Source: an uncultured Spirochaetales bacterium (GTDB lineage Bacteria > Myxococcota_A > UBA9160 > SMWR01). Taken from it: a stretch of 64,000 bases of DNA. The notes beneath the pieces are model-generated. The model was not told the DNA's origin. It made no database searches and saw nothing but the letters and a program-made list of their open reading frames with translations. Below, one piece after another: positions 1-64,000 of this stretch. The stretch is taken from assembly GCA_964494795.1 (NCBI GenBank), contig CAZBSV010000181.1:4591-68590 (forward strand), written 5' to 3'. A program made the position numbers and the translations under genes. Position 1 is the first letter of the stretch. Each line of letters begins with the position of its first letter.

Positions 1-432
1 ATCGCGGGAATCCGGAACCGGTTGCGGCCGGGGGCAGCGGTAGCCATCGCTCATCACCGCGACCACGCGCGCCTCGGTGCGAAACGAAGGCCACGCTGAA
101 ATACCCGGCTCGACCAGCGCGCCGATCGAAAAGCGCCCACGAGCGTCGGTTTTCGCCTCGCGGTGACCGAGCACTTCGCGGTCCGGCAGCACATCGTCGT
201 AGTGACCGTCGAAGCGCACCACCACCAGGGCACCCTCGATCGGTTGCCCGCTGGCCTGATCGACGACCGCGCCAGAAACGCCCGGTGCGACGCGCACCGG
301 TAGAATCACACAGGAAAGCTGCAATAGGGCGGCAACCGCCGCAGCGCCAAATGCGGCCACTCGACGCGACCGTTCGGCCAAGCCAGGGCTGCGCGCCCCA
401 CAATCGAATCGACCTCTTGCAGCCATGTGCAT
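1..432 (-). CDS. secreted protein with carboxypeptidase-regulatory-like (CarboxypepD_reg-type) domain; 3' end lies outside the window
   Basis: Absent from the ORF track because there is no stop in the window. My minus-strand translation from ATG 426 (or in-frame ATG 432) reads MAARGRFDCGARSPGLAERSRRVAAFGAAAVAALLQLSCVILPVRVAPGVSGAVVDQASGQPIEGALVVVRFDGHYDD...TDARGRFSIGALVEPG... and stays open to base 1. It has a signal-peptide-like hydrophobic N-terminus followed by the G.V.D...G.PI.GA.V.V / TD..G.F pattern. Confidence 0.5.
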   Translation of the reverse strand, partial: MHMAARGRFDCGARSPGLAERSRRVAAFGAAAVAALLQLSCVILPVRVAPGVSGAVVDQASGQPIEGALVVVRFDGHYDDVLPDREVLGHREAKTDARGRFSIGALVEPGISAWPSFRTEARVVAVMSDGYRCPRPQPVPDSRD

Positions 433-662
433 CTCTCCTCGTTCTTCGTCGCAATCCAAACCGGCTTCCGGTTTTCCACCGCTTCGACCGAAGAAGCGCG
501 GAACCTGAGTACCGACATCACGGTCTGGCCCTACCACCCGCGAAGTTCGCCGCCGAGTCGTTCGAGGGCGCTCAAGGCGGAGGCGCAACAGGTCGATTAG
601 ACGCGTGGAGTGGTCGCCGCTGCGGCCCGGAGTGGTCGCCGCTGCGGCCCTTGGAGGGGAGT

Positions 663-1856
663 GTGGGCGTAGAGCTCAACGACATCCTGAAGATCGCCCT
701 CAAGGGTGGAGCCTCGGATATCCATCTCAAACCCGGCCTACCGCCGATGTTTCGGGTGGACGGCGCGTTGGTTCCGCTGAAAAACGGCGAGCGAATTCCC
801 CCCGACGAACTCCAGAAAATGGCGTTCTCGATCATGAACGAGAACCAGAAGACTCGTTTCAACGAGACCCGGGAAACCGACCTCGCGTACGGGATCGCCG
901 GCCTCGGCCGGTTTCGCGTCAACGTATTCCAACAGCGCGGAACGGTCGGAATCGTCTTCCGTGTGATTCCATTCGGCGTCAAGTCGGTCGAGAGCCTGCA
1001 CCTGCCCAAGATCATCGAGTCCATCGCGATGGAACAGCGGGGATTGGTCCTCGTGACGGGTACCACGGGCTCGGGAAAATCGACGACGCTGGCCGGAATG
1101 ATCGACTACATCAATTCGAATCGGACCTGCCACATCATGACGATCGAGGACCCGATCGAGTTCCTGATTCGCGATCGGCGCTCCATCGTCAATCAGCGCG
1201 AAATCGGAGTGGACACCCAGAGCTTCGCCAACGCGCTGCGGGCTGCCCTGCGTCAGGACCCAGACGTGATCCTCGTCGGAGAGATGCGCGACTTCGAAAC
1301 CATCGAGACGGCCCTCACGGCTGCCGAAACAGGCCATCTCGTGATGAGCACCCTGCACACCCTCGATGCGACGGAAACCATCAACCGCATCATCTCGGTG
1401 TTCCCTCCCTACCAGCAGAAGCAGGTGCGTCTGCAACTCGCCGCAATCCTCAAGGCGGTGATTTCCCAGCGCCTCGTACCGCGCGCCGACGGAAAAGGGC
1501 GGGTGCCCGCGCTGGAGGTGCTGATCAGCACGGCGCGAGTCCGCGAATGCATCGGCGACAAGGATCGAACCAAGGAACTCCACGACGCAATCGCGAAGGG
1601 CTTCACCACCTACGGGATGCAGACCTTCGACCAGTCCTTGATGCACCTGGTGAAACAGGGACTGGTCACCTACGAAGAAGCCCTCAACCACGTCTCCAAT
1701 CCGGACGACTTCGCGCTGCGCTTCCGCGGAATTGCCTCGACGTCGGACGGCACCTGGGACGACTTCGAAAGCGGCGAAAACAAACCCGACGAAAGCGCGC
1801 CCGCGAAAGACGCTTCGACGAACGAAGTCGACGACGAATTCATTCAGCGCTTCTAG
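663..1856 (+). CDS. pilT: type IV pilus retraction ATPase PilT/PilU family
   Basis: ORF 285..1856 has Walker A GTTGSGKSTT, then MTIEDPIEF, ALRQDPDVILVGEMRD and AETGHLVMSTLHT boxes. I moved the start to GTG 663 (VGVELNDILKIALKGGASDIHL), where PilT N-termini normally begin. The upstream 126 codons are Arg/Pro-rich noise. The gene has a roughly 50-aa acidic C-terminal tail. Confidence 0.9.
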   Translation: MGVELNDILKIALKGGASDIHLKPGLPPMFRVDGALVPLKNGERIPPDELQKMAFSIMNENQKTRFNETRETDLAYGIAGLGRFRVNVFQQRGTVGIVFRVIPFGVKSVESLHLPKIIESIAMEQRGLVLVTGTTGSGKSTTLAGMIDYINSNRTCHIMTIEDPIEFLIRDRRSIVNQREIGVDTQSFANALRAALRQDPDVILVGEMRDFETIETALTAAETGHLVMSTLHTLDATETINRIISVFPPYQQKQVRLQLAAILKAVISQRLVPRADGKGRVPALEVLISTARVRECIGDKDRTKELHDAIAKGFTTYGMQTFDQSLMHLVKQGLVTYEEALNHVSNPDDFALRFRGIASTSDGTWDDFESGENKPDESAPAKDASTNEVDDEFIQRF

Positions 1857-1882
1857 CCCGCGCAGATCCTTTATCTATTGAG

Positions 1883-2190
1883 TGAGTCCGCTGCTGGCGG
1901 GGGCCCAGTTGGCCGGGCTGGTTGTGCGGACGGGCTTCTGATTTGAACTCGGTTGCAGGTACACGACGCGTGAGTCCACTGCTGGCGGGGGCCCAGTTGG
2001 CCGGGCTGGTTGTGCGGACGGGCTTCTGATTTGAACTCGGTTGGCAGGTACACGACGCGTGCGTCCGCTGCTGGCGGGGGCCCAGTTGGCCGGGCTGGTT
2101 GTGCGGACGGGCTTCTGATTTGAACTCGCTTGGCAGGTACACGACGCGTGAGCCCGCGGCTGGCGGGGGCCAGAGTTGGCCGGGTCGCTC
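1883..2190. repeat. tandem array of an 88-89 bp unit, about 3.5 copies, intergenic between pilT and alaS
   Basis: Direct reading gives units at 1883-1970, 1971-2059 and 2060-2148, plus a degenerate partial copy to about 2190. Copies are nearly identical. The core is GCTGGCGGGGGCCCAGTTGGCCGGG. Confidence 0.9.
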
Positions 2191-2360
2191 CGCGTTGTAA
2201 CTGGAGGCTTTGCAGAGGCCTGCTCGGCCGGGCCGGCTTCCAGCGGCCTCGGCTGGTCATGCGTGATGCCCCCATCAATTGGCGGTCCTGATCCGCGTCA
2301 GCGGGCCTATCGGGGCTTGGGTATAGTCGGATTCATGCGCGATCTCGGTGGGTTGGAGAG

Positions 2361-5003
2361 GTGATGTCGCCTAGTGCGAGCGAGATTCGAGAGGCGTTTC
2401 TGCGCTTTTTCGAGGGCAAGGGGCATCAGGTCGTCGCGAGTGCTTCGCTGGTTCCCGCAGGCGATCCGACCCTGCTGTTCACCAACGCGGGGATGGTTCC
2501 GTTCAAGAACACCTTCCTGGGGCTGGAAGCGCGCGACTACGTGCGGGCCGCGACTTCGCAGAAGTGCATGCGCGTATCGGGCAAGCACAACGATCTCGAA
2601 AACGTCGGGCGCACGCCCCGCCACAACACCTTTTTCGAAATGCTCGGCAATTTTTCGTTTGGCGATTATTTCAAACTCGAGGCCATCGAGTACAGCTGGG
2701 AGCTGCTCACCGAGCGCTTTGGGATCGACCCGGCGCGAATCGTCGCCACGGTCTTCCGCGAAGACGACGAGGCGCACGATCTCTGGCGCGAGAAGATCGG
2801 GCTTCCGGCCGAGAAGGTCTATCGCCTCGACGAAGCTGAGAACTTCTGGTCGATGGGCGACACCGGCCCCTGCGGGCCCTGTTCCGAGATCCACATCGAC
2901 TTCGGGGTCAACAGCGCCTGCAAGAGCAGCCGCTGCGATCCGTCGTGCGACTGCGGTCGCTGGCTCGAGATCTGGAATCTCGTCTTCATGCAATTCGACC
3001 GCGATGCCGCGGGAAAGCTGACTCCGCTACCCAAGCCGTCGATCGACACGGGCTCGAGCCTCGAGCGCCTCGCGTCCGTCCTGCAGGGCGTCGGATCGAA
3101 TTTCGACACCGATCTGTTTCGAGGGATCATGGCTCGGATTCAGGAGATTTCCAAGACCCAGCGGGGAGACGATTCCGAACGCGACGTCTCGATGAATGTC
3201 GTCGCCGATCACGCTCGCGCGCTGGTGTTCCTGATCGGCGATGGCGTGCTGCCGGGGAACGAGGGGCGGGGTTACGTGCTGCGTCGCCTGCTTCGTCGGG
3301 CCGCGCGCCACGGCGTGCTGCTCGGCGTCGAGCGGCCCTTCTTGTTCAACGTCGGGGACGCCGTGATCGACGAGATGGCACCCGTTTATCCCGAGCTGCG
3401 CGAGCGGCGCGCCTACATCACGGGTCGCATCCAACGAGAAGAAGAGCGCTTCCTCGAAACGCTCTCGAAGGGACTCGCACGGCTCGAAGAGGACATCTCA
3501 CAACTCGAAAGCAGCGGCTCGAAGGTCCTGCCCGGCGAAGCCGTCTTCAAGCTCTACGACACCTATGGCTTCCCGGTCGATCTGACCGCGGACATTCTGG
3601 CGGGCCGGAAGCTGCGGATCGACGAAGTCGGCTTCAACGCCGCGATGACCGCGCAGCGAGAGCGGGCGCGCGCAGCCTGGAAGGGGAGCGGCGACGAACG
3701 CGTGGCCGCAATCTACGGGCGACTCGCGGCCGATTTCAACACCCGCTTTTGCGGATATTCGGAGCTGGGGGGAAGGTCGGCAATCCGCGCGCTGTTGGTG
3801 GATGGAGAGAGCCGCGAAGTCGCAACCCGTGGCCAGTCGGTGGAAATCGTCGTCGACGAAACGCCCTTTTACGCCGAGAGCGGAGGACAAGTGGGCGATC
3901 GCGGTACGCTGCGCGTGCCCGCTGGGAGGGTCGAGATTTCGGACACCCAGCGCCCGGTTCTGGAGCTGGTGGTTCACCGCGGCGTCGTCACGCATGGCGA
4001 GCTGCGCGTCGACGCCGAAGCCGAACTGGCGGTGAACGCAGAGTCGCGCGCGGCAACCGTTCGCAACCACTCCGGGACTCACCTGTTGCACGCGGCACTG
4101 CGCTGCGTGCTCGGGAAACAGGCGATGCAGAAGGGATCGCTGGTCGCCCCCGATCGGCTGCGCTTCGACTTCACCCACGACGCTCCGCTCGACGACGCTC
4201 AGATCGAAGCCATCGAGGACCTCGTGAACGGCTGGATCGAGCAAAACGCGCGGGCCCATATTCGCGAGATGTCGTACCCCGAGGCGATCGAGTCGGGAGC
4301 CGTCGCGATCTTCGACGAGAAATACGGCGATGTCGTGCGTGTGATCCAGTTCGGAGACTTTTCGACGGAACTGTGCGGAGGCACCCATGCCGGCGCGACC
4401 GGCGAGATCGGCCTGCTCAAGATTCTCTCCGAATCGGGCATCGCAGCCGGCGTGCGGCGAATCGAGGCGCTCACGGGCCTCGCAGCGCTGAAGCACTTGC
4501 GCAGACAGGAACGCGCGCTGCGCGCCGCAGCGGAATTGCTTCGGGTTCCGATTGCAGACGTTCCCGGCCGGGTCGAGAAGCTGCTCGCCGATCGGCGCGC
4601 CGCAGAGCGCGAAATCGAGCGGCTCCGATCGGCCCAGCGCGGCGAAACCTCGAAGGGCTTGGGACGCGACTACCGGGAAATTTCCGGAGTGCGCGTGATC
4701 GCCACCCGGGTGGCGGCTGCGGGGGCCAAGGAATTGCGGGCCATGGTGGACGACTTGCGAAGTCAGCTCACAAGCGGGATCGTACTGCTCGCCGCCGAGG
4801 AGAATGGCCAGGTATCGCTCGCGCTCGGCGTCACCAAGGACCTCACCGACCGCTACCGAGCGGGCGACCTGATCCGCGAGATCGCGTTGGTCGTGGCTGG
4901 CAAGGGCGGTGGCAGAGCCGATTTCGCACAGGCAGGCGGCAGCGATCCGAGCAAGATCGACGACGCGTTCGCGCGGCTCGAAGCGTTGATCGCAGGGAGT
5001 TGA
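2361..5003 (+). CDS. alaS: alanine--tRNA ligase
   Basis: 880 aa. Class II AlaRS N-terminus (IREAFLRFFEGKGHQVVASASLVP, DPTLLFTNAGM, FEMLGNFSFGDYFK), editing-domain HSGTHLLH and CGGTH motifs, and a C-terminal DHHA1-like end (GKGGGRADFAQAGG). Confidence 0.97.
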   Translation: MMSPSASEIREAFLRFFEGKGHQVVASASLVPAGDPTLLFTNAGMVPFKNTFLGLEARDYVRAATSQKCMRVSGKHNDLENVGRTPRHNTFFEMLGNFSFGDYFKLEAIEYSWELLTERFGIDPARIVATVFREDDEAHDLWREKIGLPAEKVYRLDEAENFWSMGDTGPCGPCSEIHIDFGVNSACKSSRCDPSCDCGRWLEIWNLVFMQFDRDAAGKLTPLPKPSIDTGSSLERLASVLQGVGSNFDTDLFRGIMARIQEISKTQRGDDSERDVSMNVVADHARALVFLIGDGVLPGNEGRGYVLRRLLRRAARHGVLLGVERPFLFNVGDAVIDEMAPVYPELRERRAYITGRIQREEERFLETLSKGLARLEEDISQLESSGSKVLPGEAVFKLYDTYGFPVDLTADILAGRKLRIDEVGFNAAMTAQRERARAAWKGSGDERVAAIYGRLAADFNTRFCGYSELGGRSAIRALLVDGESREVATRGQSVEIVVDETPFYAESGGQVGDRGTLRVPAGRVEISDTQRPVLELVVHRGVVTHGELRVDAEAELAVNAESRAATVRNHSGTHLLHAALRCVLGKQAMQKGSLVAPDRLRFDFTHDAPLDDAQIEAIEDLVNGWIEQNARAHIREMSYPEAIESGAVAIFDEKYGDVVRVIQFGDFSTELCGGTHAGATGEIGLLKILSESGIAAGVRRIEALTGLAALKHLRRQERALRAAAELLRVPIADVPGRVEKLLADRRAAEREIERLRSAQRGETSKGLGRDYREISGVRVIATRVAAAGAKELRAMVDDLRSQLTSGIVLLAAEENGQVSLALGVTKDLTDRYRAGDLIREIALVVAGKGGGRADFAQAGGSDPSKIDDAFARLEALIAGS

Positions 5004-5007
5004 AGCA

Positions 5008-7026
5008 GTGACGCAGCCCTACATCACTGATCCGTTTGCCCCCCACCGACGGCGCACCCGCGAAGTGCGCATCGGCGACGTGGGAATCGGCGGCTCGAAT
5101 CCGATTCGAATCCAGTCGATGACGACCACCGATACCCGGAACACCCAGGCGACGGCCGATCAGACCGAACTCCTGGCGGCGACCGGCTGCGAAATCGTCC
5201 GCATCACCGCTCCGTCGCTGATCGATGCCGAGAATCTTGCCGCGATCAAGAAGGAACTCGAGCGGCGAAACGTTCGCGTTCCGCTGGTCGCCGACATTCA
5301 CTTCACGCCGAACGCCGCGATGGTCGCGGCCGAGCACGTCGAAAAGATCCGGATCAATCCCGGAAATTACGCCGACAAGAAGAAGTTCGCGGTGCTCGAG
5401 TATACGGACGCCGCTTACGCGAACGAAGTCGAACGCGTCGCCGAAAAATTCAGACCGCTCGTGCGGCGCTGCAAGGAACTCGGCCGAGCGATTCGGATCG
5501 GCACGAATCACGGATCGCTTTCCGATCGGATCATGAATAGGTTCGGAGACACGCCGGCCGGAATGGTGGAGAGCGCGCTCGAATTTCTCGACGTCTGCGA
5601 GAACGAAAACTTCCGCGACATCGTGTTCAGCATGAAGTCGAGCAACACGCAGGTCGCCATCCAGGCGTACCGACTGCTGGCAGCGAGACTCGCCGAACGC
5701 GCGCCCGGCGAGCCGAGCTATCCGTTCCACGTGGGTGTCACCGAGGCGGGCGACGGCGAGGACGGTCGCATCAAGAGCGCAATCGGAATCGGCGCCCTGC
5801 TCGTCGATGGCATCGGCGACACGATCCGCGTTTCGCTCACCGAACCTCCGGAGGAAGAGGTTCCGGTCGCATCGGCGATCGCGGCGATCTGCTCGGGCGC
5901 CTGGGATGTCCGGTCGGAGTCCGTCGATCCCGGAGCTCCGTTCACCGCAGACCCCTACGCGCACAATCGCCGCATCACTCGAAGCGTGGGAACTGCCGAT
6001 TTCGAAATCGGCGGAAATCACCCGATTCGCGTCGAGATCGACCTCGGAGCAGTACCGTCGGATCCCAAGAAGGCGGCGGAAGAGCTCGTTCGCAGCCTCA
6101 AGAAATTCCCGGATCTCGCATGCGAGGGCCTGGCGCTGCATGTCTCGGATCCGAAAACCGCCGGCGCCCTTCAGGTCTTTTCCGATGCGCTGACCGACGC
6201 GGGAAAGTCGATTCCGTTGTGCGTTCGCGTCGAGCCCGGCACGTACGCGGAGTGGCCGCCCTGTGTCGCGCGCGTCGCGCTGGCTACGGACTCGGCAAGC
6301 GAAGACGCGCTGCTCGACGAGATGGCGGTGCACTGCGCGCAGTCTCGCATCCCGCTCGAATGGAATCTTCGCGGCGGCATCGGTGAGATTTCCGCTCAAC
6401 TCGACCGCGCGCTCGACGCCAGCGCGCGCGCCGGCCTCGAAAACATCCTCGTGTCGGTCGAAGCGGAACTTCCAATTCAGGCCGCGCGCCTGGTGGCCGC
6501 GCGCCTCGAAGCGCGAGGGGCGTCGGACGTGCCGATCGCACTGCGACACCGTCGCGCAGGCGACGACTCCGACGAGTTCGCGGTGATCCGCGCGGCCCAC
6601 GTACTCGGCGCATCGCTTTGCGATGGAATCGGAGACGTCGTGTCGCTCGAGGGTTTCGGAGACCCTTCGCGGGCCGTCGATCTCGCCTACCGCATTCTGC
6701 AGGGCGCGCGACGGCGAACTTCGCGCACGGAGTACATCTCCTGTCCCTCCTGCGGCCGGACGCTCTTCGACCTGGTCGAGACGACCGAGCGGATCAAGGC
6801 GCGCACGCTGCACCTGGTCGGAGTCAAGATCGCCATCATGGGTTGCATCGTGAACGGACCGGGCGAAATGGCCGACGCAGATTTCGGCTACGTGGGGTCG
6901 GGACCCGGACGCGTCAACCTCTACGCCGGCAAGGATCTCGTGGTACGCAGCGTGCCCGACACGATCGCCGATGACCGACTCATCGAACTGATCCGCGAAC
7001 GCGGCCGCTGGATCGACCCGGCCTGA
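5008..7026 (+). CDS. ispG: 4-hydroxy-3-methylbut-2-en-1-yl diphosphate synthase, long form with inserted domain
   Basis: 672 aa. GcpE TIM-barrel N-domain (IRIQSMTTTDT, VPLVADIHF, IRINPGNY, IRIGTNHGSL) and a C-terminal Fe-S domain (ISCPSCGRT...MGCIVNGPGEM), separated by an insert of about 270 aa. GTG start lies 4 nt after the alaS stop. Confidence 0.93.
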   Translation: MTQPYITDPFAPHRRRTREVRIGDVGIGGSNPIRIQSMTTTDTRNTQATADQTELLAATGCEIVRITAPSLIDAENLAAIKKELERRNVRVPLVADIHFTPNAAMVAAEHVEKIRINPGNYADKKKFAVLEYTDAAYANEVERVAEKFRPLVRRCKELGRAIRIGTNHGSLSDRIMNRFGDTPAGMVESALEFLDVCENENFRDIVFSMKSSNTQVAIQAYRLLAARLAERAPGEPSYPFHVGVTEAGDGEDGRIKSAIGIGALLVDGIGDTIRVSLTEPPEEEVPVASAIAAICSGAWDVRSESVDPGAPFTADPYAHNRRITRSVGTADFEIGGNHPIRVEIDLGAVPSDPKKAAEELVRSLKKFPDLACEGLALHVSDPKTAGALQVFSDALTDAGKSIPLCVRVEPGTYAEWPPCVARVALATDSASEDALLDEMAVHCAQSRIPLEWNLRGGIGEISAQLDRALDASARAGLENILVSVEAELPIQAARLVAARLEARGASDVPIALRHRRAGDDSDEFAVIRAAHVLGASLCDGIGDVVSLEGFGDPSRAVDLAYRILQGARRRTSRTEYISCPSCGRTLFDLVETTERIKARTLHLVGVKIAIMGCIVNGPGEMADADFGYVGSGPGRVNLYAGKDLVVRSVPDTIADDRLIELIRERGRWIDPA

Positions 7027-7034
7027 AGGCCGGA

Positions 7035-7571
7035 TCAGCGGGATCTGGGCGGGCTCGCCACGTCGATCTCCGGGGTCGGCGCCTCGCGCGCCAACGACTC
7101 CATGTATTCGACCGCGGCGAGGGTGCGGGTATCTGCGATCGCGGGATGTTCCCGGCCAACGCGATCGCCGACGAGGATGACGAGCAAGACGACGATCAGA
7201 ACCCCCTCGGTCGAACCGAGCAACGCGCCGCCCATCCGGTCGACGAATCCGAGCCCGACCGCGCGCACGCCGCGTCGAACGATTCGCCCGATGGTCGTGA
7301 CCGCCCCGATCGTCACGAGCACGATCAGCGCGCCAGCCACCCAGGGCGCCAGAACCTCGCTGATCCGGCCGTCACCGATCTCGCGCACCCACTCGGCAAC
7401 CGGACTCACGAACGCCGCAACCGCCAGATAGGCGGCCCCGAGCGAGGCGAGCGAGAAAGCCTCTCGGATCAAACCCATGAAAAAACCGCGCAGGCACGCG
7501 ATTCCGATGATCGTGCCCACGATGATGTCAACCGATTCGAAGCCGCCCAAAGTGGCGCGAGTGTAGCCCAT
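7035..7571 (-). CDS. cvpA: CvpA-family membrane protein
   Basis: ORF 7035..7649 encodes four hydrophobic helices (DIIVGTIIGIACLRGFFMGLIREAFSLASL..., GFVDRMGGALLGSTEGVLIVVLLVIL), typical of CvpA. Start placed at internal ATG 7571. Confidence 0.75.
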   Translation of the reverse strand: MGYTRATLGGFESVDIIVGTIIGIACLRGFFMGLIREAFSLASLGAAYLAVAAFVSPVAEWVREIGDGRISEVLAPWVAGALIVLVTIGAVTTIGRIVRRGVRAVGLGFVDRMGGALLGSTEGVLIVVLLVILVGDRVGREHPAIADTRTLAAVEYMESLAREAPTPEIDVASPPRSR

Positions 7572-7672
7572 GCGCGGCGCGCGCTTGGCAGACGCGAAGC
7601 CGGACCATCGGATTGGGCGAATGGCCAGCCAGGTCGAAAACCCGCGCAAACGAAAACACCCCTTCCCAAAAC

Positions 7673-7835
7673 AACCCGGCCAACTGGGCCCCGGCTAGTG
7701 GAGCCCTCTCATTCAGAAGCGAACCTGTCCGGGCAAACTGGGCCCCGGCTAGTGGCGCCCACTCATTCCAACACGGAGCTGTCCGGGCAGGGCCCCCGCC
7801 AGCGGCGGATTCCCTCATTAGGCCCCGGAACTGCG
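7673..7835. repeat. tandem array of a 54 bp unit, 3 copies, related in inverted orientation to the 1883-2190 repeat
   Basis: Units at about 7673-7727, 7728-7781 and 7782-7835. The reverse complement of unit 1 contains GGGGCCCAGTTGGCCGGG, identical to the core of the 88-bp repeat. Unit 3 contains CCCCCGCCAGC. Confidence 0.85.
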
Positions 7836-7839
7836 CGGG

Positions 7840-8556
7840 CTAATACCGCCCGATCATCCTCAGATACATCCGCGCGTCTTCGCACTCGGGATGCTCGGCG
7901 AGCACGGCCTCCCACTCGTGCGCGGCCGCTTCGACGCGACCCAGTGAATAGAGGGTTACACCGAGCTGCACCGCGGCATCGAGAAATCCGGGGTGGGCGA
8001 GCAGAATGCGGCGAAACTCTGCGATCGCGCGATCGGGAAGTCCCGCGTCGCGCAGTGCGATCCCGAGTCGAATGCGAATGTCGGGAAAGTTCGGACAGCG
8101 GTCGAGCGCTTTGCGATAAGCCTCGATCGCCTCGCGGAACTCGCCCACTTCGCGATAGGCGTCGCCGAGAGCAGCCTGGAGGTTCGCGAGCTTGCCGCGG
8201 GTGGTGGCATCGAGCGCCCCATCCGCAGAGCGCGCCAGATTGCCCGCCCGCTGCGCGATCTCACGAGATCGCTCGAAGTCACCCTGATTCTCGTAGACGT
8301 TGGCGAGAGCGAGCAGGGCTTCCGAATAGGCGGGATTGATCCGCAGCGCTTCGCGGAGCGAATGGCCCGCCGCGCTGAGATCGCCCTTGCGCTGATACAA
8401 CACTCCGATCATGTAGTGAACATCGGCGAAATTGCGGCTTTGGATCAGTCTCGTCAGATGGGGCAGCGAAGCTTCGGCATCTCCCCGATCGAAGCAGCGC
8501 TTTCCGAGTTCGTAGTCCCGCCGCTCAGTGGGCGTCAGCTGTCCCGATTGGCTCAT
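7840..8556 (-). CDS. tetratricopeptide-repeat protein
   Basis: 238 aa made of serial TPR-like A..Y/G...A.....AL...P helices (e.g. YMIGVLYQRKGDLSAAGHSLREALRINP, ALLALANVYENQGDFERS). Confidence 0.75.
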   Translation of the reverse strand: MSQSGQLTPTERRDYELGKRCFDRGDAEASLPHLTRLIQSRNFADVHYMIGVLYQRKGDLSAAGHSLREALRINPAYSEALLALANVYENQGDFERSREIAQRAGNLARSADGALDATTRGKLANLQAALGDAYREVGEFREAIEAYRKALDRCPNFPDIRIRLGIALRDAGLPDRAIAEFRRILLAHPGFLDAAVQLGVTLYSLGRVEAAAHEWEAVLAEHPECEDARMYLRMIGRY

Positions 8557-8566
8557 CCAAAGCCCC

Positions 8567-9337
8567 CTAGTTGATCTTCGGACCCTCTGCGATCCGGTCC
8601 GCTGCTGCCTGGGCGTATTCGCTGTCTCGGTAGTTCTGGACGATCGACTGGAAGATCCGCTCGGCCTCTTCGTCGCGGCGCATCTCCCGATAACAGATCG
8701 CGAGATTGTAAAGCGCCTCGTCGTCCAAGCCGAGTCCTGGATATTCGTTCAATATCGACCGATAACGCTCTGCGGCGCTCTCGTACTCTTCCAGCTCCAT
8801 GTAGTACTCGGCGATCCGAGCGACGCTGTTCGCAAGCATGGTGCGCAGATCCCGCCAGAGAATCTCACCTTCACGCGCCTCGGGCGAATGCGGATATTTC
8901 GCGAGCAATCGGTCGAGGTGGAGCAGCGCATCGCGCGTAGCGGTCTGGTCGCGGTTGGCGGCGTGCATCTGTTGCTCGCGACAGTGTGCGGATTGCAGGA
9001 TCGTATACGGAACCTTCTCGTGTTGGGGGTGGAGGTCCGCGAAGTCCCGGTAGTACGACAGCGCCTCGTCGTAGCGGCCGTCATCGAAGTAGGCGTCGGC
9101 GATCTTGAGTTCCGCGAGGAGGGCAAATTCGCTGTAAGGATAATTGTCGATGATCGCCTGGAGCCTCTCGATCGCCCGGACGTAATCGGTCGTGCGGAAA
9201 ATCAGCCAGCTTCGCCCCTTGAGGATGTCGGTCGCCTCTGCGTACAATTCGTCGGCCGGCGCCACCGCCTCGAATGCGGGCGGCGGAGACGAGCAGGCCA
9301 CGGCGAGCGCCGCGAGGGCGATCGAGCGCTTGAACAT
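8567..9337 (-). CDS. bamD: outer membrane protein assembly factor BamD (YfiO-like lipoprotein)
   Basis: ORF 8567..9364. From ATG 9337 it reads MFKRSIALAALAVAC with lipobox LAVAC, followed by BamD-type TPR helices (ERLQAIIDNYPYSEFALLAELKIADAYF, LDRLLAKYPHSPEA, IAEYYMELEEYESAAERY). Confidence 0.85.
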   Translation of the reverse strand: MFKRSIALAALAVACSSPPPAFEAVAPADELYAEATDILKGRSWLIFRTTDYVRAIERLQAIIDNYPYSEFALLAELKIADAYFDDGRYDEALSYYRDFADLHPQHEKVPYTILQSAHCREQQMHAANRDQTATRDALLHLDRLLAKYPHSPEAREGEILWRDLRTMLANSVARIAEYYMELEEYESAAERYRSILNEYPGLGLDDEALYNLAICYREMRRDEEAERIFQSIVQNYRDSEYAQAAADRIAEGPKIN

Positions 9338-9433
9338 GGAAACCGCGGGTGCGTGGCAGCGCATCGGCTCATCTCGATTCGCGTGAATCTGCTAGCGTGT
9401 CGTACCCATTATACCGGCGTGAGGAATACATCG

Positions 9434-9649
9434 ATGGACAGGCGATCGCTCGAAAAACTGCGAACGGACCGGCGCCTCGCCGGGCGAAAGGGCTGGATGA
9501 AGGCGACAGAGCTCGATCGCGAGACCCAGAATCTGCCCGATGCCAGCGGAAAGATCGCCGCCGAGGAGAAAAAACCCGATTCGCGTGATGCGGGCGGGAG
9601 CTCGTCCCCGGTCGCACCCCGCACCCGCAGCGGGCTCGACGCCGCGTAA
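9434..9649 (+). CDS. small hypothetical protein (71 aa)
   Basis: This is the C-terminal part of track ORF 8528..9649. ATG 9434 is preceded by GAGGAA at a spacing of about 7 nt. Third-position GC is high. Product: MDRRSLEKLRTDRRLAGRKGWMKATELDRETQNLPDASGK.... It ends 18 nt before the next gene. Confidence 0.4.
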   Translation: MDRRSLEKLRTDRRLAGRKGWMKATELDRETQNLPDASGKIAAEEKKPDSRDAGGSSSPVAPRTRSGLDAA

Positions 9650-9667
9650 CCGACAGGGCCAGCGCCC

Positions 9668-10303
9668 ATGATCAAGCAGCGATTGGGAGATCGGCTCGAC
9701 GGATGGATTCAGACGGCGTTTCCGTTCCTGTTCGTGCGTCCGCTGAACCCCAATCTGCTGACGTCGATCGGAGCGATCGGTTCGATCGCGGCGGCGGCTG
9801 CGTTTGCGTGTGGCTGGCTCGTCGCGGGCGGCATCCTCATGCTCGCCAGCGGCTTCTTCGACCTCGTCGATGGCGTCGTCGCTCGGCATCAGGGAATCTC
9901 GACGCGCTTTGGCGCGTTCCTCGACTCGACGTTCGACCGGCTCGCCGATGTGGTCGTGCTCGTCGGCCTATCGATCCACTTCGCGCAAATCGGGGAGCCT
10001 GGCCACGTGCTCCTCGCGGGCTTCGCACTGACCGCGACGGTTCTCGTCTCCTACGCGGCGGCTTGTGCGAAAATCAGCCTGCCCGCGGGCATCAATGTCG
10101 GCTTCTTCGAGCGCGGCGAGCGCGTCGGTCTGCTGGCCGCGGGCGCGATTCTCGGCTTCGTCGTGCTCGCGCTGTGGATTCTCGCAATCGGCAGTAGCCT
10201 GACGCTCGCGCAGCGCTTCGCTCGAGCCTACCGTGAAATGGGGCGGCTCGACGCCGAAGAGCGAGTCCGCGCGGAGGATCGAGCCTGGAGGACGCAACTC
10301 TGA
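9668..10303 (+). CDS. CDP-alcohol phosphatidyltransferase family protein
   Basis: 211 aa, polytopic. Carries the signature D-x2-D-G-x2-A-R-x8-G-x3-D-x3-D, seen as FDLVDGVVARHQGISTRFGAFLDSTFDRLAD. Confidence 0.88.
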   Translation: MIKQRLGDRLDGWIQTAFPFLFVRPLNPNLLTSIGAIGSIAAAAAFACGWLVAGGILMLASGFFDLVDGVVARHQGISTRFGAFLDSTFDRLADVVVLVGLSIHFAQIGEPGHVLLAGFALTATVLVSYAAACAKISLPAGINVGFFERGERVGLLAAGAILGFVVLALWILAIGSSLTLAQRFARAYREMGRLDAEERVRAEDRAWRTQL

Positions 10304-10632
10304 TGTCGAACGAAGAGACCAAGAGTGGATCGGGCTTCACGATGAACGATCCCGAGGATCCGCGGAAAAGCGGCGGGCAGCCCGCGATCGATTTCTCGAC
10401 ATTCGTGCTCTCGCTCGGAACGACCGCTCTGTATCAACTCGGAATGATCGGAGACGCCGAGAGCGACACGGAGGGGCGCGTCGAGCCCAATCTCCCGATC
10501 GCCCGCCAGACCATCGACACCCTCGAAATGCTGATGGAAAAGACCCGCGGCAACCTGACGGACGCCGAATCCAAGCTTGTCGAGAGCATCGTCTACGAGC
10601 TGCACATGAGGTTCGTCGAGGCGCGCAAGTGA
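10303..10632 (+). CDS. DUF1844-like small protein
   Basis: 109 aa. The core IDFSTFVLSLGTTALYQLG...PNLPIARQTIDTLEMLMEKTRGNL matches my recollection of the DUF1844 family. There is a 1-nt stop/start overlap upstream and a 4-nt overlap with ispE downstream. Confidence 0.6.
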   Translation: MSNEETKSGSGFTMNDPEDPRKSGGQPAIDFSTFVLSLGTTALYQLGMIGDAESDTEGRVEPNLPIARQTIDTLEMLMEKTRGNLTDAESKLVESIVYELHMRFVEARK

Positions 10633-11612
10633 CTACGCGGGCCGGGCCCGCGCGCCGCAGCGTTCGCTGTCACGCGCCCGGCAAGATCAATCTCGGACTG
10701 CGCGTCGTCGGCCGGCGGGCTGACGGCTACCACGAACTCGTGAGCTTGTTCGCGCCGCTGGACTTCGGCGACGAGGTAGAGGTCGCGATCGCAGATTCCG
10801 CGGCACTCGAGATCGAGATCGCGGTCGAGGGCGCGTGCCCAGCAGTTCGGGCCGATGACTCCAATCTCGCGCACCGGGCCGCGCGTGCCTTCGCGGAGGC
10901 CGCGGGATTGAGCTGCCGAATCGAGCTGCGGATTACAAAGCGCCTGCCGGTTGGCGCCGGCCTCGGAGGCGGCTCCAGCGATGCGGGCGCCGTGTTGCGC
11001 GCTCTCGGCGAACTCTTCCCGGGAGAATTGGAAGATTCGCGGCTGGCCGCGATCGCCCTCGAACTCGGAGCGGATGTGCCGTTCTTTCTCGATCCGCGCC
11101 CCGCGATCGTCACGGGCATCGGCGAGCGGCGCGAAGCCGTGACCGGCTTGCCCGCACTCGCCGTCCTACTCGCAAACCCAGGCATCGCGCTGGCCACCGC
11201 CGATGTATTCCGAACCTACGCGGCGATCCAGCCCGCGTTGACGAAGTCGCCCCCCGACCGTAGGATCCCGCCGCCTCGCGGGGCGCTGGGCGCGGAGGCG
11301 TTGGGCGCGGGGGTGCTGGGCGCGGGGATGCTGGGCGCGGAGGCATTGGGCGCAAAATTGGCGTTTACGGGAGTGGCCGGGCTCAGCCTCGAAAACGACC
11401 TCGAACCGATCGCCGTCCGACTCTGCCCGCCGATCGCGCGGCTGCAGAGACAGCTCCGAGCGGTAGGCGCTCAGGCGGTCGGAATGTCCGGCAGTGGAGC
11501 GACGGTTTTCGGCCTCTTCGAATCCGCGGCCGCGGCCGAGCGCGCGCTCGAAAAGGCGGCCTTCGAGCCGCCCGTCTGGGCGCGGGTCGCATCGACACAG
11601 GAATCTCGTTAG
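10629..11612 (+). CDS. ispE: 4-diphosphocytidyl-2-C-methyl-D-erythritol kinase
   Basis: Read in the frame of track ORF 10233..11612, starting at GTG 10629. GHMP-kinase motifs are APGKINLGLRVVGRRADGYHEL, KRLPVGAGLGGGSSDAGAVL and MSGSGATVFG. It contains an in-frame repeat insertion. Confidence 0.9.
   Translation: MTTRAGPARRSVRCHAPGKINLGLRVVGRRADGYHELVSLFAPLDFGDEVEVAIADSAALEIEIAVEGACPAVRADDSNLAHRAARAFAEAAGLSCRIELRITKRLPVGAGLGGGSSDAGAVLRALGELFPGELEDSRLAAIALELGADVPFFLDPRPAIVTGIGERREAVTGLPALAVLLANPGIALATADVFRTYAAIQPALTKSPPDRRIPPPRGALGAEALGAGVLGAGMLGAEALGAKLAFTGVAGLSLENDLEPIAVRLCPPIARLQRQLRAVGAQAVGMSGSGATVFGLFESAAAAERALEKAAFEPPVWARVASTQESR
11286..11354 (+). repeat. 15-bp tandem repeat, about 4.6 copies, in frame inside ispE
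   Basis: CTGGGCGCGGAGGCG-like units encode GALGAEALGAGVLGAGMLGAEALGAK. Confidence 0.85.
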
Positions 11613-11663
11613 GCTGACCGCCTCCGAATCGCGGGCTAGATTCGGCCCCGGAGCACCCAGATC

Positions 11664-12602
11664 ATGCAGCGCGCAAAGCTCTTCGCGGGCAACTCCAATC
11701 CCCAGCTTGCAGAGGCCGTGGCTCGCCACCTCGACACGCAACTCGGCAAGGCCGAGGTGGGCACCTTCAGCGACGGTGAGGTCAGCGTCGAGATCCACGA
11801 GAACGTCCGCGGTATGGACTGCTTCGTCATCCAGTCGACGTCGTCGCCCGCGAACACCCACCTGATGGAACTGCTGATCATGATCGATGCGCTGAGGCGC
11901 TCTTCCGCGAAGCGCATCACCGCGGTGATCCCCTACTACGGTTACGCGCGACAAGACCGCAAGGTCCGGCCGCGCGTTCCGATCTCGGCCAAGCTCGTAG
12001 CCGATCTGATCGGTGCGCCCGGAACCGATCGCCTGCTCTGCATCGATCTGCACGCGGGGCAGATCCAGGGATTCTTCAACATCCCCGTCGACAACATCTT
12101 TGCAACGCCCGTGATGCTCGAAGAGATCAAACGGCGCTACGACGGCCCGCTGACGATCATCTCGCCGGATGCCGGAGGCGTCGAACGGGCGCGCGCCTAC
12201 GCGAAACGGCTCGGTGCGAATCTCGCGATCATCGACAAACGTCGCGAAGCTTCGAACGTTGCAGAGGTGATGAACATCGTCGGCCATGTGAAGGGGCAGA
12301 CCTGCGTGATCGTCGACGACATGGTGGATACGGCGGGAACGCTCGCCGAGGCGGCCCGGGCGCTCGACCGGGACGGTGCACAAGCCGTATACGCGGTGAT
12401 CACCCATCCGGTGCTCTCGGGGCCGGCCGTCAAGCGCATCGCGGAGAGTCCGCTCCAAGAACTCATCGTCACCGACACGATCCCGCTGCGACCTGACGCC
12501 CGGGATTGTCCCAAATTGCACGTCATGACGATCGCTCCGCTGCTCGGGGAAGCGATCCGACGCATCAACAACGAAGAGAGTGTGAGCTCGCTCTTCGTCT
12601 AA
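11664..12602 (+). CDS. prs: ribose-phosphate pyrophosphokinase
   Basis: 312 aa: [48 protein letters not shown], and the PRPP loop [13 protein letters not shown]. Confidence 0.96.
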
Positions 12603-12623
12603 GGGCCTGCTGAGGAGAATTTC

Positions 12624-13304
12624 ATGGGTGAATACGCGTTGAGCGTCGAATTGCGAGAAGCACGGGGGAAGGGTGTCGCCCGCAAGCTGCGCGCGGCCGG
12701 TCGCATCCCGGGCGTCTGCTACCGACGCAACGCCGAGCCGGCCCCGATCAGCCTCGATCCGCGCGAACTCGACCTCTTGCTGCGAAAAGCCAGCGCAGGA
12801 ATGAATACGCTGATCGATCTGAAGGTCGCGGGCGGCGGCGACTTCGACGGCCGACAGGTGCTCGTCAAGGAACTCCAGCGCAATCCGATCACCGGCGCTT
12901 TTCTCCACGCGGACCTCTACGCCGTCGACCTGGCGCAGAAGATCCACGTATCGGTTCCCGTCCACCTCAAGGGCACGGCCGCCGGCGTCGCAATCGGCGG
13001 CGGCATCATGGATCACGCAACCCGCGAGCTCGATGTCGAGTGCCTGCCGAACGCGATCCCCGAGGAATTCGCGGTGGACGTGAGCGCGCTCGAGATTGGC
13101 GACTCGATCCACGTTCGCGACCTCGTCGTTCCCGACGGTGTAGAAATCCTCAATGACCCGGACGTCTCGATCGTGTCGGTGGTCGCTCCCGCAGCCGCCG
13201 AAGCAGCGGCGCCCATCGAAGCTGCCGCGGCAGGAGAAGCCGCTGCGGGCGCCAAGGCCGAGGCGACTGCCGAGGCGAGCGCCGAGGACAAGAGCGACGA
13301 CTGA
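12624..13304 (+). CDS. rplY: 50S ribosomal protein L25 / general stress protein Ctc
   Basis: 226 aa: REARGKGVARKLRAAGRIPGVCY, LVKELQRNPITGAFLHADLY, then an Ala/Glu-rich tail. Sits in the conserved prs-ctc-pth context. Confidence 0.9.
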   Translation: MGEYALSVELREARGKGVARKLRAAGRIPGVCYRRNAEPAPISLDPRELDLLLRKASAGMNTLIDLKVAGGGDFDGRQVLVKELQRNPITGAFLHADLYAVDLAQKIHVSVPVHLKGTAAGVAIGGGIMDHATRELDVECLPNAIPEEFAVDVSALEIGDSIHVRDLVVPDGVEILNDPDVSIVSVVAPAAAEAAAPIEAAAAGEAAAGAKAEATAEASAEDKSDD

Positions 13305-13318
13305 CGCGGCGATCTGCG

Positions 13319-14065
13319 ATGAAGATCGTCGTCGGACTTGGGAATCCGGGCGCGCGCTATGCGGCCACGCGCCACAACATCGGAGCTCGGATCGTCGATC
13401 GATTTGGCGTCGAGAGCGGCATCGCGCTGACGCAGCGCAGATTCGCGGGCCGCTTCGGGCAGGGGCGACTCCGCGGCCGATCGCCTGAACGGCTGGCGCC
13501 CAACCAGTCTGATCTTGAAATCGAGTCCGATCCTGAAATCGAGTCTGATCTTGAAATCAAGCTTGATCTTGAAATCAAGTCCGATCTTGAAATCAAGTCC
13601 GATCTGGAAATCGAGTCCGATCTTGAAATCAAGTTCGATCTTGACGTCGGACTGCTCATTCCCGAAACCTACATGAACCGTTCTGGTGAAGCGGTCGCCG
13701 AGGCAGTGCACGGCCTGCCGATCGAAGACGTGCGCGGAGACCTGCTCGTCGTCGTCGACGATCTCGACCTTCCCTTCGGTCGATTGCGCATTCGACAGCG
13801 AGGCAGCTCAGCGGGCCACCGAGGGCTCGAAGACATCGCCGATCGGCTCGGCACCGCCGATTTTGCGCGTCTGCGCTTCGGAATCGGGCGGCCGGCAGCC
13901 GAGAACAGCGCCGTGCCTTGGGTGCTGCAAGCCTTCACCGACGCGGAAGAATCCCTGCTGCCGGAGCGCATTGCGCTCGCCGCCGAGGCCATCGGCGCGA
14001 TCTTGATCGACGGCGTCGCTCCCTCGATGAATCGCTACAATCGCGGCCCCGAAGAGGAGGCTTAG
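13319..14065 (+). CDS. pth: peptidyl-tRNA hydrolase carrying a repeat insertion of about 50 aa
   Basis: MKIVVGLGNPGARYAATRHNIG..., ETYMNRSGEAV, VVVDDLDLPFGRLRIRQRGSSAGHRGL, RLRFGIGRP. At 248 aa it is longer than the roughly 190 aa usual for Pth. Confidence 0.93.
   Translation: MKIVVGLGNPGARYAATRHNIGARIVDRFGVESGIALTQRRFAGRFGQGRLRGRSPERLAPNQSDLEIESDPEIESDLEIKLDLEIKSDLEIKSDLEIESDLEIKFDLDVGLLIPETYMNRSGEAVAEAVHGLPIEDVRGDLLVVVDDLDLPFGRLRIRQRGSSAGHRGLEDIADRLGTADFARLRFGIGRPAAENSAVPWVLQAFTDAEESLLPERIALAAEAIGAILIDGVAPSMNRYNRGPEEEA
13508..13645 (+). repeat. 18-bp tandem repeat, about 7.7 copies, in frame inside pth
   Basis: TCYGATCTTGAAATCRAG units encode (S/L)DLEI(E/K) repeats (SDLEIESDPEIESDLEIKLDLEIKSDLEIKSDLEIESDLEIKFDLD). 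The stretch is visibly AT-richer than its flanks. Confidence 0.95.
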
Positions 14066-14071
14066 CGCGTC

Positions 14072-15355
14072 TTGAGCGAACCGAAAAAGCGCGGCTTCAT
14101 CAATATCCTTCAGGAATTCTCACTGCCACTGTTATCGGGTGTGGTCGTGGCCATGATCTGGGCCAACCTGGATTACGAATCCTACGAGCACATCATCCAT
14201 TGGGTACCGATCCCCGATCTCGAGATCTTCGGTCACCGGGTCACGCATCATTGGCTCGTCAACGACATCTTCATGGTGTTCTTTTTCGGAATTGCCGCCA
14301 AGGAAATCACCGAATCCTGCCTGCCAGGTGGCAACCTCAATCCGATTGCGAAGTCCATCAATCCGCTGCTGGCAACACTGGGTGGAGTCGTCGGCCCGGT
14401 GTGCGTCTTCTTTCTCGGAATGTCGTTCCTCTACGGCCCGACGGACGATCTCGAAATGCTGCGGCGCGGCTGGGGGATCCCGACCGCGACGGACATCGCG
14501 CTCGCGTGGCTCGTCGCGCGAACCGTATTCGGCAAGGGACATCCAGCGATCAACTTCCTGCTGCTGCTCGCCGTAGCTGACGACGCGATCGGTCTCGGGA
14601 TCATCGCGATCTTCTACGGCGATCCGCATCTTCCCGCGCGCCCGGAGTTTCTGCTCCTGATCGCGCTCGGGATGGCGATCGCCTACGGGATGCGCAGGGC
14701 CCGGCTCAAGTCCTGGATTCCCTACATCGCAATCTGCGGGCCCATCTCATGGCTCGGGCTGTCTCTCGCGCACCTCCACCCCGCGCTGGCTCTCGTGTTC
14801 ATCGTGCCGTTTCTGCCCGGACCGCGGCGCGACGTCGGACTGTTCGTAGACGAGGACGAGATCGACCGCATGGGCGACGCGCTCGCCCACGATCTGCACA
14901 TGGGCCACTCTCCGCTGCACCAGTTCGAACACCAGATGAAACTCTTCGTCGATCTCGGACTGTTCTTCTTCGCGTTCACCAATGCGGGCGTCGTTTTCGC
15001 TTCGATCGGAAGCATGACCTGGTTGATTTTCGGATCGCTCGTGATCGGCAAGACGCTCGGCATCACGCTGCTGGGCCTGTTCGCTTCGATGATCGGTTTT
15101 CCGCTGCCCGACCGGATGGGAATTCGCGAACTGATCATGGCCGGTTTCGTGGCGGCGCTCGGTCTGACCGTCGCCCTCTTCGTGGCGGGCGCGGCCTTCA
15201 CGGATCCGAGCCTGCTCGGGCAGGCGAAGATGGGCGCGCTGTTTTCGGGATTCGTCGGCCTCGCGGCCATCCTGCTCGGGCGCGCGCTCGGAATGGGCCG
15301 CCGCGCGGTCGAGCCGGACGCCGCTGCCGAGACCGCCGCGGCTTCGACTTGCTGA
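14072..15355 (+). CDS. nhaA: Na+/H+ antiporter NhaA
   Basis: 427 aa, polytopic: WLVNDIFMVFFFGIAAKEI, GIPTATDIALAWLV, and a further dozen hydrophobic segments. TTG start. Confidence 0.9.
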   Translation: MSEPKKRGFINILQEFSLPLLSGVVVAMIWANLDYESYEHIIHWVPIPDLEIFGHRVTHHWLVNDIFMVFFFGIAAKEITESCLPGGNLNPIAKSINPLLATLGGVVGPVCVFFLGMSFLYGPTDDLEMLRRGWGIPTATDIALAWLVARTVFGKGHPAINFLLLLAVADDAIGLGIIAIFYGDPHLPARPEFLLLIALGMAIAYGMRRARLKSWIPYIAICGPISWLGLSLAHLHPALALVFIVPFLPGPRRDVGLFVDEDEIDRMGDALAHDLHMGHSPLHQFEHQMKLFVDLGLFFFAFTNAGVVFASIGSMTWLIFGSLVIGKTLGITLLGLFASMIGFPLPDRMGIRELIMAGFVAALGLTVALFVAGAAFTDPSLLGQAKMGALFSGFVGLAAILLGRALGMGRRAVEPDAAAETAAASTC

Positions 15356-15469
15356 GTCGAGATTCGCGATTGTCAGCGCTTTCTGACTTAAAAATCTGAT
15401 TTTTTCTCGATAAATACTCGGACAATGCACTATTGACCCAGCATTGACGGAGCCATAGACTCCCGCTTC
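15356..15469. promoter_or_regulatory. AT-rich intergenic island: probable nhaA terminator region plus promoter of the pdxR-like gene
   Basis: Short inverted repeat GTCAG-n6-CTGAC at 15372-15387, followed by TTAAAAATCTGATTTTTTCTCGATAAATACTCGGACAATGCACTATTGACCCAGCATTGACGG. This is the most AT-rich stretch of the window. Confidence 0.4.
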
Positions 15470-16954
15470 ATGCATATCGCACTGGAACGCGGGGCGGCTC
15501 GGGAGCGGCGGTCGGTCCATCGCCAGATCTCCGATCACATCCGGCTCGAGGTCGCCGACGGTCGACTCGAGGCGGGCGCTCGGCTGCCGGCGATTCGCGA
15601 TCTCGCGCGCGACCTCGGCGTCAATCGCGACACCGTGGCCCTCGCCTACGAAGAACTCGTCAAAACGGGAATCGCGGTCTCGACGGTTGGACGCGGCACC
15701 TTCGTCGCACCCGATTGCGCGGGCGATGCGCCGGGCGTCGCCGCTTTCCACCCCGCGCTGTCGCCACTGACGGAGCGTTTGCTCGACTTCGAGCGCGCCC
15801 GACCGCGATTCGGAAGCGCGAGCGATGCCGTCCCGATGCACTCGCTGGTTCCCGACGAATCGCTGTATCCCGCGGAGGAGTTTCGCCGGATCCTCAACCG
15901 CGTGCTGCAGAAAGCGGGACCCGAGCTGCTGCTCTACGGCGAACCCCAAGGCCATCTCGGCCTGCGCGAAGTCCTGGCCGAACGCTTCCAGCGCGACGGA
16001 ATCGAGATCGACGCCAATGGCATCGTGCTGTGCCACGGTGCGAGTCAGGGGATCTCGCTCGGCATGCGGCTGTTCGCGCAGACGGGCGACGTCGTTGCGA
16101 TCGAAGAGCCGACCTACAACAACGCAATCGCAGCGGTTCACGCGCTCGGGCTCAAGATCGCTCCGGTCCCGATCCGCGAAGGCGGTCTCGATCTGGCTGC
16201 GCTCGACCGCATCCTCGCGCAGCCCGAAGTCAAGCTGCTCTACACGATTCCGACCTTTCACAACCCGCTCGGAACGACGACGTCCGTGGATCACCGGCGC
16301 CGATTGCTCGAAATCGCAGCGCGCCACAGCAAGCCCGTCATCGAAGACGCTTACGAAAGCGATCTGCGCTTTGCGGGACGGGCGGTGCCGTCGCTGGCGG
16401 CGCTCGACCGCAGCGGAATCGTGCTGCACCTCTTCTCGTTTTCGAAATCTCTGTTCCCGGGCGCTCGGGTGGGTGCGATCACCGCTCGCGGCCGATTCGT
16501 CGAAGCCCTGCTCGCACTCAAGCAGGCGACGGATCTCTCCGACGCGCTCCCCCTCCAGGCCGCGCTCGCCGAATTTGCGGCATGCGGAGCCTACGATCGG
16601 CACCTCGGCCGCGTGCGCCGGGTGCTGCGCGAGCGCTGCGATGCACTCGTCGCGGCCCTCGAAACCGAGATGCCGAGGGGCACGCGCTGGACGCGACCCG
16701 ACGGTGGACTCCAGATCTGGGTCGAGCTCCCGGAAGAAATCGATACCAGCGACCTGCTCGCGGATGCAGTCGCCGCGGGCGTGCTGTTTTCACCGGGATC
16801 CCAGTTCAATCACGACGGCCGCTGCTCGAACGGCCTGCGCCTGACTTTTGCAATGGCCGAGCCAGGCGCCCTGCGAACCGGCGTATCGGCGCTCGCCCGG
16901 CTGGTCTCGGAACGACTCGAGGGGAAACCGCGGATCAACCGCGTTCACATCTAA
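15470..16954 (+). CDS. MocR/PdxR-type regulator (GntR wHTH fused to a fold-type I aminotransferase-like domain)
   Basis: 494 aa. N-terminal GntR helix-turn-helix (LPAIRDLARDLGVNRDTVALAYEELVKTGIAVSTVGRGTFVA), then an aminotransferase-like domain (YGEPQGHLGLREVLAERF, PTFHNPLGTT, FSFSKSLFPGARVG). Lies immediately upstream of pdxS-pdxT. Confidence 0.85.
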   Translation: MHIALERGAARERRSVHRQISDHIRLEVADGRLEAGARLPAIRDLARDLGVNRDTVALAYEELVKTGIAVSTVGRGTFVAPDCAGDAPGVAAFHPALSPLTERLLDFERARPRFGSASDAVPMHSLVPDESLYPAEEFRRILNRVLQKAGPELLLYGEPQGHLGLREVLAERFQRDGIEIDANGIVLCHGASQGISLGMRLFAQTGDVVAIEEPTYNNAIAAVHALGLKIAPVPIREGGLDLAALDRILAQPEVKLLYTIPTFHNPLGTTTSVDHRRRLLEIAARHSKPVIEDAYESDLRFAGRAVPSLAALDRSGIVLHLFSFSKSLFPGARVGAITARGRFVEALLALKQATDLSDALPLQAALAEFAACGAYDRHLGRVRRVLRERCDALVAALETEMPRGTRWTRPDGGLQIWVELPEEIDTSDLLADAVAAGVLFSPGSQFNHDGRCSNGLRLTFAMAEPGALRTGVSALARLVSERLEGKPRINRVHI

Positions 16955-16999
16955 CAACGCATGCGCGCGGCTCGCCGCACGCTCGAATCGGGAGGAGTC

Positions 17000-17929
17000 A
17001 TGACAGATCAATCGGGAAACGGAAACGGAACCGGGGATGCGGGAAACGCGAGCGCCAAATCTTTCGAACTCAAGGTCGGGCTCGCCGAGATGCTCAAGGG
17101 CGGCGTGATCATGGACGTCGTCAACCCCGATCAGGCGAAGCTCGCCGAGGACAGCGGCGCGTGCGCGGTGATGGCGCTCGAGCGAGTGCCATCGGACATC
17201 CGACGAGACGGTGGCGTCGCGCGGATGTGCAAGGTGGAAATCATCGAGGCCATCCAGCGCACGGTCTCGATCCCCGTGATGGCCAAGGTGCGGATCGGCC
17301 ATTTCCTCGAAGCGCGGGTGCTCGACGCGCTCGGTGTCGACTTCATCGACGAGAGCGAGGTGCTGACTCCAGCCGACGAAGAACACCACGTCGACAAGAC
17401 GGCCTTCCGATCGCCCTTCGTCTGCGGGGCGCGCGACCTCGGAGAAGCGCTGCGCCGGATTTCCGAGGGCGCGGCGATGATCCGGACCAAGGGCGAGGCG
17501 GGCAGCGGAAACATCGTCGAAGCGGTCCGACATCTGCGGAGCGTTTTTGGCCAGATCCGCTCTCTCGCAGCGCTGCCGGCAGAAGAAATTCCCGCTCGCG
17601 CCAAGGAGTTGCAGGCGCCGCTCGAACTCGTGCGGCGCGTTGCCGCGACGGGGCGACTGCCGGTTCCGAACTTCGCGGCGGGCGGAATCGCGACGCCCCC
17701 CGACGCGGCACTCTGCCGCGCGCTCGGCGCCGAAGCGGTATTCGTCGGTTCGGGAATCTTCAAGAGCGAAAATCCCGCGGTGCTGGCTCGGGCGATCGTG
17801 CGCGCGACCACCCACTGGGATGAGCCCGGAGAACTCGCTGCGGCGTGCCGCGGACTCGGCAAGCCGATGGAGGGAATCGAAATGAAGACCCTCGACGACA
17901 ATCAGCGGATGGCCAATCGCGGGTGGTAG
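17000..17929 (+). CDS. pdxS: pyridoxal 5'-phosphate synthase, lyase subunit PdxS
   Basis: [78 protein letters not shown] 17000 is preceded by GGGAGGAG. Confidence 0.96.
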
Positions 17930-18531
17930 CCGCCGACTCACAGAACCGAGACGCCGCCAAGCTGCGCGTCGGCATCCTCTCGATCCAGGGAGCGGTCGAA
18001 CCCCACGCGGCCGCGATCACGCGAGCGGGCGCCGCGTGGGCGCCGGTCCGCCACGAAAAGGATCTCGACGGCCTCGACGCGCTGATCTTGCCCGGAGGCG
18101 AGTCCACCACGATCGCCAAGGGACTCGAGCGCCTCGGCCTCTACGAACCGCTCGAAGCCTTCGCGCATTCGGGACGCCCCGTGCTCGGGACCTGCGCGGG
18201 CGCGATCTTGATGGCGCGAGAAGTCGAGGGCGGTCCGGTCCGGAGCCTCGGACTGATCGACATCGTCGCGGTCCGCAACGCCTACGGGACCCAGGTCGAC
18301 TCGTTCGCGACGCTTGCCGATGGGCAGCTGGAGGGTTTGCGCGCAATCTTCATCCGCGCGCCTCGCTTGAAGCGGCCGGGACCGGACGTGGAAGTATTGG
18401 CTCGGGTCGACGGCTGGCCGGTATTCGTCCGGCAGCGGAACGCGCTCGCGACGACCTTCCACCCGGAGCTCACGCGGGACCCCCGGGTACACGCGACACT
18501 GCTGGAACTCGCGCGCAAGCGCCTGCCCTAG
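17923..18531 (+). CDS. pdxT: pyridoxal 5'-phosphate synthase, glutaminase subunit PdxT
   Basis: [43 protein letters not shown]. The start is uncertain. GTG 17923 overlaps the pdxS stop by 7 nt. Confidence 0.9.
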
Positions 18532-18735
18532 TACGCCTCGAAAACGCAGCACCTCTGACACCCCTTCCACCCGAGCAGCGCCTGTGGTATCCCTCCGCGT
18601 CCGGCGGGACCGATCTGCGGACCCGCCCTGAACCCTTTCCTCAGCTTCCGGCGGTGAGCGATTTTCCGCGCCTCACCGGCGAACCCGAAGCTCGGGCTTC
18701 GACCCGCGGGTCGAACCTGTCCACGAGGAGGAACT

Positions 18736-19344
18736 GTGCGGGAATACGAAACCACCCTGATCATCCAACCGGAGATCTCCGACGAGGGCGTCGCTGCGCT
18801 GCGGGAGCGCCTCGACGGCGTTCTTGGCGGCTACGGATCATCCATCCGGCTGCTCTACGACGACCTCGGCAAGCGCCGACTCGCCTATGAGATCAAGAAC
18901 TTCCAGAAGGGGCGCTACGTGCTGCTCCAATTTCTGGACGATGGATCACACATCAAGGCCTTCGAGCGCGCACTTCGACTCGAAGACTCGATCATCCGCT
19001 TCCTGACCGTGCAGGTACACGAGACGGTCGAAGACGTCGCGGCGCGCAAGGCCGAAGCCGCGGAAGAAGAGAGGACTCGCGCCGAGAAGGCCGCTGAACG
19101 CGCCGCCCGCGAGGCCGAAGATGCCGCGCGACAAGTTGCGGAGGCCGCAACGGCGCGCAGTTCCAAGAGCGACGAGCTGGACGCGAGCGACTCCGCCGAT
19201 TCCGATTCCGATTCTGATTCCGATTCTGATTCCGAGTTCGATTCAGAGTTTGAGTCAGAGTCAGAAGACGATCCGCCGAGCGGCGCAATCGCTGCGAAGA
19301 CCCGGAAGCCGAAGAAAGGCGCCGCCGAGGAGGTTTCGACATGA
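18736..19344 (+). CDS. rpsF: 30S ribosomal protein S6 with long acidic Ser/Asp/Glu repeat tail
   Basis: [17 protein letters not shown]...[20 protein letters not shown]...IIRFLTV. The tail [28 protein letters not shown] is encoded by 6/12-bp repeats. GTG start after GAGGAGG. Confidence 0.93.
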
Positions 19345-19691
19345 GCGCAGCTTCCGGCCCGGGCGGCTATCGGCGCGACCGCGAGGATCGCGAGGATCGG
19401 CGGGAATCGACCGTCAAGAGCCGCATGCGCTCCCGCGCGCGCAAGAAGGCTCGAAAGCAGAACAAGAAGGGTGGCTTCCTGCGCCGCAAAGTCTGTCGCT
19501 TCTGCGCGGACGCGGGTTTGCAGATCGACTACAAGGACGCGAAGGCGCTGCGCCTGTTCACGACCGAGGTCGGCAAGATGATCCCTCGGCGAATTTCGGG
19601 CAATTGCGCGAAGCACCAGCGGAAGCTCGCGGTGGCCATCAAGCGGGCGCGCCACATCGCAATCATGCCCTTCGCCGGGCACGGCATCTAA
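19341..19691 (+). CDS. rpsR: 30S ribosomal protein S18
   Basis: [66 protein letters not shown] overlap with the rpsF stop. An alternative shorter start is ATG 19425. Confidence 0.92.
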
Positions 19692-19705
19692 GGAGGCTCG
19701 CAGAG

Positions 19706-20161
19706 ATGCGTCAGGTCAAAGTCATCCTGCGCGAAGCCGTCCAGGGTCTCGGCGAGATCGGTGACCTCGTCGGCGTCAAGGTCGGTTACGCGCGCAACTA
19801 TCTGCTCCCTCAGGGGAAGGCGCTGCTCGCGACGGAGTCGAATGTTCGCGAACTCGACCATCACCGACGCGTCGTCTCCGAAAAGGCCGCGCGCGAAATG
19901 AAGGATTTGAAGGCGCTGCGCGACCGGCTCGGATCTCTCGCGCTCGAGATCACCGCGCGCGTGGGTGAGGAGGGGAAACTCTTCGGATCCGTCACGACCG
20001 CCCACATCGCGGAGCTGCTCGCCGAAAAGGGCTACCCGATCGATCGCCGCAAGATCCAGCTCGGCGAGCCGCTGCGAGAGATCGGAGACCACGTCGTGCC
20101 GATCCGGCTGCGGAAGGATCTCATCGCCGAGGTTGCGCTCAAGATCAGCGCCGAACGCTGA
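19706..20161 (+). CDS. rplI: 50S ribosomal protein L9
   Basis: Read in the frame of track ORF 19121..20161. ATG 19706 follows AGGAGG. MRQVKVILREAVQGLGEIGDLVGVKVGYARNYLLPQGKAL. Confidence 0.95.
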   Translation: MRQVKVILREAVQGLGEIGDLVGVKVGYARNYLLPQGKALLATESNVRELDHHRRVVSEKAAREMKDLKALRDRLGSLALEITARVGEEGKLFGSVTTAHIAELLAEKGYPIDRRKIQLGEPLREIGDHVVPIRLRKDLIAEVALKISAER

Positions 20162-20255
20162 ACGTCGGCGCGGCGCGGCGCATCGCGATTTCGATCCGCC
20201 GCGCGCGGTGGTTGCTGTACAATGAGCTTCCACATTCGCCGACGGAGGGGGTGGC

Positions 20256-21716
20256 GTGGCGAAGGCCCGGAATCCGCAAATCGGTCGCCGCTCGCAGCTG
20301 GATGCGACCACGACACACGACCATCGGATTCCGCCTCATGATCTCGAGGCCGAGAAAGCCGTGCTGTCCGCGCTGCTCCTCGACAACGATGCGATCCACT
20401 CCGTCTACACGGAGGTCACGCCCGAAGATTTCTACCACCCCGCTCATCGCCAACTCTATCTCTCGATGCTCAACCTCCAGGACGCGAATCAGCCGGTCGA
20501 TCTCCACACCCTCGCCGACTACCTCAACACGCAAAAGACGCTCGACGCGATCGGCGGGCCGGTCTTTCTCGGGGAAATCGCGGACTACGAGGCGACCGCC
20601 GCCAACGTCGTCCACCACGCGCGGATCGTTCGCGACAAGAGCGTCAAGCGCAACCTGATCTCGGTCGCGACGGAAATCGCCGAAGCCGGTTACGACCAGA
20701 CGGATTCCGCCGACCACCTGCTCGACGCGGCGGAATCCAAGATCTTCGAAATCGCGCAGCAAAAGGCGCGCACGACCTTCCGCAGCCTCCACGACGAGAT
20801 GAACGACGCACTCGATTACGTCGAGCTGTTGATCCAACGCGGAGGCGAACTCACGGGGGTACCGACCCGCTTCCGCGATTTTGACGAGATGACCGGCGGA
20901 CTCCAACCCGGCGAACTCATCGTCATCGCCTCGCGCCCCAGCATGGGAAAGACGGCACTCGCGCTCAACATCGCGCGCAACGCGGCCATCGAACACGGCA
21001 AGAAGGCCGCCATCTTCTCGCTCGAAATGACCAAGCGAGCGCTCGCGCTTCGCCTGCTCGCCTCAGAGGCGAAGATCGACTTCTCCGGCTTCCGCAAGGG
21101 CTTCGGGCGCCCGGAAGATTTGCGCAAGCTCACGCAGGCCGGCGGAAAACTCGCGGATGCGAACATCTGGATCGACGACAGCGGGATCATCACGATTCTC
21201 GAGATCAAGGCAAAGTGCCGCCGTCTCGCGTCGGAGCGCGGACTCGACCTCGTGATCGTCGACTACCTTCAGTTGGCGCACGGAGACACGCGGAACCAAC
21301 GCAAGGATCTCGAGATCGCCGAAATCAGTCACGGCCTCAAGTCGCTCGCAAAGGAACTCGACATTCCCGTCATCGCGCTCTCGCAACTCAACCGGGGGCC
21401 CGAGCAGCGTGATCCCGACAAGCGGCGTCCGAACATGGGCGACCTCCGCGAGTCGGGCGCGATCGAGCAGGATGCCGACGTGATCGCATTCATCTACCGC
21501 GACGAGGTCTACAACCCCACCGAGGAAAATCACGGCATCGCCGAACTCATCATCGCCAAGCAGCGCAACGGACCCACGGGCACGGTGAAGCTGCAGTTCA
21601 GCGCGCGCTACGCGCTCTTCCACGATCTATCCGAAGCGCCCGGTAAACTGCCCGGACGCTCGAGTGCCCCCGGACGCGACGACGGCTATGTCGCGTCCGA
21701 AGACGACATCTTCTAG
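20256..21716 (+). CDS. dnaB: replicative DNA helicase DnaB
   Basis: 486 aa: PHDLEAEKAVLSALLLDND, Walker A ASRPSMGKTALALN, FSLEM, VIVDYLQL, IALSQLNRGPEQR, LRESGAIEQDAD. No intein-sized insert. Confidence 0.96.
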   Translation: MAKARNPQIGRRSQLDATTTHDHRIPPHDLEAEKAVLSALLLDNDAIHSVYTEVTPEDFYHPAHRQLYLSMLNLQDANQPVDLHTLADYLNTQKTLDAIGGPVFLGEIADYEATAANVVHHARIVRDKSVKRNLISVATEIAEAGYDQTDSADHLLDAAESKIFEIAQQKARTTFRSLHDEMNDALDYVELLIQRGGELTGVPTRFRDFDEMTGGLQPGELIVIASRPSMGKTALALNIARNAAIEHGKKAAIFSLEMTKRALALRLLASEAKIDFSGFRKGFGRPEDLRKLTQAGGKLADANIWIDDSGIITILEIKAKCRRLASERGLDLVIVDYLQLAHGDTRNQRKDLEIAEISHGLKSLAKELDIPVIALSQLNRGPEQRDPDKRRPNMGDLRESGAIEQDADVIAFIYRDEVYNPTEENHGIAELIIAKQRNGPTGTVKLQFSARYALFHDLSEAPGKLPGRSSAPGRDDGYVASEDDIF

Positions 21717-22637
21717 GTGCCTCGCCTGCGCAAGCCCCGAGCCCTGCGGCGGGGCGCAGTCCTCGGGATTGCCGCGCCTGGCGGGCCCGTCGATCGCGAG
21801 CAGCTGTGCGCCGGCGAAGCGCTGCTGCACGCGGCGGGTTTCGAGACGCGCCGACGAGACGACGTGCTCGCATGCGACGGTTATCTGGCCGGCAACGATG
21901 CGCGCAGGGCGGCTGAGCTGATGCAGCACGTCAACGATCCCGAGATCGACGGAATCATCTGCGCGCGCGGCGGCTACGGCTGCGATCGGATCCTGCCACT
22001 GCTCGATGCCGAAGCGTTTCGCCGCGCCGCCAAACCGCTCGTCGGCTACAGCGACATTACCGCCCTGCTGCTGTGGCAGCGCCGCTGCGCGGGGTTGATC
22101 GGATTTCACGGGCCGATGCTCGATCGCGGCGGCGATCTCGATCGCAGCGCGCTCGAGCATCTGATCCGGCAATTGACGGGCGACGGGGTGCTCCCGTCGA
22201 CGCTTCGCGGCGAGACCCTCGTCGGCGGCCGCGCTACCGGTCGCATCGTCGGCGGCTCGCTCACGTTGCTGGCCGCGAGCATCGGCTCCGCGTGGGAACC
22301 CGATACCCGAAACGCGATTCTCTTGCTCGAGGACGTCGGCGAGCGCCCGTATCGGATCGACCGCATGCTGCAGCAACTTCGCGCGGCCGGAAAACTCGAC
22401 CGACTCGCGGCGATCGGCGTCGGGAGTTTCGAGAGTTGCAGCGATGAACGCTACCCGCAGCCCGACGTGAACACGGTCATCGAGAACACACTCGGATCGC
22501 TGGGCGTTCCGATCGTGCGCGGACTCCCGTTCGGTCACGTGAAGCAGAACCATGCTTGGCCGATGGGTGGGCGCGCTAGCATCGACGGCGCGAGCGGAGA
22601 GTTGCAGTTGCTCGAATGGGGAGTGCGTCAATCGTGA
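21717..22637 (+). CDS. ldcA: LD-carboxypeptidase (muramoyltetrapeptide carboxypeptidase, peptidase S66)
   Basis: 306 aa: GIAAPGGPV, LAGNDARRAAELM, IICARGGYG, nucleophile elbow VGYSDITAL, LLLEDVGERPYRIDRML, GLPFGH. GTG start directly abuts the dnaB stop. Confidence 0.85.
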   Translation: MPRLRKPRALRRGAVLGIAAPGGPVDREQLCAGEALLHAAGFETRRRDDVLACDGYLAGNDARRAAELMQHVNDPEIDGIICARGGYGCDRILPLLDAEAFRRAAKPLVGYSDITALLLWQRRCAGLIGFHGPMLDRGGDLDRSALEHLIRQLTGDGVLPSTLRGETLVGGRATGRIVGGSLTLLAASIGSAWEPDTRNAILLLEDVGERPYRIDRMLQQLRAAGKLDRLAAIGVGSFESCSDERYPQPDVNTVIENTLGSLGVPIVRGLPFGHVKQNHAWPMGGRASIDGASGELQLLEWGVRQS

Positions 22638-23791
22638 AATGGAGTGCGGTCCGGCGCAAGCTCGCGCGGGTTGAGCGTGCGATCGACAAGTCGATCGCGA
22701 GTGCAGAAATTCCGGGCGCCGTCGTCGGTGCGCGAATGCCGAAGCACGCAGAAACTCTCGAGTATTTCGACGAGCGCGGCCTCGCGGTGATGCAGCCCGA
22801 GCGGATCCCGATGGCGCGGGGGACGATCTTCGACCTCGCATCACTCACCAAACCCATCGCGACGGCGACTGCAATGCTGTGGCTCGTCGACGAAGGGGCC
22901 GTCGAACTCGATGCTCCGGTCGCGAAGTACCTGCCCCTGTTTTCCGAGCACGGCAAGGAGCAGATCTCGATCCGGCATCTCCTCAGCCATTCCTCCGGCC
23001 TGAAGCCGTGGCGGGCGTTTCACGAATTGCTGCTCCAGAAAGAACGAAAGACCGGAGAGGCGCTGATCGGATCGCCCGAGACGCGCGCATTCGTGATCGA
23101 TCGCATCCTGCGTTCGGCGCCGGTGCACGAACCCGGCGAAGCTGCGGTCTACGGCGATCTCGACTTCATCGTGCTCGGAGCCGTCGTCGAGAGCGTCGCC
23201 GGCAAGCGCCTGGACGAATTTTGTCGCGAACGGATCTTCGAGCCGCTCGGTATGTCCGACACTTTCTTCATTCCGATCGGACGAGACGCGAAACCGCTCC
23301 CCGAGCTGACGAAGCGCCGCATCGCAGCAACCGAGAACTGCCCCTGGCGCAACCGCATCCTCTGGGGGGAAGTACACGACCCGAATGCGTCGGTGATGGG
23401 CGGCGTGGCGGGACACGCCGGACTCTTCTCGACGGTCGACGATGTCGTGAAGTTCGGCCAGACCGTCATCGACGTCTGGCACGCGCGCAGCGACGCACTT
23501 CCTGTCGAAACGCTGCGTCTGTTCCTGACCCGCCAGGGCCTGCCCGATTCCTCGGATTGGGCACTCGGCTGGGACACGCCGACCGAGGGGATGTCTGCAT
23601 CTGGAAAACATTTTTCAAAACAGTCGGTCGGGCATCTGGGGTTTACGGGCACCTCGCTCTGGATCGATCTCGAGCGCGAACTCGTCGTCGCCCTGCTGAC
23701 GAACCGCGTGCACCTGATCGCCAAGAAGAGCCGATTCGGACTCCGCCCAATCGTGCACAACGCGATCGTCGAAGCGTTCGAGGCGGGTTAG
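22616..23791 (+). CDS. serine hydrolase of the beta-lactamase / class C PBP (AmpH/EstB-like) family
   Basis: 391 aa. S-x-x-K motif in FDLASLTKPIAT, plus LLSHSSGL and GHLGFTGTSLWID near the C-terminus. The start is uncertain (22616 or GTG 22634). Confidence 0.8.
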   Translation: MGSASIVKWSAVRRKLARVERAIDKSIASAEIPGAVVGARMPKHAETLEYFDERGLAVMQPERIPMARGTIFDLASLTKPIATATAMLWLVDEGAVELDAPVAKYLPLFSEHGKEQISIRHLLSHSSGLKPWRAFHELLLQKERKTGEALIGSPETRAFVIDRILRSAPVHEPGEAAVYGDLDFIVLGAVVESVAGKRLDEFCRERIFEPLGMSDTFFIPIGRDAKPLPELTKRRIAATENCPWRNRILWGEVHDPNASVMGGVAGHAGLFSTVDDVVKFGQTVIDVWHARSDALPVETLRLFLTRQGLPDSSDWALGWDTPTEGMSASGKHFSKQSVGHLGFTGTSLWIDLERELVVALLTNRVHLIAKKSRFGLRPIVHNAIVEAFEAG

Positions 23792-25252
23792 TTGCGCAAG
23801 TCGCCGCGACACGTTCACTTCGTCGCGATCGGCGGCACGGGCATGGGGTCGCTGGCCGGGCTCCTCGCGGCGCGCGGGATCCGGGTCACCGGCTCGGACG
23901 ACACCCTCTACCCGCCGATGAGCACGCTGCTCGAACAGTGGAAAATCCCGGTGAATTCCGGGTTTCGCGCCGAACACGTGCTCGATCCGCGCCCGGAACT
24001 CGTCGTGATCGGCAACGCGGTTCGGCCCGACAACCCCGAAGCGCGTGCCGCGATCGACGAGAAACTCCCCTATTTGTCGTTCCCCGACGCCCTCTACCAG
24101 CTCGCGATCGCCGACAAGCATTCCGTGGTGGTTTCGGGAACCCACGGCAAGACGACCACCACCAGTCTCGTCGCGGCGCTGCTGCTCGGCAGCGGGCGAG
24201 ACCCGTCGCTGCTCGTCGGTGGCCACTCTCACGATTTCGCAGGAAGCTTTCGCGAGGGACAGGGCGAACACTTCGTCGTCGAGGGCGACGAATACGACAC
24301 GGCTTTCTTCGACAAGACGCCGAAATTCCTCCACTACGGCGCACGTACGCTCTTGATTACTTCCGTCGAATTCGACCACGCGGACATCTACCGGGATCTC
24401 GAGCACATCAAGCAAGCTTTCCGGAAACTCGTCGAGGGCATCCCCCCGGATGGGACGATCATCGCAGCGCTCGCTTATCCGTCGGTTCGCGATGTGGTTG
24501 CGGACGCGCGCTGCCGGGTCGTCGCCTATGGCGTCGACGGCGTCGGGCTCGACTGGTGCGGCTCGAGGCTCGAAGCGGATCGCAGCGGAACCCATTTCGA
24601 CATCGAGCGCGACGGGAAGCTCGTCACGCGCGCTTTCGTTCCGCTTTTCGGAGGCTTCAACGTCGAAAATGCGCTCGGCGCCCTCGCCGCGACGGCCGCG
24701 CTCGGTGTCTCACTCGAGGCTGCAATTTCGACACTCTCTAGTTTCAGAGGCGTAAAGCGCAGGCAGGAATGGCGGGGCGAGCAGCGCGGCGTCGCGGTGA
24801 TCGATGATTTCGCCCACCATCCCACGGCGGTTCGCGGCTCGATCGATTCGATTCGCCAACGCTTTCCGGGTCGGCGCGTGATCGCGGCGTTCGAACCGCG
24901 CACCAACACGAGCCGGCGCGCCATCTTTCAACAGGACTACGCGACGGCTTTCGACGGCGCGGATCGGGTCGTGATCCGTTCCGTCGACCCAGGCCCCATC
25001 TACAGCGCAACCGGACCCGTCGAGGCTTTCTTCTCGTCGGAACAGCTCGTTTCCGATCTCGAAGAGCGCGGTGTAGCGGCGACCGCGTGCCGAAACGTGG
25101 ACGAAATCATCGACCTGCTGGTGGCCGAATGCAGAGCTGGCGACGTGGTCCTGTGCATGAGCAATGGCTCATTCGACGATATCTGGCAGCGCTTGCTCGG
25201 CGCACTGCGCCAGAGCGCCCAGTCGCCCGACTCTCAATCGCTGCACGAGTAG
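23792..25252 (+). CDS. mpl: UDP-N-acetylmuramate:L-alanyl-gamma-D-glutamyl-meso-diaminopimelate ligase
   Basis: 486 aa: HFVAIGGTGMGSLAGLLAARGIRVTGSD, VVSGTHGKTTTTSL, EGDEYDTAFFDK, DDFAHHPTA. Mur-ligase architecture with an Mpl-type N-terminus. Confidence 0.88.
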   Translation: MRKSPRHVHFVAIGGTGMGSLAGLLAARGIRVTGSDDTLYPPMSTLLEQWKIPVNSGFRAEHVLDPRPELVVIGNAVRPDNPEARAAIDEKLPYLSFPDALYQLAIADKHSVVVSGTHGKTTTTSLVAALLLGSGRDPSLLVGGHSHDFAGSFREGQGEHFVVEGDEYDTAFFDKTPKFLHYGARTLLITSVEFDHADIYRDLEHIKQAFRKLVEGIPPDGTIIAALAYPSVRDVVADARCRVVAYGVDGVGLDWCGSRLEADRSGTHFDIERDGKLVTRAFVPLFGGFNVENALGALAATAALGVSLEAAISTLSSFRGVKRRQEWRGEQRGVAVIDDFAHHPTAVRGSIDSIRQRFPGRRVIAAFEPRTNTSRRAIFQQDYATAFDGADRVVIRSVDPGPIYSATGPVEAFFSSEQLVSDLEERGVAATACRNVDEIIDLLVAECRAGDVVLCMSNGSFDDIWQRLLGALRQSAQSPDSQSLHE

Positions 25253-26037
25253 GAGAGCAGCCGCGCGCGCGCACCCTGACCCGCTGCGCGCCGCAGCGCG
25301 TCGGCGACGAAGCGGCGGCCGCGATCGACGGCGGCGGCAAGAGGCGCGCCGAGCGCGAGTTGAGCGGCGATCGCCGACGACAGCACGCAGCCGGTTCCGT
25401 GGAACGGGCCACCGGCAACGCGTTCGCCTTCGAGCCAGCAGAGCGACACGCTGCCGCCGTCGCGCTGGGCGAGCAGATCGCGCGGGGACCCGTCGCGGTG
25501 GCCGCCCTTGACGAGCGCCGCCCGGGCGCCGAGCCCCGACACGAGCGCGCAAGCCGCCGCCTCGGCCCCCTCGTCGCTCGAAGTGTCGCAGTCGGTCAGT
25601 GTCGCAGCCTCTTGGAGATTGGGCGTGACGAGCGCCGCGCTGCCGATCAGGGACTGGAGCGCTCCGAGCGCGCGCCGCTCGAGCAGCGGGGTGCCGTCGC
25701 TCGCCCACAGCACCGGATCGATCACGATCGGAACTCCGGCCGCTGGCGACAACAATGGCGCGAGCGCCAGCTGTACGTTTCGGACCACGTCGTCGGAGGC
25801 GAGTGCGCCGATCTTGATCGCGTCGGGCGTCAGGTCTCGCAGCAATACGCGGATCTGCTGCAGGACGACCGACGGAAACGCCGGCAATACCTGGTGGACC
25901 TTCGCGGTGTCCTGAACGGTGAGCGCCGTGACCACGCCGGCCCCGTGAACGCCCAGCGCGCGAAAGACCTGGAGATCCGCCTGGAGACCGGCTCCTCCGG
26001 TCGGGTCCGAACCCGCGATGCTGAGTGCGACCTTCAT
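25234..26037 (-). CDS. thiD: hydroxymethylpyrimidine / phosphomethylpyrimidine kinase
   Basis: Read in the frame of track ORF 25234..26340, starting at ATG 26037. MKVALSIAGSDPTGGAGLQADLQVFRALGVHG, AIKIGAL, LVTPNLQEA, ALVKGGH, GTGCVLSSAIAAQLA. The 3' end overlaps mpl convergently by 19 nt. Confidence 0.92.
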   Translation of the reverse strand: MKVALSIAGSDPTGGAGLQADLQVFRALGVHGAGVVTALTVQDTAKVHQVLPAFPSVVLQQIRVLLRDLTPDAIKIGALASDDVVRNVQLALAPLLSPAAGVPIVIDPVLWASDGTPLLERRALGALQSLIGSAALVTPNLQEAATLTDCDTSSDEGAEAAACALVSGLGARAALVKGGHRDGSPRDLLAQRDGGSVSLCWLEGERVAGGPFHGTGCVLSSAIAAQLALGAPLAAAVDRGRRFVADALRRAAGQGARARLLSYSCSD

Positions 26038-26963
26038 CGCCGGCCATGGTAAGGTGGGGCCCCGTGATGCGCACCATTGCCCGACAGCGCGAAATCGAAC
26101 GCTCGGATCCGCGGGTTCGCCCCGGGCGCGGTTTCGGTTTCGGGCTTGGTTTTGATTTCGCGCGCGGTTTCGGTTTCGGTTTCGGGCGCGGCCTCGGACG
26201 CGGTCTCGGGCGCGGCCTCGGGCGCGGGCGCGGGCGCGACGGTGACCGAACGACCGCGAGCAGGCTCGTCGGGCTGACGCTCGGCCTCGCGCTGTCCGCG
26301 GTCGCCACCCACCCAGCCGCGGCGGAAACACCCGATGCAAGCGCGGCGGCTCCGACGAACACGTGGTACGCCCAGTCGATCTCGCACAGTGACACCGGAA
26401 TGAACGTCACGTATCTCTGGTCGCTGAAATCCAAATTCCGCGCAGAAATCGTGGCCAGGGGGCATCGGCTCGTGACGATCGTCAACGGAGACACCTACTA
26501 CGCGTACGACGTGCTGACGATGAGCGGCATCGCGATCCGGCGCGCGGCCTCGGCGATCGCCGCCGATTCGCCCAATCGCCGACCGTTTGGAAACGAGGCC
26601 CAGTTGCTGATCGAGCAGGGCGGCGAAAGGATTCGCGAAGATTCCGTCGCCGGAAGACGCGCCGCGATCTATCAGGTCACCGATCAGGACGGTCGCCGGA
26701 TCGTCTGGGTAACCGAAGACGACCGGCAATTGCCGATACGCGTCGAAGTCTTCGACCGCAAGGCGGGGTCGACGCGCTACAAAGAATACGTCGATTGGGT
26801 GAGCGGAATCGAAATGCCGGATGCGTTCTTCGAGCCCGAGCCCGGCATTCAATTCGAGCGCCTCGAGCTCAAGGAGTACATCCGCAAAGTGCTCGACCAG
26901 GATCCCGCGAGCTCGATCCCGATCCTCTTCCGGGAACTGCTACACGGCCCGGCGCCCGACTAG
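26025..26963 (+). CDS. hypothetical exported protein (LolA-like fold is only a guess); start uncertain
   Basis: Has a hydrophobic signal or anchor (LVGLTLGLALSAVATHPAAA) and then a beta-rich domain ending ...IVWVTEDDRQLPIRVEVFDRKAGSTRYKEYVDW.... No canonical start lies just before the signal segment, so any start lies upstream of or within the Gly/Phe/Arg repeat region at 26127-26240. Confidence 0.5.
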   Translation: MRPSSPAMVRWGPVMRTIARQREIERSDPRVRPGRGFGFGLGFDFARGFGFGFGRGLGRGLGRGLGRGRGRDGDRTTASRLVGLTLGLALSAVATHPAAAETPDASAAAPTNTWYAQSISHSDTGMNVTYLWSLKSKFRAEIVARGHRLVTIVNGDTYYAYDVLTMSGIAIRRAASAIAADSPNRRPFGNEAQLLIEQGGERIREDSVAGRRAAIYQVTDQDGRRIVWVTEDDRQLPIRVEVFDRKAGSTRYKEYVDWVSGIEMPDAFFEPEPGIQFERLELKEYIRKVLDQDPASSIPILFRELLHGPAPD

Positions 26964-27038
26964 CGGCTCGAACCCGGAACGGGTTCGAGCTGCGCTGCAA
27001 GGGAAGCGAAGCTTCCCCCGCTAGCGGGTCGCTCTCGA

Positions 27039-28136
27039 TCAGCTCACCCAGGTGATGTTCGCGTCCGCGATGGCCGGGGTGCGGTCAGCGAGCACGGCGA
27101 GCTTGCGCGCGAGCGTCCCCGCGAGTTCGCGGAAGATCTGCGCGGCCAGCGAATCCGGGGCCTGCACGACGATCGGAACGCCCGAATCACCGCCCTCGAC
27201 GATCCGGGGGTCGATCGGGACCTCTCCCAGAAACGGCACCCCGAGTTCGTCCGCGGTGCGTTTCCCTCCACCTTTTCCAAACAGGTAGTACTTGCGGTCC
27301 GGCAGGTCCGGGGGCGAAAAATACGACATGTTCTCGAGGATCCCGAGCACGGGAACTTCGACTTTCTGGAACATCTTCAGGCCTTTTCGCGCGTCGATCA
27401 GCGACAGGTCGTTCGCGGTCGTCACGATCAGCGCACCGGCGAGCGGCGCCTGCTGGGTCAGCGTGAGGGCAGCGTCGCCGGTACCGGGCGGCATGTCGAT
27501 CACCAGATAGTCGAGCTCGCCCCACTCGACATCCGTGAGAAATTGTTTGACGAGCCCGTGTACCATCGGCCCGCGCCAGATCACCGGCGAATCGTCGGTC
27601 ACGAGAAATCCCATCGACATCACGCGCATTCCGTAGGCGACGTGCGGGATGATTCGCTTGCCGCGCACTTGCGGGCGGCCGCTCACTCCCGTGAGCAGCG
27701 GCAACGACGGCCCGTAGACGTCTGCATCCATCACGCCCACGCTGGCACCCAGGTCGCGCAGCGCGACCGCGAGATTGATCGCGGTCGTGCTCTTTCCCAC
27801 GCCGCCCTTCCCGGATGCGACGGCAATTGTGTTCTTGACGCCCGGGAGTACCTCGGAGGCCGAAGGGCCAAAATTCCGCCCGCGCGTATTCGCGGTCATC
27901 GTCACTTCGACTTCGCGGACGCCCTCCAGCGCGAGAACGCGCTCGCGCGCCGCGCGTTCGAATTCCGCCTTGACGGGACACGCGGGTGTCGTGAGTTCGA
28001 TCGAAAAGGAGACCTTGCCAGCGTCGATGCGAAGCTTCTTGATGAAACCGAGATCGACGATGCTCTTGTTGAAATCGGGATCCATGATCGGGCGCAGCGC
28101 GCCCAGGACATCGGTCTCGCTGACCTGCGGGGGCAT
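27039..28136 (-). CDS. apbC: Mrp/ApbC-family Fe-S cluster carrier ATPase
   Basis: Only the last 365 codons of track ORF 27039..29888 are real, starting at ATG 28136. N-terminal DUF59-like MPPQVSETDVLGALRPIMDPDFNKSIVDLGFIK, deviant Walker A VASGKGGVGKST, and DMPPGTGD. Confidence 0.92.
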   Translation of the reverse strand: MPPQVSETDVLGALRPIMDPDFNKSIVDLGFIKKLRIDAGKVSFSIELTTPACPVKAEFERAARERVLALEGVREVEVTMTANTRGRNFGPSASEVLPGVKNTIAVASGKGGVGKSTTAINLAVALRDLGASVGVMDADVYGPSLPLLTGVSGRPQVRGKRIIPHVAYGMRVMSMGFLVTDDSPVIWRGPMVHGLVKQFLTDVEWGELDYLVIDMPPGTGDAALTLTQQAPLAGALIVTTANDLSLIDARKGLKMFQKVEVPVLGILENMSYFSPPDLPDRKYYLFGKGGGKRTADELGVPFLGEVPIDPRIVEGGDSGVPIVVQAPDSLAAQIFRELAGTLARKLAVLADRTPAIADANITWVS

Positions 28137-28226
28137 GCTTCTCCTCGTGGCTGGGTGGTCGAGCCGTCGGCGTTCCGGGACCCGGGAGACTAGCTCATCC
28201 GGGCCGAGCGGATATATTGCTTCGCC

Positions 28227-30128
28227 GTGGCGGACGCATACGACGACGTGTACCGGCAATCGCTCGCGGACCCCCGGCGATTTTGGGCGGCCGCCGCGCA
28301 GGAAATCGAATGGGTGCGCCGGCCGCGGGCCGTCTTCGACGACTCGACGCCGCCGCGGGTTCGCTGGTTTCCGGGCGCGATGCTCAACAGCTGCTTCAAC
28401 GCGGTCGACCTGCACGTGCTCACGGGGCGCGGCGAGCAGGCCGCGCTGATCTACGACAGTCCGGTCACGGCGACGAGCCGCCGCTTCAGCTATCGCGAAC
28501 TGCAGCTCGAAGTCGCGCGCGCGGCGGGGGCACTCGCGGCGCTCGGCGTCGAGCGCGGCGATTGCGTGCTGATCTACATGCCGATGATCCCCGAGGCCCT
28601 GATCGGGATGCTCGCGACGGCGCGACTCGGCGCGATCCACTCGGTGGTATTCGGCGGGTTCGCGGCGAGCGAACTCGCCCAGCGCATCCAGCACGCCGCG
28701 CCGAAACTGATCCTGACGGCCAGCTGCGGGATCGAGCCCGGCCGCGTCGTCCCCTATCTGCCGTTGCTCGAGGACGCGCTCGATAAAGTCAGCAACAAAC
28801 CCGCGCATTGCGTCGTCGTCAATCGACCCGAACAGCCCGTGGCGCTGCGCGACGGGCGCGATTTGGACTGGCAGGCGATCACCCAAGGCGCGCAGCCGCA
28901 TCCCTGCGTGCCCGTCCCAGCGAGTGAACCGCTCTACATCCTCTACACGTCCGGCACCACGGGCGCACCCAAGGGCGTCGTGCGCGACAACGGCGGCCAC
29001 GCGGTCGCCCTCAAGTGGAGCATGCAGAACATCTACGCGACGCAGCCCGGCGACGTCTTCTGGGCGGCCTCCGACCTCGGCTGGGTGGTCGGCCATTCCT
29101 ACATCGTCTACGCGCCGCTGTTCATGGGCTGCACGACGGTCCTCTACGAAGGCAAGCCCGTCGGCACGCCCGACGCGAGCGCGTTCTGGCGCGTGATCTC
29201 CGAGCACCGCGTCAACACGCTCTTCACTGCGCCGACCGCCATGCGCGCGATCAAGCGCGAGGACCCCTCGGCGGAGTTGCCGAGAAGATTCGACCTCTCG
29301 AGCCTGCGCGCGCTGTTTCTCGCGGGCGAGCGAGCGGATTCCGACACCGTCGAGTGGTGCGAGCGCGCGCTCGGCGTGCCCGTGATCGACCACTGGTGGC
29401 AGACCGAAACCGGCTGGGCGATCGCCGCCAACTGCCTGGGCCTGTCGCCGCTGCCGATCAAGCGCGGCTCGCCGACGAAGGCCGTTCCGGGCTACGACGT
29501 GCGCGTGCTCGACGACGACGGACGGGAGGTCAGCGCCGGCAACATGGGCCACGTCGTCATCAAGCTGCCGCTGCCACCGGGATGCATGACGACACTCTGG
29601 CAGAACGACGAGGGTTTCGAGCGCACCTATCTCGAGCGATTTCCGGGCTACTTCCAGACCGCAGACGCGGGCTATGTCGACGCGGACGGCTACCTCTGGA
29701 TCATGGGCAGAACCGACGACGTGATCAACGTCGCCGGCCATCGCCTGTCGACCGGCGCGATCGAAGAGGCCATCGCCGGCCACCCCGACGTCGCGGAGTG
29801 CGCGGTGATCGGTGTGAAGGACGCCATCAAGGGTCAAGTGCCGCTGGCTTTGCTCGTTCTCAATGCGGGAGTGACGAGCGACCCGCAAACTCTCATAGCC
29901 GAAGTCGTCGCTCGCGTGCGCGAGCAGATCGGTCCCGTCGCGGCGCTCAAACAGGCGTGTGTGGTGCCGCGCCTTCCGAAGACCCGCTCCGGCAAGATCT
30001 TGCGCGGCACGCTGCGCAAGATCGCCGACTCCGACGCGTATCGGACCCCGCCGACGATCGACGATCCGAGCGCGCTCGACGACGCGCGCCGCGCGCTCGA
30101 GGCCCTCGGCTACGCGAAGTCAATCTGA
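28227..30128 (+). CDS. prpE: propionate--CoA ligase
   Basis: 633 aa. Long blocks match PrpE as I remember it: [103 protein letters not shown]. Confidence 0.8.
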   Translation: MADAYDDVYRQSLADPRRFWAAAAQEIEWVRRPRAVFDDSTPPRVRWFPGAMLNSCFNAVDLHVLTGRGEQAALIYDSPVTATSRRFSYRELQLEVARAAGALAALGVERGDCVLIYMPMIPEALIGMLATARLGAIHSVVFGGFAASELAQRIQHAAPKLILTASCGIEPGRVVPYLPLLEDALDKVSNKPAHCVVVNRPEQPVALRDGRDLDWQAITQGAQPHPCVPVPASEPLYILYTSGTTGAPKGVVRDNGGHAVALKWSMQNIYATQPGDVFWAASDLGWVVGHSYIVYAPLFMGCTTVLYEGKPVGTPDASAFWRVISEHRVNTLFTAPTAMRAIKREDPSAELPRRFDLSSLRALFLAGERADSDTVEWCERALGVPVIDHWWQTETGWAIAANCLGLSPLPIKRGSPTKAVPGYDVRVLDDDGREVSAGNMGHVVIKLPLPPGCMTTLWQNDEGFERTYLERFPGYFQTADAGYVDADGYLWIMGRTDDVINVAGHRLSTGAIEEAIAGHPDVAECAVIGVKDAIKGQVPLALLVLNAGVTSDPQTLIAEVVARVREQIGPVAALKQACVVPRLPKTRSGKILRGTLRKIADSDAYRTPPTIDDPSALDDARRALEALGYAKSI

Positions 30129-30180
30129 GCAAGACGGCGGAGCGAGAAAGCGCGCCGCCGCACACCTCGCGCGTCGTCGC

Positions 30181-33100
30181 CTAGGGGCGCGCGCGCTGGC
30201 GGCGCCGACGCGCGAGAACCGCGAGCCCGAGCGCGCCGACACCCTGTAGGATCAGCAGATGCGGCTCGGGGACGGCCTGGAGCCGCTTCAGTTGTGCGCC
30301 TTCCACCGAAACCGTCGGCATGCTGATCAGCTGGTAGCCGCCACCGAGTGGCGAACCGAGCACACCGTAAGTCACGCCGACGAGCTCGCCCTCTTCGTTG
30401 ATCGCCCACGCCCAACAGATATCCGACACGCCGTCGTCGAAACTGCAGCGCGCCTCGCCCTCGCCGACCGGGAAGCGCTTCTCTAGCGCCAACATGCCGT
30501 CCTCGAGCTGGTTGAAGACGGCGAGACCGCTGATTCCCTCGGTGGCGTAGACGCGGTTGTCGTGGCTCGAGATCGAGACCTTGAAGAACGCGGTGTTGGG
30601 CGACGCGGCGATGCGCTGGAACTCGACCGGATTGGTTGGATCCTGGATGTCGACGACGAGGAACCCGCCGATCCAGAGCGGCACGAACGCGAGCCCGCCC
30701 GATACCTCCACGTCTTGGGGCACGGCTTCCTGATCCGAGAGCGGAATGTTCGTCGGATTGGTGTCGAGGTGCCCGAGCAGGGCTGGCGCACTCGGGTCGC
30801 TGACGTCGACGATTTGGAGTCCCTCAGTCGATGCCACGTAGGCGAGCAGACGCGGCGGACCCTCGCCCAGTGCGAGATCGAGTCCCACCTGTGAGAAATC
30901 GAGTTCGACCGAGACGGCGAGCGAGGCACCCCAATCTTCGGTGTCGCCAATGGATCCGCGCGGCTCAATCTGGCAGCTGTTCGGCACGCAATCCCCGATC
31001 ACTTCGAAGATCTGCAGCCCCTGCCAATACGAGGCCACATAGAGCATCAGATTCTGTCCGTCCGCGGACACGGAGCCCGCGGCCTCTTCGGCCAACCCGA
31101 ACGGGATCGGGATGCTGCCGCGGAAGCTGGGATTGCTCGAATCCGACACGTCGACGCCAACGACCCCGCAGGCGCCAGCGGAAATCACGGCATCGACTTC
31201 TTCACCCTCTTCGATCAGTTCGACCTCGTCGGCAAAAAAGCCGCCCGGGCACTGGCTGTTGGTGGCTGTGAAGTTGCTCATCGGCGAAGCCGCGTCGCGA
31301 TTCGACACGTTGTGGATGTCGAGTCCGCTGCGCTGCAGCGCGAGATAGGCGCGGTCCTTGGCGTCGTTGATCTTGATCGCCTCGGGCCAATTCGACACCC
31401 CGAACGGCCCGTGAATGACGGGCGTCGGAACCGCGCTGGGCGTCGCCGTGGGAGTGAGAGTAGGCGTCGCAGTCGGCGTGGGCGTCTCCGTCGGCGTGAA
31501 CGTCGGCGTCACCGTCGGAGTGAACGTGGGCGTCGCGGTCGGAGTGAACGTTGGCGTGGCAGTCGGCGTCGCGGTCGGAGTGAACGTGGGTGTCGCGGTC
31601 GGAGTGAACGTCGGCGTGGCAGTCGGAGTTGCTGTCGGCGTGGGTTCCGCGCACTCGTCGGGAACGCCGTTTTCGTCTTTGTCCGAGCTGCCGCCCGCGC
31701 CGGAAACCTCCGAGCAAGCCTTACCGAAACCGAATGGATTCACGTCGCAGGTATCGGCGATGCCATTCTCGTTGCAGTCTGCATCCCAGAACGCGAGCGC
31801 GGGACTCGAGAAAATCGTCACCTCCCCGTCGTCGAGACATGAGGCCACGATTTCGTCCACGCCGATTCCGCCGTCGCCCATGTAGGTAAAGCTCGCTTCG
31901 CCAGCCTCGTCGGTCGTCGCCGAGCCCGAATCGCCAGCGTTCGGTCCCGAGGTGACGTTGAAGCCGACTTCCCTTCCAACCACGGGGTCGACGACGTTGA
32001 TGGTCACCCTCGCGGTGACCGTGTGGCTCGCTCCGGGTGAATTCAGACCCCGATCGGGTGTCAGCGCGACCCGCTTTTCGGCGATGGGATCGAGCGCGAG
32101 TCCTCCCGGGTAGCCATACGAATCGTAAAGCGCAAAACCATACGCGTAAGCGCCAAACGGACGCGGGCAGGACAACACATGCGTACCGGCCGACACCGGC
32201 TGCCGAGCGCCAGAAAATCCACTGCTTCCAATGACCGAGAAGGGCGCTGAAAACGCAGCTCCGTCGATCGTGCAGCTGCCGACATCCAACGTGTCGACCG
32301 CAACGTTGATGTAGTTGCTGAACGCGACAGGCTCGGTCGCAGGGGTGCTGAGCGTATAGCTTCGAAGGAACTGCTCAGTCGGCGGGATCATCATCATGAA
32401 CGGATCCGAACTCACATCGTCCGCAGTCGTTCCCTTCGAGTATTGCATCACCATCACGGGTCGCGTCGCGTCGATCTTGTGGAAGGTGTCCGACGCAAGA
32501 TCAGCCTCGTAGTACGCAGCGCGACCGAGTGTCGCCACGAGAACGCCGTCGATGCGAACTTCGGTTCCGGCGTCCCGCGCGATGATGCGAAACAGATCGC
32601 CTCTGAGCCGGGTCGCGAGGGGCACCGTCAAGAAACTCACGCCCCAGGTTGCCGTCGGTGGCAATTGTTCGACAATGTGGTCACACGCGTATGCGGTTTC
32701 CGGAATATTGATGCATATCGCTCCCCCATAGACCGCCACCGGCTTGTCCGACTGAATGATCGATCCGCTCACGTCCACGGATTGAAGTTGGTAGGTTTCT
32801 AGGCGATCCAGATTGATCTGATAGGGAACTCCCGCGACTCGAATTCCGCTGGAGTTGCTCAGAGTGATCGTGACGGTGGTTTCGTCTTGCACACCGACGA
32901 TCAGCAACTCGGAATTCACGGAAGTTGCGCCGAAGCTCAGCACGAGGTGGTCCGTACCGAGTATGTCGGTCGGAAGCCCGAGGAACGCGTCCGTCGTGTA
33001 CTGGACCTGATTCAAGCCGTACACGACGACGTCCGCCTCGGCAGTCACGCGCACGCCCAGGTTCGCGAATGTGTCGGAATCGAAAGCGCGCACCTCGATC

Positions 33101-33402
33101 GGCAGCAGGACCGAAGTTACGGTACCCGGAACGACATTGAACGGAGCCGAGAATTCGAGGCCGGGAATCTCCACGGTCCCACTCGTGGCGACGGCACCCG
33201 TAATGAAGAGCACGACGTTCCCAAGGCTGCCGTAGGCATTGTCCATGAACCCGAGCACGAACTCGGTTCCCGCGTTGTCTTGCCGGGCAGTTGCGGGCGA
33301 GGTGGCCAATAACCCGGTCGCCAATGCGATCCAAGTCGCAGCGAGAGCGCGCCGAGCGCTTCTCGAACCGCGTCGACCAGGCGAATTCATCGGAGCTGCC
33401 AT
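30181..33402 (-). CDS. large PEP-CTERM-anchored surface protein: IgGFc-binding-like N-domain, Ig-like domain, Thr/Pro linker, LVIVD-repeat beta-propeller
   Basis: 1073 aa. Signal peptide [22 protein letters not shown]-terminal region [11 protein letters not shown]...DKPVAVYGG...DHIVEQLPP...[11 protein letters not shown] linker [22 protein letters not shown].... Repeats [33 protein letters not shown] and [15 protein letters not shown]-terminus [30 protein letters not shown], i.e. PEP motif, TM helix and Arg cluster. Confidence 0.8.
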
Positions 33403-33650
33403 CGCGTCACATCCTTCTCAGACCGGTTCCGCCCCGCGAAATTTGCGCGCGGACGGCGCGTAGGGGGAAATCCACCCCGCGCACATTATGCCGTTGATGC
33501 ATGCTGTAAGTCATCTTCTTTTTTTCGCTTTGCGCGCCGAATCGGCAGCGCAAAATAGGGCGCTTCAATTCGGCCCGCCATCGGGCGTCGAGATCGGGGC
33601 GGGCTCGCGAGAACGATCCGGATACGCCTACTCTTCCCGAGAGTTGCGCA
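33403..33650. promoter_or_regulatory. divergent intergenic region between the PEP-CTERM gene and the DUF4384 gene, with an AT-richer core
   Basis: CACATTATGCCGTTGATGCATGCTGTAAGTCATCTTCTTTTTTTCGC at about 33483-33530 contrasts with the flanking GC-rich DNA. Promoters are inferred from the divergent gene arrangement only. Confidence 0.35.
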
Positions 33651-34610
33651 TTGCCGCGGGGCGAACGCTGCTGGCCTGGAAGCTTCGGGGCGCGCGCATC
33701 GAGCAGCCGCGAAAGGATCTGTGTGTCGGACCAGACAGCGAATTCCCCCGACGCGCCGGGGTCAGAACGAGCGCTGATTTCCTCGGACCCGCCGGGGTCG
33801 AAAAAGGCGCCGATATCCCCGGGCCGGCCGGGGGGCGGCCGCCGTGCTTCGGGCAGGGCGGCGGCAGGGCTCTGGCCGGCTGGCCGGGCCCGCTGGTTGC
33901 CGCTCGCGTGTATCGGCCTCGCCGCGGCGCTCGCTAGCCTCACAGCGCTCTGGGTCTCGCGTTCGATGACCGGCGAGGCCCGCGACGGCCTCGAAATCAC
34001 CACAGCGGCAACGCGCGACGAGAAGCCCCCTCTCAGCGACGCGCAGCGCCGCGAAGCCGCGCAGAGGGCGCGATTCACAGCCGTGCGCGACGCGCTGCTT
34101 GCGCTCGATCCATCGCGTCTGCCGGGTCTTGCGTCCGAGAGGGACAGAGCTGGACTGAGTGCTCGCGTCTGGACGCTTCCCGACCCGGTCGAAAACGATG
34201 CGATTTACCGCGTGGGAATCGAGGCGGATTGCGCGTGCTCGGCGCTGTTGTTTTCCGTGAGCGCGACGAGCGACGAAATTGCGCTCCTCTACCCAAATTT
34301 GTTTCAGATCAATTCGCGGCTCGAGGCGGGCGCGCCGGTCGAGGTGCCGTCGACACCGGAGTGGACGCTGCGGGCGGTGGGTGGCGAAGGGGTGGATGTG
34401 CTCGAGCTGCTGATATTTTCGGAGCCGCCCGCATTTCCGAGTGATCGCAGCTCGAGCTGGCTCGCCGCGCCCGACCGGCCGGATCGAATCGCGGAACTCG
34501 AAGCGCTGCTCGAGGCGCTCCAAACCGGCGAGTGGGGTGTTGCGACGACGACGCTCCGGATCGTTTCGAGCGCGGTCGGGAATGCAGCGCCCCTGCGCGA
34601 ACCGCTTTGA
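33651..34610 (+). CDS. membrane-anchored DUF4384-like protein
   Basis: Low-complexity N-terminus, one TM helix (WLPLACIGLAAALASLTALWV), then IYRVGIEADCACSALLFSVSATSDEIALLYPNLFQINSRLEAGAPVEVP...GEGVDVLELLIFSEP, which fits the DUF4384 pattern (YRVGE..., LLFPN, AG..V.P). The start is uncertain: TTG 33651, or GTG 33723 after GAAAGGA. Confidence 0.6.
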   Translation: MPRGERCWPGSFGARASSSRERICVSDQTANSPDAPGSERALISSDPPGSKKAPISPGRPGGGRRASGRAAAGLWPAGRARWLPLACIGLAAALASLTALWVSRSMTGEARDGLEITTAATRDEKPPLSDAQRREAAQRARFTAVRDALLALDPSRLPGLASERDRAGLSARVWTLPDPVENDAIYRVGIEADCACSALLFSVSATSDEIALLYPNLFQINSRLEAGAPVEVPSTPEWTLRAVGGEGVDVLELLIFSEPPAFPSDRSSSWLAAPDRPDRIAELEALLEALQTGEWGVATTTLRIVSSAVGNAAPLREPL

Positions 34611-34783
34611 AACGCTTGAAAATGCGTGTTGACAGCGAGCCCGTGGGTTGGTCCAATGCTCCGGCGTCGCGCGCGGATCCGCGGCAGCGCAGGCTGCCTA
34701 GCCCGCCCGCGAGTGACGCTGCAGAGCATGCGCGGGCAGCCTGGAAGTGTTTCTCGCCAAGCAGCGCCCTTCGAAGCTGCTGG

Positions 34784-34898
34784 CGATTGATTGGACGATT
34801 GATTTGACGATTGACTGGGCGATTGATTTGACGATTGACTGGGCGATTGACTGGCCGATTGATTGGGCGATTGACTGGACGATTGACGATTGATTGGA
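34784..34898. repeat. 12-bp tandem repeat, about 9.6 copies (CGATTGAYTKGR), immediately upstream of the TPR/beta-barrel gene
   Basis: Direct reading gives units at 34784, 34796, 34808, ..., 34887. Each carries TTGAYT. The array ends 7 nt before ATG 34905. Confidence 0.95.
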
Positions 34899-34904
34899 GA
34901 GTGG

Positions 34905-36482
34905 ATGGAGGACGGGACCTTGCGATTGCAGTTGCACGCCGGCCAAGCCAAGCGGCCGCGCCGAGGCGGATGGCGCTACATCGCGCTCGCACTCGCGACC
35001 GCGGCGCTCGCGCAACCCGCCGCGGCGTCGGTGAAATCCGAGATTGCCTTTCACCAGGGCGTCGTCGCGTTTGGCAGCGGCGATCTGGCTGCCGCCCAGG
35101 CGGCCTTCGAAGCGGTGCTCGCCGAAGACAGCGACGACGCCGCGGCGATCCACTACCTCGGCCTGATCTCCGCGGAGCGCGGAGATTTCGAAGCGGCCGC
35201 CAGCCACTACCAGCGCGCGCTCGAACTCGATCCCGACGACGTCGACGTCCGCTTCGATCTCGGCTCCGCGCTGCTCGAATCCGGCAAGACCGCCGAAGCC
35301 AGGCGCGAATTCGACCAGGTGCTCGCCGCGGAGCCCGACCGGGCGCGCGCGCAGCTGTTTGCGGGCATCGCCGCCTACCGCGCGGGCGCCTACCGCGAGT
35401 CGCTTCCGTTTCTGGCTCGCAGCGTCGAGCTCGATGGCGAACTGCGCCCACAGGCCCTCTACTACACCGGCCTGTCGCAGGCGCACCTGCAGGATTTCCC
35501 GGCCGCCGCGGGCGCGTTCGCGCAAGTCGAGCAGTCACCGCTCTCGCCACTGTCGGACTCCGCGCGCAATCTCGCTCGCCAGGTCACGCCGAGCGCCGAG
35601 CCGGCGCGGCGCTGGACGCTCGGAGCTACCGCCGGACTGGAATACGACAGCAACCCGACGATCGCGGGAGAAACGCTCCCGCAACACCAAGACGGTCGCG
35701 GCGTCTTCCGGATCGAGGGCAGCTATCTGCTCTACGAAGACGAACGCTATTCGGCGACCGCGGGCTACGACGCCTATCTCAGCGCGCACTTCGACCAGAC
35801 CTTCGTCAACCTGATGACTCACTCGGGTTATCTCGCGACGGCCGCGGATTTCGATCCCGTCACCTTCAACCTGCGCTACGACTACGCGTACACCTGGATC
35901 GACGCGTTTGACACGAAAAAGTTTCGTGAGCTCCAGCGCGTCACGCCGTCGGTATCTTATCGCGAAGGCGACTGGGGGTTCAGCCAGGCCTACTACCAGT
36001 TCCACCACGAGGACTTCAAACGCCCGCTGCTGACGGATGCGCTGAACCGCGACGGATATCGAAACGTCGTGGGATTCAATCAATTCTTCTTTCCGGGTTC
36101 CTATCTCCCGGAATCTGTGCCAATTACCTACTTCCGGCTGGGTGCGCTCGGGGATTTCCAACGCACCGACGGCAGCGAGTTCGACTACGATTCCTGGGAG
36201 TTCTCGTTCGGCTTTGGCGCGGAACTCCCGTGGGAGATCGATCTCTCGATCCTGTATCGCTTGACGGAGCGCGACTATCGGAACCAGAGCGTGTTTTCGA
36301 CTCCGCCGAACAGCGAGATACGCGATGATCTGCAGAACCGCCTGACTCTCGAACTCAACAAGGCGATCGGCGATCACTGGCAGGTCGCGGTGGCGGGTTC
36401 GTTCACCTTTGACGACTCGAATGTCGCCCTCTATGACTACAATCGCGAGATCGTGGGTGGCTATCTGACGTATCGTTTCTAG
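34905..36482 (+). CDS. outer-membrane protein: N-terminal TPR domain plus C-terminal beta-barrel (Slam/DUF560-like architecture)
   Basis: ATG 34905 follows GGAGAG. Signal peptide WRYIALALATAALAQPAAAS. About 4-5 TPRs (AAAIHYLGLISAERGDFEAAASHYQRALELDP...). The roughly 290-aa C-terminal part has alternating amphipathic strands (WTLGATAGLEYDSNPT, FRIEGSYLLY, ATAGYDAYLSAHF, ...VAVAGSFTFDDSN) and ends with the OMP-type terminus GGYLTYRF. Confidence 0.7.
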   Translation: MEDGTLRLQLHAGQAKRPRRGGWRYIALALATAALAQPAAASVKSEIAFHQGVVAFGSGDLAAAQAAFEAVLAEDSDDAAAIHYLGLISAERGDFEAAASHYQRALELDPDDVDVRFDLGSALLESGKTAEARREFDQVLAAEPDRARAQLFAGIAAYRAGAYRESLPFLARSVELDGELRPQALYYTGLSQAHLQDFPAAAGAFAQVEQSPLSPLSDSARNLARQVTPSAEPARRWTLGATAGLEYDSNPTIAGETLPQHQDGRGVFRIEGSYLLYEDERYSATAGYDAYLSAHFDQTFVNLMTHSGYLATAADFDPVTFNLRYDYAYTWIDAFDTKKFRELQRVTPSVSYREGDWGFSQAYYQFHHEDFKRPLLTDALNRDGYRNVVGFNQFFFPGSYLPESVPITYFRLGALGDFQRTDGSEFDYDSWEFSFGFGAELPWEIDLSILYRLTERDYRNQSVFSTPPNSEIRDDLQNRLTLELNKAIGDHWQVAVAGSFTFDDSNVALYDYNREIVGGYLTYRF

Positions 36483-36519
36483 CAATCGACGCGCAAACAA
36501 CAGCGAGAGGAGAGAGAAA

Positions 36520-37464
36520 ATGCGGAATATGCGGACTGGAACTTCTGAGCTGAGACGGATCTTTCTCTGCACGGCCAGCTTCGGCGCGTTCGCCTGCCTT
36601 GCGGGAAGTGCATGGGCGGCGAACGACGCGCGGCTGACAGCCGTGAAAGGGGATGCGTCGATCTCGGCTGGCGCACTCGACAGCCACAGCGAACTCGCCG
36701 ATGGCGACGATCTCGAGACCGGAGACGAGAGCGGTTGCTCGATCCTGTTGGATCAGAACGCCGTGGTGGAACTCTGCGGTCAGACCCGGATCTCGTTCGC
36801 GACCGACGAGAAGCGCGGCAACCGGATCGTGAACGTCGAATCCGGCAAGTTGCGCATGGTCGTCGAGCCGCGCTCGCCCGGCGAGCGGATCGAAATCCAC
36901 ACCCCGGCGGCAATCGCGACGATCCTCGGGACGATCATCTACATATCGGTCGACCCGATTACCGGCGAAGAGACCTTCACCTCGTCGGACAGCCGGGTCA
37001 ACATTCGCGACCGCGACGAGGTGGACTGCACGCCGATCGGGCTTCCCGCAGAAGCGGGAATACCGCGATGCGCCGAGGGCACCACGATCGGTGGCCTCGA
37101 ACAGCTCACCGTGGTGCCGGGCGAGAAGCAGCGCGACAAGAAGAGTGTCGACGAACAGGAACTCGCGCAGCTCGGCGGCTGCCTGTTCGACTTTCACGAA
37201 CTCGCGGCGCGCATCGATCGAGCGGCCCAGGAGAGCAAGTCGACCGACCGCATCGTCGCGATCGACGTTGCTGTCGCGGACCTGCCGCCGGTTTCCCTCG
37301 AAGAAGGACCGTCGATCGAAACGGAGAGCGGCGACGACCTCGACGCGGAAATCAATCCGTTCGACGACTCCAGCCAGGAAGAGCTGATCCGGGAATCGCT
37401 CGCGCCGGATACGGATATTCCCGACTGCGGCGGCGGCATTCCGGGCGAGCACTGCGACTTCTGA
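36520..37464 (+). CDS. secreted FecR-domain protein
   Basis: 314 aa. RBS GAGGAGAGAGAAA. Signal peptide FLCTASFGAFACLAGSAWA. FecR-like beta region LTAVKGDASISAGA...LADGDDLETGDESGCSILLDQNAVVELCGQTRISF...VESGKLRMVV...IHTPAAIATILGTIIYISV. Acidic C-terminal half ending CGGGIPGEHCDF. Confidence 0.7.
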   Translation: MRNMRTGTSELRRIFLCTASFGAFACLAGSAWAANDARLTAVKGDASISAGALDSHSELADGDDLETGDESGCSILLDQNAVVELCGQTRISFATDEKRGNRIVNVESGKLRMVVEPRSPGERIEIHTPAAIATILGTIIYISVDPITGEETFTSSDSRVNIRDRDEVDCTPIGLPAEAGIPRCAEGTTIGGLEQLTVVPGEKQRDKKSVDEQELAQLGGCLFDFHELAARIDRAAQESKSTDRIVAIDVAVADLPPVSLEEGPSIETESGDDLDAEINPFDDSSQEELIRESLAPDTDIPDCGGGIPGEHCDF

Positions 37465-37630
37465 CGAGCGACCACCGCGACTTCTGACGATCGACCACCG
37501 CGATTTCTGACGCGCAAACACCGCGATTTCTGACGCGCAAACACCGCGATTTCTGACGCGCAAACACCGCGACTACTGATGCGCAAACACCGCGACTACT
37601 GATGCGCAAACACCGCGACTACTGATGCGC
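37450..37630. repeat. 23-bp tandem repeat, about 7.9 copies, starting inside the last codons and stop of the FecR gene
   Basis: Units start at 37450, 37473, 37496, 37519, 37542, 37565, 37588 and 37611. There are three sub-variants in blocks of 2+3+3 (..GACTTCTGACGAKCGAC / ..GATTTCTGACGCGCAAA / ..GACTACTGATGCGCAAA). The first unit contains CAC TGC GAC TTC TGA, the gene end. Confidence 0.95.
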
Positions 37631-37682
37631 GTCCGTTCGGCGGCGGGGAGGCGAGCGGCTCGAGCCGAGGCGCGTCGCGCCG

Positions 37683-40600
37683 CTACAGCACGCCCGAGAA
37701 GATGAAGTTCGCCCAGATCAGCGGTCGATGGATCCCGAGTCGCGTCTCGCTCTCGAGTTGGGCGAGCTGCGCCGCTCGCAACGCCTCTGCGCCGCGAAGT
37801 GCGTCCGGCTTCGAGTCTTCGGAGACCAGCGCCGCGTAGAAGCTCCGCATCATCCGGCTCGTCGCAGCGTCGTTGCTGCGCCACAGACTCGTGACGAGCG
37901 CCTGGGCGCCCGCGGCGCGGAACCCCCAGCGAAGCCCGAGAATCTCCTGACCCCGGAGCGCCAATCCCGTCCCGGTGTCGCAGGCCGAGAGCACGACGAG
38001 GTCGGCGGCTTCGAGGTCGAGGCCCGCGACCTCGTAGGCGGTCAAGATCCCGCTCTCCGCTTCGGACTCGACCCGTGTCGGCCGATTCGCGCCCGCGAGC
38101 ACGATCCCGGACATGAGCAGCGGATTGGGTGCGATCGGCCGCTCGCGCAGGTTTTCGCCATCAGCGGCCTGCGCGCAACCCGCGTTGCCCGCAAAATAGG
38201 CGTGCGTCGCAAAGTGGAGCAGGCGGGGCCGTGACGCGAGTTCGGCCGCGAGTCGCGGCTTGGTGACCTCGGCGCCGAGCAGCCGGCGCGGCTCCACGAG
38301 CAGCTCCGCGATGTCGTCGAGTTCGCGGCGCGTGGCCGGGAGTTCCTCGAATGCCGAAAGCTGACACGGTCCCGTGTCAGTCAGAATCACGGGGCCGCCG
38401 TTTCCTGCGCCGCCGAAGTCCGGCGCGCCCACGAGCAGCGATCGTTCGAGCGCGCTTGCACGACCCTTCTCGACCGATGCCTCTGCGAGTTCGTAGGCCG
38501 AGGTGAGATACCCGACGGTCACGCGTTCCAACAAATAGCGATTCGGGTCCGCGGGGTCGGGCAACACGCCGATCGGAATGCCCCAGAGCGAACCGTCCGG
38601 AATCACGAGCCAACGCTCGACTCCGGCGAGCGAGGCCATCAGCGGCTCGAGCACGATGCGACTGAGTTCGACTCTCGCGATCGGCTCATCCATCCGCTGG
38701 TCGCGCATCGCGGTCGCGAACTGCTCGGCGAATTGCTGCAGCTCTGCGCCGTTGCCGAGGTCGACCCGGCTCACCCGACATCCGTCAGCCCGAACGATCA
38801 GGGCCGCGTACGCGGGGGCGGTCTCGAAGGCACTGCCGCTGGAAGTCCGGTCATAGGCGATGAAATTGATCAGAGCCGCATCGGCGGGAAGGTTGCGGCA
38901 GGCGTTTTTCAAAACACTCGACGGGTCGTCGGCCGGACGCACGGCGCCTTGGGTGCCCTGCAACACCTCGAGATTCTCGATCGACGCCGCGAGCGATTTC
39001 ACGCGCTCTGCGGTGTCGGGTCCGCGACCGAGCACCGCCGCCACGTAGCGGCGCCGCAACTCGTCGAGTTCCGGCGCAAACTGGGCGTCGCTGCGCGCGA
39101 CGGCCCTTCGCGCGGCGATGCTGCGCAACACGGAATCGCGGTGCGGGAGCAGATCCAGGAACAAGATCTTCGGATCGCTGTCGCGAACGGACAACAGCGC
39201 GCCGATCACCTCGTGACTGTCCTGGGACAAGAGCGCCCGCTGGCGATCCGAAATCGCGCCGAAGGTCCGCTGGGAAAATACCAGGATCGAGCGCGAAGCC
39301 TGGGTCGATTGTTCACTCGCGACGGCGTCGTCCCCCTGCGCGAGCGCGATCTTCGCCCGGGTCGTGCGCGCGCGTGCAACCAGCGGATGCTCCGGGCCGA
39401 GGGATGCCGACAGGACTTCGATCGCGCGATCGATTTCCGACGCGGCCTGGTCGAGTTTTCCGCGTTGGGCGAGCAACTGGGCGATCGCGAGACGCGTCGG
39501 CGCGAGATCGGGATGATTGGATCCGAGCGCGCGTTGCTGCGCGGCGAGCGCCTGCTCGAGCAGCTGCTGCGCGCGATCGCCCTCGCCGAGCTCGAATTCC
39601 ATTCGCGCCTGATTGCGCACCGCCGACGCGACACCCGGGTGATCGTCTCCCAATGCCGCGCGAAGACCCGCAACCGCGGTGGCGTACTGATCGGCCGCAG
39701 CACGATCCTTCGCCGACCCCCAACGAGCGAGTGCGCGATTGGTCTGAACCGTGATGGTGTCGACGCGCTCATCTCCTCCTGGTGTATCTCGCAAGATCTC
39801 GAGCGCCGACGCGAAAGAGCGATCGGCGCTCTCCCAGTCCCCGATATCTGCCTGCAGCACGCCGATCGCGTTCTCGGTTCGCGCGGTCTCGGCGTGCTTG
39901 GGCCCGAGAACCGCACGCCGCAGCCGCAGGGTCTCGCGATACGCGGCGATCGCCGCCGGAAAGTCGCCCGCCAGCCGGTAGGCGTCGCCCTGGAGCTGCA
40001 AGACCGCCGCCGTCGAGGGGTGATCGCCGCCGTAGCTCGCGCGATGACCATCGAGTGCGTTTTCGAGATGGATCAGTGCGTCTCTAGGCGATCCCAACAG
40101 CAAATTGGTGTAGCCCAGAGTCTCCTCGTACTCGGCGCGGTCCGCAGGTCGGCTCACCGCGGACTCGAGGCGATCGAGCTGCACGGCGGCCTTTTCGAGA
40201 TCGCCAGCGTCTGCGTAGAGGCGCGCGTAGTCGATCCGATTCGCGGTGGCGCCGACCTCGGCGGCGAGCTGTTCCGCGATCGCTGCCTCCCGGATCGCCT
40301 CGTCTCGCTTGCCGAGTTGGAGCTGGATCTTCGCGAGCAGGTCGTGAAGCTTCATCCGCTCGGCGGCGCTCTCGGGCGCATCCGCGTGTTCGCTCGCGAG
40401 TAGCGCCGCTTCGAGCGCCTGGCGGTAGAGGGCGCGCTCGTAGAGTTGCAGCCCGACCGAGAGATGTTGCTCGTAGCTGATCTCGGGAAGCCGGTCGCGA
40501 TCGGCTGCAGGTGCGGGCGTGCACGCGCGCAGCGCTTTGAGCGCCCGACCGACCGCGGGATCGGTCGCGCGCTCCGACCCGCCAGCCGACTCGGGCGCCC

Positions 40601-40790
40601 GGGTCGAGCTGCCCACGTACAAGCGCACGAGTTCCGCGGTCTCGTGGTCCGCGCCGTACTCGGATTCCACGGCGGCGAGGAGTTCTCCGAGAACGGCGTT
40701 CGCGTCACCACCCGACGTGCAAAGCTCCGCGGCCCGACGCGTCAGCTCGACCAGATCCGCGGATTCCGCGTCGACGCGGAGCGGGACCAA
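37683..40790 (-). CDS. TPR-repeat CHAT-domain protein (caspase-fold peptidase family)
   Basis: 1035 aa. The N-terminal 650 aa or so are KLC-type TPRs (LGDDHPGVASAVRNQARMEFELGEGDRAQQLLEQAL, LGSNHPDLAPTRLAIAQLL, LGPEHPLVARARTT...). The C-terminal CHAT domain has a His/Cys dyad context LLHFATHAYF ... DLVVLSACDTGTG ... GAQALVTSLW. The start is uncertain (TTG 40790). Confidence 0.85.
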   Translation of the reverse strand: MVPLRVDAESADLVELTRRAAELCTSGGDANAVLGELLAAVESEYGADHETAELVRLYVGSSTRAPESAGGSERATDPAVGRALKALRACTPAPAADRDRLPEISYEQHLSVGLQLYERALYRQALEAALLASEHADAPESAAERMKLHDLLAKIQLQLGKRDEAIREAAIAEQLAAEVGATANRIDYARLYADAGDLEKAAVQLDRLESAVSRPADRAEYEETLGYTNLLLGSPRDALIHLENALDGHRASYGGDHPSTAAVLQLQGDAYRLAGDFPAAIAAYRETLRLRRAVLGPKHAETARTENAIGVLQADIGDWESADRSFASALEILRDTPGGDERVDTITVQTNRALARWGSAKDRAAADQYATAVAGLRAALGDDHPGVASAVRNQARMEFELGEGDRAQQLLEQALAAQQRALGSNHPDLAPTRLAIAQLLAQRGKLDQAASEIDRAIEVLSASLGPEHPLVARARTTRAKIALAQGDDAVASEQSTQASRSILVFSQRTFGAISDRQRALLSQDSHEVIGALLSVRDSDPKILFLDLLPHRDSVLRSIAARRAVARSDAQFAPELDELRRRYVAAVLGRGPDTAERVKSLAASIENLEVLQGTQGAVRPADDPSSVLKNACRNLPADAALINFIAYDRTSSGSAFETAPAYAALIVRADGCRVSRVDLGNGAELQQFAEQFATAMRDQRMDEPIARVELSRIVLEPLMASLAGVERWLVIPDGSLWGIPIGVLPDPADPNRYLLERVTVGYLTSAYELAEASVEKGRASALERSLLVGAPDFGGAGNGGPVILTDTGPCQLSAFEELPATRRELDDIAELLVEPRRLLGAEVTKPRLAAELASRPRLLHFATHAYFAGNAGCAQAADGENLRERPIAPNPLLMSGIVLAGANRPTRVESEAESGILTAYEVAGLDLEAADLVVLSACDTGTGLALRGQEILGLRWGFRAAGAQALVTSLWRSNDAATSRMMRSFYAALVSEDSKPDALRGAEALRAAQLAQLESETRLGIHRPLIWANFIFSGVL

Positions 40791-40834
40791 ACAGAGCGCG
40801 AGGACGATCGGCGCGAGTCGCGGCAGGGACGGGA

Positions 40835-41374
40835 TTACGGCTGCGCTCCCAGGTTGATCAGTTCGACGCGTCGGTTTCGCTGCCGACCCGTCGGGTCGAC
40901 GTTGGTCGCAACCGGAGCCGACTCGCCGCGCCCGACGGTTTCCAGCCGCGCGGAGGGAACACCCGCGCCCACGAGGAAGCGCTCGACCGCTGCGGCCCGT
41001 CGCTGCGACAGCGCGTCGTTGTACTCGGCCGCGCCCGCGCTGTCCGTGTGTCCTTCGACGGAAAACCGGAAGGCGGCGAGCTCCTGCGCGGAAAGCGCGA
41101 CGCCGACGCGTTCGAGCAGCACGACGGAGTCGGACTGGAGCCGATCCGAATCGAATTCGAAGTAGACGGGAAGCCGCAACGTCGGCGGTGCACCGGGCTC
41201 GATTCTCGTGCCGCGCGCCGGAGCCAGCGCCTCGATGATGTCTTCGGTCTGGATCGACAAGGCGTCGGCCGTCGTGAGGTCGGTCACGGCCGGGGCATTT
41301 TCCTGCGAGCGTGCAAGCGTCGAAGAACCAGACAGCGCGATTGCGACCACGAGCCAGACGAAATCGAAGCGCAT
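40835..41374 (-). CDS. small OmpA-C-like (peptidoglycan-binding) periplasmic protein
   Basis: 179 aa. Signal peptide FVWLVVAIALSGSSTLARS, then an OmpA_C core: VYFEFDSDRLQSDS...FSVEGHTDSAGAAEYNDALSQRRAAAVERFLV...GRGESAPV...GRQRNRRVEL. Confidence 0.88.
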   Translation of the reverse strand: MRFDFVWLVVAIALSGSSTLARSQENAPAVTDLTTADALSIQTEDIIEALAPARGTRIEPGAPPTLRLPVYFEFDSDRLQSDSVVLLERVGVALSAQELAAFRFSVEGHTDSAGAAEYNDALSQRRAAAVERFLVGAGVPSARLETVGRGESAPVATNVDPTGRQRNRRVELINLGAQP

Positions 41375-41435
41375 CGGACCTCCTCGCGTCTGCGGCCGAT
41401 CCGATCCCCCCTCGCGGCCGCGCGCGCAGCGTATG

Positions 41436-43460
<2,025 letters not shown>

Positions 43461-43781
43461 GGCGGATGCTCCTGCACGCTCGCGGGGGACTTCGCGGGGC
43501 GTCGAAGGTAGAGCGCGAAGCCTTTGCGGGCGAGTCCGCCGCGAGGGGTTGCGCGAGCGGGGGCGCCTACTCACAATCCCCCTGCGCTTCGAGCCGCGCG
43601 GGAGCCGCGCGGGAATCGCGCAGGAATCGCGTAGAAATCAAGCGGGAGCCGCGCAGGAATCACGCAGAGAGAGCGCCGAAATCGCGCGGGCAGCGCGCGG
43701 CGCCCGCTCGAGCAGCGGCGCGGATCTTCCGACGCGCGCTGCGCGCGGGCCCGAAGGGTGAGGAGGTTGCGCTGGGTTACG

Positions 43782-43882
43782 TGATCGCCGCCTACGCAAT
43801 CACAATCGGATCACTCGGCGCCTACGCGCTGTGGATTCGCGGCCAGCGCCGCAAGTTGATGGATCGCGACAAGCGCGATTGA
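43782..43882 (+). CDS. possible orphan CcmD-like small membrane protein
   Basis: Tail of track ORF 43466..43882: (ALGY)VIAAYAITIGSLGAYALWIRGQRRKLMDRDKRD resembles heme exporter protein D (one TM helix then an Arg-rich tail). GGTGAGGAGG lies upstream. The start is ambiguous (CTG 43773 or GTG 43782). No other ccm genes are nearby. Confidence 0.3.
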
Positions 43883-43960
43883 GCCCCACGCAAGATCAGC
43901 GCCCCCTCGCGATTCAAGACGAGGGGAGCGGCGCGCGCCGCGGCACAGATCGGCAGCCGC

Positions 43961-44107
43961 TTACGGCAGCGATTCCGAGAACAAGCTCGCGTCGTCTTCG
44001 ATGGTTCGGTCGCAACCCGCCAGCAGCGCACCCGCGAGTCCGACTGCGGCCAGCGCGACGACCAGCCGGTTGAAAAACAAAATCAAGTTCGGCGATCTTC
44101 GACGCAC
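43961..44107 (-). CDS. small putative lipoprotein (48 aa)
   Basis: Below the ORF-track size cutoff. My translation: GGGAGG-n6-GTG, VRRRSPNLILFFNRLVVALAAVGLAGALLAGCDRTIEDDASLFSESLP-stop, with lipobox LLAGC. Confidence 0.4.
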   Translation of the reverse strand: MRRRSPNLILFFNRLVVALAAVGLAGALLAGCDRTIEDDASLFSESLP

Positions 44108-44288
44108 AGGACGTCCTCCCATTCGGTCCCCCAGTCTGTATCAATCTTGAACCTAAGATTCCACACCCCAGCGGGCCGGAGCCCGAATCACCTCCGGGCG
44201 CGGGCCGTTCGCCGCGCGGAGCGAGGCTTACGGCAGCGACCAGGCGATCGCGATCAGGACGCATAAGCCCAGCGCGGAAGCAGCGCGT

Positions 44289-44939
44289 TCAGCGATCACT
44301 GGGCCGCTCGGCGTTCGCGCAAATCTCGGACAACGCGCGCGCCGCGCCGCGGGGGTCGGCCGCGCCGGCAATCGCGGAAATCACCGCAACGCCCGCCGCT
44401 CCGGCGGCGATCGCCCGCGCGAGATTGGCGCGATCGATTCCGCCGATCGCGACGACCGGCCGCGGCGCCACGGCGCGCACCACTTCTGCGAGCCGCTGCA
44501 GACCGCGCGGATCGCCGCAAGAGTCCTTCGTCTGTGTCGCGAAAACCGGGCCGAACGCGATGTAGTCGGCCGCTTCCTCGCACGCCGTGATGGCTTGTTC
44601 GAGCGTGTGCGTGGACCTCCCGAGCATCAGCTGCGCGCGCGCGCGCGCCGGAATTCTCGACGGCGGAAAGTCGTCTTGGCCGAGATGCACACCATCGGCT
44701 CCGACGGCGAGCGCGAGATCGAAGCGGTCGTTGACGAAGAAACCGACGTCGAATTTGCGCGTGATCTCGCGAATCGCCTCGGCCCATTCGAGCGCGACCC
44801 GGTCCGTGGCGCGCTTGGCGCGCAGCTGAACGATCGAAGCGCCGCCCTCGCAGGCGGCGCGCGCCTGATCGACCGGATCGATCCTCCAGTCGGAGCCGTC
44901 GTCGGCCAGCACCATCAGGCCGCGGATCGATGCAATCAT
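44289..44939 (-). CDS. thiE: thiamine-phosphate synthase
   Basis: 216 aa: VQLRAK, FFVNDRFDLALAVGADGVHLGQDD, GRSTH, ADYIAFGPVFATQTK, VVAIGGI, GAAGVAVISAI. Confidence 0.92.
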   Translation of the reverse strand: MIASIRGLMVLADDGSDWRIDPVDQARAACEGGASIVQLRAKRATDRVALEWAEAIREITRKFDVGFFVNDRFDLALAVGADGVHLGQDDFPPSRIPARARAQLMLGRSTHTLEQAITACEEAADYIAFGPVFATQTKDSCGDPRGLQRLAEVVRAVAPRPVVAIGGIDRANLARAIAAGAAGVAVISAIAGAADPRGAARALSEICANAERPSDR

Positions 44940-44959
44940 TTTCGGCCCGGTACCGCGAT

Positions 44960-45043
44960 ACCGTCGAGCATGCCGTCGAGCATGCCGTCGAATATGCCGT
45001 CGAATATGCCATCGAGCATTCCGTCGAATATGGCGTCGAGCAT
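44960..45043. repeat. 12-bp tandem repeat, 7 copies (GCCGTCGARYAT), between dus and thiE
   Basis: Direct reading gives units at 44960, 44972, 44984, 44996, 45008, 45020 and 45032, alternating GAGCAT and GAATAT endings. Confidence 0.9.
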
Positions 45044-45065
45044 GCTCTCCAGACGTCGCGCCACG

Positions 45066-46115
45066 TCAGGCCGCCCGCTCCTCGTCGCAGGCTGCGGGGT
45101 CGCGCTGTGCGACGGCGAAATAATTTCGCGTCAGGTCGAGAATCTCGTCGAGATCCTGCAATTCGAGCGTCTGCTGCCGGAATTTCGCACTGCCGTCCAG
45201 GCCGCGCGAATACGCAGCAACGTACTTCTTCAGATTGGTCGACAGGGTCCTCGAGTCGGTGAAGATGCGCTGCATCAAATCAATGTGTTTTTCGATGGTC
45301 GCGAATCGCTCGGCGCGGGTCGGCCGGCGCGCGCGCCCGGCGCGCGCAAGCGACAGCGCCTGCTCGAAGATCCACGGATTTCCCATCGCGCCGCGTCCGA
45401 TCATCACGCCCGCCGCTCCGGTTTGCGCGAGCATCTCGAAGACGTCGCTGGATGTGACGATGTCGCCATTGGCGAGCACCGGCACTTCCGGAACCGCTGC
45501 GACGACGCGGCGAATGATGCTCCGATCCGCGCTGCCGGTGTATTGCTGGGCGCGGGTACGGCCGTGAATCGAAAGCAGCTCGGCGCCTTCATCGACGGCG
45601 ATGCGCGCGAATTCCGGCGCGACGATCGACTCCGCGTCCCAGCCCGTGCGCATCTTGACCGACAGAATTCCCGAGAAGCTCTTTCGCATCGCGCCGACGA
45701 TTCGACCCGCGTGCGGCAGGTCGCACAACAGAGCCGAACCCGCCCGGTTCTTGATGAACTTCTTCACCGGACAACCCACGTTGAGATCCACCCAGACCGC
45801 GCCCTCGGCGTCGAGCATGCGGCAGGCCTCGCCGAGAATCTCGGGCTCCGACCCGAACAGCTGGAACGCGACGGGCGCCTCGCGCGGGCTCGTCTCCAAC
45901 AGCCGGCGGGTCTTCGGGCCGCCCATCACGAGCCCCTTGGCGCTGACGGTCTCGGTGAAACTCAGCGCGGCCCCCGCCTCTCGCGAAATCAGCCGGAAGG
46001 GCAGGTTCGACACGCCGGCCAGCGGCGCGAGCACGAGATTGCTCTCCAGCCGCAGCCCGCGCAGCTGGATCGGATGGATGGCGCTGGGGTCGACGGGCGG
46101 TCCCATCAGGAGCAA
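45066..46115 (-). CDS. tRNA-dihydrouridine synthase
   Basis: 349 aa: LVLAPLAGVSNLPFRLI, VAFQLFGSEP, VDLNVGCPVKK (catalytic Cys), SVKMRTGWD, LSIHGRTRAQ, GDI. Start is TTG 46115 or ATG 46106. Confidence 0.9.
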   Translation of the reverse strand: MLLMGPPVDPSAIHPIQLRGLRLESNLVLAPLAGVSNLPFRLISREAGAALSFTETVSAKGLVMGGPKTRRLLETSPREAPVAFQLFGSEPEILGEACRMLDAEGAVWVDLNVGCPVKKFIKNRAGSALLCDLPHAGRIVGAMRKSFSGILSVKMRTGWDAESIVAPEFARIAVDEGAELLSIHGRTRAQQYTGSADRSIIRRVVAAVPEVPVLANGDIVTSSDVFEMLAQTGAAGVMIGRGAMGNPWIFEQALSLARAGRARRPTRAERFATIEKHIDLMQRIFTDSRTLSTNLKKYVAAYSRGLDGSAKFRQQTLELQDLDEILDLTRNYFAVAQRDPAACDEERAA

Positions 46116-46157
46116 TCCGGGGTCGCAAAGGGGCAGGGCACGCGCTGCGGAGCCATG

Positions 46158-46344
46158 CCTGATCTGCCGTGCCTAAAAACTGGCCGTGCCTAAAAACTGG
46201 CCGTGCCTGAAAACTGGCCGTGCCTGAAAACTGGCCGTGCCTAAAAACTGGCCGTGCCTAAAAACTGGCCGTGCCTAAAAACTGGCCGTGCCTAAAAACT
46301 GGCCGTGCCTGGAAACTGGCCGTAGCTAAAAACTGGCCGTGCCT
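46158..46344. repeat. 17-bp tandem repeat, about 11 copies (AAAAACTGGCCGTGCCT), in the divergent dus / moeA intergenic region
   Basis: Direct reading gives near-perfect copies with occasional G substitutions in the A-tract and one GTAGCT variant. The array is bracketed by TGCCTGAT on both sides. Confidence 0.95.
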
Positions 46345-46429
46345 GATGGCAATGCGCAGCCTAGCCGTCAGCGGGAGCAGCGTCGAGCGCGAAAAAGTCG
46401 GAAATTCAGCCAATTAGCGCGAGCGCCGC

Positions 46430-47713
46430 GTGACTCGGGCTACGTTCCCGGTCGTGCGAACGGGCATCACACCGGCCGAGGCGCTGCAAATCGTCCTCGA
46501 AAATGCGCCGCTGCTCGGCGCGGAGACGGTCGCTGTCGCGGAGGCCCGCGGCCGCGTGCTCGCCGAAGCGGTTGCCTCGAGCCGCCGCCTTCCCCCCTGC
46601 GACAATTCCGCGATGGACGGCTTTGCGGTGCGACGCGAGGATCTGCTCGGGGCGTCCACCCGTCATCCGGTCTCGCTCGATCTGATCGACGATATTCCCG
46701 CCGGCGGAGCGCCCGCGCGCGCGCTCGGGCCGGGACAGGCCGCCCGCGTGATGACCGGCGCTCCGATCCCAGCGGGCAGCGACGCCGTGGTGAGGCAAGA
46801 AGACGCGCAGCGCGACGCGGACCGGGTGGAGATCCGGGTCTCGCCCGCGCCGCGCGCGCACATCCGCGACGCGGGCGAAGACGTCGCGATCGGCGACCAG
46901 GTGCTCGATCGGGGCGCGCTGATCGGACCCGCGGAAATCGGCATGCTCGCCTCGCTCGGCCGCAGCGTCGTCGCCGTCCACCAGCGCCCGCGGGTCGCGA
47001 TCCTTTCTGGCGGCGACGAACTCGTCGAGCCGGACGGCGACACCAGCGGGGGTCGCATCGTATCTTCGAATTCGTATTCGATCGCCGCGCAGTGCCTGGA
47101 AATCGGCGCGGAGCCCGTTTACCTGGGCATCGCGCGCGACACGCCCGACGACATCGAACAGCGGTTGAGGGCGGGCCTGCGCGCGGATGTGCTCGTCAGC
47201 TCTGCGGGCGTTTCCGTCGGAGACCGGGACTTCGTGCGCGGCGTGCTCGAAAAGCTCGGATGTTCGCTGCTCTTCTGGGGGGTGAAGATGAAACCCGGCT
47301 ATCCATTCGCGTTCGGTCGCTTCGAAGCCGGCAATGGGCCGCTCGTGTTCGGACTCCCCGGCAATCCGGTATCCGCGATGATCACCTTCGAGCAATTTGC
47401 GCGGCCCGCGCTGCGCAAGATGGCCGGACGCCGAGCGCTGTTCCGGCCGACGCTGCGCGCCCGGCTCGCGGAAAGGCTCGAAAAAGAGGCCGGCCGACTC
47501 CACTTCGTGCGCGTCGATCTCGAACGAGAAGGCGATGAGATCGTCGCGCGAAGCACCGGCAATCAGAGTTCCGGAATCTTGCGCTCGATGCTGCTCGCGC
47601 GCGGCCTGCTGATCTTTCCCGCCGAAGCCCGCGAACTGCGCGAGGGAGACAGCGCGATCGTGCAGGTCCTCGACGAGGAATTCCTCGCCGCGCCTACGCC
47701 CGGGTTCTGCTGA
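46430..47713 (+). CDS. moeA: molybdopterin molybdenumtransferase
   Basis: 427 aa: [88 protein letters not shown]. Confidence 0.93.
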
Positions 47714-47754
47714 GCCCGCGCAGGCGCGCAGCGGATTCGAACAGGAGATCTCCG

Positions 47755-48906
47755 ATGAAGCCCAAGCAACGCCCGGCTTGCCCGAACTTCTCTTCGGGCC
47801 CGTGCGCGAAACGCCCGGGTTGGACGCCCGACGTTCTGGCCGACGCCAAATTGGGTCGGTCGCACCGCTCCAAGCCGGGTCGGGCGAAACTTCTCGAGGT
47901 CATCGAACGTTCGCGTCGCGCGCTCGGCATCCCCGACGACCACCGCGTCGGGATCGTGCCCGCTTCCGACACGGGCGCCGTGGAAATGGCGCTTTGGTCG
48001 CTGCTCGGCGCCCGGGGCGTGGAGATCCTGGCCTGGGAAAGTTTCGGATCCGAGTGGGTCGACGACGTGATCGCTCAACTCGGGCTCCAGCGCGCGCGCG
48101 CGTGGGTTGCTGATTACGGCGAGCTCCCGGATCTGGATCAGGTGGACTTCGCCAACGACGTCGTCTTCACCTGGAACGGAACGACTTCGGGCGTCTGCGT
48201 TCCCGATGGCGACTGGATCCCCGCAAACCGGTCAGGTTTGACGATCTGCGACGCAACATCGGCGGTGTTCGCAATGGACCTCCCGTGGCAGAAACTCGAC
48301 GTCGTGACCTGGTCGTGGCAGAAGGTGCTCGGGGGCGAGGCCGGACACGGAATGCTGTCGCTTTCGCCGCGAGCCGTCGCGCGACTCGAGAGCTTCGAGC
48401 CGCCGCGACCGCTGCCCAAGATTTTCCGATTGACCAAGCGCGGCAAGTTGATCGAGGGAATCTTTCGCGGTGACACGATCAACACGCCCTCGATGCTTTG
48501 CGTCGAGGACGCGATCGACGCGCTGCGCTGGGTGGAATCGATCGGCGGGCGCCGCGAAGTCCGCAGGCGCTCGGAAGCCAATCTCGAGCGGATCGCCGAG
48601 TGGGTCGAGCGCAGCTCGTGGGCGGCGTTTCTCGCGAGTCGAGCGGAAATCCGCTCGTGCACATCCGTTTGCCTGCAGATCGCCGATCCCTGGTTTCAGG
48701 CGCTCGAACCGGACGAGCAGGCAGCGACCGCCAAGAGTGTCGCCCAGCGCCTGGAGGAAGAGGGCATCGCGTACGACATAGCCTCGTATCGGGATGCGCC
48801 TCCCGGACTGCGGATCTGGGCCGGAGCCACCGTCGAGAACAGCGACCTCGAGGCCTTGCTGCCTTGGCTCGATTGGGCATACGCCGAAATCAAGGGCAGC
48901 GCTTGA
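47755..48906 (+). CDS. serC: phosphoserine aminotransferase (class V aminotransferase)
   Basis: 383 aa: [55 protein letters not shown] (PLP Lys context), INTPSM. Confidence 0.85.
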
Positions 48907-49015
48907 TCGGAGACTGGGCGTACGCCGAAGTCAAGGGCAGCGCTTGATCGGAGATTGCGCGTCGATCAGAAGTCGAGCGCGGCGCTTGATCGGGAGATTG
49001 CGCGTCAATCAAAAA
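48874..49015. repeat. tandem repeat of about 41 bp, about 3.3 copies, beginning inside the last 10 codons of serC
   Basis: Copy 1 is TGGGCATACGCCGAAATCAAGGGCAGCGCTTGATCGGAGAC (48874-48914, containing the serC stop at 48904-48906). Copy 2 is nearly identical (48915-48955). Copies 3 and 4 are degenerate. Each carries the small hairpin ATCAAG-n7-CTTGAT. Confidence 0.85.
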
Positions 49016-50502
49016 TCAACCTGGAAGCGCATCTCCGCGATATCCGAATCACCGTCGACGTCGAGTACGATCGGCGGGCCGAGCAGCGTTCGATCCCGCA
49101 AGCTCGAGTGCACGTAGTTCAACAGCACCCGCGCGTTCGGGTAGAGATACCAGTTGAGGCCCGCGGTCATCGACCAGAGCGTGCCGCCTTGGATCATCTG
49201 GTCGTTGAGGTCGACGTAGCCAAAGCGCGCGGCGATCTCCCACGCCCCCCAGTCCCCGGTCGTGGGATTGAAGTTGGCGCGCGGGCTCACGCGTCCGAAT
49301 TTGCCCTGACCGAGAAGGTAGTTCTGGTGCTCTCCGGTGAGGAAGAGGCCGGCTTGTGCGTATGCGCCCCAGAAATCCTCGTTCTTGCCCGTGTAGGCGT
49401 CCACGAACGCATGGCTATAGGATCCCTGGAACGAAGCCGGCCCCCACACCATCGCCAGTTCCGATAACACGATATCCGTATCATCGGCAGGAATGCTGGT
49501 TCCGGTATCCGCAAAATTCGGGGCGAGATGCGCGTCCGGGCGCCGAGAAAATTGCTGCATCGCATCGTGGTCCTGGAATCGATGCGAGTAGGTAAGACCC
49601 AGGTGAACGACGCGCTCGCCTTTTCCTTCGTAGAGCGGGACCGCCGCCAAGCGGCCCGTCACGCGCCAATCGTCGTCATCGTCGAACGAAAAGCCCGAGG
49701 AATTGGTGCGCTCGAAGACTCCGAGCTGCCACAACAGGCGCTGATCGAGAACCGCATTGGCGGCCAGGGCGCCGACGCTGCGCGCGGGCGCGGAATACTC
49801 GGCCAGTGAGTCTTCCAGGAAGATGTCGTCGTTACTGTTGGTCTGCTGTTCGAGCGAGTACGGCTCCTTCATCTGACCGACCGTCACAGTGCCAATCGGG
49901 CCGAGGTTCTGCAGTCCGACGTACATATCGGCCAGGCTGACGTCTCCACTCCCCGTGTTGGCAAACTCGAGCTGGGATTTGAAGAACAGATTTTCCCAGA
50001 GCGTACCCGAGAAGAAGATCCGCGCGCGTCGAAATTCGGTTCCAGATCCGTTGGAGCCGAGCGCGTTGTCGATTTCGTCAGCGGCGTGGATGTACGCCCA
50101 GTCGTTCTGGATTCGACCGCCGAATTTGAGCCGCAGCGCGCCGTCCTCGCGATCGAGCTGGAATCCGTTGTTCCAGTTGAAGTTCCAGTCGCCCGCTGCG
50201 GGCTGTTCGACGGCCGCTTCCTGTGTAGCGGGCGCGGCGTTTTCGACGACCACCGCCGTGGCCGCGGCCGCGCGCTCGACGGCAGCGTCCACGCGTTCGC
50301 GCTCTTCCGCGCGCGCTCGCTCCTTCAGGGAGCGGTATTTTTCCGCGTCGATCATTCCGGCCTGGAGCAGGATGTCGAGCAGCTCTTCGGTCACGCTGCC
50401 TTCCAGCGCAACATCGTCCGCCATGGCCAGCCGCGGCGCGACAGCGATTGCGAGCGTGGCGATAAAGCTCGCCAGCAGGGTCGATCTGAAAAACCAACGC
50501 AT
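49009..50502 (-). CDS. phosphate-selective porin O/P family outer-membrane protein
   Basis: ATG 50502 follows GGAGGAG. Signal peptide MRWFFRSTLLASFIATLAIAVAPRLAMA, a coiled segment, then FGGRIQNDWAY, FRRARIFFSGTL...FKSQLEF, LADMYVGL, GQMKEPYSLE, GLNWYLYPNARVLLNYV, and the terminus MRFQVDF. Confidence 0.82.
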   Translation of the reverse strand: MRWFFRSTLLASFIATLAIAVAPRLAMADDVALEGSVTEELLDILLQAGMIDAEKYRSLKERARAEERERVDAAVERAAAATAVVVENAAPATQEAAVEQPAAGDWNFNWNNGFQLDREDGALRLKFGGRIQNDWAYIHAADEIDNALGSNGSGTEFRRARIFFSGTLWENLFFKSQLEFANTGSGDVSLADMYVGLQNLGPIGTVTVGQMKEPYSLEQQTNSNDDIFLEDSLAEYSAPARSVGALAANAVLDQRLLWQLGVFERTNSSGFSFDDDDDWRVTGRLAAVPLYEGKGERVVHLGLTYSHRFQDHDAMQQFSRRPDAHLAPNFADTGTSIPADDTDIVLSELAMVWGPASFQGSYSHAFVDAYTGKNEDFWGAYAQAGLFLTGEHQNYLLGQGKFGRVSPRANFNPTTGDWGAWEIAARFGYVDLNDQMIQGGTLWSMTAGLNWYLYPNARVLLNYVHSSLRDRTLLGPPIVLDVDGDSDIAEMRFQVDF

Positions 50503-50681
50503 CGCCGTTTCTCCTCCACCTCCTCCAGGCAGCTGCGGAACATCGATTCGGCGGCGCAATACCAATGCAAAGCGCGTCCGCGCCAATGAATCCGACAACC
50601 CCCGCACGCTTCGATCCGAAATCAGCTGGCCGCAATCCTAACGCGCAACCGTTACTCTTTCACGACGATCTGGACGGAAAA

Positions 50682-52277
50682 ATGCAGCAACAAGAATCCG
50701 CACCGATAGCCTGCCGGGGAAACGCTTTGACCCAATGGATGCAACGGCTGCGCGCGAAAATTCCCGCGGCGCCGGCGTACTGGTTGACGCGCTTCGCGCT
50801 GCTGCGCGCGCTCGGCTTCGTCTACCTGATCGCATTTGCTTCACTCGCCGGCCAGTTGCTGCCGCTGATCGGTTCGCAGGGTCTGTTGCCCGCCGCAAAG
50901 CTGCTGGAACTCGGCCCCGAACACACGACCCGACTCGCGGCGTTTCTCGAGTATCCCACGCTGTTCTGGTTTGGCAGCTCGGACGCGTTTCTGGTCGCCA
51001 GCTGCTGGATCGGGATCGCGCTCTCGACGCTCGTGTTACTCGGCTACGCGAACGCGATCGCAATGGCCCTCTTGTGGTGGCTCTATCTCTCCTTCGTTCA
51101 GATCGGACAGACCTGGTACGCGTTTGGCTGGGAGATCCAACTGCTCGAAACGGGTTTCCTCGCGATCTTTCTCTGCCCGCTCGTGGATGGACGGCCCTTC
51201 CCGCGCCTGGCACCGCGGGCCGTCGTGATCTGGCTGTTTCGCTGGCTGCTCTTCCGCGTGATGCTCGGTGCGGGCCTGATCAAACTCCGCGGCGACCCCT
51301 GCTGGATCGAATTCAGCTGCCTCGATTTTCATTTCGAGACCCAGCCCATTCCGCATCCCGTCAGCTGGCTCTACCACAACCTGCCGACCTGGGTTCATCG
51401 CAGCGGTGTGGCGTTCAATCACCTGGTGGAAGTCATCGCGCCGTTCTTCGTGTTCGGCCCGCGGATCGCGCGCCACAGCGCGGGCGTTCTGATAGTCGCA
51501 TTCCAGCTCGTGTTGATCTCGAGCGGAAACCTCGCGTTTCTCAATTGGATCACGCTGGTCGCCGCGCTCGCGTGCTTCGACGACAGCATCTGGAGGCGAA
51601 TGCTGCCGGCGCGCCTGGTCGGCCTTGCCGAGCGCGCCGCGGGCTCGGCGCGCGGATCTCGAGCGGGATCGGTCGCGGTCGCCGCGCTGCTCGCGGGGGT
51701 CGTCGCGCTCAGCGCGAACCCGGTCGCAAATCTGCTCTCGGATCGCCAGATCATGAACACGTCGTTCGACCGCCTCCACCTCGTCAACACCTACGGTGCG
51801 TTCGGAAGCATCGGGCGACAGCGCGACGAGTTGATCTTCGAGGGGACCCTGGATTCGGCCATTAGCGAAGACACGCTCTGGCGCGAATACGACTGGAAGT
51901 GCAAGCCGGGAGATCCGCAGAGAAGGCCGTGCCTCGTAACCCCCTACCACTATCGACTCGACTGGCTGATCTGGTTCGCCGCGATGTCGAACTACGAGCG
52001 CCACCCCTGGCTGGTTCACCTGGTCTGGAAACTGCTCCACGGCGACCCGGGCGCGCTCAGTCTGCTGGCCGGCAATCCATTCCCGGAACATCCGCCGAAA
52101 TTCGTGCGCGTCGAACTCTACCGCTACGAGTTCACCGATTGGGGAGACGCAGGCGGGGCGTGGTGGAAGCGAAGAAGGCTGCGCGAATACCTCGCGCCGC
52201 TAGCGGTCGACAACGAACGCTTCCGCGCGTACCTCGAGGCCCACGGCTGGATCGAGCGAGCGGACGGCGCGCGCTGA
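50682..52277 (+). CDS. lipase maturation factor (LMF1/DUF1222) family polytopic membrane protein
   Basis: Read in the frame of track ORF 50565..52277, with ATG 50682 preferred. LLRALGFVYLIAFASL..QLLPLIGSQGLLP, WYAFGWEIQLLETGFLAIFLCP, WLLFRVMLGAGLIKLRGDPCW, FHFETQPIP, LVNTYGAFGSI, PYHYRLDWLIWFAAM, LYRYEF. Confidence 0.75.
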   Translation: MQQQESAPIACRGNALTQWMQRLRAKIPAAPAYWLTRFALLRALGFVYLIAFASLAGQLLPLIGSQGLLPAAKLLELGPEHTTRLAAFLEYPTLFWFGSSDAFLVASCWIGIALSTLVLLGYANAIAMALLWWLYLSFVQIGQTWYAFGWEIQLLETGFLAIFLCPLVDGRPFPRLAPRAVVIWLFRWLLFRVMLGAGLIKLRGDPCWIEFSCLDFHFETQPIPHPVSWLYHNLPTWVHRSGVAFNHLVEVIAPFFVFGPRIARHSAGVLIVAFQLVLISSGNLAFLNWITLVAALACFDDSIWRRMLPARLVGLAERAAGSARGSRAGSVAVAALLAGVVALSANPVANLLSDRQIMNTSFDRLHLVNTYGAFGSIGRQRDELIFEGTLDSAISEDTLWREYDWKCKPGDPQRRPCLVTPYHYRLDWLIWFAAMSNYERHPWLVHLVWKLLHGDPGALSLLAGNPFPEHPPKFVRVELYRYEFTDWGDAGGAWWKRRRLREYLAPLAVDNERFRAYLEAHGWIERADGAR

Positions 52278-52278
52278 A

Positions 52279-53265
52279 TCAGCGGCGCGCGGAAGCCGGA
52301 GGCGCCGTGGCGTCCCCGCCCTCGGTTTTCACCGTGATCTCGAAGATCTGGACCGAGGTCGCGCCCAGCGCGTCCGAGACCGCGATTTCGATCGGATGCA
52401 CGCCGGTTTGATCGGATGTCGGCTGCCAGAAGACCCTGCCGAGCACGGAATCGACGCGCATCCCCGTCGGGCCCGTCTTGAGCGCGTAACGCAGCGGCAC
52501 GTCATTGTCGGGATCGCGCGCCTCGACCGCGTAGCTGAACCCGTCGTTGGTCCAGACGCCCTCGGGAACGGAAACGATCTCCGGATGTGCATTGGCGACG
52601 CGCACCACGACACTCGCGAGTTCGTCGCTGTTGATGGCGCCATCGCTCGCAACGGCGATCGCCTGGATTTCGTCTCCCTTGACCAGCCCGTCGGTCTCGA
52701 AGCTGTCCCCCGTGTGCGTCTGGAGCTCAGCGTTCACCCGCCAGCGGTAGGAGTACTCGACCGGATCTCCGTCGGGATCTTGGGCCTGGGCGGTCGCGAC
52801 CAGCGTTTCACCCGGCAGAACCTCGGGTTGGGGGCTGACTGCGATTCCCACCACGACCGGCCGCCGGTTCTGGATCTGCGCTCCGGCCTTTACCGCCTCG
52901 CTGGAAAGCTTGCCATCGCTGGCCTTGACTTCGACTTCGATCTGGTCGTGCTTCGTGACACTCTTCAGATCGAGGTAGGCCTCTCCGTTCGGCACGACGC
53001 GGCCCGAAATTCGCCAGGTAAAGACGAGCTCGATCGGATCGCCGTCCTTGTCCTCGACGGCCACCAGCGCGTTCACGCGATCGCCAGCGCTGGGTGTCGC
53101 CGGATCCAGGCGCACGCTCCGGATCACTGGCGCGCGGTTGGCTGCGGAAGTGGTCGGTCGGTCGACCTGGGCCGGCGCCGCGCGCACGGCCGTCTCGTCG
53201 CTTCCACCGCAGGCGAGCCCGCCCGCGACGAGCAGCGCCGTCGCAATCCATCCGATGATCCGCAT
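52279..53265 (-). CDS. lipoprotein with tandem Ig/cadherin-like repeat domains
   Basis: ATG 53265 follows GGGGAGGGG. MRIIGWIATALLVAGGLACGG (lipobox). Three or four modules of about 85 aa with D.DGDP signatures (VEDKDGDPIELVFTWRI, AQDPDGDPVEYSYRWRV, ARDPDNDVPLRYAL). Confidence 0.7.
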   Translation of the reverse strand: MRIIGWIATALLVAGGLACGGSDETAVRAAPAQVDRPTTSAANRAPVIRSVRLDPATPSAGDRVNALVAVEDKDGDPIELVFTWRISGRVVPNGEAYLDLKSVTKHDQIEVEVKASDGKLSSEAVKAGAQIQNRRPVVVGIAVSPQPEVLPGETLVATAQAQDPDGDPVEYSYRWRVNAELQTHTGDSFETDGLVKGDEIQAIAVASDGAINSDELASVVVRVANAHPEIVSVPEGVWTNDGFSYAVEARDPDNDVPLRYALKTGPTGMRVDSVLGRVFWQPTSDQTGVHPIEIAVSDALGATSVQIFEITVKTEGGDATAPPASARR

Positions 53266-53392
53266 CGCCCCTCCCCACTTCATTGCCTTCAATGCCTTCG
53301 ATGCCTTCGATGCCTGTCTCGATCTCAGCTCAACCTCGATCTCGGCTCAACCGTCGGGCGGTTCGGGGGCGATGGTTGAAGCGCGCGCTGCT

Positions 53393-53863
53393 CTAGTTGG
53401 CTTCGAGCGCGCCGCTCGCGAACTCGATCCGCGAGACGGTCCCTCCGAACGCCTCTCCCTTCACCTTCACATCCCAGTAGCGAATGGTGAACTTCGGAGA
53501 ATTGTTCTGGCCGATCTGCATGTTCATGCCCGGGAGCGCGCCGACCCCCATATTGGTCGACGCGGGCCCGCTGCTCGTATCCATCGAGTAGGTGGGAAGC
53601 CCCTGCGGGAACCACGACGCATCGCCCACCGTGGCCGGGGCGAAGGTCGGATCCGCATTCACCCGCAGCGCGTGCAGCGCAGCGGAAACTCCGGCTTCCG
53701 CGGCAAAGAACGCGGTCTTCTTGCGCTTCATGAAGCCTGCGACGCGCTGGTCCCGCGTGACGGCTTCGAGAGCCGCAAAGCCGATGATTCCCATCATCAC
53801 CATCACGAGCATCACGATCAGAAGCGCAGATCCCTGCTGGCGCTTGCGCGAATGCCTCATCAT
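53393..53863 (-). CDS. pilX: type IV pilus minor pilin, PilX-like
   Basis: 156 aa: MMRHSRKRQQGSALLIVMLVMVMMGIIGFAAL (PilX N-terminal pattern). 4-nt overlap with the upstream pilW-like gene. Confidence 0.65.
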   Translation of the reverse strand: MMRHSRKRQQGSALLIVMLVMVMMGIIGFAALEAVTRDQRVAGFMKRKKTAFFAAEAGVSAALHALRVNADPTFAPATVGDASWFPQGLPTYSMDTSSGPASTNMGVGALPGMNMQIGQNNSPKFTIRYWDVKVKGEAFGGTVSRIEFASGALEAN

Positions 53864-54834
53864 GTGCCCTCCACGCGATCGCCGACGTTTCTCATCCGAA
53901 CGACGGCGGTGTGGACCCGGCGCCGGAAACCATCTGCGACTGCGAGGCCCGCGTCCCGATTCTCCGTCGACTGGACGAAACCCTGGGTGAATCGCTCGTC
54001 TTCGGAGCGGGTGCGAACGACGACGTTGAAGCGGATCGCGCGCAGCTCGCTCGCGTTGCTCGCCGCGGCCGTGTAGTTCGTGCTAGCCCCGAAATCTTCG
54101 CCCGCTTCGAGATCGTTGTTGCCGTTCTCGTCGAGGAAGTACACCACCTGTAGATCCTCGACGCCGTCCGCCAAGCGCAGGTCGTTGCGGAAGAGCGTGC
54201 CGGAATCGATCCGGTATTCGATGGCTGGGATCGCGGTCAGCGCAGAGGCGCCGCCGAGAGCGCCGAGCCCGGCGGTCGCGGGCTGGACTTTGATCGAAGT
54301 CGCGCCCAGGTCGACCACCTCGACAACCCCGCAGACCGATCCGCGATCGAGATCCATCAGATCGACGATGATCACGCCGCCACCTACGCGGAAATCGCTG
54401 TCGTTGACTCCGTTGCCATCCGTGTCGTAGGAGGGATCCGGTGTACCCGGCTCCATCACGAGGGTGTCGAGCATCAGAGTCGGGTTGCCTGTTACGTCAG
54501 TCACGCCGCCCTGGATCCGGGCGCCATCGAAGACCCCGATCACGCCTGCGGGGTTCACCGCCGTGTGGTCGCTGACGTAGAGCAGATCGGGAGCATCGTC
54601 GTCGTCGACCCCGCAGGCTGCGGCGCCTTCCGGAATCATCATTCCCGCGTGCCTCAGGTCGCGCTCGAGCAGGCTCGCGATCGCGCGCGCGCTCTGCTGC
54701 GTGTCGACCACGGAGTCGATCTTGACGTAGGTCCGGTTGTTGACCGTGAAGATCTGCATCGTGAACATCATCACGATCGCGATGAGTGCACTCGCGACCA
54801 GCAACTCGATCAGTGTAAATCCCGAGTCGCGCAT
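53860..54834 (-). CDS. pilW: type IV pilus minor pilin, PilW-like
   Basis: 324 aa. Prepilin signal MRDSG/FTLIELLVASALIAIVM with Glu at +5. Size and operon position fit PilW. Confidence 0.7.
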   Translation of the reverse strand: MRDSGFTLIELLVASALIAIVMMFTMQIFTVNNRTYVKIDSVVDTQQSARAIASLLERDLRHAGMMIPEGAAACGVDDDDAPDLLYVSDHTAVNPAGVIGVFDGARIQGGVTDVTGNPTLMLDTLVMEPGTPDPSYDTDGNGVNDSDFRVGGGVIIVDLMDLDRGSVCGVVEVVDLGATSIKVQPATAGLGALGGASALTAIPAIEYRIDSGTLFRNDLRLADGVEDLQVVYFLDENGNNDLEAGEDFGASTNYTAAASNASELRAIRFNVVVRTRSEDERFTQGFVQSTENRDAGLAVADGFRRRVHTAVVRMRNVGDRVEGT

Positions 54835-54840
54835 CCTCGA

Positions 54841-55335
54841 CTATGCCCCTTCGCGGTTGTAGCGCACGCTCGAGAGCGTGATCGATCGGGTATCGCCGTT
54901 CTTTTCGGTCCACGTCACCGATACATCGATCGCGCGGGTAAAGCTCGGCTGCAGATCCGTGATCTGATGCGAGACATCGTAGGCTCGCTCGCCGAGCCCG
55001 GACCCACCGTACAACTGGACACCGTTCGCCACGGCGGTATCGGCGACGAATCCGCCCGTGTCCGGGATCGACGCCCAGGAGTTTTGCTGGAGCTGCTCCA
55101 TCGTGGTTTCGGCGATCGCGGCAGCGTTCGTCGCATGCCGACCGCGATCGCTTCCCTGCATGGCTTGGATCTGCATCGCCGACAGCGCCAAGAGCCCGAA
55201 GGCGAGAAGACTGACCACGATCATGACTTCGATCAGCGTGAACCCGCGCGCATCCCGACGCAGCCGCGCAGCCAGCCCGCCCATCGATCCGCCTGACTGA
55301 TCCATCATTGCGTCCAAATCCATCATTGCGTCCAA
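54841..55335 (-). CDS. pilV: type IV pilus minor pilin, PilV-like
   Basis: Prepilin motif ...RRDARG/FTLIEVMIVVSLLAFGLLAL. The start is ambiguous (TTG 55335; ATGs at 55326, 55323, 55308, 55305) because an 18-bp duplication covers the start region. Confidence 0.7.
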   Translation of the reverse strand: MDAMMDLDAMMDQSGGSMGGLAARLRRDARGFTLIEVMIVVSLLAFGLLALSAMQIQAMQGSDRGRHATNAAAIAETTMEQLQQNSWASIPDTGGFVADTAVANGVQLYGGSGLGERAYDVSHQITDLQPSFTRAIDVSVTWTEKNGDTRSITLSSVRYNREGA

Positions 55336-56021
55336 CCCGCTCCATTCCAGGCGTGCACGCGCACGCTGCCGAGAGGTGCGAGCGTCACCGCGTAGTCGCG
55401 GCCGCCGCTCGTGATGTAGAGGCCTGCACCACCGGTTCCGGTGTCGCCGATCGTGCCACAGGTCGTCGCGGTCGGTTCGAAGCCCACCGGAATACCATCG
55501 GGCCGGAACAGCACCCAGTTCGTCGCATTGTTGCTCGGATCCGCAGCGGTGGTTCCACCGGCCTGGGGCGGGCTGAAGGCCCCGGCGCCCGTGTCCGTCG
55601 GCACCTTGACGCTCGCTTGCGAAACCCCGAATTCGATCCGATTCGGCAGAGCGATCGTCTCTTGCGCCTCACCTGCATCGATGTGGCAGTTTGCGGTGGC
55701 GGGTGCGCCGTCGTCGAGGATCAGCATCGGCACCGTGGCTGCGTTCGAGTTGACGAGCACGCTGCCAGCTGGATCCGCGGTACCCAGCGGACCGAAGAAG
55801 GCGATCTGATGGTTGCCGGTTCGAATCGCCTGGCCGCGCGCAATCTGGAGCGTGTTGGCGAGGTCGCGCGCAAAGCCCTGGAGACGCCGGCGTTCGAGCA
55901 TCTGCTGAATCGAGGGGATCGCGAGAGCCGCGAGCACCCCAATGATGCCCAGCACGACGACCACCTCGATCAGGCCCACGCCGGCTCGACGCTGGATCCG
56001 CGTCCGCTGCGAAACCGACAT
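55323..56021 (-). CDS. fimT: type IV pilus minor pilin, FimT/FimU (GspH-like)
   Basis: 232 aa: MSVSQRTRIQRRAGVGLIEVVVVLGIIGVLAALAIPS, then the GspH-like region RRLQGFARDLANTLQIARGQAIRTG. Its stop overlaps the pilV start codons. Confidence 0.65.
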   Translation of the reverse strand: MSVSQRTRIQRRAGVGLIEVVVVLGIIGVLAALAIPSIQQMLERRRLQGFARDLANTLQIARGQAIRTGNHQIAFFGPLGTADPAGSVLVNSNAATVPMLILDDGAPATANCHIDAGEAQETIALPNRIEFGVSQASVKVPTDTGAGAFSPPQAGGTTAADPSNNATNWVLFRPDGIPVGFEPTATTCGTIGDTGTGGAGLYITSGGRDYAVTLAPLGSVRVHAWNGAGWTQ

Positions 56022-56023
56022 CG

Positions 56024-59000
56024 TCAGTCGTTCTCCCGCCAGTAGAGGGTGGCGCCATTGAGATCGATGTCTTCGGCTTCGAGCACCTCGATATCCGCAC
56101 CGCTCTTCTCGATGATGACCTTGTTGTCCTTGCCGCCCACACCGATCGAGACCTTCGGATCGGTCGGCAGGCCGGGCCCGAGCATCATCCAGCGCATCGC
56201 GCCGCCGCTGCCGTCGTCGAAATGGCCCTTTCCGGTCTGCAGATCGAAGACGTAGAGATTGCCTTGGCCTCGGGTCACGCAGGGGTCGATGTTCTCGGTG
56301 GGATAGAAGCTCGCTGCGATCACGTCTCCGTTGAAGATCTCGATATTGGTGACGAACTTCTCGCCATCGACGAGGCTGAAGAAGAAACCCTTGTCGCTGA
56401 ACGACTGCGCGGCTTGGCTCGCGCTGAAATCCGTCAGATCAGATTCTGTAATCGTCACCAACGCCGGCGAAGCGATCTCGTATGGATCCGAATCGATCAT
56501 CACGTAGAACCGATTGTTCTCCGTCGTATCCCCCGCGTCACCGCCAAAGGTGAGATTGCGGCGCTCACCGCTTCCGAACGCGACGTACAGCGTGCCGTTC
56601 CTGTAGGCGGCCGCGGCTGGGAACATGAAGTTCTTGTAGTAGGTGACCGCCCCGATCGTCGCGGGAGCCGCCGCGAAGAATTTCTTGAACGGCCAGTTCG
56701 GCTGGGTGCGAAGCCCGCTGCCGTCGTGGATCCGATCCTCGCCAGCGTCGTGGATCGACCATTTCCAGACATTTCCGCCCATGTCGCCCACGTAGATCAC
56801 GTCTGCGGCGCCGTCGTAATTGAGATCGAGCACGCTCGTTGTGCCCACCACGGAGTGGAGCATGTCTGCCTGGGGATCGGGAGCCAGCGCTGCGTCGAAT
56901 CGCTTCTGCGCGAGCACGCCACCGGTCTTCAGATCGATGACGTAGATCCCGCGCCCCTTGGTGGAGGCAGCGTCATAGATATTGGTGGAGCCCGTAACCT
57001 CCTCGGGGTTCGGGTCACTCGTCCGGTCGTAGCCGCCGGTCACGATTGCCACCCAGCGGTCGACCGTCGCGCCCGCGGCTCCGCCGTACCAATTCAGCCG
57101 GACCTTCGTGATGATCGGCTTCGACCAGGTTTCGCCCATGAAGGCCTGATCGGTGACGTTCGCCTCGGAGGGGAACTCCCAGACGTAGCGCGGAAACATC
57201 GGATCCGGCGGCGAGCCCGGCCAACCGCCGATCGGAGCGATCCCATTCGGGTTGGTGATGTCCAGCGCGAAGTAGTGATGCCCGCCTTCGCGCAGACCCG
57301 CGGCCAGATAGGTGTACCACTCGACGCCGACGGCCTGGTTGAAACCCACCTCCCCAGCAACCTGGGCGTCGATCCAGACATCCGCCGAGTTCAGGTCGCC
57401 GTCGACGTAATTGCTGCGATCGGTCGGACTGTCGACGACGAGGTTCTTGATCTTGTTCCTCGCCTCCCAGGGCATGTAGCCGAAGAGTTCCGTCCCAGTG
57501 CCCCGGTCGTAATAGGGAGGGGCGGGGTCGCCGACCGGCAGGTTCGGAACGATCCACGAACCGGTGTCGACTGCCTCGAGAAATCCGCCGTTCGTTCCCG
57601 CATACAGCACCCGATCGCGCCCCGCGTAATGGGTCTTGAAATCGGAGTAGCCGGGATCGCTGATCCGCAGGCCCGGTTGGCGCACCGAGACGGGATTCGA
57701 GTGAAAGATGTCGCCGAGTCGAGCGGGCCGCTCCTCACAGGCCACTGGGACCGCCACGTTGGCCATCACGCCCGTGCCGAAGAAGCAGCCTCTTGCGAAT
57801 TCGACGATCTCGTCCGCGAGGCCTTCTTCGGTCGTCGCGGTGCTCCCGTTGACGACGTAGTTCGGATCGTTGGGTGCTTGCGCGGGCGGCGCCGCGAAGG
57901 GGTCGACGAGCAACTCGGCGGCGCTGAGGCTCTGGTCGAAGCGCGGAAGATAGGCGCTCGACACTCCCGAGTTCGAGACGTAGAGGTTGCGCGACGCCGG
58001 CAGCGGAACTTCGTCGGCCGCGTCCCAGAAGTATGCAGCTCCCGGTTTGAACGGCCCGCTGTTGCACTCGGCGGGATTTGGATCCACGAGCGCGCAGACG
58101 CCGTTCCTGTCCTCGATGTTGCCGGCTGCGTCGAGCGTCCAGGCGCGGATGTGGCCCTCCCAGAACGCGCTCTTGCCGCGCGGGAAGAAGTAGCTCTGGT
58201 AGAAGTCGGCGCCGTCCGCGGTCCGCGCGGAGGGAACGGTGGCGGCGGTGAACGATGCGGCCTTCTCGATGATGTTGTTCAGCGACTCGACCAGCGCATA
58301 AAGCAACTGATCGCCGTCTTGCGCGGCGTAGAAGTTGCCGTTTCCGAGATCTGCGACCCGCTCGAGAAACACATTGGTCGCATTGGTCGGCCCACCCGTC
58401 CCGAAGCCAACCACGTAGGTGTCGATGGTCTGGTCGCCCTCGAGGTCCGGCCGGAAGTCCTTGTCGTACATGTATTTGGAGATGTCGTCGAGGTAGTAGG
58501 TGGCCTCGTCGGCGCTGCCGGGCTCCTCGGCTTCGGCATCGGCGTGATAGTTTCCAATCAATCCCGGCGCGCCGCCGGTTCCAAAGTCGGTAAATCCGAG
58601 AGCCGTATCCGTCGGATCGGCGTCGAAGTTGTCTCGAGTGGGCAGACCATCGGTCACGAGAATCACGAAGGCCTTTTCGCAGTCGTAGAGCATCGTATCT
58701 TCGAACCACTGAGCCGAAGCGACGGGGTTTCCGAACTTGTTGTACTCGTAGATCGGAAACGGGTTGCCGTTTTCGCCGAGCGGCATGTCCGCGGCGACGC
58801 GCGGCATCCAGTAGGTGTAGATCTGGAACAGCGTTTCGGCGAGCGGCGTGCCGTCGGTAGATCGAACGTTCTCGAGCTTGAGCGACGCTTCGAGCTGCGC
58901 GGCGTGGTTCGGGTTGGACCGACCGAGATCTTCCGAGATGAATCCGCCATTGGGGTCGACGTTTCCCACGTCCGCTTGCTCGCGGAACGCCGCCGATGCG

Positions 59001-59776
59001 AACCGCACGTTCTTCGGCTCCGCGAGGCAGAGCAGGTCGAGCAGGACCTGCTTGGTCGCCTCGAAGCGGGTGCGCCGATACATCTCCGCGAAGGCTCCAG
59101 ACCCGCCGGCCTGGGTACAGCCTTCGACGTCCGCGTCCTTGGTGGCGATTTCGTCGAGAATCGCCGCATCGGTCGCGTCGGTCTGGTCCAGCCCGAGGTA
59201 CCACATCAGGTAGCGGCCCGACCAGTAGGTCGGATTTTCCGGGCCGTAGACGGTTCGGTTGCCGCGCGCAGGGGTGTTGCAGTTGCTGTTGTTCAGATTT
59301 CCACTGACAGTGTTGACCGCGTCGGGGTCGAGCACACCGCCGGGATTCGTCGCATCGTCGAAATCCGCGGAGATCGTGCAGTAGCTGCCGTCCGGAACCT
59401 GGTCGGGATCGAAGGCGGGATGCCACTCGATCTGGTTCATCGACTGCGAGTTGTCCAGGAACAACACCACGTTCGGCGAGACCGCGGCCTGGAGCAGGAA
59501 GAGGTCGTCACCGCCGCTGTCGTCTTCCGGAGCCGGCGTCGGGGGCGGGGGAGTGGCAGTCGGCGTCGCGGTCGGGGTCGGCTTGGTGGTCGGAGTCGGC
59601 TTGGTGGTCGGAGTCGGCTTCGCGGTCGGCGTGGACGTAGCGGTCGGAGTCGGTCCTACGGGCATCGCATGGACGTTCGCCGGGAAAATGAGCAACAGCG
59701 CTGCGAGCGCCAGCAGCTTTGCCGTCGAACGCGCGAGCGCGTTAGTCGCCGAACTCGAACGGAGGGGTGCAGTCAT
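56024..59776 (-). CDS. pilY1: PilY1-like type IV pilus tip protein with N-terminal vWA domain
   Basis: ATG 59776 follows GAGGTG. Signal peptide AKLLALAALLLIFPANVHA, a Thr/Pro/Lys linker, a vWA MIDAS-like motif VVLFLDNSQSM and later ILVTDGLPT, and a C-terminal PilY1 propeller (VIYVGDMGGNVWKW, GNLYVFDLQTG). About 1250 aa. Confidence 0.8.
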   Translation of the reverse strand: MTAPLRSSSATNALARSTAKLLALAALLLIFPANVHAMPVGPTPTATSTPTAKPTPTTKPTPTTKPTPTATPTATPPPPTPAPEDDSGGDDLFLLQAAVSPNVVLFLDNSQSMNQIEWHPAFDPDQVPDGSYCTISADFDDATNPGGVLDPDAVNTVSGNLNNSNCNTPARGNRTVYGPENPTYWSGRYLMWYLGLDQTDATDAAILDEIATKDADVEGCTQAGGSGAFAEMYRRTRFEATKQVLLDLLCLAEPKNVRFASAAFREQADVGNVDPNGGFISEDLGRSNPNHAAQLEASLKLENVRSTDGTPLAETLFQIYTYWMPRVAADMPLGENGNPFPIYEYNKFGNPVASAQWFEDTMLYDCEKAFVILVTDGLPTRDNFDADPTDTALGFTDFGTGGAPGLIGNYHADAEAEEPGSADEATYYLDDISKYMYDKDFRPDLEGDQTIDTYVVGFGTGGPTNATNVFLERVADLGNGNFYAAQDGDQLLYALVESLNNIIEKAASFTAATVPSARTADGADFYQSYFFPRGKSAFWEGHIRAWTLDAAGNIEDRNGVCALVDPNPAECNSGPFKPGAAYFWDAADEVPLPASRNLYVSNSGVSSAYLPRFDQSLSAAELLVDPFAAPPAQAPNDPNYVVNGSTATTEEGLADEIVEFARGCFFGTGVMANVAVPVACEERPARLGDIFHSNPVSVRQPGLRISDPGYSDFKTHYAGRDRVLYAGTNGGFLEAVDTGSWIVPNLPVGDPAPPYYDRGTGTELFGYMPWEARNKIKNLVVDSPTDRSNYVDGDLNSADVWIDAQVAGEVGFNQAVGVEWYTYLAAGLREGGHHYFALDITNPNGIAPIGGWPGSPPDPMFPRYVWEFPSEANVTDQAFMGETWSKPIITKVRLNWYGGAAGATVDRWVAIVTGGYDRTSDPNPEEVTGSTNIYDAASTKGRGIYVIDLKTGGVLAQKRFDAALAPDPQADMLHSVVGTTSVLDLNYDGAADVIYVGDMGGNVWKWSIHDAGEDRIHDGSGLRTQPNWPFKKFFAAAPATIGAVTYYKNFMFPAAAAYRNGTLYVAFGSGERRNLTFGGDAGDTTENNRFYVMIDSDPYEIASPALVTITESDLTDFSASQAAQSFSDKGFFFSLVDGEKFVTNIEIFNGDVIAASFYPTENIDPCVTRGQGNLYVFDLQTGKGHFDDGSGGAMRWMMLGPGLPTDPKVSIGVGGKDNKVIIEKSGADIEVLEAEDIDLNGATLYWREND

Positions 59777-60120
59777 TCGGTCACCTCGGGCACCTTCCGG
59801 TCCTGTCAACGGCCGGTTCGTCGCCTATCAACGACCGGTTCGTCGCACGAGACGCAGCTGAGCGCGACGAAGTCGGTCGCTCGATCCAGCGGCATCTCGA
59901 AGACGCTGTGGTGCAATTCCCTCATCGGATTTCTCGGCCAGCCACTTGAGTGAAAAACGGGCGAAGTTGATCGTGCGTAAGCGAGTCGCGCTTGAGTTGC
60001 GCGTTGCCGGTTCGGCTTCGCCGTTGCCGGTTCGGGTTCGCGATCGGGCCGCTGCGCGCGATGCTTCGCGCGGCCTGCCGCCCGCGCGCGCAAGCGTCAA
60101 CTTGCGGGTCCCGCGGGCCG

Positions 60121-62100
60121 ATGACGGAAGTGCCCGAGGAGACTCTCGATCTTCCCTCTGCGGGCGGTGGAGCGATGGAGCGAAGAGAAGGCCGGCGAAT
60201 CAAGCGCAGGCTCACCTGCGAATTCTTCCACGGGGCGAGCGTCCACCGCGGAATCATCCTCGATCTCTCTGCCGCGGGAATCTTCATCCGGACCAACGCG
60301 GTGCTTGCACCCGGAACGGAGATCGACATCTACCTGGCCGTCTCGGTGGCGGCGCCAGCCATGACACTGCGGGGAAGCGTGGTGCGCCGCCGTTCGGTTC
60401 CGGCCACGCTCACCACGTTGATCCAGCCCGGGATCGGGGTGAAGATCACCGAAGCGCCGCGCGAATACGGTCTGCTCACGCAAGACTGCGAACTCGATGA
60501 CGCAATCCAGATCGATTACGACGCTACGGCGCAGGATGCCGACCAACACGCGAAACAGAATCCGCCAGCGACCGCCGCGAATGCGAGCACTGGCAAGAGC
60601 GAACGGCCCTCTCAGCCGCCAGCAAGCGCGAAGGCTGCGGAGAAGTCGGATGTTCTCGAAAAGTCGGATGCTTCAGCAGACACGAGAAAGGGACACTCCG
60701 AATCGACCCGCGCGCCGCTGAAGCGCAAGCCGAAGCAAGAAGCCGCTCGGAGCACGCACAGCGAGAAACCCAAGGCGCCGCGCGAGTTCATCGCTGTGCT
60801 CGTCGGGGGTTCTGCGCTCGACGAGATCGCCGAGGTCTTGACAGGGATGGGAGTCAAGGTCGTTCGCTGCGGCCCCTACGACCCCCAGCTCGCCGCGCTC
60901 GACGACGCCCAACTCCTCGTGGTCAGCGCGGAGATCGCGATGTCGGACCCGCTCCCCGTCGATACCGACATGCTCGTCGGAATCGCGGTGTGTGGAGAGA
61001 TCTCGGAAACCATGCGCTCGCAGATCCGCCAGCAGGGTTTTCGCTACCTGCTGCGCCCGCACCTGCACCCCGAAGCGCTGCGACTCCTGCTGCGCTACGC
61101 GGTCTACGCGGAGCGCGACCGGCGTGGACGGGTGCGCCACCCGGTGGGATGCGAGGTGAGCTGGCGCGTCGGCTGGAAGCGAAGTCGCGGTCGTCTGCTC
61201 GATATCTCCCGGGGCGGCTGCTGCCTGCTGGTGGAGAACAGCCCGGACGTCGACGCGCGCATTTCGATCAAGATCCCGCCTGAAACCGTTGGCGGCCCTG
61301 CGCTCAAGCTTCGCGGCAGAGTGCTTCGCCGCACCGCCAACGCGGCGCACAGCGGCAGGCAGCGGACTGCGCTCGGGATCGTCCTCGACGACCTGACGGC
61401 CCCGGCCCGCAAGCTTCTGGCCGAGCTCTGCGAGAGATGGAGCGAGAGTCCGCCCATGCTGCCGCGCGACGACTGGGCGGAAGTTCGCGATTCCTACACC
61501 GAGCCTTCCGACTCACACATCGATGATCGGAACGCTGCGGCTCCCAGATCAGAAGGGAAACCGGAAGCCGCTGCAGAAGCGAAACCGGAAGCCGCCGCAA
61601 GCCAACCGGAAACCCCCGCAAGCCGACCGGAAGCCGCCGCAAGCCGCCGACCGGAGACTTCGACCGAAGACCGCGTCGATGCGCGCATCGACGGTCCTTC
61701 AGCGCGATCCACTTCACGCGAAGCCGGGCGAGCGGCGCGCCGCGCCGTGTTCGAGAGAGAAGTCGTCGAAGTCGACGAGCAGGCGCGCGTCGTCCAGGCG
61801 TTGCTGGGTCGCGATCTTTCGGTCGAGGGGATCCGCGTGGTGCGCCAGCTCGGACTCAATCCCGGCAACAAACTCCGACTCGCGCTGTTCGACACCTCGC
61901 AGCGAGAACCGCTGATGCTGAACGCGGAGGTCTCCAGAGACGACGGCGGCAGCGGACTCTTCCTGCGCTTCGTCGATCTGTCCGCGGGAGCGATCGCGCG
62001 CATCGAAGCGATCGTCGCACTGCTGCCTGCGGTCGAGTCAATCGATCCACACGGCGATGCGGGAGTGATACCGGCGGGCGTCGTCTCCAACCACGCCTGA
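60121..62100 (+). CDS. multi-PilZ-domain protein (three PilZ-like modules)
   Basis: Read in the frame of track ORF 59992..62100, with ATG 60121 preferred. Module 1 is RRIKRR...GIILDLSAAGIFIRT. Module 2 is RGRVRHPV...GRLLDISRGGCCLLV. Module 3 is degenerate: RRAVFERE...GRDLSVEGIRVV. The linkers are low-complexity Ala/Pro/Glu/Lys repeats. Confidence 0.7.
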   Translation: MTEVPEETLDLPSAGGGAMERREGRRIKRRLTCEFFHGASVHRGIILDLSAAGIFIRTNAVLAPGTEIDIYLAVSVAAPAMTLRGSVVRRRSVPATLTTLIQPGIGVKITEAPREYGLLTQDCELDDAIQIDYDATAQDADQHAKQNPPATAANASTGKSERPSQPPASAKAAEKSDVLEKSDASADTRKGHSESTRAPLKRKPKQEAARSTHSEKPKAPREFIAVLVGGSALDEIAEVLTGMGVKVVRCGPYDPQLAALDDAQLLVVSAEIAMSDPLPVDTDMLVGIAVCGEISETMRSQIRQQGFRYLLRPHLHPEALRLLLRYAVYAERDRRGRVRHPVGCEVSWRVGWKRSRGRLLDISRGGCCLLVENSPDVDARISIKIPPETVGGPALKLRGRVLRRTANAAHSGRQRTALGIVLDDLTAPARKLLAELCERWSESPPMLPRDDWAEVRDSYTEPSDSHIDDRNAAAPRSEGKPEAAAEAKPEAAASQPETPASRPEAAASRRPETSTEDRVDARIDGPSARSTSREAGRAARRAVFEREVVEVDEQARVVQALLGRDLSVEGIRVVRQLGLNPGNKLRLALFDTSQREPLMLNAEVSRDDGGSGLFLRFVDLSAGAIARIEAIVALLPAVESIDPHGDAGVIPAGVVSNHA

Positions 62101-62173
62101 ACGTGCCCGGCCTGCGCGCCTGAACGTGCCCGGCCTGCACGCCTGAGCGTGCCCGGCCTGCACGCTTGAGCGG
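62095..62173. repeat. 23-bp tandem repeat, about 3.4 copies, starting at the last codon and stop of the PilZ gene
   Basis: GCCTGAACGTGCCCGGCCTGCGC (62095-62117, containing the TGA stop at 62098-62100), then copies at 62118-62140 and 62141-62163, and a partial copy to 62173. Confidence 0.9.
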
Positions 62174-62386
62174 ACCCGCCGCGCCCCACATGCGGCTGAG
62201 CGACTGCCCCCAAGTGTCGCACGGGATCGCGATTCGCTGCGAGATTCGCGATCGCATCGCGGCACATACCTTGCATCGCGTTGGGCAGACCCACAGGGTC
62301 GGAAACGGCACCCCGCTCGGCGCATCGATCGAGCTCCGGGAAGTCTGGTTTCGACACCGACTCTTGTTCAGGGATCCGAGCAGTCG

Positions 62387-62824
62387 ATGGAAACGCACGA
62401 GGCCATACTTCGCGACCGATTGAGGCGCGCCGCCGACCAAATCCAGGCGCAGCACAGGCGACTCGAACCTCTCGTCGACGATCTGAGCCGAGCGCTTGCA
62501 AACCAGGCCTGCCGCGAAGCGCAGACCGCGGCGTTCCGATTCGAGGGTGCACTCAAAGCCCATTTTCTACTCGAGGAAGAAATCGTGTTTCCCGCGATCC
62601 GCGGATTCTGTCCGCAATCGACTGCAGAACTCGAAACCTTCACCGGCGATCACCGGCGCATCGGCGCCGGCATCCAGGCAGTGATCGGTTGGATTCTGGA
62701 ATCGCGGCTCGAACACGCCGCCAAATCACTCGAGTCGTGCTGGCACGTCATTCAGGACCACGAAACCCGCGAGGAGACTTTTCTAAACGCCCTTGACTCG
62801 GCGGCACGTGACCGCACCCTCTGA
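62387..62824 (+). CDS. hemerythrin-like (HHE cation-binding) domain protein
   Basis: 145 aa with spaced His/Glu ligand candidates: QAQHRRLEPL, LKAHFLLEEEIVFPAI, TGDHRRIG, CWHVIQDHETREE. Confidence 0.7.
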   Translation: METHEAILRDRLRRAADQIQAQHRRLEPLVDDLSRALANQACREAQTAAFRFEGALKAHFLLEEEIVFPAIRGFCPQSTAELETFTGDHRRIGAGIQAVIGWILESRLEHAAKSLESCWHVIQDHETREETFLNALDSAARDRTL

Positions 62825-62827
62825 CGC

Positions 62828-64000
62828 ATGCCTCGCTCCGGCGATCTCGAGCAACGCCTCAGCTACCTGGATCTGCGCACTCCCGACCTGGAGCGCCTCG
62901 CTGCACTGCGGCCGGTGCTCGAAAAGAACGCGGCAGGGCTGGTCGATTCCTTCTACCACCAGCTGCTCGCCTTTCCCACGACCCGCCAGCTCCTCGGGGA
63001 CCCAGCCGTCCGGCAGCGACTCGTGGCCGCCCAACGCGACTACCTGCTCAGCCTCGCGGGACCGACGATCGACGACGCCTACCTCGAGCGGCGCCGACTG
63101 ATCGGCGAGGTCCATGAGCGAATCGGACTCGAACCGCGCTGGTATCTCGGAGCGTTTGCACTCTACCTCTCACTGCTGATTCCACTCGTACACGAAACCC
63201 ATCCGCACGATCCCGTCGAGGCGAGTCGAACGATCGTCTCGCTTCAGAAACTGATCTTTCTCGACGCGCAGATTGCGATGGAAGCCTACATCGACCACCA
63301 ACAGCGACAGCTCCAATATTTCACCGGCGAAATCGCAAAGGAAGGCCGACGGCTCGCGCGAGATTTCGAAGATCAGAAGATCGAGCTTCAGCTCACCGAA
63401 AATCGCGCGCGAGCCGCGGAAGAGCTCGCGTCGGTGGCCACGCTGGTTGCGGGCCTCGCGCATGAAATTGGTACGCCGATGGGCGTGATCCAGGGCCATG
63501 CCAATCAACTCGAATCCGCAGTCACCGACGAAGACGCAAAGTGGCGATTGCGGACGATCCAGGAGCAGGTGGGCCGGATCTCGAAGATCATCCAGACGCT
63601 TCTCAACATGGCTCGACCCGGAAAGACACAGCACGTGCTGGTCTCGCTCGAATCGGTGATCGAGACGACCCTTGCCTTCTTGACGGAAAAGTTTTCGCGA
63701 CGCGGTATCGAGGTTCGAACCGAGCTTGCTTCCGCACCGAGTGTGCGCGGAGACCCCGAGCGCCTGCAACAGTTGCTCTTGAATTTGTTCATCAACGCCG
63801 TGGACGCGATGCCGGGCGGCGGAGAATTGCGGGTCGCTTTGGCGGTCGCGGCCAACGGCGAGATCGAGATTGCGGTTGCGGACAACGGCCAGGGCATTCC
63901 TGAGCGGGATCTTCCGCGAATCTTCGAGCCGTTCTTTACCTCGAAAGAAGCCGGCACCGGAAACGGCCTCGGCCTGATGGTCGCCAAGGGAATCATCACC
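62828..64000 (+). CDS. globin-coupled sensor histidine kinase (protoglobin domain + HisKA + HATPase_c); 3' end outside the window
   Basis: Absent from the ORF track because there is no stop in the window. My translation from ATG 62828 (4 nt after the hemerythrin stop) reads [56 protein letters not shown]...[26 protein letters not shown] (globin-coupled-sensor signature with proximal His). It continues with H-box [15 protein letters not shown]-box [14 protein letters not shown] and G-boxes DNGQGIP...[10 protein letters not shown], and stays open to base 64000. Confidence 0.85.

Follow-up and report, generated by a model that had tools for sequence, protein, structure and literature searches.

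A hemerythrin-like gene closely linked to a globin-coupled histidine kinase in a lineage of uncultured Myxococcota

Near the end of the 64,000-nt stretch of metagenomic DNA analysed here (the window), two genes lie in tandem on the plus strand: hr (62387–62824), encoding a 145-aa single-domain hemerythrin-like (HHE) protein, Hr, and the 5' part of a gene for a globin-coupled histidine kinase (GcHK; 62828–64000, 391 of 424 codons), which runs off the window end. An earlier note on this DNA had described a hemerythrin-domain ORF carrying His/Glu metal ligands, followed by a Protoglobin-HisKA-HATPase kinase, and both proteins matched the expected Pfam models. Hr matched PF01814 (Hemerythrin/HHE) with an E of 3.7e-13 and 50.5 bits (cut-off 25.3), and its AF2 model is a four-helix bundle with a pLDDT of 92. 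The ligand codons are those of H23 (62453-55), H59 (62561-63), E63 (62573-75), H89 (62651-53), H125 (62759-61) and E129 (62771-73). All six residues were invariant on alignment of 17 homologues (43–69% identity), and the motif H...HxxxE...H...HxxxE on a four-helix bundle places Hr among the HHE-domain (PF01814) proteins.

The set of four His and two Glu residues is RIC/FBXL5-like and is not the canonical five-His set of O2 carriers. Helix 3 holds a single His (H89), helix 4 holds HxxxE, and the HxxxH and HxxxxD motifs were absent from Hr in the ligand alignment of 17 homologues. The full ligand set of YtfE/RIC is H84/H129/H160/H204/E133/E208, and the H/HxxxE/H/HxxxE spacing of Hr resembles that of the FBXL5 Hr domain. 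Two closer assignments were considered and rejected: a canonical O2-carrying (bacterio)hemerythrin (TIGR02481, 21.6 bits vs a cut-off of 51.75; NF033749, 16.5 vs 84), and a member of RIC/YtfE/ScdA (TIGR03652, 16.9 bits vs a cut-off of 204.7), Hr being a single-domain protein of 145 aa without ScdA_N. With this ligand set and scores below the NCBIfam cut-offs, the earlier description of the pair as two O2/NO-binding modules was, for Hr, an assumption. A Foldseek search of the PDB with the Hr fold returned generic four-helix bundles, all at E > 0.03, among which DcrH-Hr ranked third (TM 0.62), a match that fits the Hr fold and is not discriminating; the Hr family profile gave only marginal matches to PDB sequences (YtfE, E 0.24). 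We infer that Hr is a di-iron four-helix-bundle protein, including its metal content and ligand chemistry, and it could hold metals other than iron, or no metal at all.

The full kinase (424 aa) was read from an identical public contig (L001), so that the contig extension suggested earlier supplied both the 3' end of the gene and the gene downstream. Its globin domain (about 62843–63304) matched Protoglobin PF11563 at 2.2e-37 (aa 6–159, model positions 4–157 of 158), followed by HisKA (63440–63619; 8.6e-12, aa 205–264), with the phospho-acceptor His212 at 63461-63, and by HATPase_c (3.9e-20, aa 308–389), which starts at 63749 and is cut by the window end. The kinase strings quoted in the earlier note, including HEIGTP, were all present. 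An N-terminal sensor globin with heme-pocket His and Tyr, together with HisKA and a HATPase_c bearing N and G boxes, identifies the protein as a GcHK. PDB sequence matches of the globin comprised HemAT, GsGCS and the globin of AfGcHK (Anaeromyxobacter sp. Fw109-5); it is a distant relative of AfGcHK (E 4.7e-10), being closer to HemAT (9e-17). His96 (F8; 63113-15) aligned with H99 of AfGcHK and the proximal His of HemAT, and corresponds to H96 of NmpU (PMC11841059), while Tyr43 (B10; 62954-56) aligned with Y45 of AfGcHK (PMC8697598) and the HemAT Tyr. Both residues were invariant in 14 orthologues. By analogy, the kinase is predicted to bind heme and to autophosphorylate in an O2-dependent manner, as a heme-based O2 sensor.

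The two genes are separated by a very short and strictly conserved junction. The hr stop codon TGA (62822–62824) is followed by a 3-nt spacer, 'cgc' (62825–62827), and the kinase ATG (62828); with an offset of 441 nt, both ORFs share one reading frame. The earlier claim that hr ends 4 nt before the kinase ATG stands as regards close linkage; the gap itself is 3 nt, the A of the ATG being the fourth base after the stop. A stop-NNN-ATG junction was present in 17 of 17 metagenome loci and in six others, that is, in all of the about 23 related loci found (all metagenomic); the stop codon (TGA, TAA or TAG) and the spacer bases vary among them while the spacing is constant. Because the same junction recurs in about 23 independent loci, the pairing of hr and the kinase is not due to chance. 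The 30 nt that precede the kinase ATG contain no SD-like (ribosome-binding) purine run. This strict junction without a purine run, together with a single conserved sigma-54 promoter before hr, supports the proposed operon; the spacer is a candidate termination-reinitiation site, and kinase translation is probably coupled to termination on hr. Stop-codon readthrough, or a fusion gene that had been split, was rejected as the main reading since a stop is present in all loci, and no fused Hr-globin-kinase protein was found among the 120 best kinase homologues (356–458 aa).

A sigma-54 (-24/-12) promoter-like element, cGGCACatacCTTGCA, lies on the plus strand at 62260–62275, 112–127 nt upstream of the Hr ATG, and has one mismatch to TGGCAC-N5-TTGCW. 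All related loci for which upstream sequence was available have the pattern GGCAC-N5-[CT]TGC, in the same orientation and 53–238 nt ahead of Hr, against a background rate of 0.019 per 350 nt. As had been predicted, a response regulator (RR) is encoded downstream: on L001, a gene for an NtrC-type sigma-54 activator with Sigma54_activat and HTH_8 domains begins 186 nt after the kinase, and of 25 loci that extend beyond the kinase, about 22 have an RR orthologue after it. The locus combines a conserved -24/-12 element with a gene for a putatively cognate enhancer-binding protein (EBP), and use of the promoter is predicted. Two conserved TGCCCC-type boxes (62181–62222, plus strand), of which the second is CTGCCCCcaagTGtCGCAC (62204–62222), lie 40–80 nt upstream of the -24 element and are candidate enhancer (EBP) sites; these blocks were kept across 19–24 otherwise diverged intergenic regions and have no obvious dyad symmetry. 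In relatives, the octamer ATGGGGCA/TGCCCCAT was also found upstream of the sigma-54-like elements that precede the RR gene and a second Hr paralog, with ATGGGGCA upstream of all three promoter classes (hr-kinase, RR and second Hr paralog). Immediately upstream of the promoter, a dyad read from the sequence, GATCGCGA-N12(13)-TCGCGATC (62225–62253, plus strand), was kept in one sub-clade only (window, L002, L007, L088-091, L097, L099-100, L103-104 and L107). A scan of L001 from 1100 to 3500 gave neither terminators nor sigma-70 promoters, and Rfam gave nothing at E ≤ 1 in the window (59000–64000) or at E ≤ 0.1 in L001, L008 and L112.

The genes upstream of hr are connected with type IV pili (T4P). 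The immediate neighbour on the plus strand encodes a protein with three PilZ domains (60175–62100; PF07238, 6.6e-30, in three stretches), its start taken from alignment as the conserved ATG at 60175. Divergent from it, on the minus strand, is a T4P tip/minor-pilin cluster (53396–59776) that by Pfam comprises a PilY1-like gene (56024–59776) and genes for an N-methyl pilin (54844–55326), PilW (53863–54834) and PilX (53396–53863). A PilZ orthologue precedes Hr in 11 related loci and is missing from Hr-less sister loci, and a PilY1 orthologue was syntenic in nine related loci (annotated PF05567 in L004). The T4P and PilZ genes reported beside the pair are therefore real by Pfam and conserved together with hr-kinase. 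A search for GG-N10-GC sites with up to two mismatches to TGGCAC-N5-TTGC gave no match in the divergent regions between PilY1 and PilZ, in the window or in five relatives, and a whole-window search for a link to the pilus genes found the candidate enhancer 18-mer in a single copy, at 62204.

In an NJ tree, the Hr-linked kinases formed one monophyletic clade, and loss of Hr was observed in none of the 14 or more clade members sampled. Most orthologous kinases have no adjacent Hr, and sister lineages keep the kinase and regulator. Other genes occupied the slot before the kinase in some of these: the order in L111 was Hr, a perfect TGGCAC-N5-TTGC, Usp and kinase, and in L010 a sigma-54 promoter-like site, CBS and kinase. 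Given Usp or CBS in the sister slot and the many orthologous kinases without an adjacent Hr, Hr is not an obligatory sensor subunit of the kinase family. Four loci (L008, L093, L096 and L112) carry a second Hr-like paralog, convergent after the RR gene and with a near-consensus sigma-54 promoter, and overall at least four different arrangements place an Hr-like gene near the kinase-RR module. A 145-aa gene overlapping the kinase start in L022 was considered as a hidden Hr and proved to be Gluconate_2-dh3-like. The nearest non-linked relatives of Hr are stand-alone HHE proteins (31–46% identity, same ligands) that adjoin Usp, CBS or cation-efflux genes and in some cases share the Hr signature R-x-AQTAAF; unlike Hr, they have no globin kinase beside them and no conserved C-terminal LDS...RTL tail. 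From this distribution, Hr looks like a co-regulated stress effector at least as much as a second input.

The closest characterized precedent is in Myxococcus xanthus, in which the GcHK NmpU acts via the NtrC-like NmpR on sigma-54 promoters to control pilR/T4P motility and a hemN-hemerythrin operon (PMC11841059). Like AfGcHK and NmpU, the present kinase is soluble and of Myxococcota origin, with an N-terminal sensor globin followed by HisKA and HATPase_c, and as in NmpRSTU an NtrC-like sigma-54 activator stands at the end of the pathway, which has a link to type IV pili; the T4P/PilZ neighbourhood fits this precedent, by analogy. There are also differences. Here the kinase directly precedes the NtrC-type RR, and neither NmpT (the two-receiver protein) nor an NmpS relay was adjacent in relatives with 4–6 kb of downstream sequence, though a relay may be encoded elsewhere. 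The kinase operon begins with the hemerythrin-like gene as its first cistron, and this gene is not part of a distant hemN operon; the NmpR site GCGCA-N5-TGCGC was not found before hr (62100–62390), where only 2-mismatch matches occurred, none of them conserved. A sigma-54 gas-response precedent also exists for an HHE protein with a four-helix bundle and a His/Glu di-iron set, since the sigma-54 activator NorR induces norA, the gene for the di-iron protein NorA/RIC, and senses the gas that NorA binds (PMC9268430). In contrast to RIC/YtfE/NorA (about 220 aa), Hr is tied to a histidine kinase and not to NO reductase genes. Hemerythrin-type bundles are also found in signalling proteins such as DcrH and Bhr-DGC, but there, as in FBXL5, the domain is fused to the output, whereas Hr is a separate polypeptide with a stop codon in all loci; moreover, bacterial hemerythrin sensors use the canonical 5-His site, which Hr lacks. 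The literature on hemerythrin with globin-coupled, protoglobin or NtrC proteins yielded no published description of a hemerythrin and globin-coupled kinase pair. The parts are known, and their pairing, in one uncultured Myxococcota lineage, is previously undescribed.

Our leading reading, which we hold tentatively, is that the sigma-54 promoter, hr, the GcHK 3 nt beyond it and the NtrC-type sigma-54 activator that follows form a three-gene O2/redox module, probably autoregulated, in which Hr is a co-expressed di-iron stress or gas-handling effector with possible feedback on the sensor. The kinase would bind heme via His96, with Tyr43 distal, autophosphorylate in the six-coordinate heme state (O2-bound or ferric), by analogy with AfGcHK, and phosphorylate the adjacent regulator, its putative phosphotransfer partner. 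The regulator would then activate the -24/-12 promoter of hr-kinase, in response either to O2 or to hypoxia, and in relatives may also act on the sigma-54-like element before its own gene and on the promoter of the second Hr-like gene. As translation of the kinase is proposed to require that ribosomes terminate at the end of hr, the two proteins would be produced at a constant ratio. Most likely, Hr serves as a gas- or oxidant-handling effector of the regulon, comparable to the NmpR-controlled hemerythrin of M. xanthus and to Usp or CBS in the sister-lineage slot, and by binding or consuming O2, NO or peroxide it may alter the signal read by the heme. A dedicated partner protein would also be in keeping with the strict 3-nt coupling of hr and with its place before the sensor instead of in a target operon of its own.

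Such a partnership is possible, if doubtful, in the form of a composite sensor with two inputs, in which Hr would bind the GcHK and gate its autophosphorylation according to the di-iron state (O2, NO, Fe or redox), heme and di-iron site together setting the output. The stop-NNN-ATG junction is invariant, without an SD-like run, even where Hr identity falls to 53%, which implies the fixed-ratio co-synthesis typical of interacting proteins, and this is in keeping with the retention of Hr throughout the sampled clade and with hemerythrin domains serving as established O2, redox or iron sensor modules in fusions with MCP or DGC outputs (PMC9388753). Conservation of the C-terminal tail of Hr, LDSxxxxRTL, a stretch of predicted disorder, is confined to the kinase-linked clade, although it could instead reflect a nucleotide constraint for reinitiation. 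Against two inputs, orthologous kinases at 45–73% identity do without an adjacent Hr or have Usp or CBS in its place, Hr evolves much faster than the kinase (53–69% vs 77–82% identity), fusions are absent among the best kinase homologues, and the fifth His of reversible O2 carriers is missing. The stronger proposal, that Hr is an obligate stoichiometric partner in a composite sensor made tunable by sigma-54 autoregulation (heme for O2; di-iron for NO, peroxide or iron) that drives O2-dependent T4P behaviour via PilZ/PilY1, is unlikely. We consider it improbable that Hr is instead a RIC-like or redox partner that maintains the kinase, donating or repairing iron, or re-reducing or scavenging oxidants, so that ferric heme returns to the ferrous sensing state. 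The ligand set of Hr is the same as that of YtfE/RIC, for which H84, E133 and H204 are described (PMC9268430), with weak sequence matches to YtfE and the RIC model, and the full activity of Fe(III) AfGcHK means that redox state matters for sensing (PMC8697598); but Hr lacks the N-terminal ScdA_N and scores far below the RIC cut-off, the oxy complex of AfGcHK is unusually stable without helpers (PMC8697598), and most orthologous kinases have no such partner. Simple hitch-hiking, in which a stand-alone stress Hr-like gene entered between promoter and kinase in a single ancestor and has been inherited since with no functional link, would suit a single acquisition in one clade (NJ tree) and the related Hr proteins in unrelated stress loci, but is very improbable, as junction and ligands are kept in every descendant while nearby non-coding sequence and Hr itself have strongly diverged, and the number of Hr arrangements near kinase-RR is well above the expectation, estimated and not computed, for a family of few copies per genome.

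GcHKs have been studied as self-contained O2 sensors, and a lineage in which hr and kinase are locked together in all sampled members offers a natural test of whether heme sensors use accessory metalloproteins, be it for ligand discrimination, buffering or heme redox maintenance. The sigma-54 promoter, candidate enhancer boxes and NtrC-type regulator make up a compact circuit that can be reconstituted. If Hr were an obligate partner, no earlier two-component kinase would have been shown to rely on a separate non-heme iron protein to discriminate between signals; if Hr is only a co-regulated effector, the finding would be a modest addition to the known theme of hypoxia/stress regulons (Hr, Usp and CBS). 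The PilY1/PilZ synteny extends the O2-to-pilus link of M. xanthus NmpRSTU to uncultured Myxococcota.

The hemerythrin-like gene hr and the globin-coupled histidine kinase gene (gcHK) form a conserved sigma-54-type operon, followed by an NtrC-type response regulator (RR) gene, beside type IV pilus (T4P)/PilZ genes in one Myxococcota clade. The hr ORF (window 62387-62824, + strand; 145 aa, PF01814) ends in TGA at 62822-62824 and is followed, after the 3-nt spacer cgc, by the kinase ATG at 62828 (+), which opens an ORF that continues to the window end. The earlier note had read this pair from the sequence, and Pfam bore it out, with Protoglobin (2.2e-37), HisKA (8.6e-12) and HATPase_c (3.9e-20) in the second ORF and all of the quoted strings located in the kinase; the close linkage stood, and only the 4-nt spacing required correction, to 3 nt. 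Extension of the contig, as had been proposed, was provided by a 3.9-kb public contig (L001), which matches window 62300-64000 at 100% identity, encodes the same Hr protein without a difference and completes the kinase at 424 aa. The two ORFs share a reading frame, 441 nt apart. In the window and all related loci, one stop and one sense codon separate hr from the kinase, always in frame; such a layout would fit an origin in a fused protein, or readthrough that now and then yields one, and no fused homologues were seen among the kinase homologues and related loci examined.

The kinase globin domain was nearest to HemAT (9e-17), GsGCS (8e-15) and the globin of AfGcHK (4.7e-10), the last only distantly related. 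Tyr43 and His96 aligned with the distal Tyr and proximal His of all three (Y45 and H99 in AfGcHK; PMC8697598) and were invariant in orthologues. AfGcHK is active when its heme is six-coordinate, as Fe(III), Fe(II)-O2 or Fe(II)-CO, and inactive as five-coordinate Fe(II) (PMC8697598). A response regulator gene does lie downstream, as predicted: 186 nt past the kinase, L001 carries a gene opening with a receiver domain and the start of a sigma-54 interaction domain, and the relatives' gene at this position is a full NtrC-type activator (Response_reg, Sigma54_activat, HTH_8), kept in about 22 of the 25 loci with downstream sequence. Conserved elements of the kinase-RR gap, just beyond the window, were located at L001 3336-3353 and ~75 nt upstream; they comprise TTGGTACGACTCGTGCTT (3336-3353), which has the exact sigma-54 spacing GG-N10-GC, a ATGGGGCA-N4-TGCTACA block and a TGGGTC-N8-GACCCA dyad. 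TTGGTACGACTCGTGCTT ends ~14 nt ahead of the RR start codon and would leave almost no leader.

The gene pair, whose conservation had been flagged for checking, recurs across genomes, with the kinase ATG exactly 3 nt past the Hr stop in the Hr-homologue contexts examined, two MAGs labelled Deltaproteobacteria or Myxococcota (L008, L009) and 17 metagenome loci. Stop codons (TGA/TAA/TAG) and spacer bases differ among these loci, no SD-like (ribosome-binding) purine run precedes the kinase ATG, and identity to the window's proteins is 77–82% for the kinase and 53–69% for Hr. Hr-linked kinases were monophyletic in a neighbour-joining tree, and Hr relatives with no kinase downstream were limited to outliers of 43–46% identity adjoining cation-efflux, Usp and CBS genes. 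The invariant junction, together with a clade-specific C-terminal tail on Hr, would suit Hr as a dedicated partner of the kinase in a two-input sensor, a possibility that we take seriously but consider less likely than not. A role for Hr in heme maintenance appears improbable, and mere hitch-hiking of hr beside the kinase more improbable still.

Orthologous kinases with 45–73% identity (loci L010-L036, L111 and L112) lack a 3-nt-coupled Hr and mostly keep the RR, which argues that kinase-RR is an old module and the coupled Hr a later addition. The closest sister lineages have other small stress-type genes ahead of the kinase, placed downstream of a sigma-54 promoter-like site; the order is Hr, TGGCACatgggTTGC, Usp, kinase in L111, and the promoter-like cGGCACcagagTTGC, a 4xCBS protein and the kinase in L010. 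L112 has no upstream Hr and carries a convergent Hr-like gene directly past the RR; this paralog, with Cys in place of the fourth-helix His, also occurs in L008, L093 and L096, and PF01814 genes lie within 6 kb in L018, L027 and L033. These varied placements indicate that Hr-like genes are recurrently associated with the kinase-RR module in several arrangements. Directly upstream of the module in L112 (1-3824) are NirD/L-like, Rrf2-family, SCO1/SenC and two-domain Cu-oxidase (possibly NirK-like) genes, a context that may point to a connection with nitrogen-oxide metabolism in this sister lineage. In L019 (4851-5660), a ferritin-like di-iron oxygenase-type protein (Ald_deCOase/MiaE_2/Phenol_Hydrox matches), from a different di-iron four-helix-bundle family, is encoded directly upstream of the orthologous kinase, in a position similar to that of Hr.

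Hr matched PF01814, the hemerythrin HHE cation-binding domain, at E 3.7e-13 (50.5 bits; cut-off 25.3). Its homologues form a small, sharply bounded family, nearly all of 145 aa, with 24 clusters in a single-sequence search and ~59 at ≥46% identity in a profile search, below which the score falls from 170 to 93 bits. Loss of the metal ligands on alignment, named in the earlier note as evidence against the pair, was not seen: H23, H59, E63, H89, H125 and E129 (H...HxxxE...H...HxxxE; four His, two Glu) are invariant among homologues. Hr lacks two elements of the canonical O2-carrying hemerythrins, HxxxH and HxxxxD, and it also fell far under the cut-offs of the NCBIfam hemerythrin domain, bacteriohemerythrin, RIC and PA2171 models. 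An AlphaFold2 model from the family alignment was a confident four-helix bundle (pLDDT 92), for which Foldseek against the PDB returned generic four-helix bundles; the top matches included DcrH-Hr. Hr is thus an HHE superfamily member with a RIC/FBXL5-type ligand set; since it falls in no curated functional family, O2 or NO binding stays putative.

A sigma-54 promoter-like site, cGGCACatacCTTGCA (window 62260-62275), differs from TGGCAC-N5-TTGCW by one mismatch. Every related locus that includes upstream sequence has GGCAC-N5-[CT]TGC in the same orientation, 53–238 nt ahead of its Hr start codon, on a background of 0.019 per 350 nt in unrelated loci; the intergenic sequence around it is only ~46% identical. 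Two conserved TGCCCC-type boxes (window 62181-62222) lie 40–80 nt upstream of the -24 element. All three promoter classes share the octamer ATGGGGCA/TGCCCCAT in their upstream regions, and it may serve the adjacent activator as an enhancer half-site; the NmpR site known from M. xanthus (PMC11841059) is not present. The Hr-like paralog is preceded, at 190–263 nt, by a near-consensus sigma-54 promoter, TGGCA(C/T)G(C/T)GT(C/T)TTGCT, and a long conserved leader (L008 ~9218-9470, minus strand; also L093, L096 and L112). This leader includes a GGGGCGTGG...CCCACGCCCC stem, had no Rfam match and may be a structured 5' UTR.

Upstream of hr lie a gene for a three-PilZ-domain protein (conserved ATG at 60175) and a divergent cluster encoding PilY1-like and PilX/PilW/N-methyl pilin proteins. 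All Hr-linked loci that extend far enough upstream have syntenic PilZ and PilY1 orthologues, which are missing from sister loci L010-L012, L111 and L112; no promoter motif tying these pilus and PilZ genes to the hr-kinase module was found. A 23-nt unit, CACGCCTGAACGTGCCCGGCCTG, spans the PilZ-gene stop codon in 3.4 tandem copies (window 62092-62169; 92% match) and is absent from relatives' homologous intergenic regions. Within the PilY1/PilZ divergent intergenic region (window 59777-60174), non-coding blocks at ~59900-60010, TGTGGTGCAAT..CATCGGATT and CTTGAG.GAAAA...GTCGCGCTTGAGTTGC, are very strongly conserved, above flanking sequence. A minus-strand small ORF overlaps them; the window conserves neither the ATG that opens this ORF in five aligned relatives nor a second in-frame ATG, and neither ORF nor blocks matched Pfam or Rfam. 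The blocks may act as a regulatory region, or encode an RNA, for the pilus/PilZ genes. A bacterial lipase maturation factor homologue (LMF1 plus LMF1_C, E 1e-60; window 50565-52274) adjoins the minor-pilin genes.

Of the characterised systems, NmpRSTU of M. xanthus is the closest. Its globin-coupled kinase, NmpU (heme His96), stands at the top of a relay that leads to the NtrC-like NmpR. NmpR works at sigma-54 promoters; it modulates T4P motility and pilR, and it switches on an O2-utilisation regulon, one part of which is a hemN-hemerythrin operon (PMC11841059, PMC12753109). The hr-gcHK locus resembles the regulatory logic of NmpRSTU; however, its kinase adjoins the NtrC-type RR with no relay seen, and its hemerythrin-like gene is the first, predicted translationally coupled, cistron of the sensor operon. 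That an HHE di-iron protein can belong to a sigma-54 gas-response circuit has a precedent in NorA/RIC, which the sigma-54 activator NorR induces (PMC9268430). No account of a hemerythrin-GcHK gene pair turned up in literature searches. As to the role of Hr, our leading, still tentative, reading is that the small proteins are regulon outputs, because the position ahead of the kinase varies in content (Hr, Usp or CBS), another Hr is sigma-54-driven and M. xanthus offers a precedent. This clade would then have placed its output within the sensor's own operon, where Hr would provide feedback if the operon is autoregulated.
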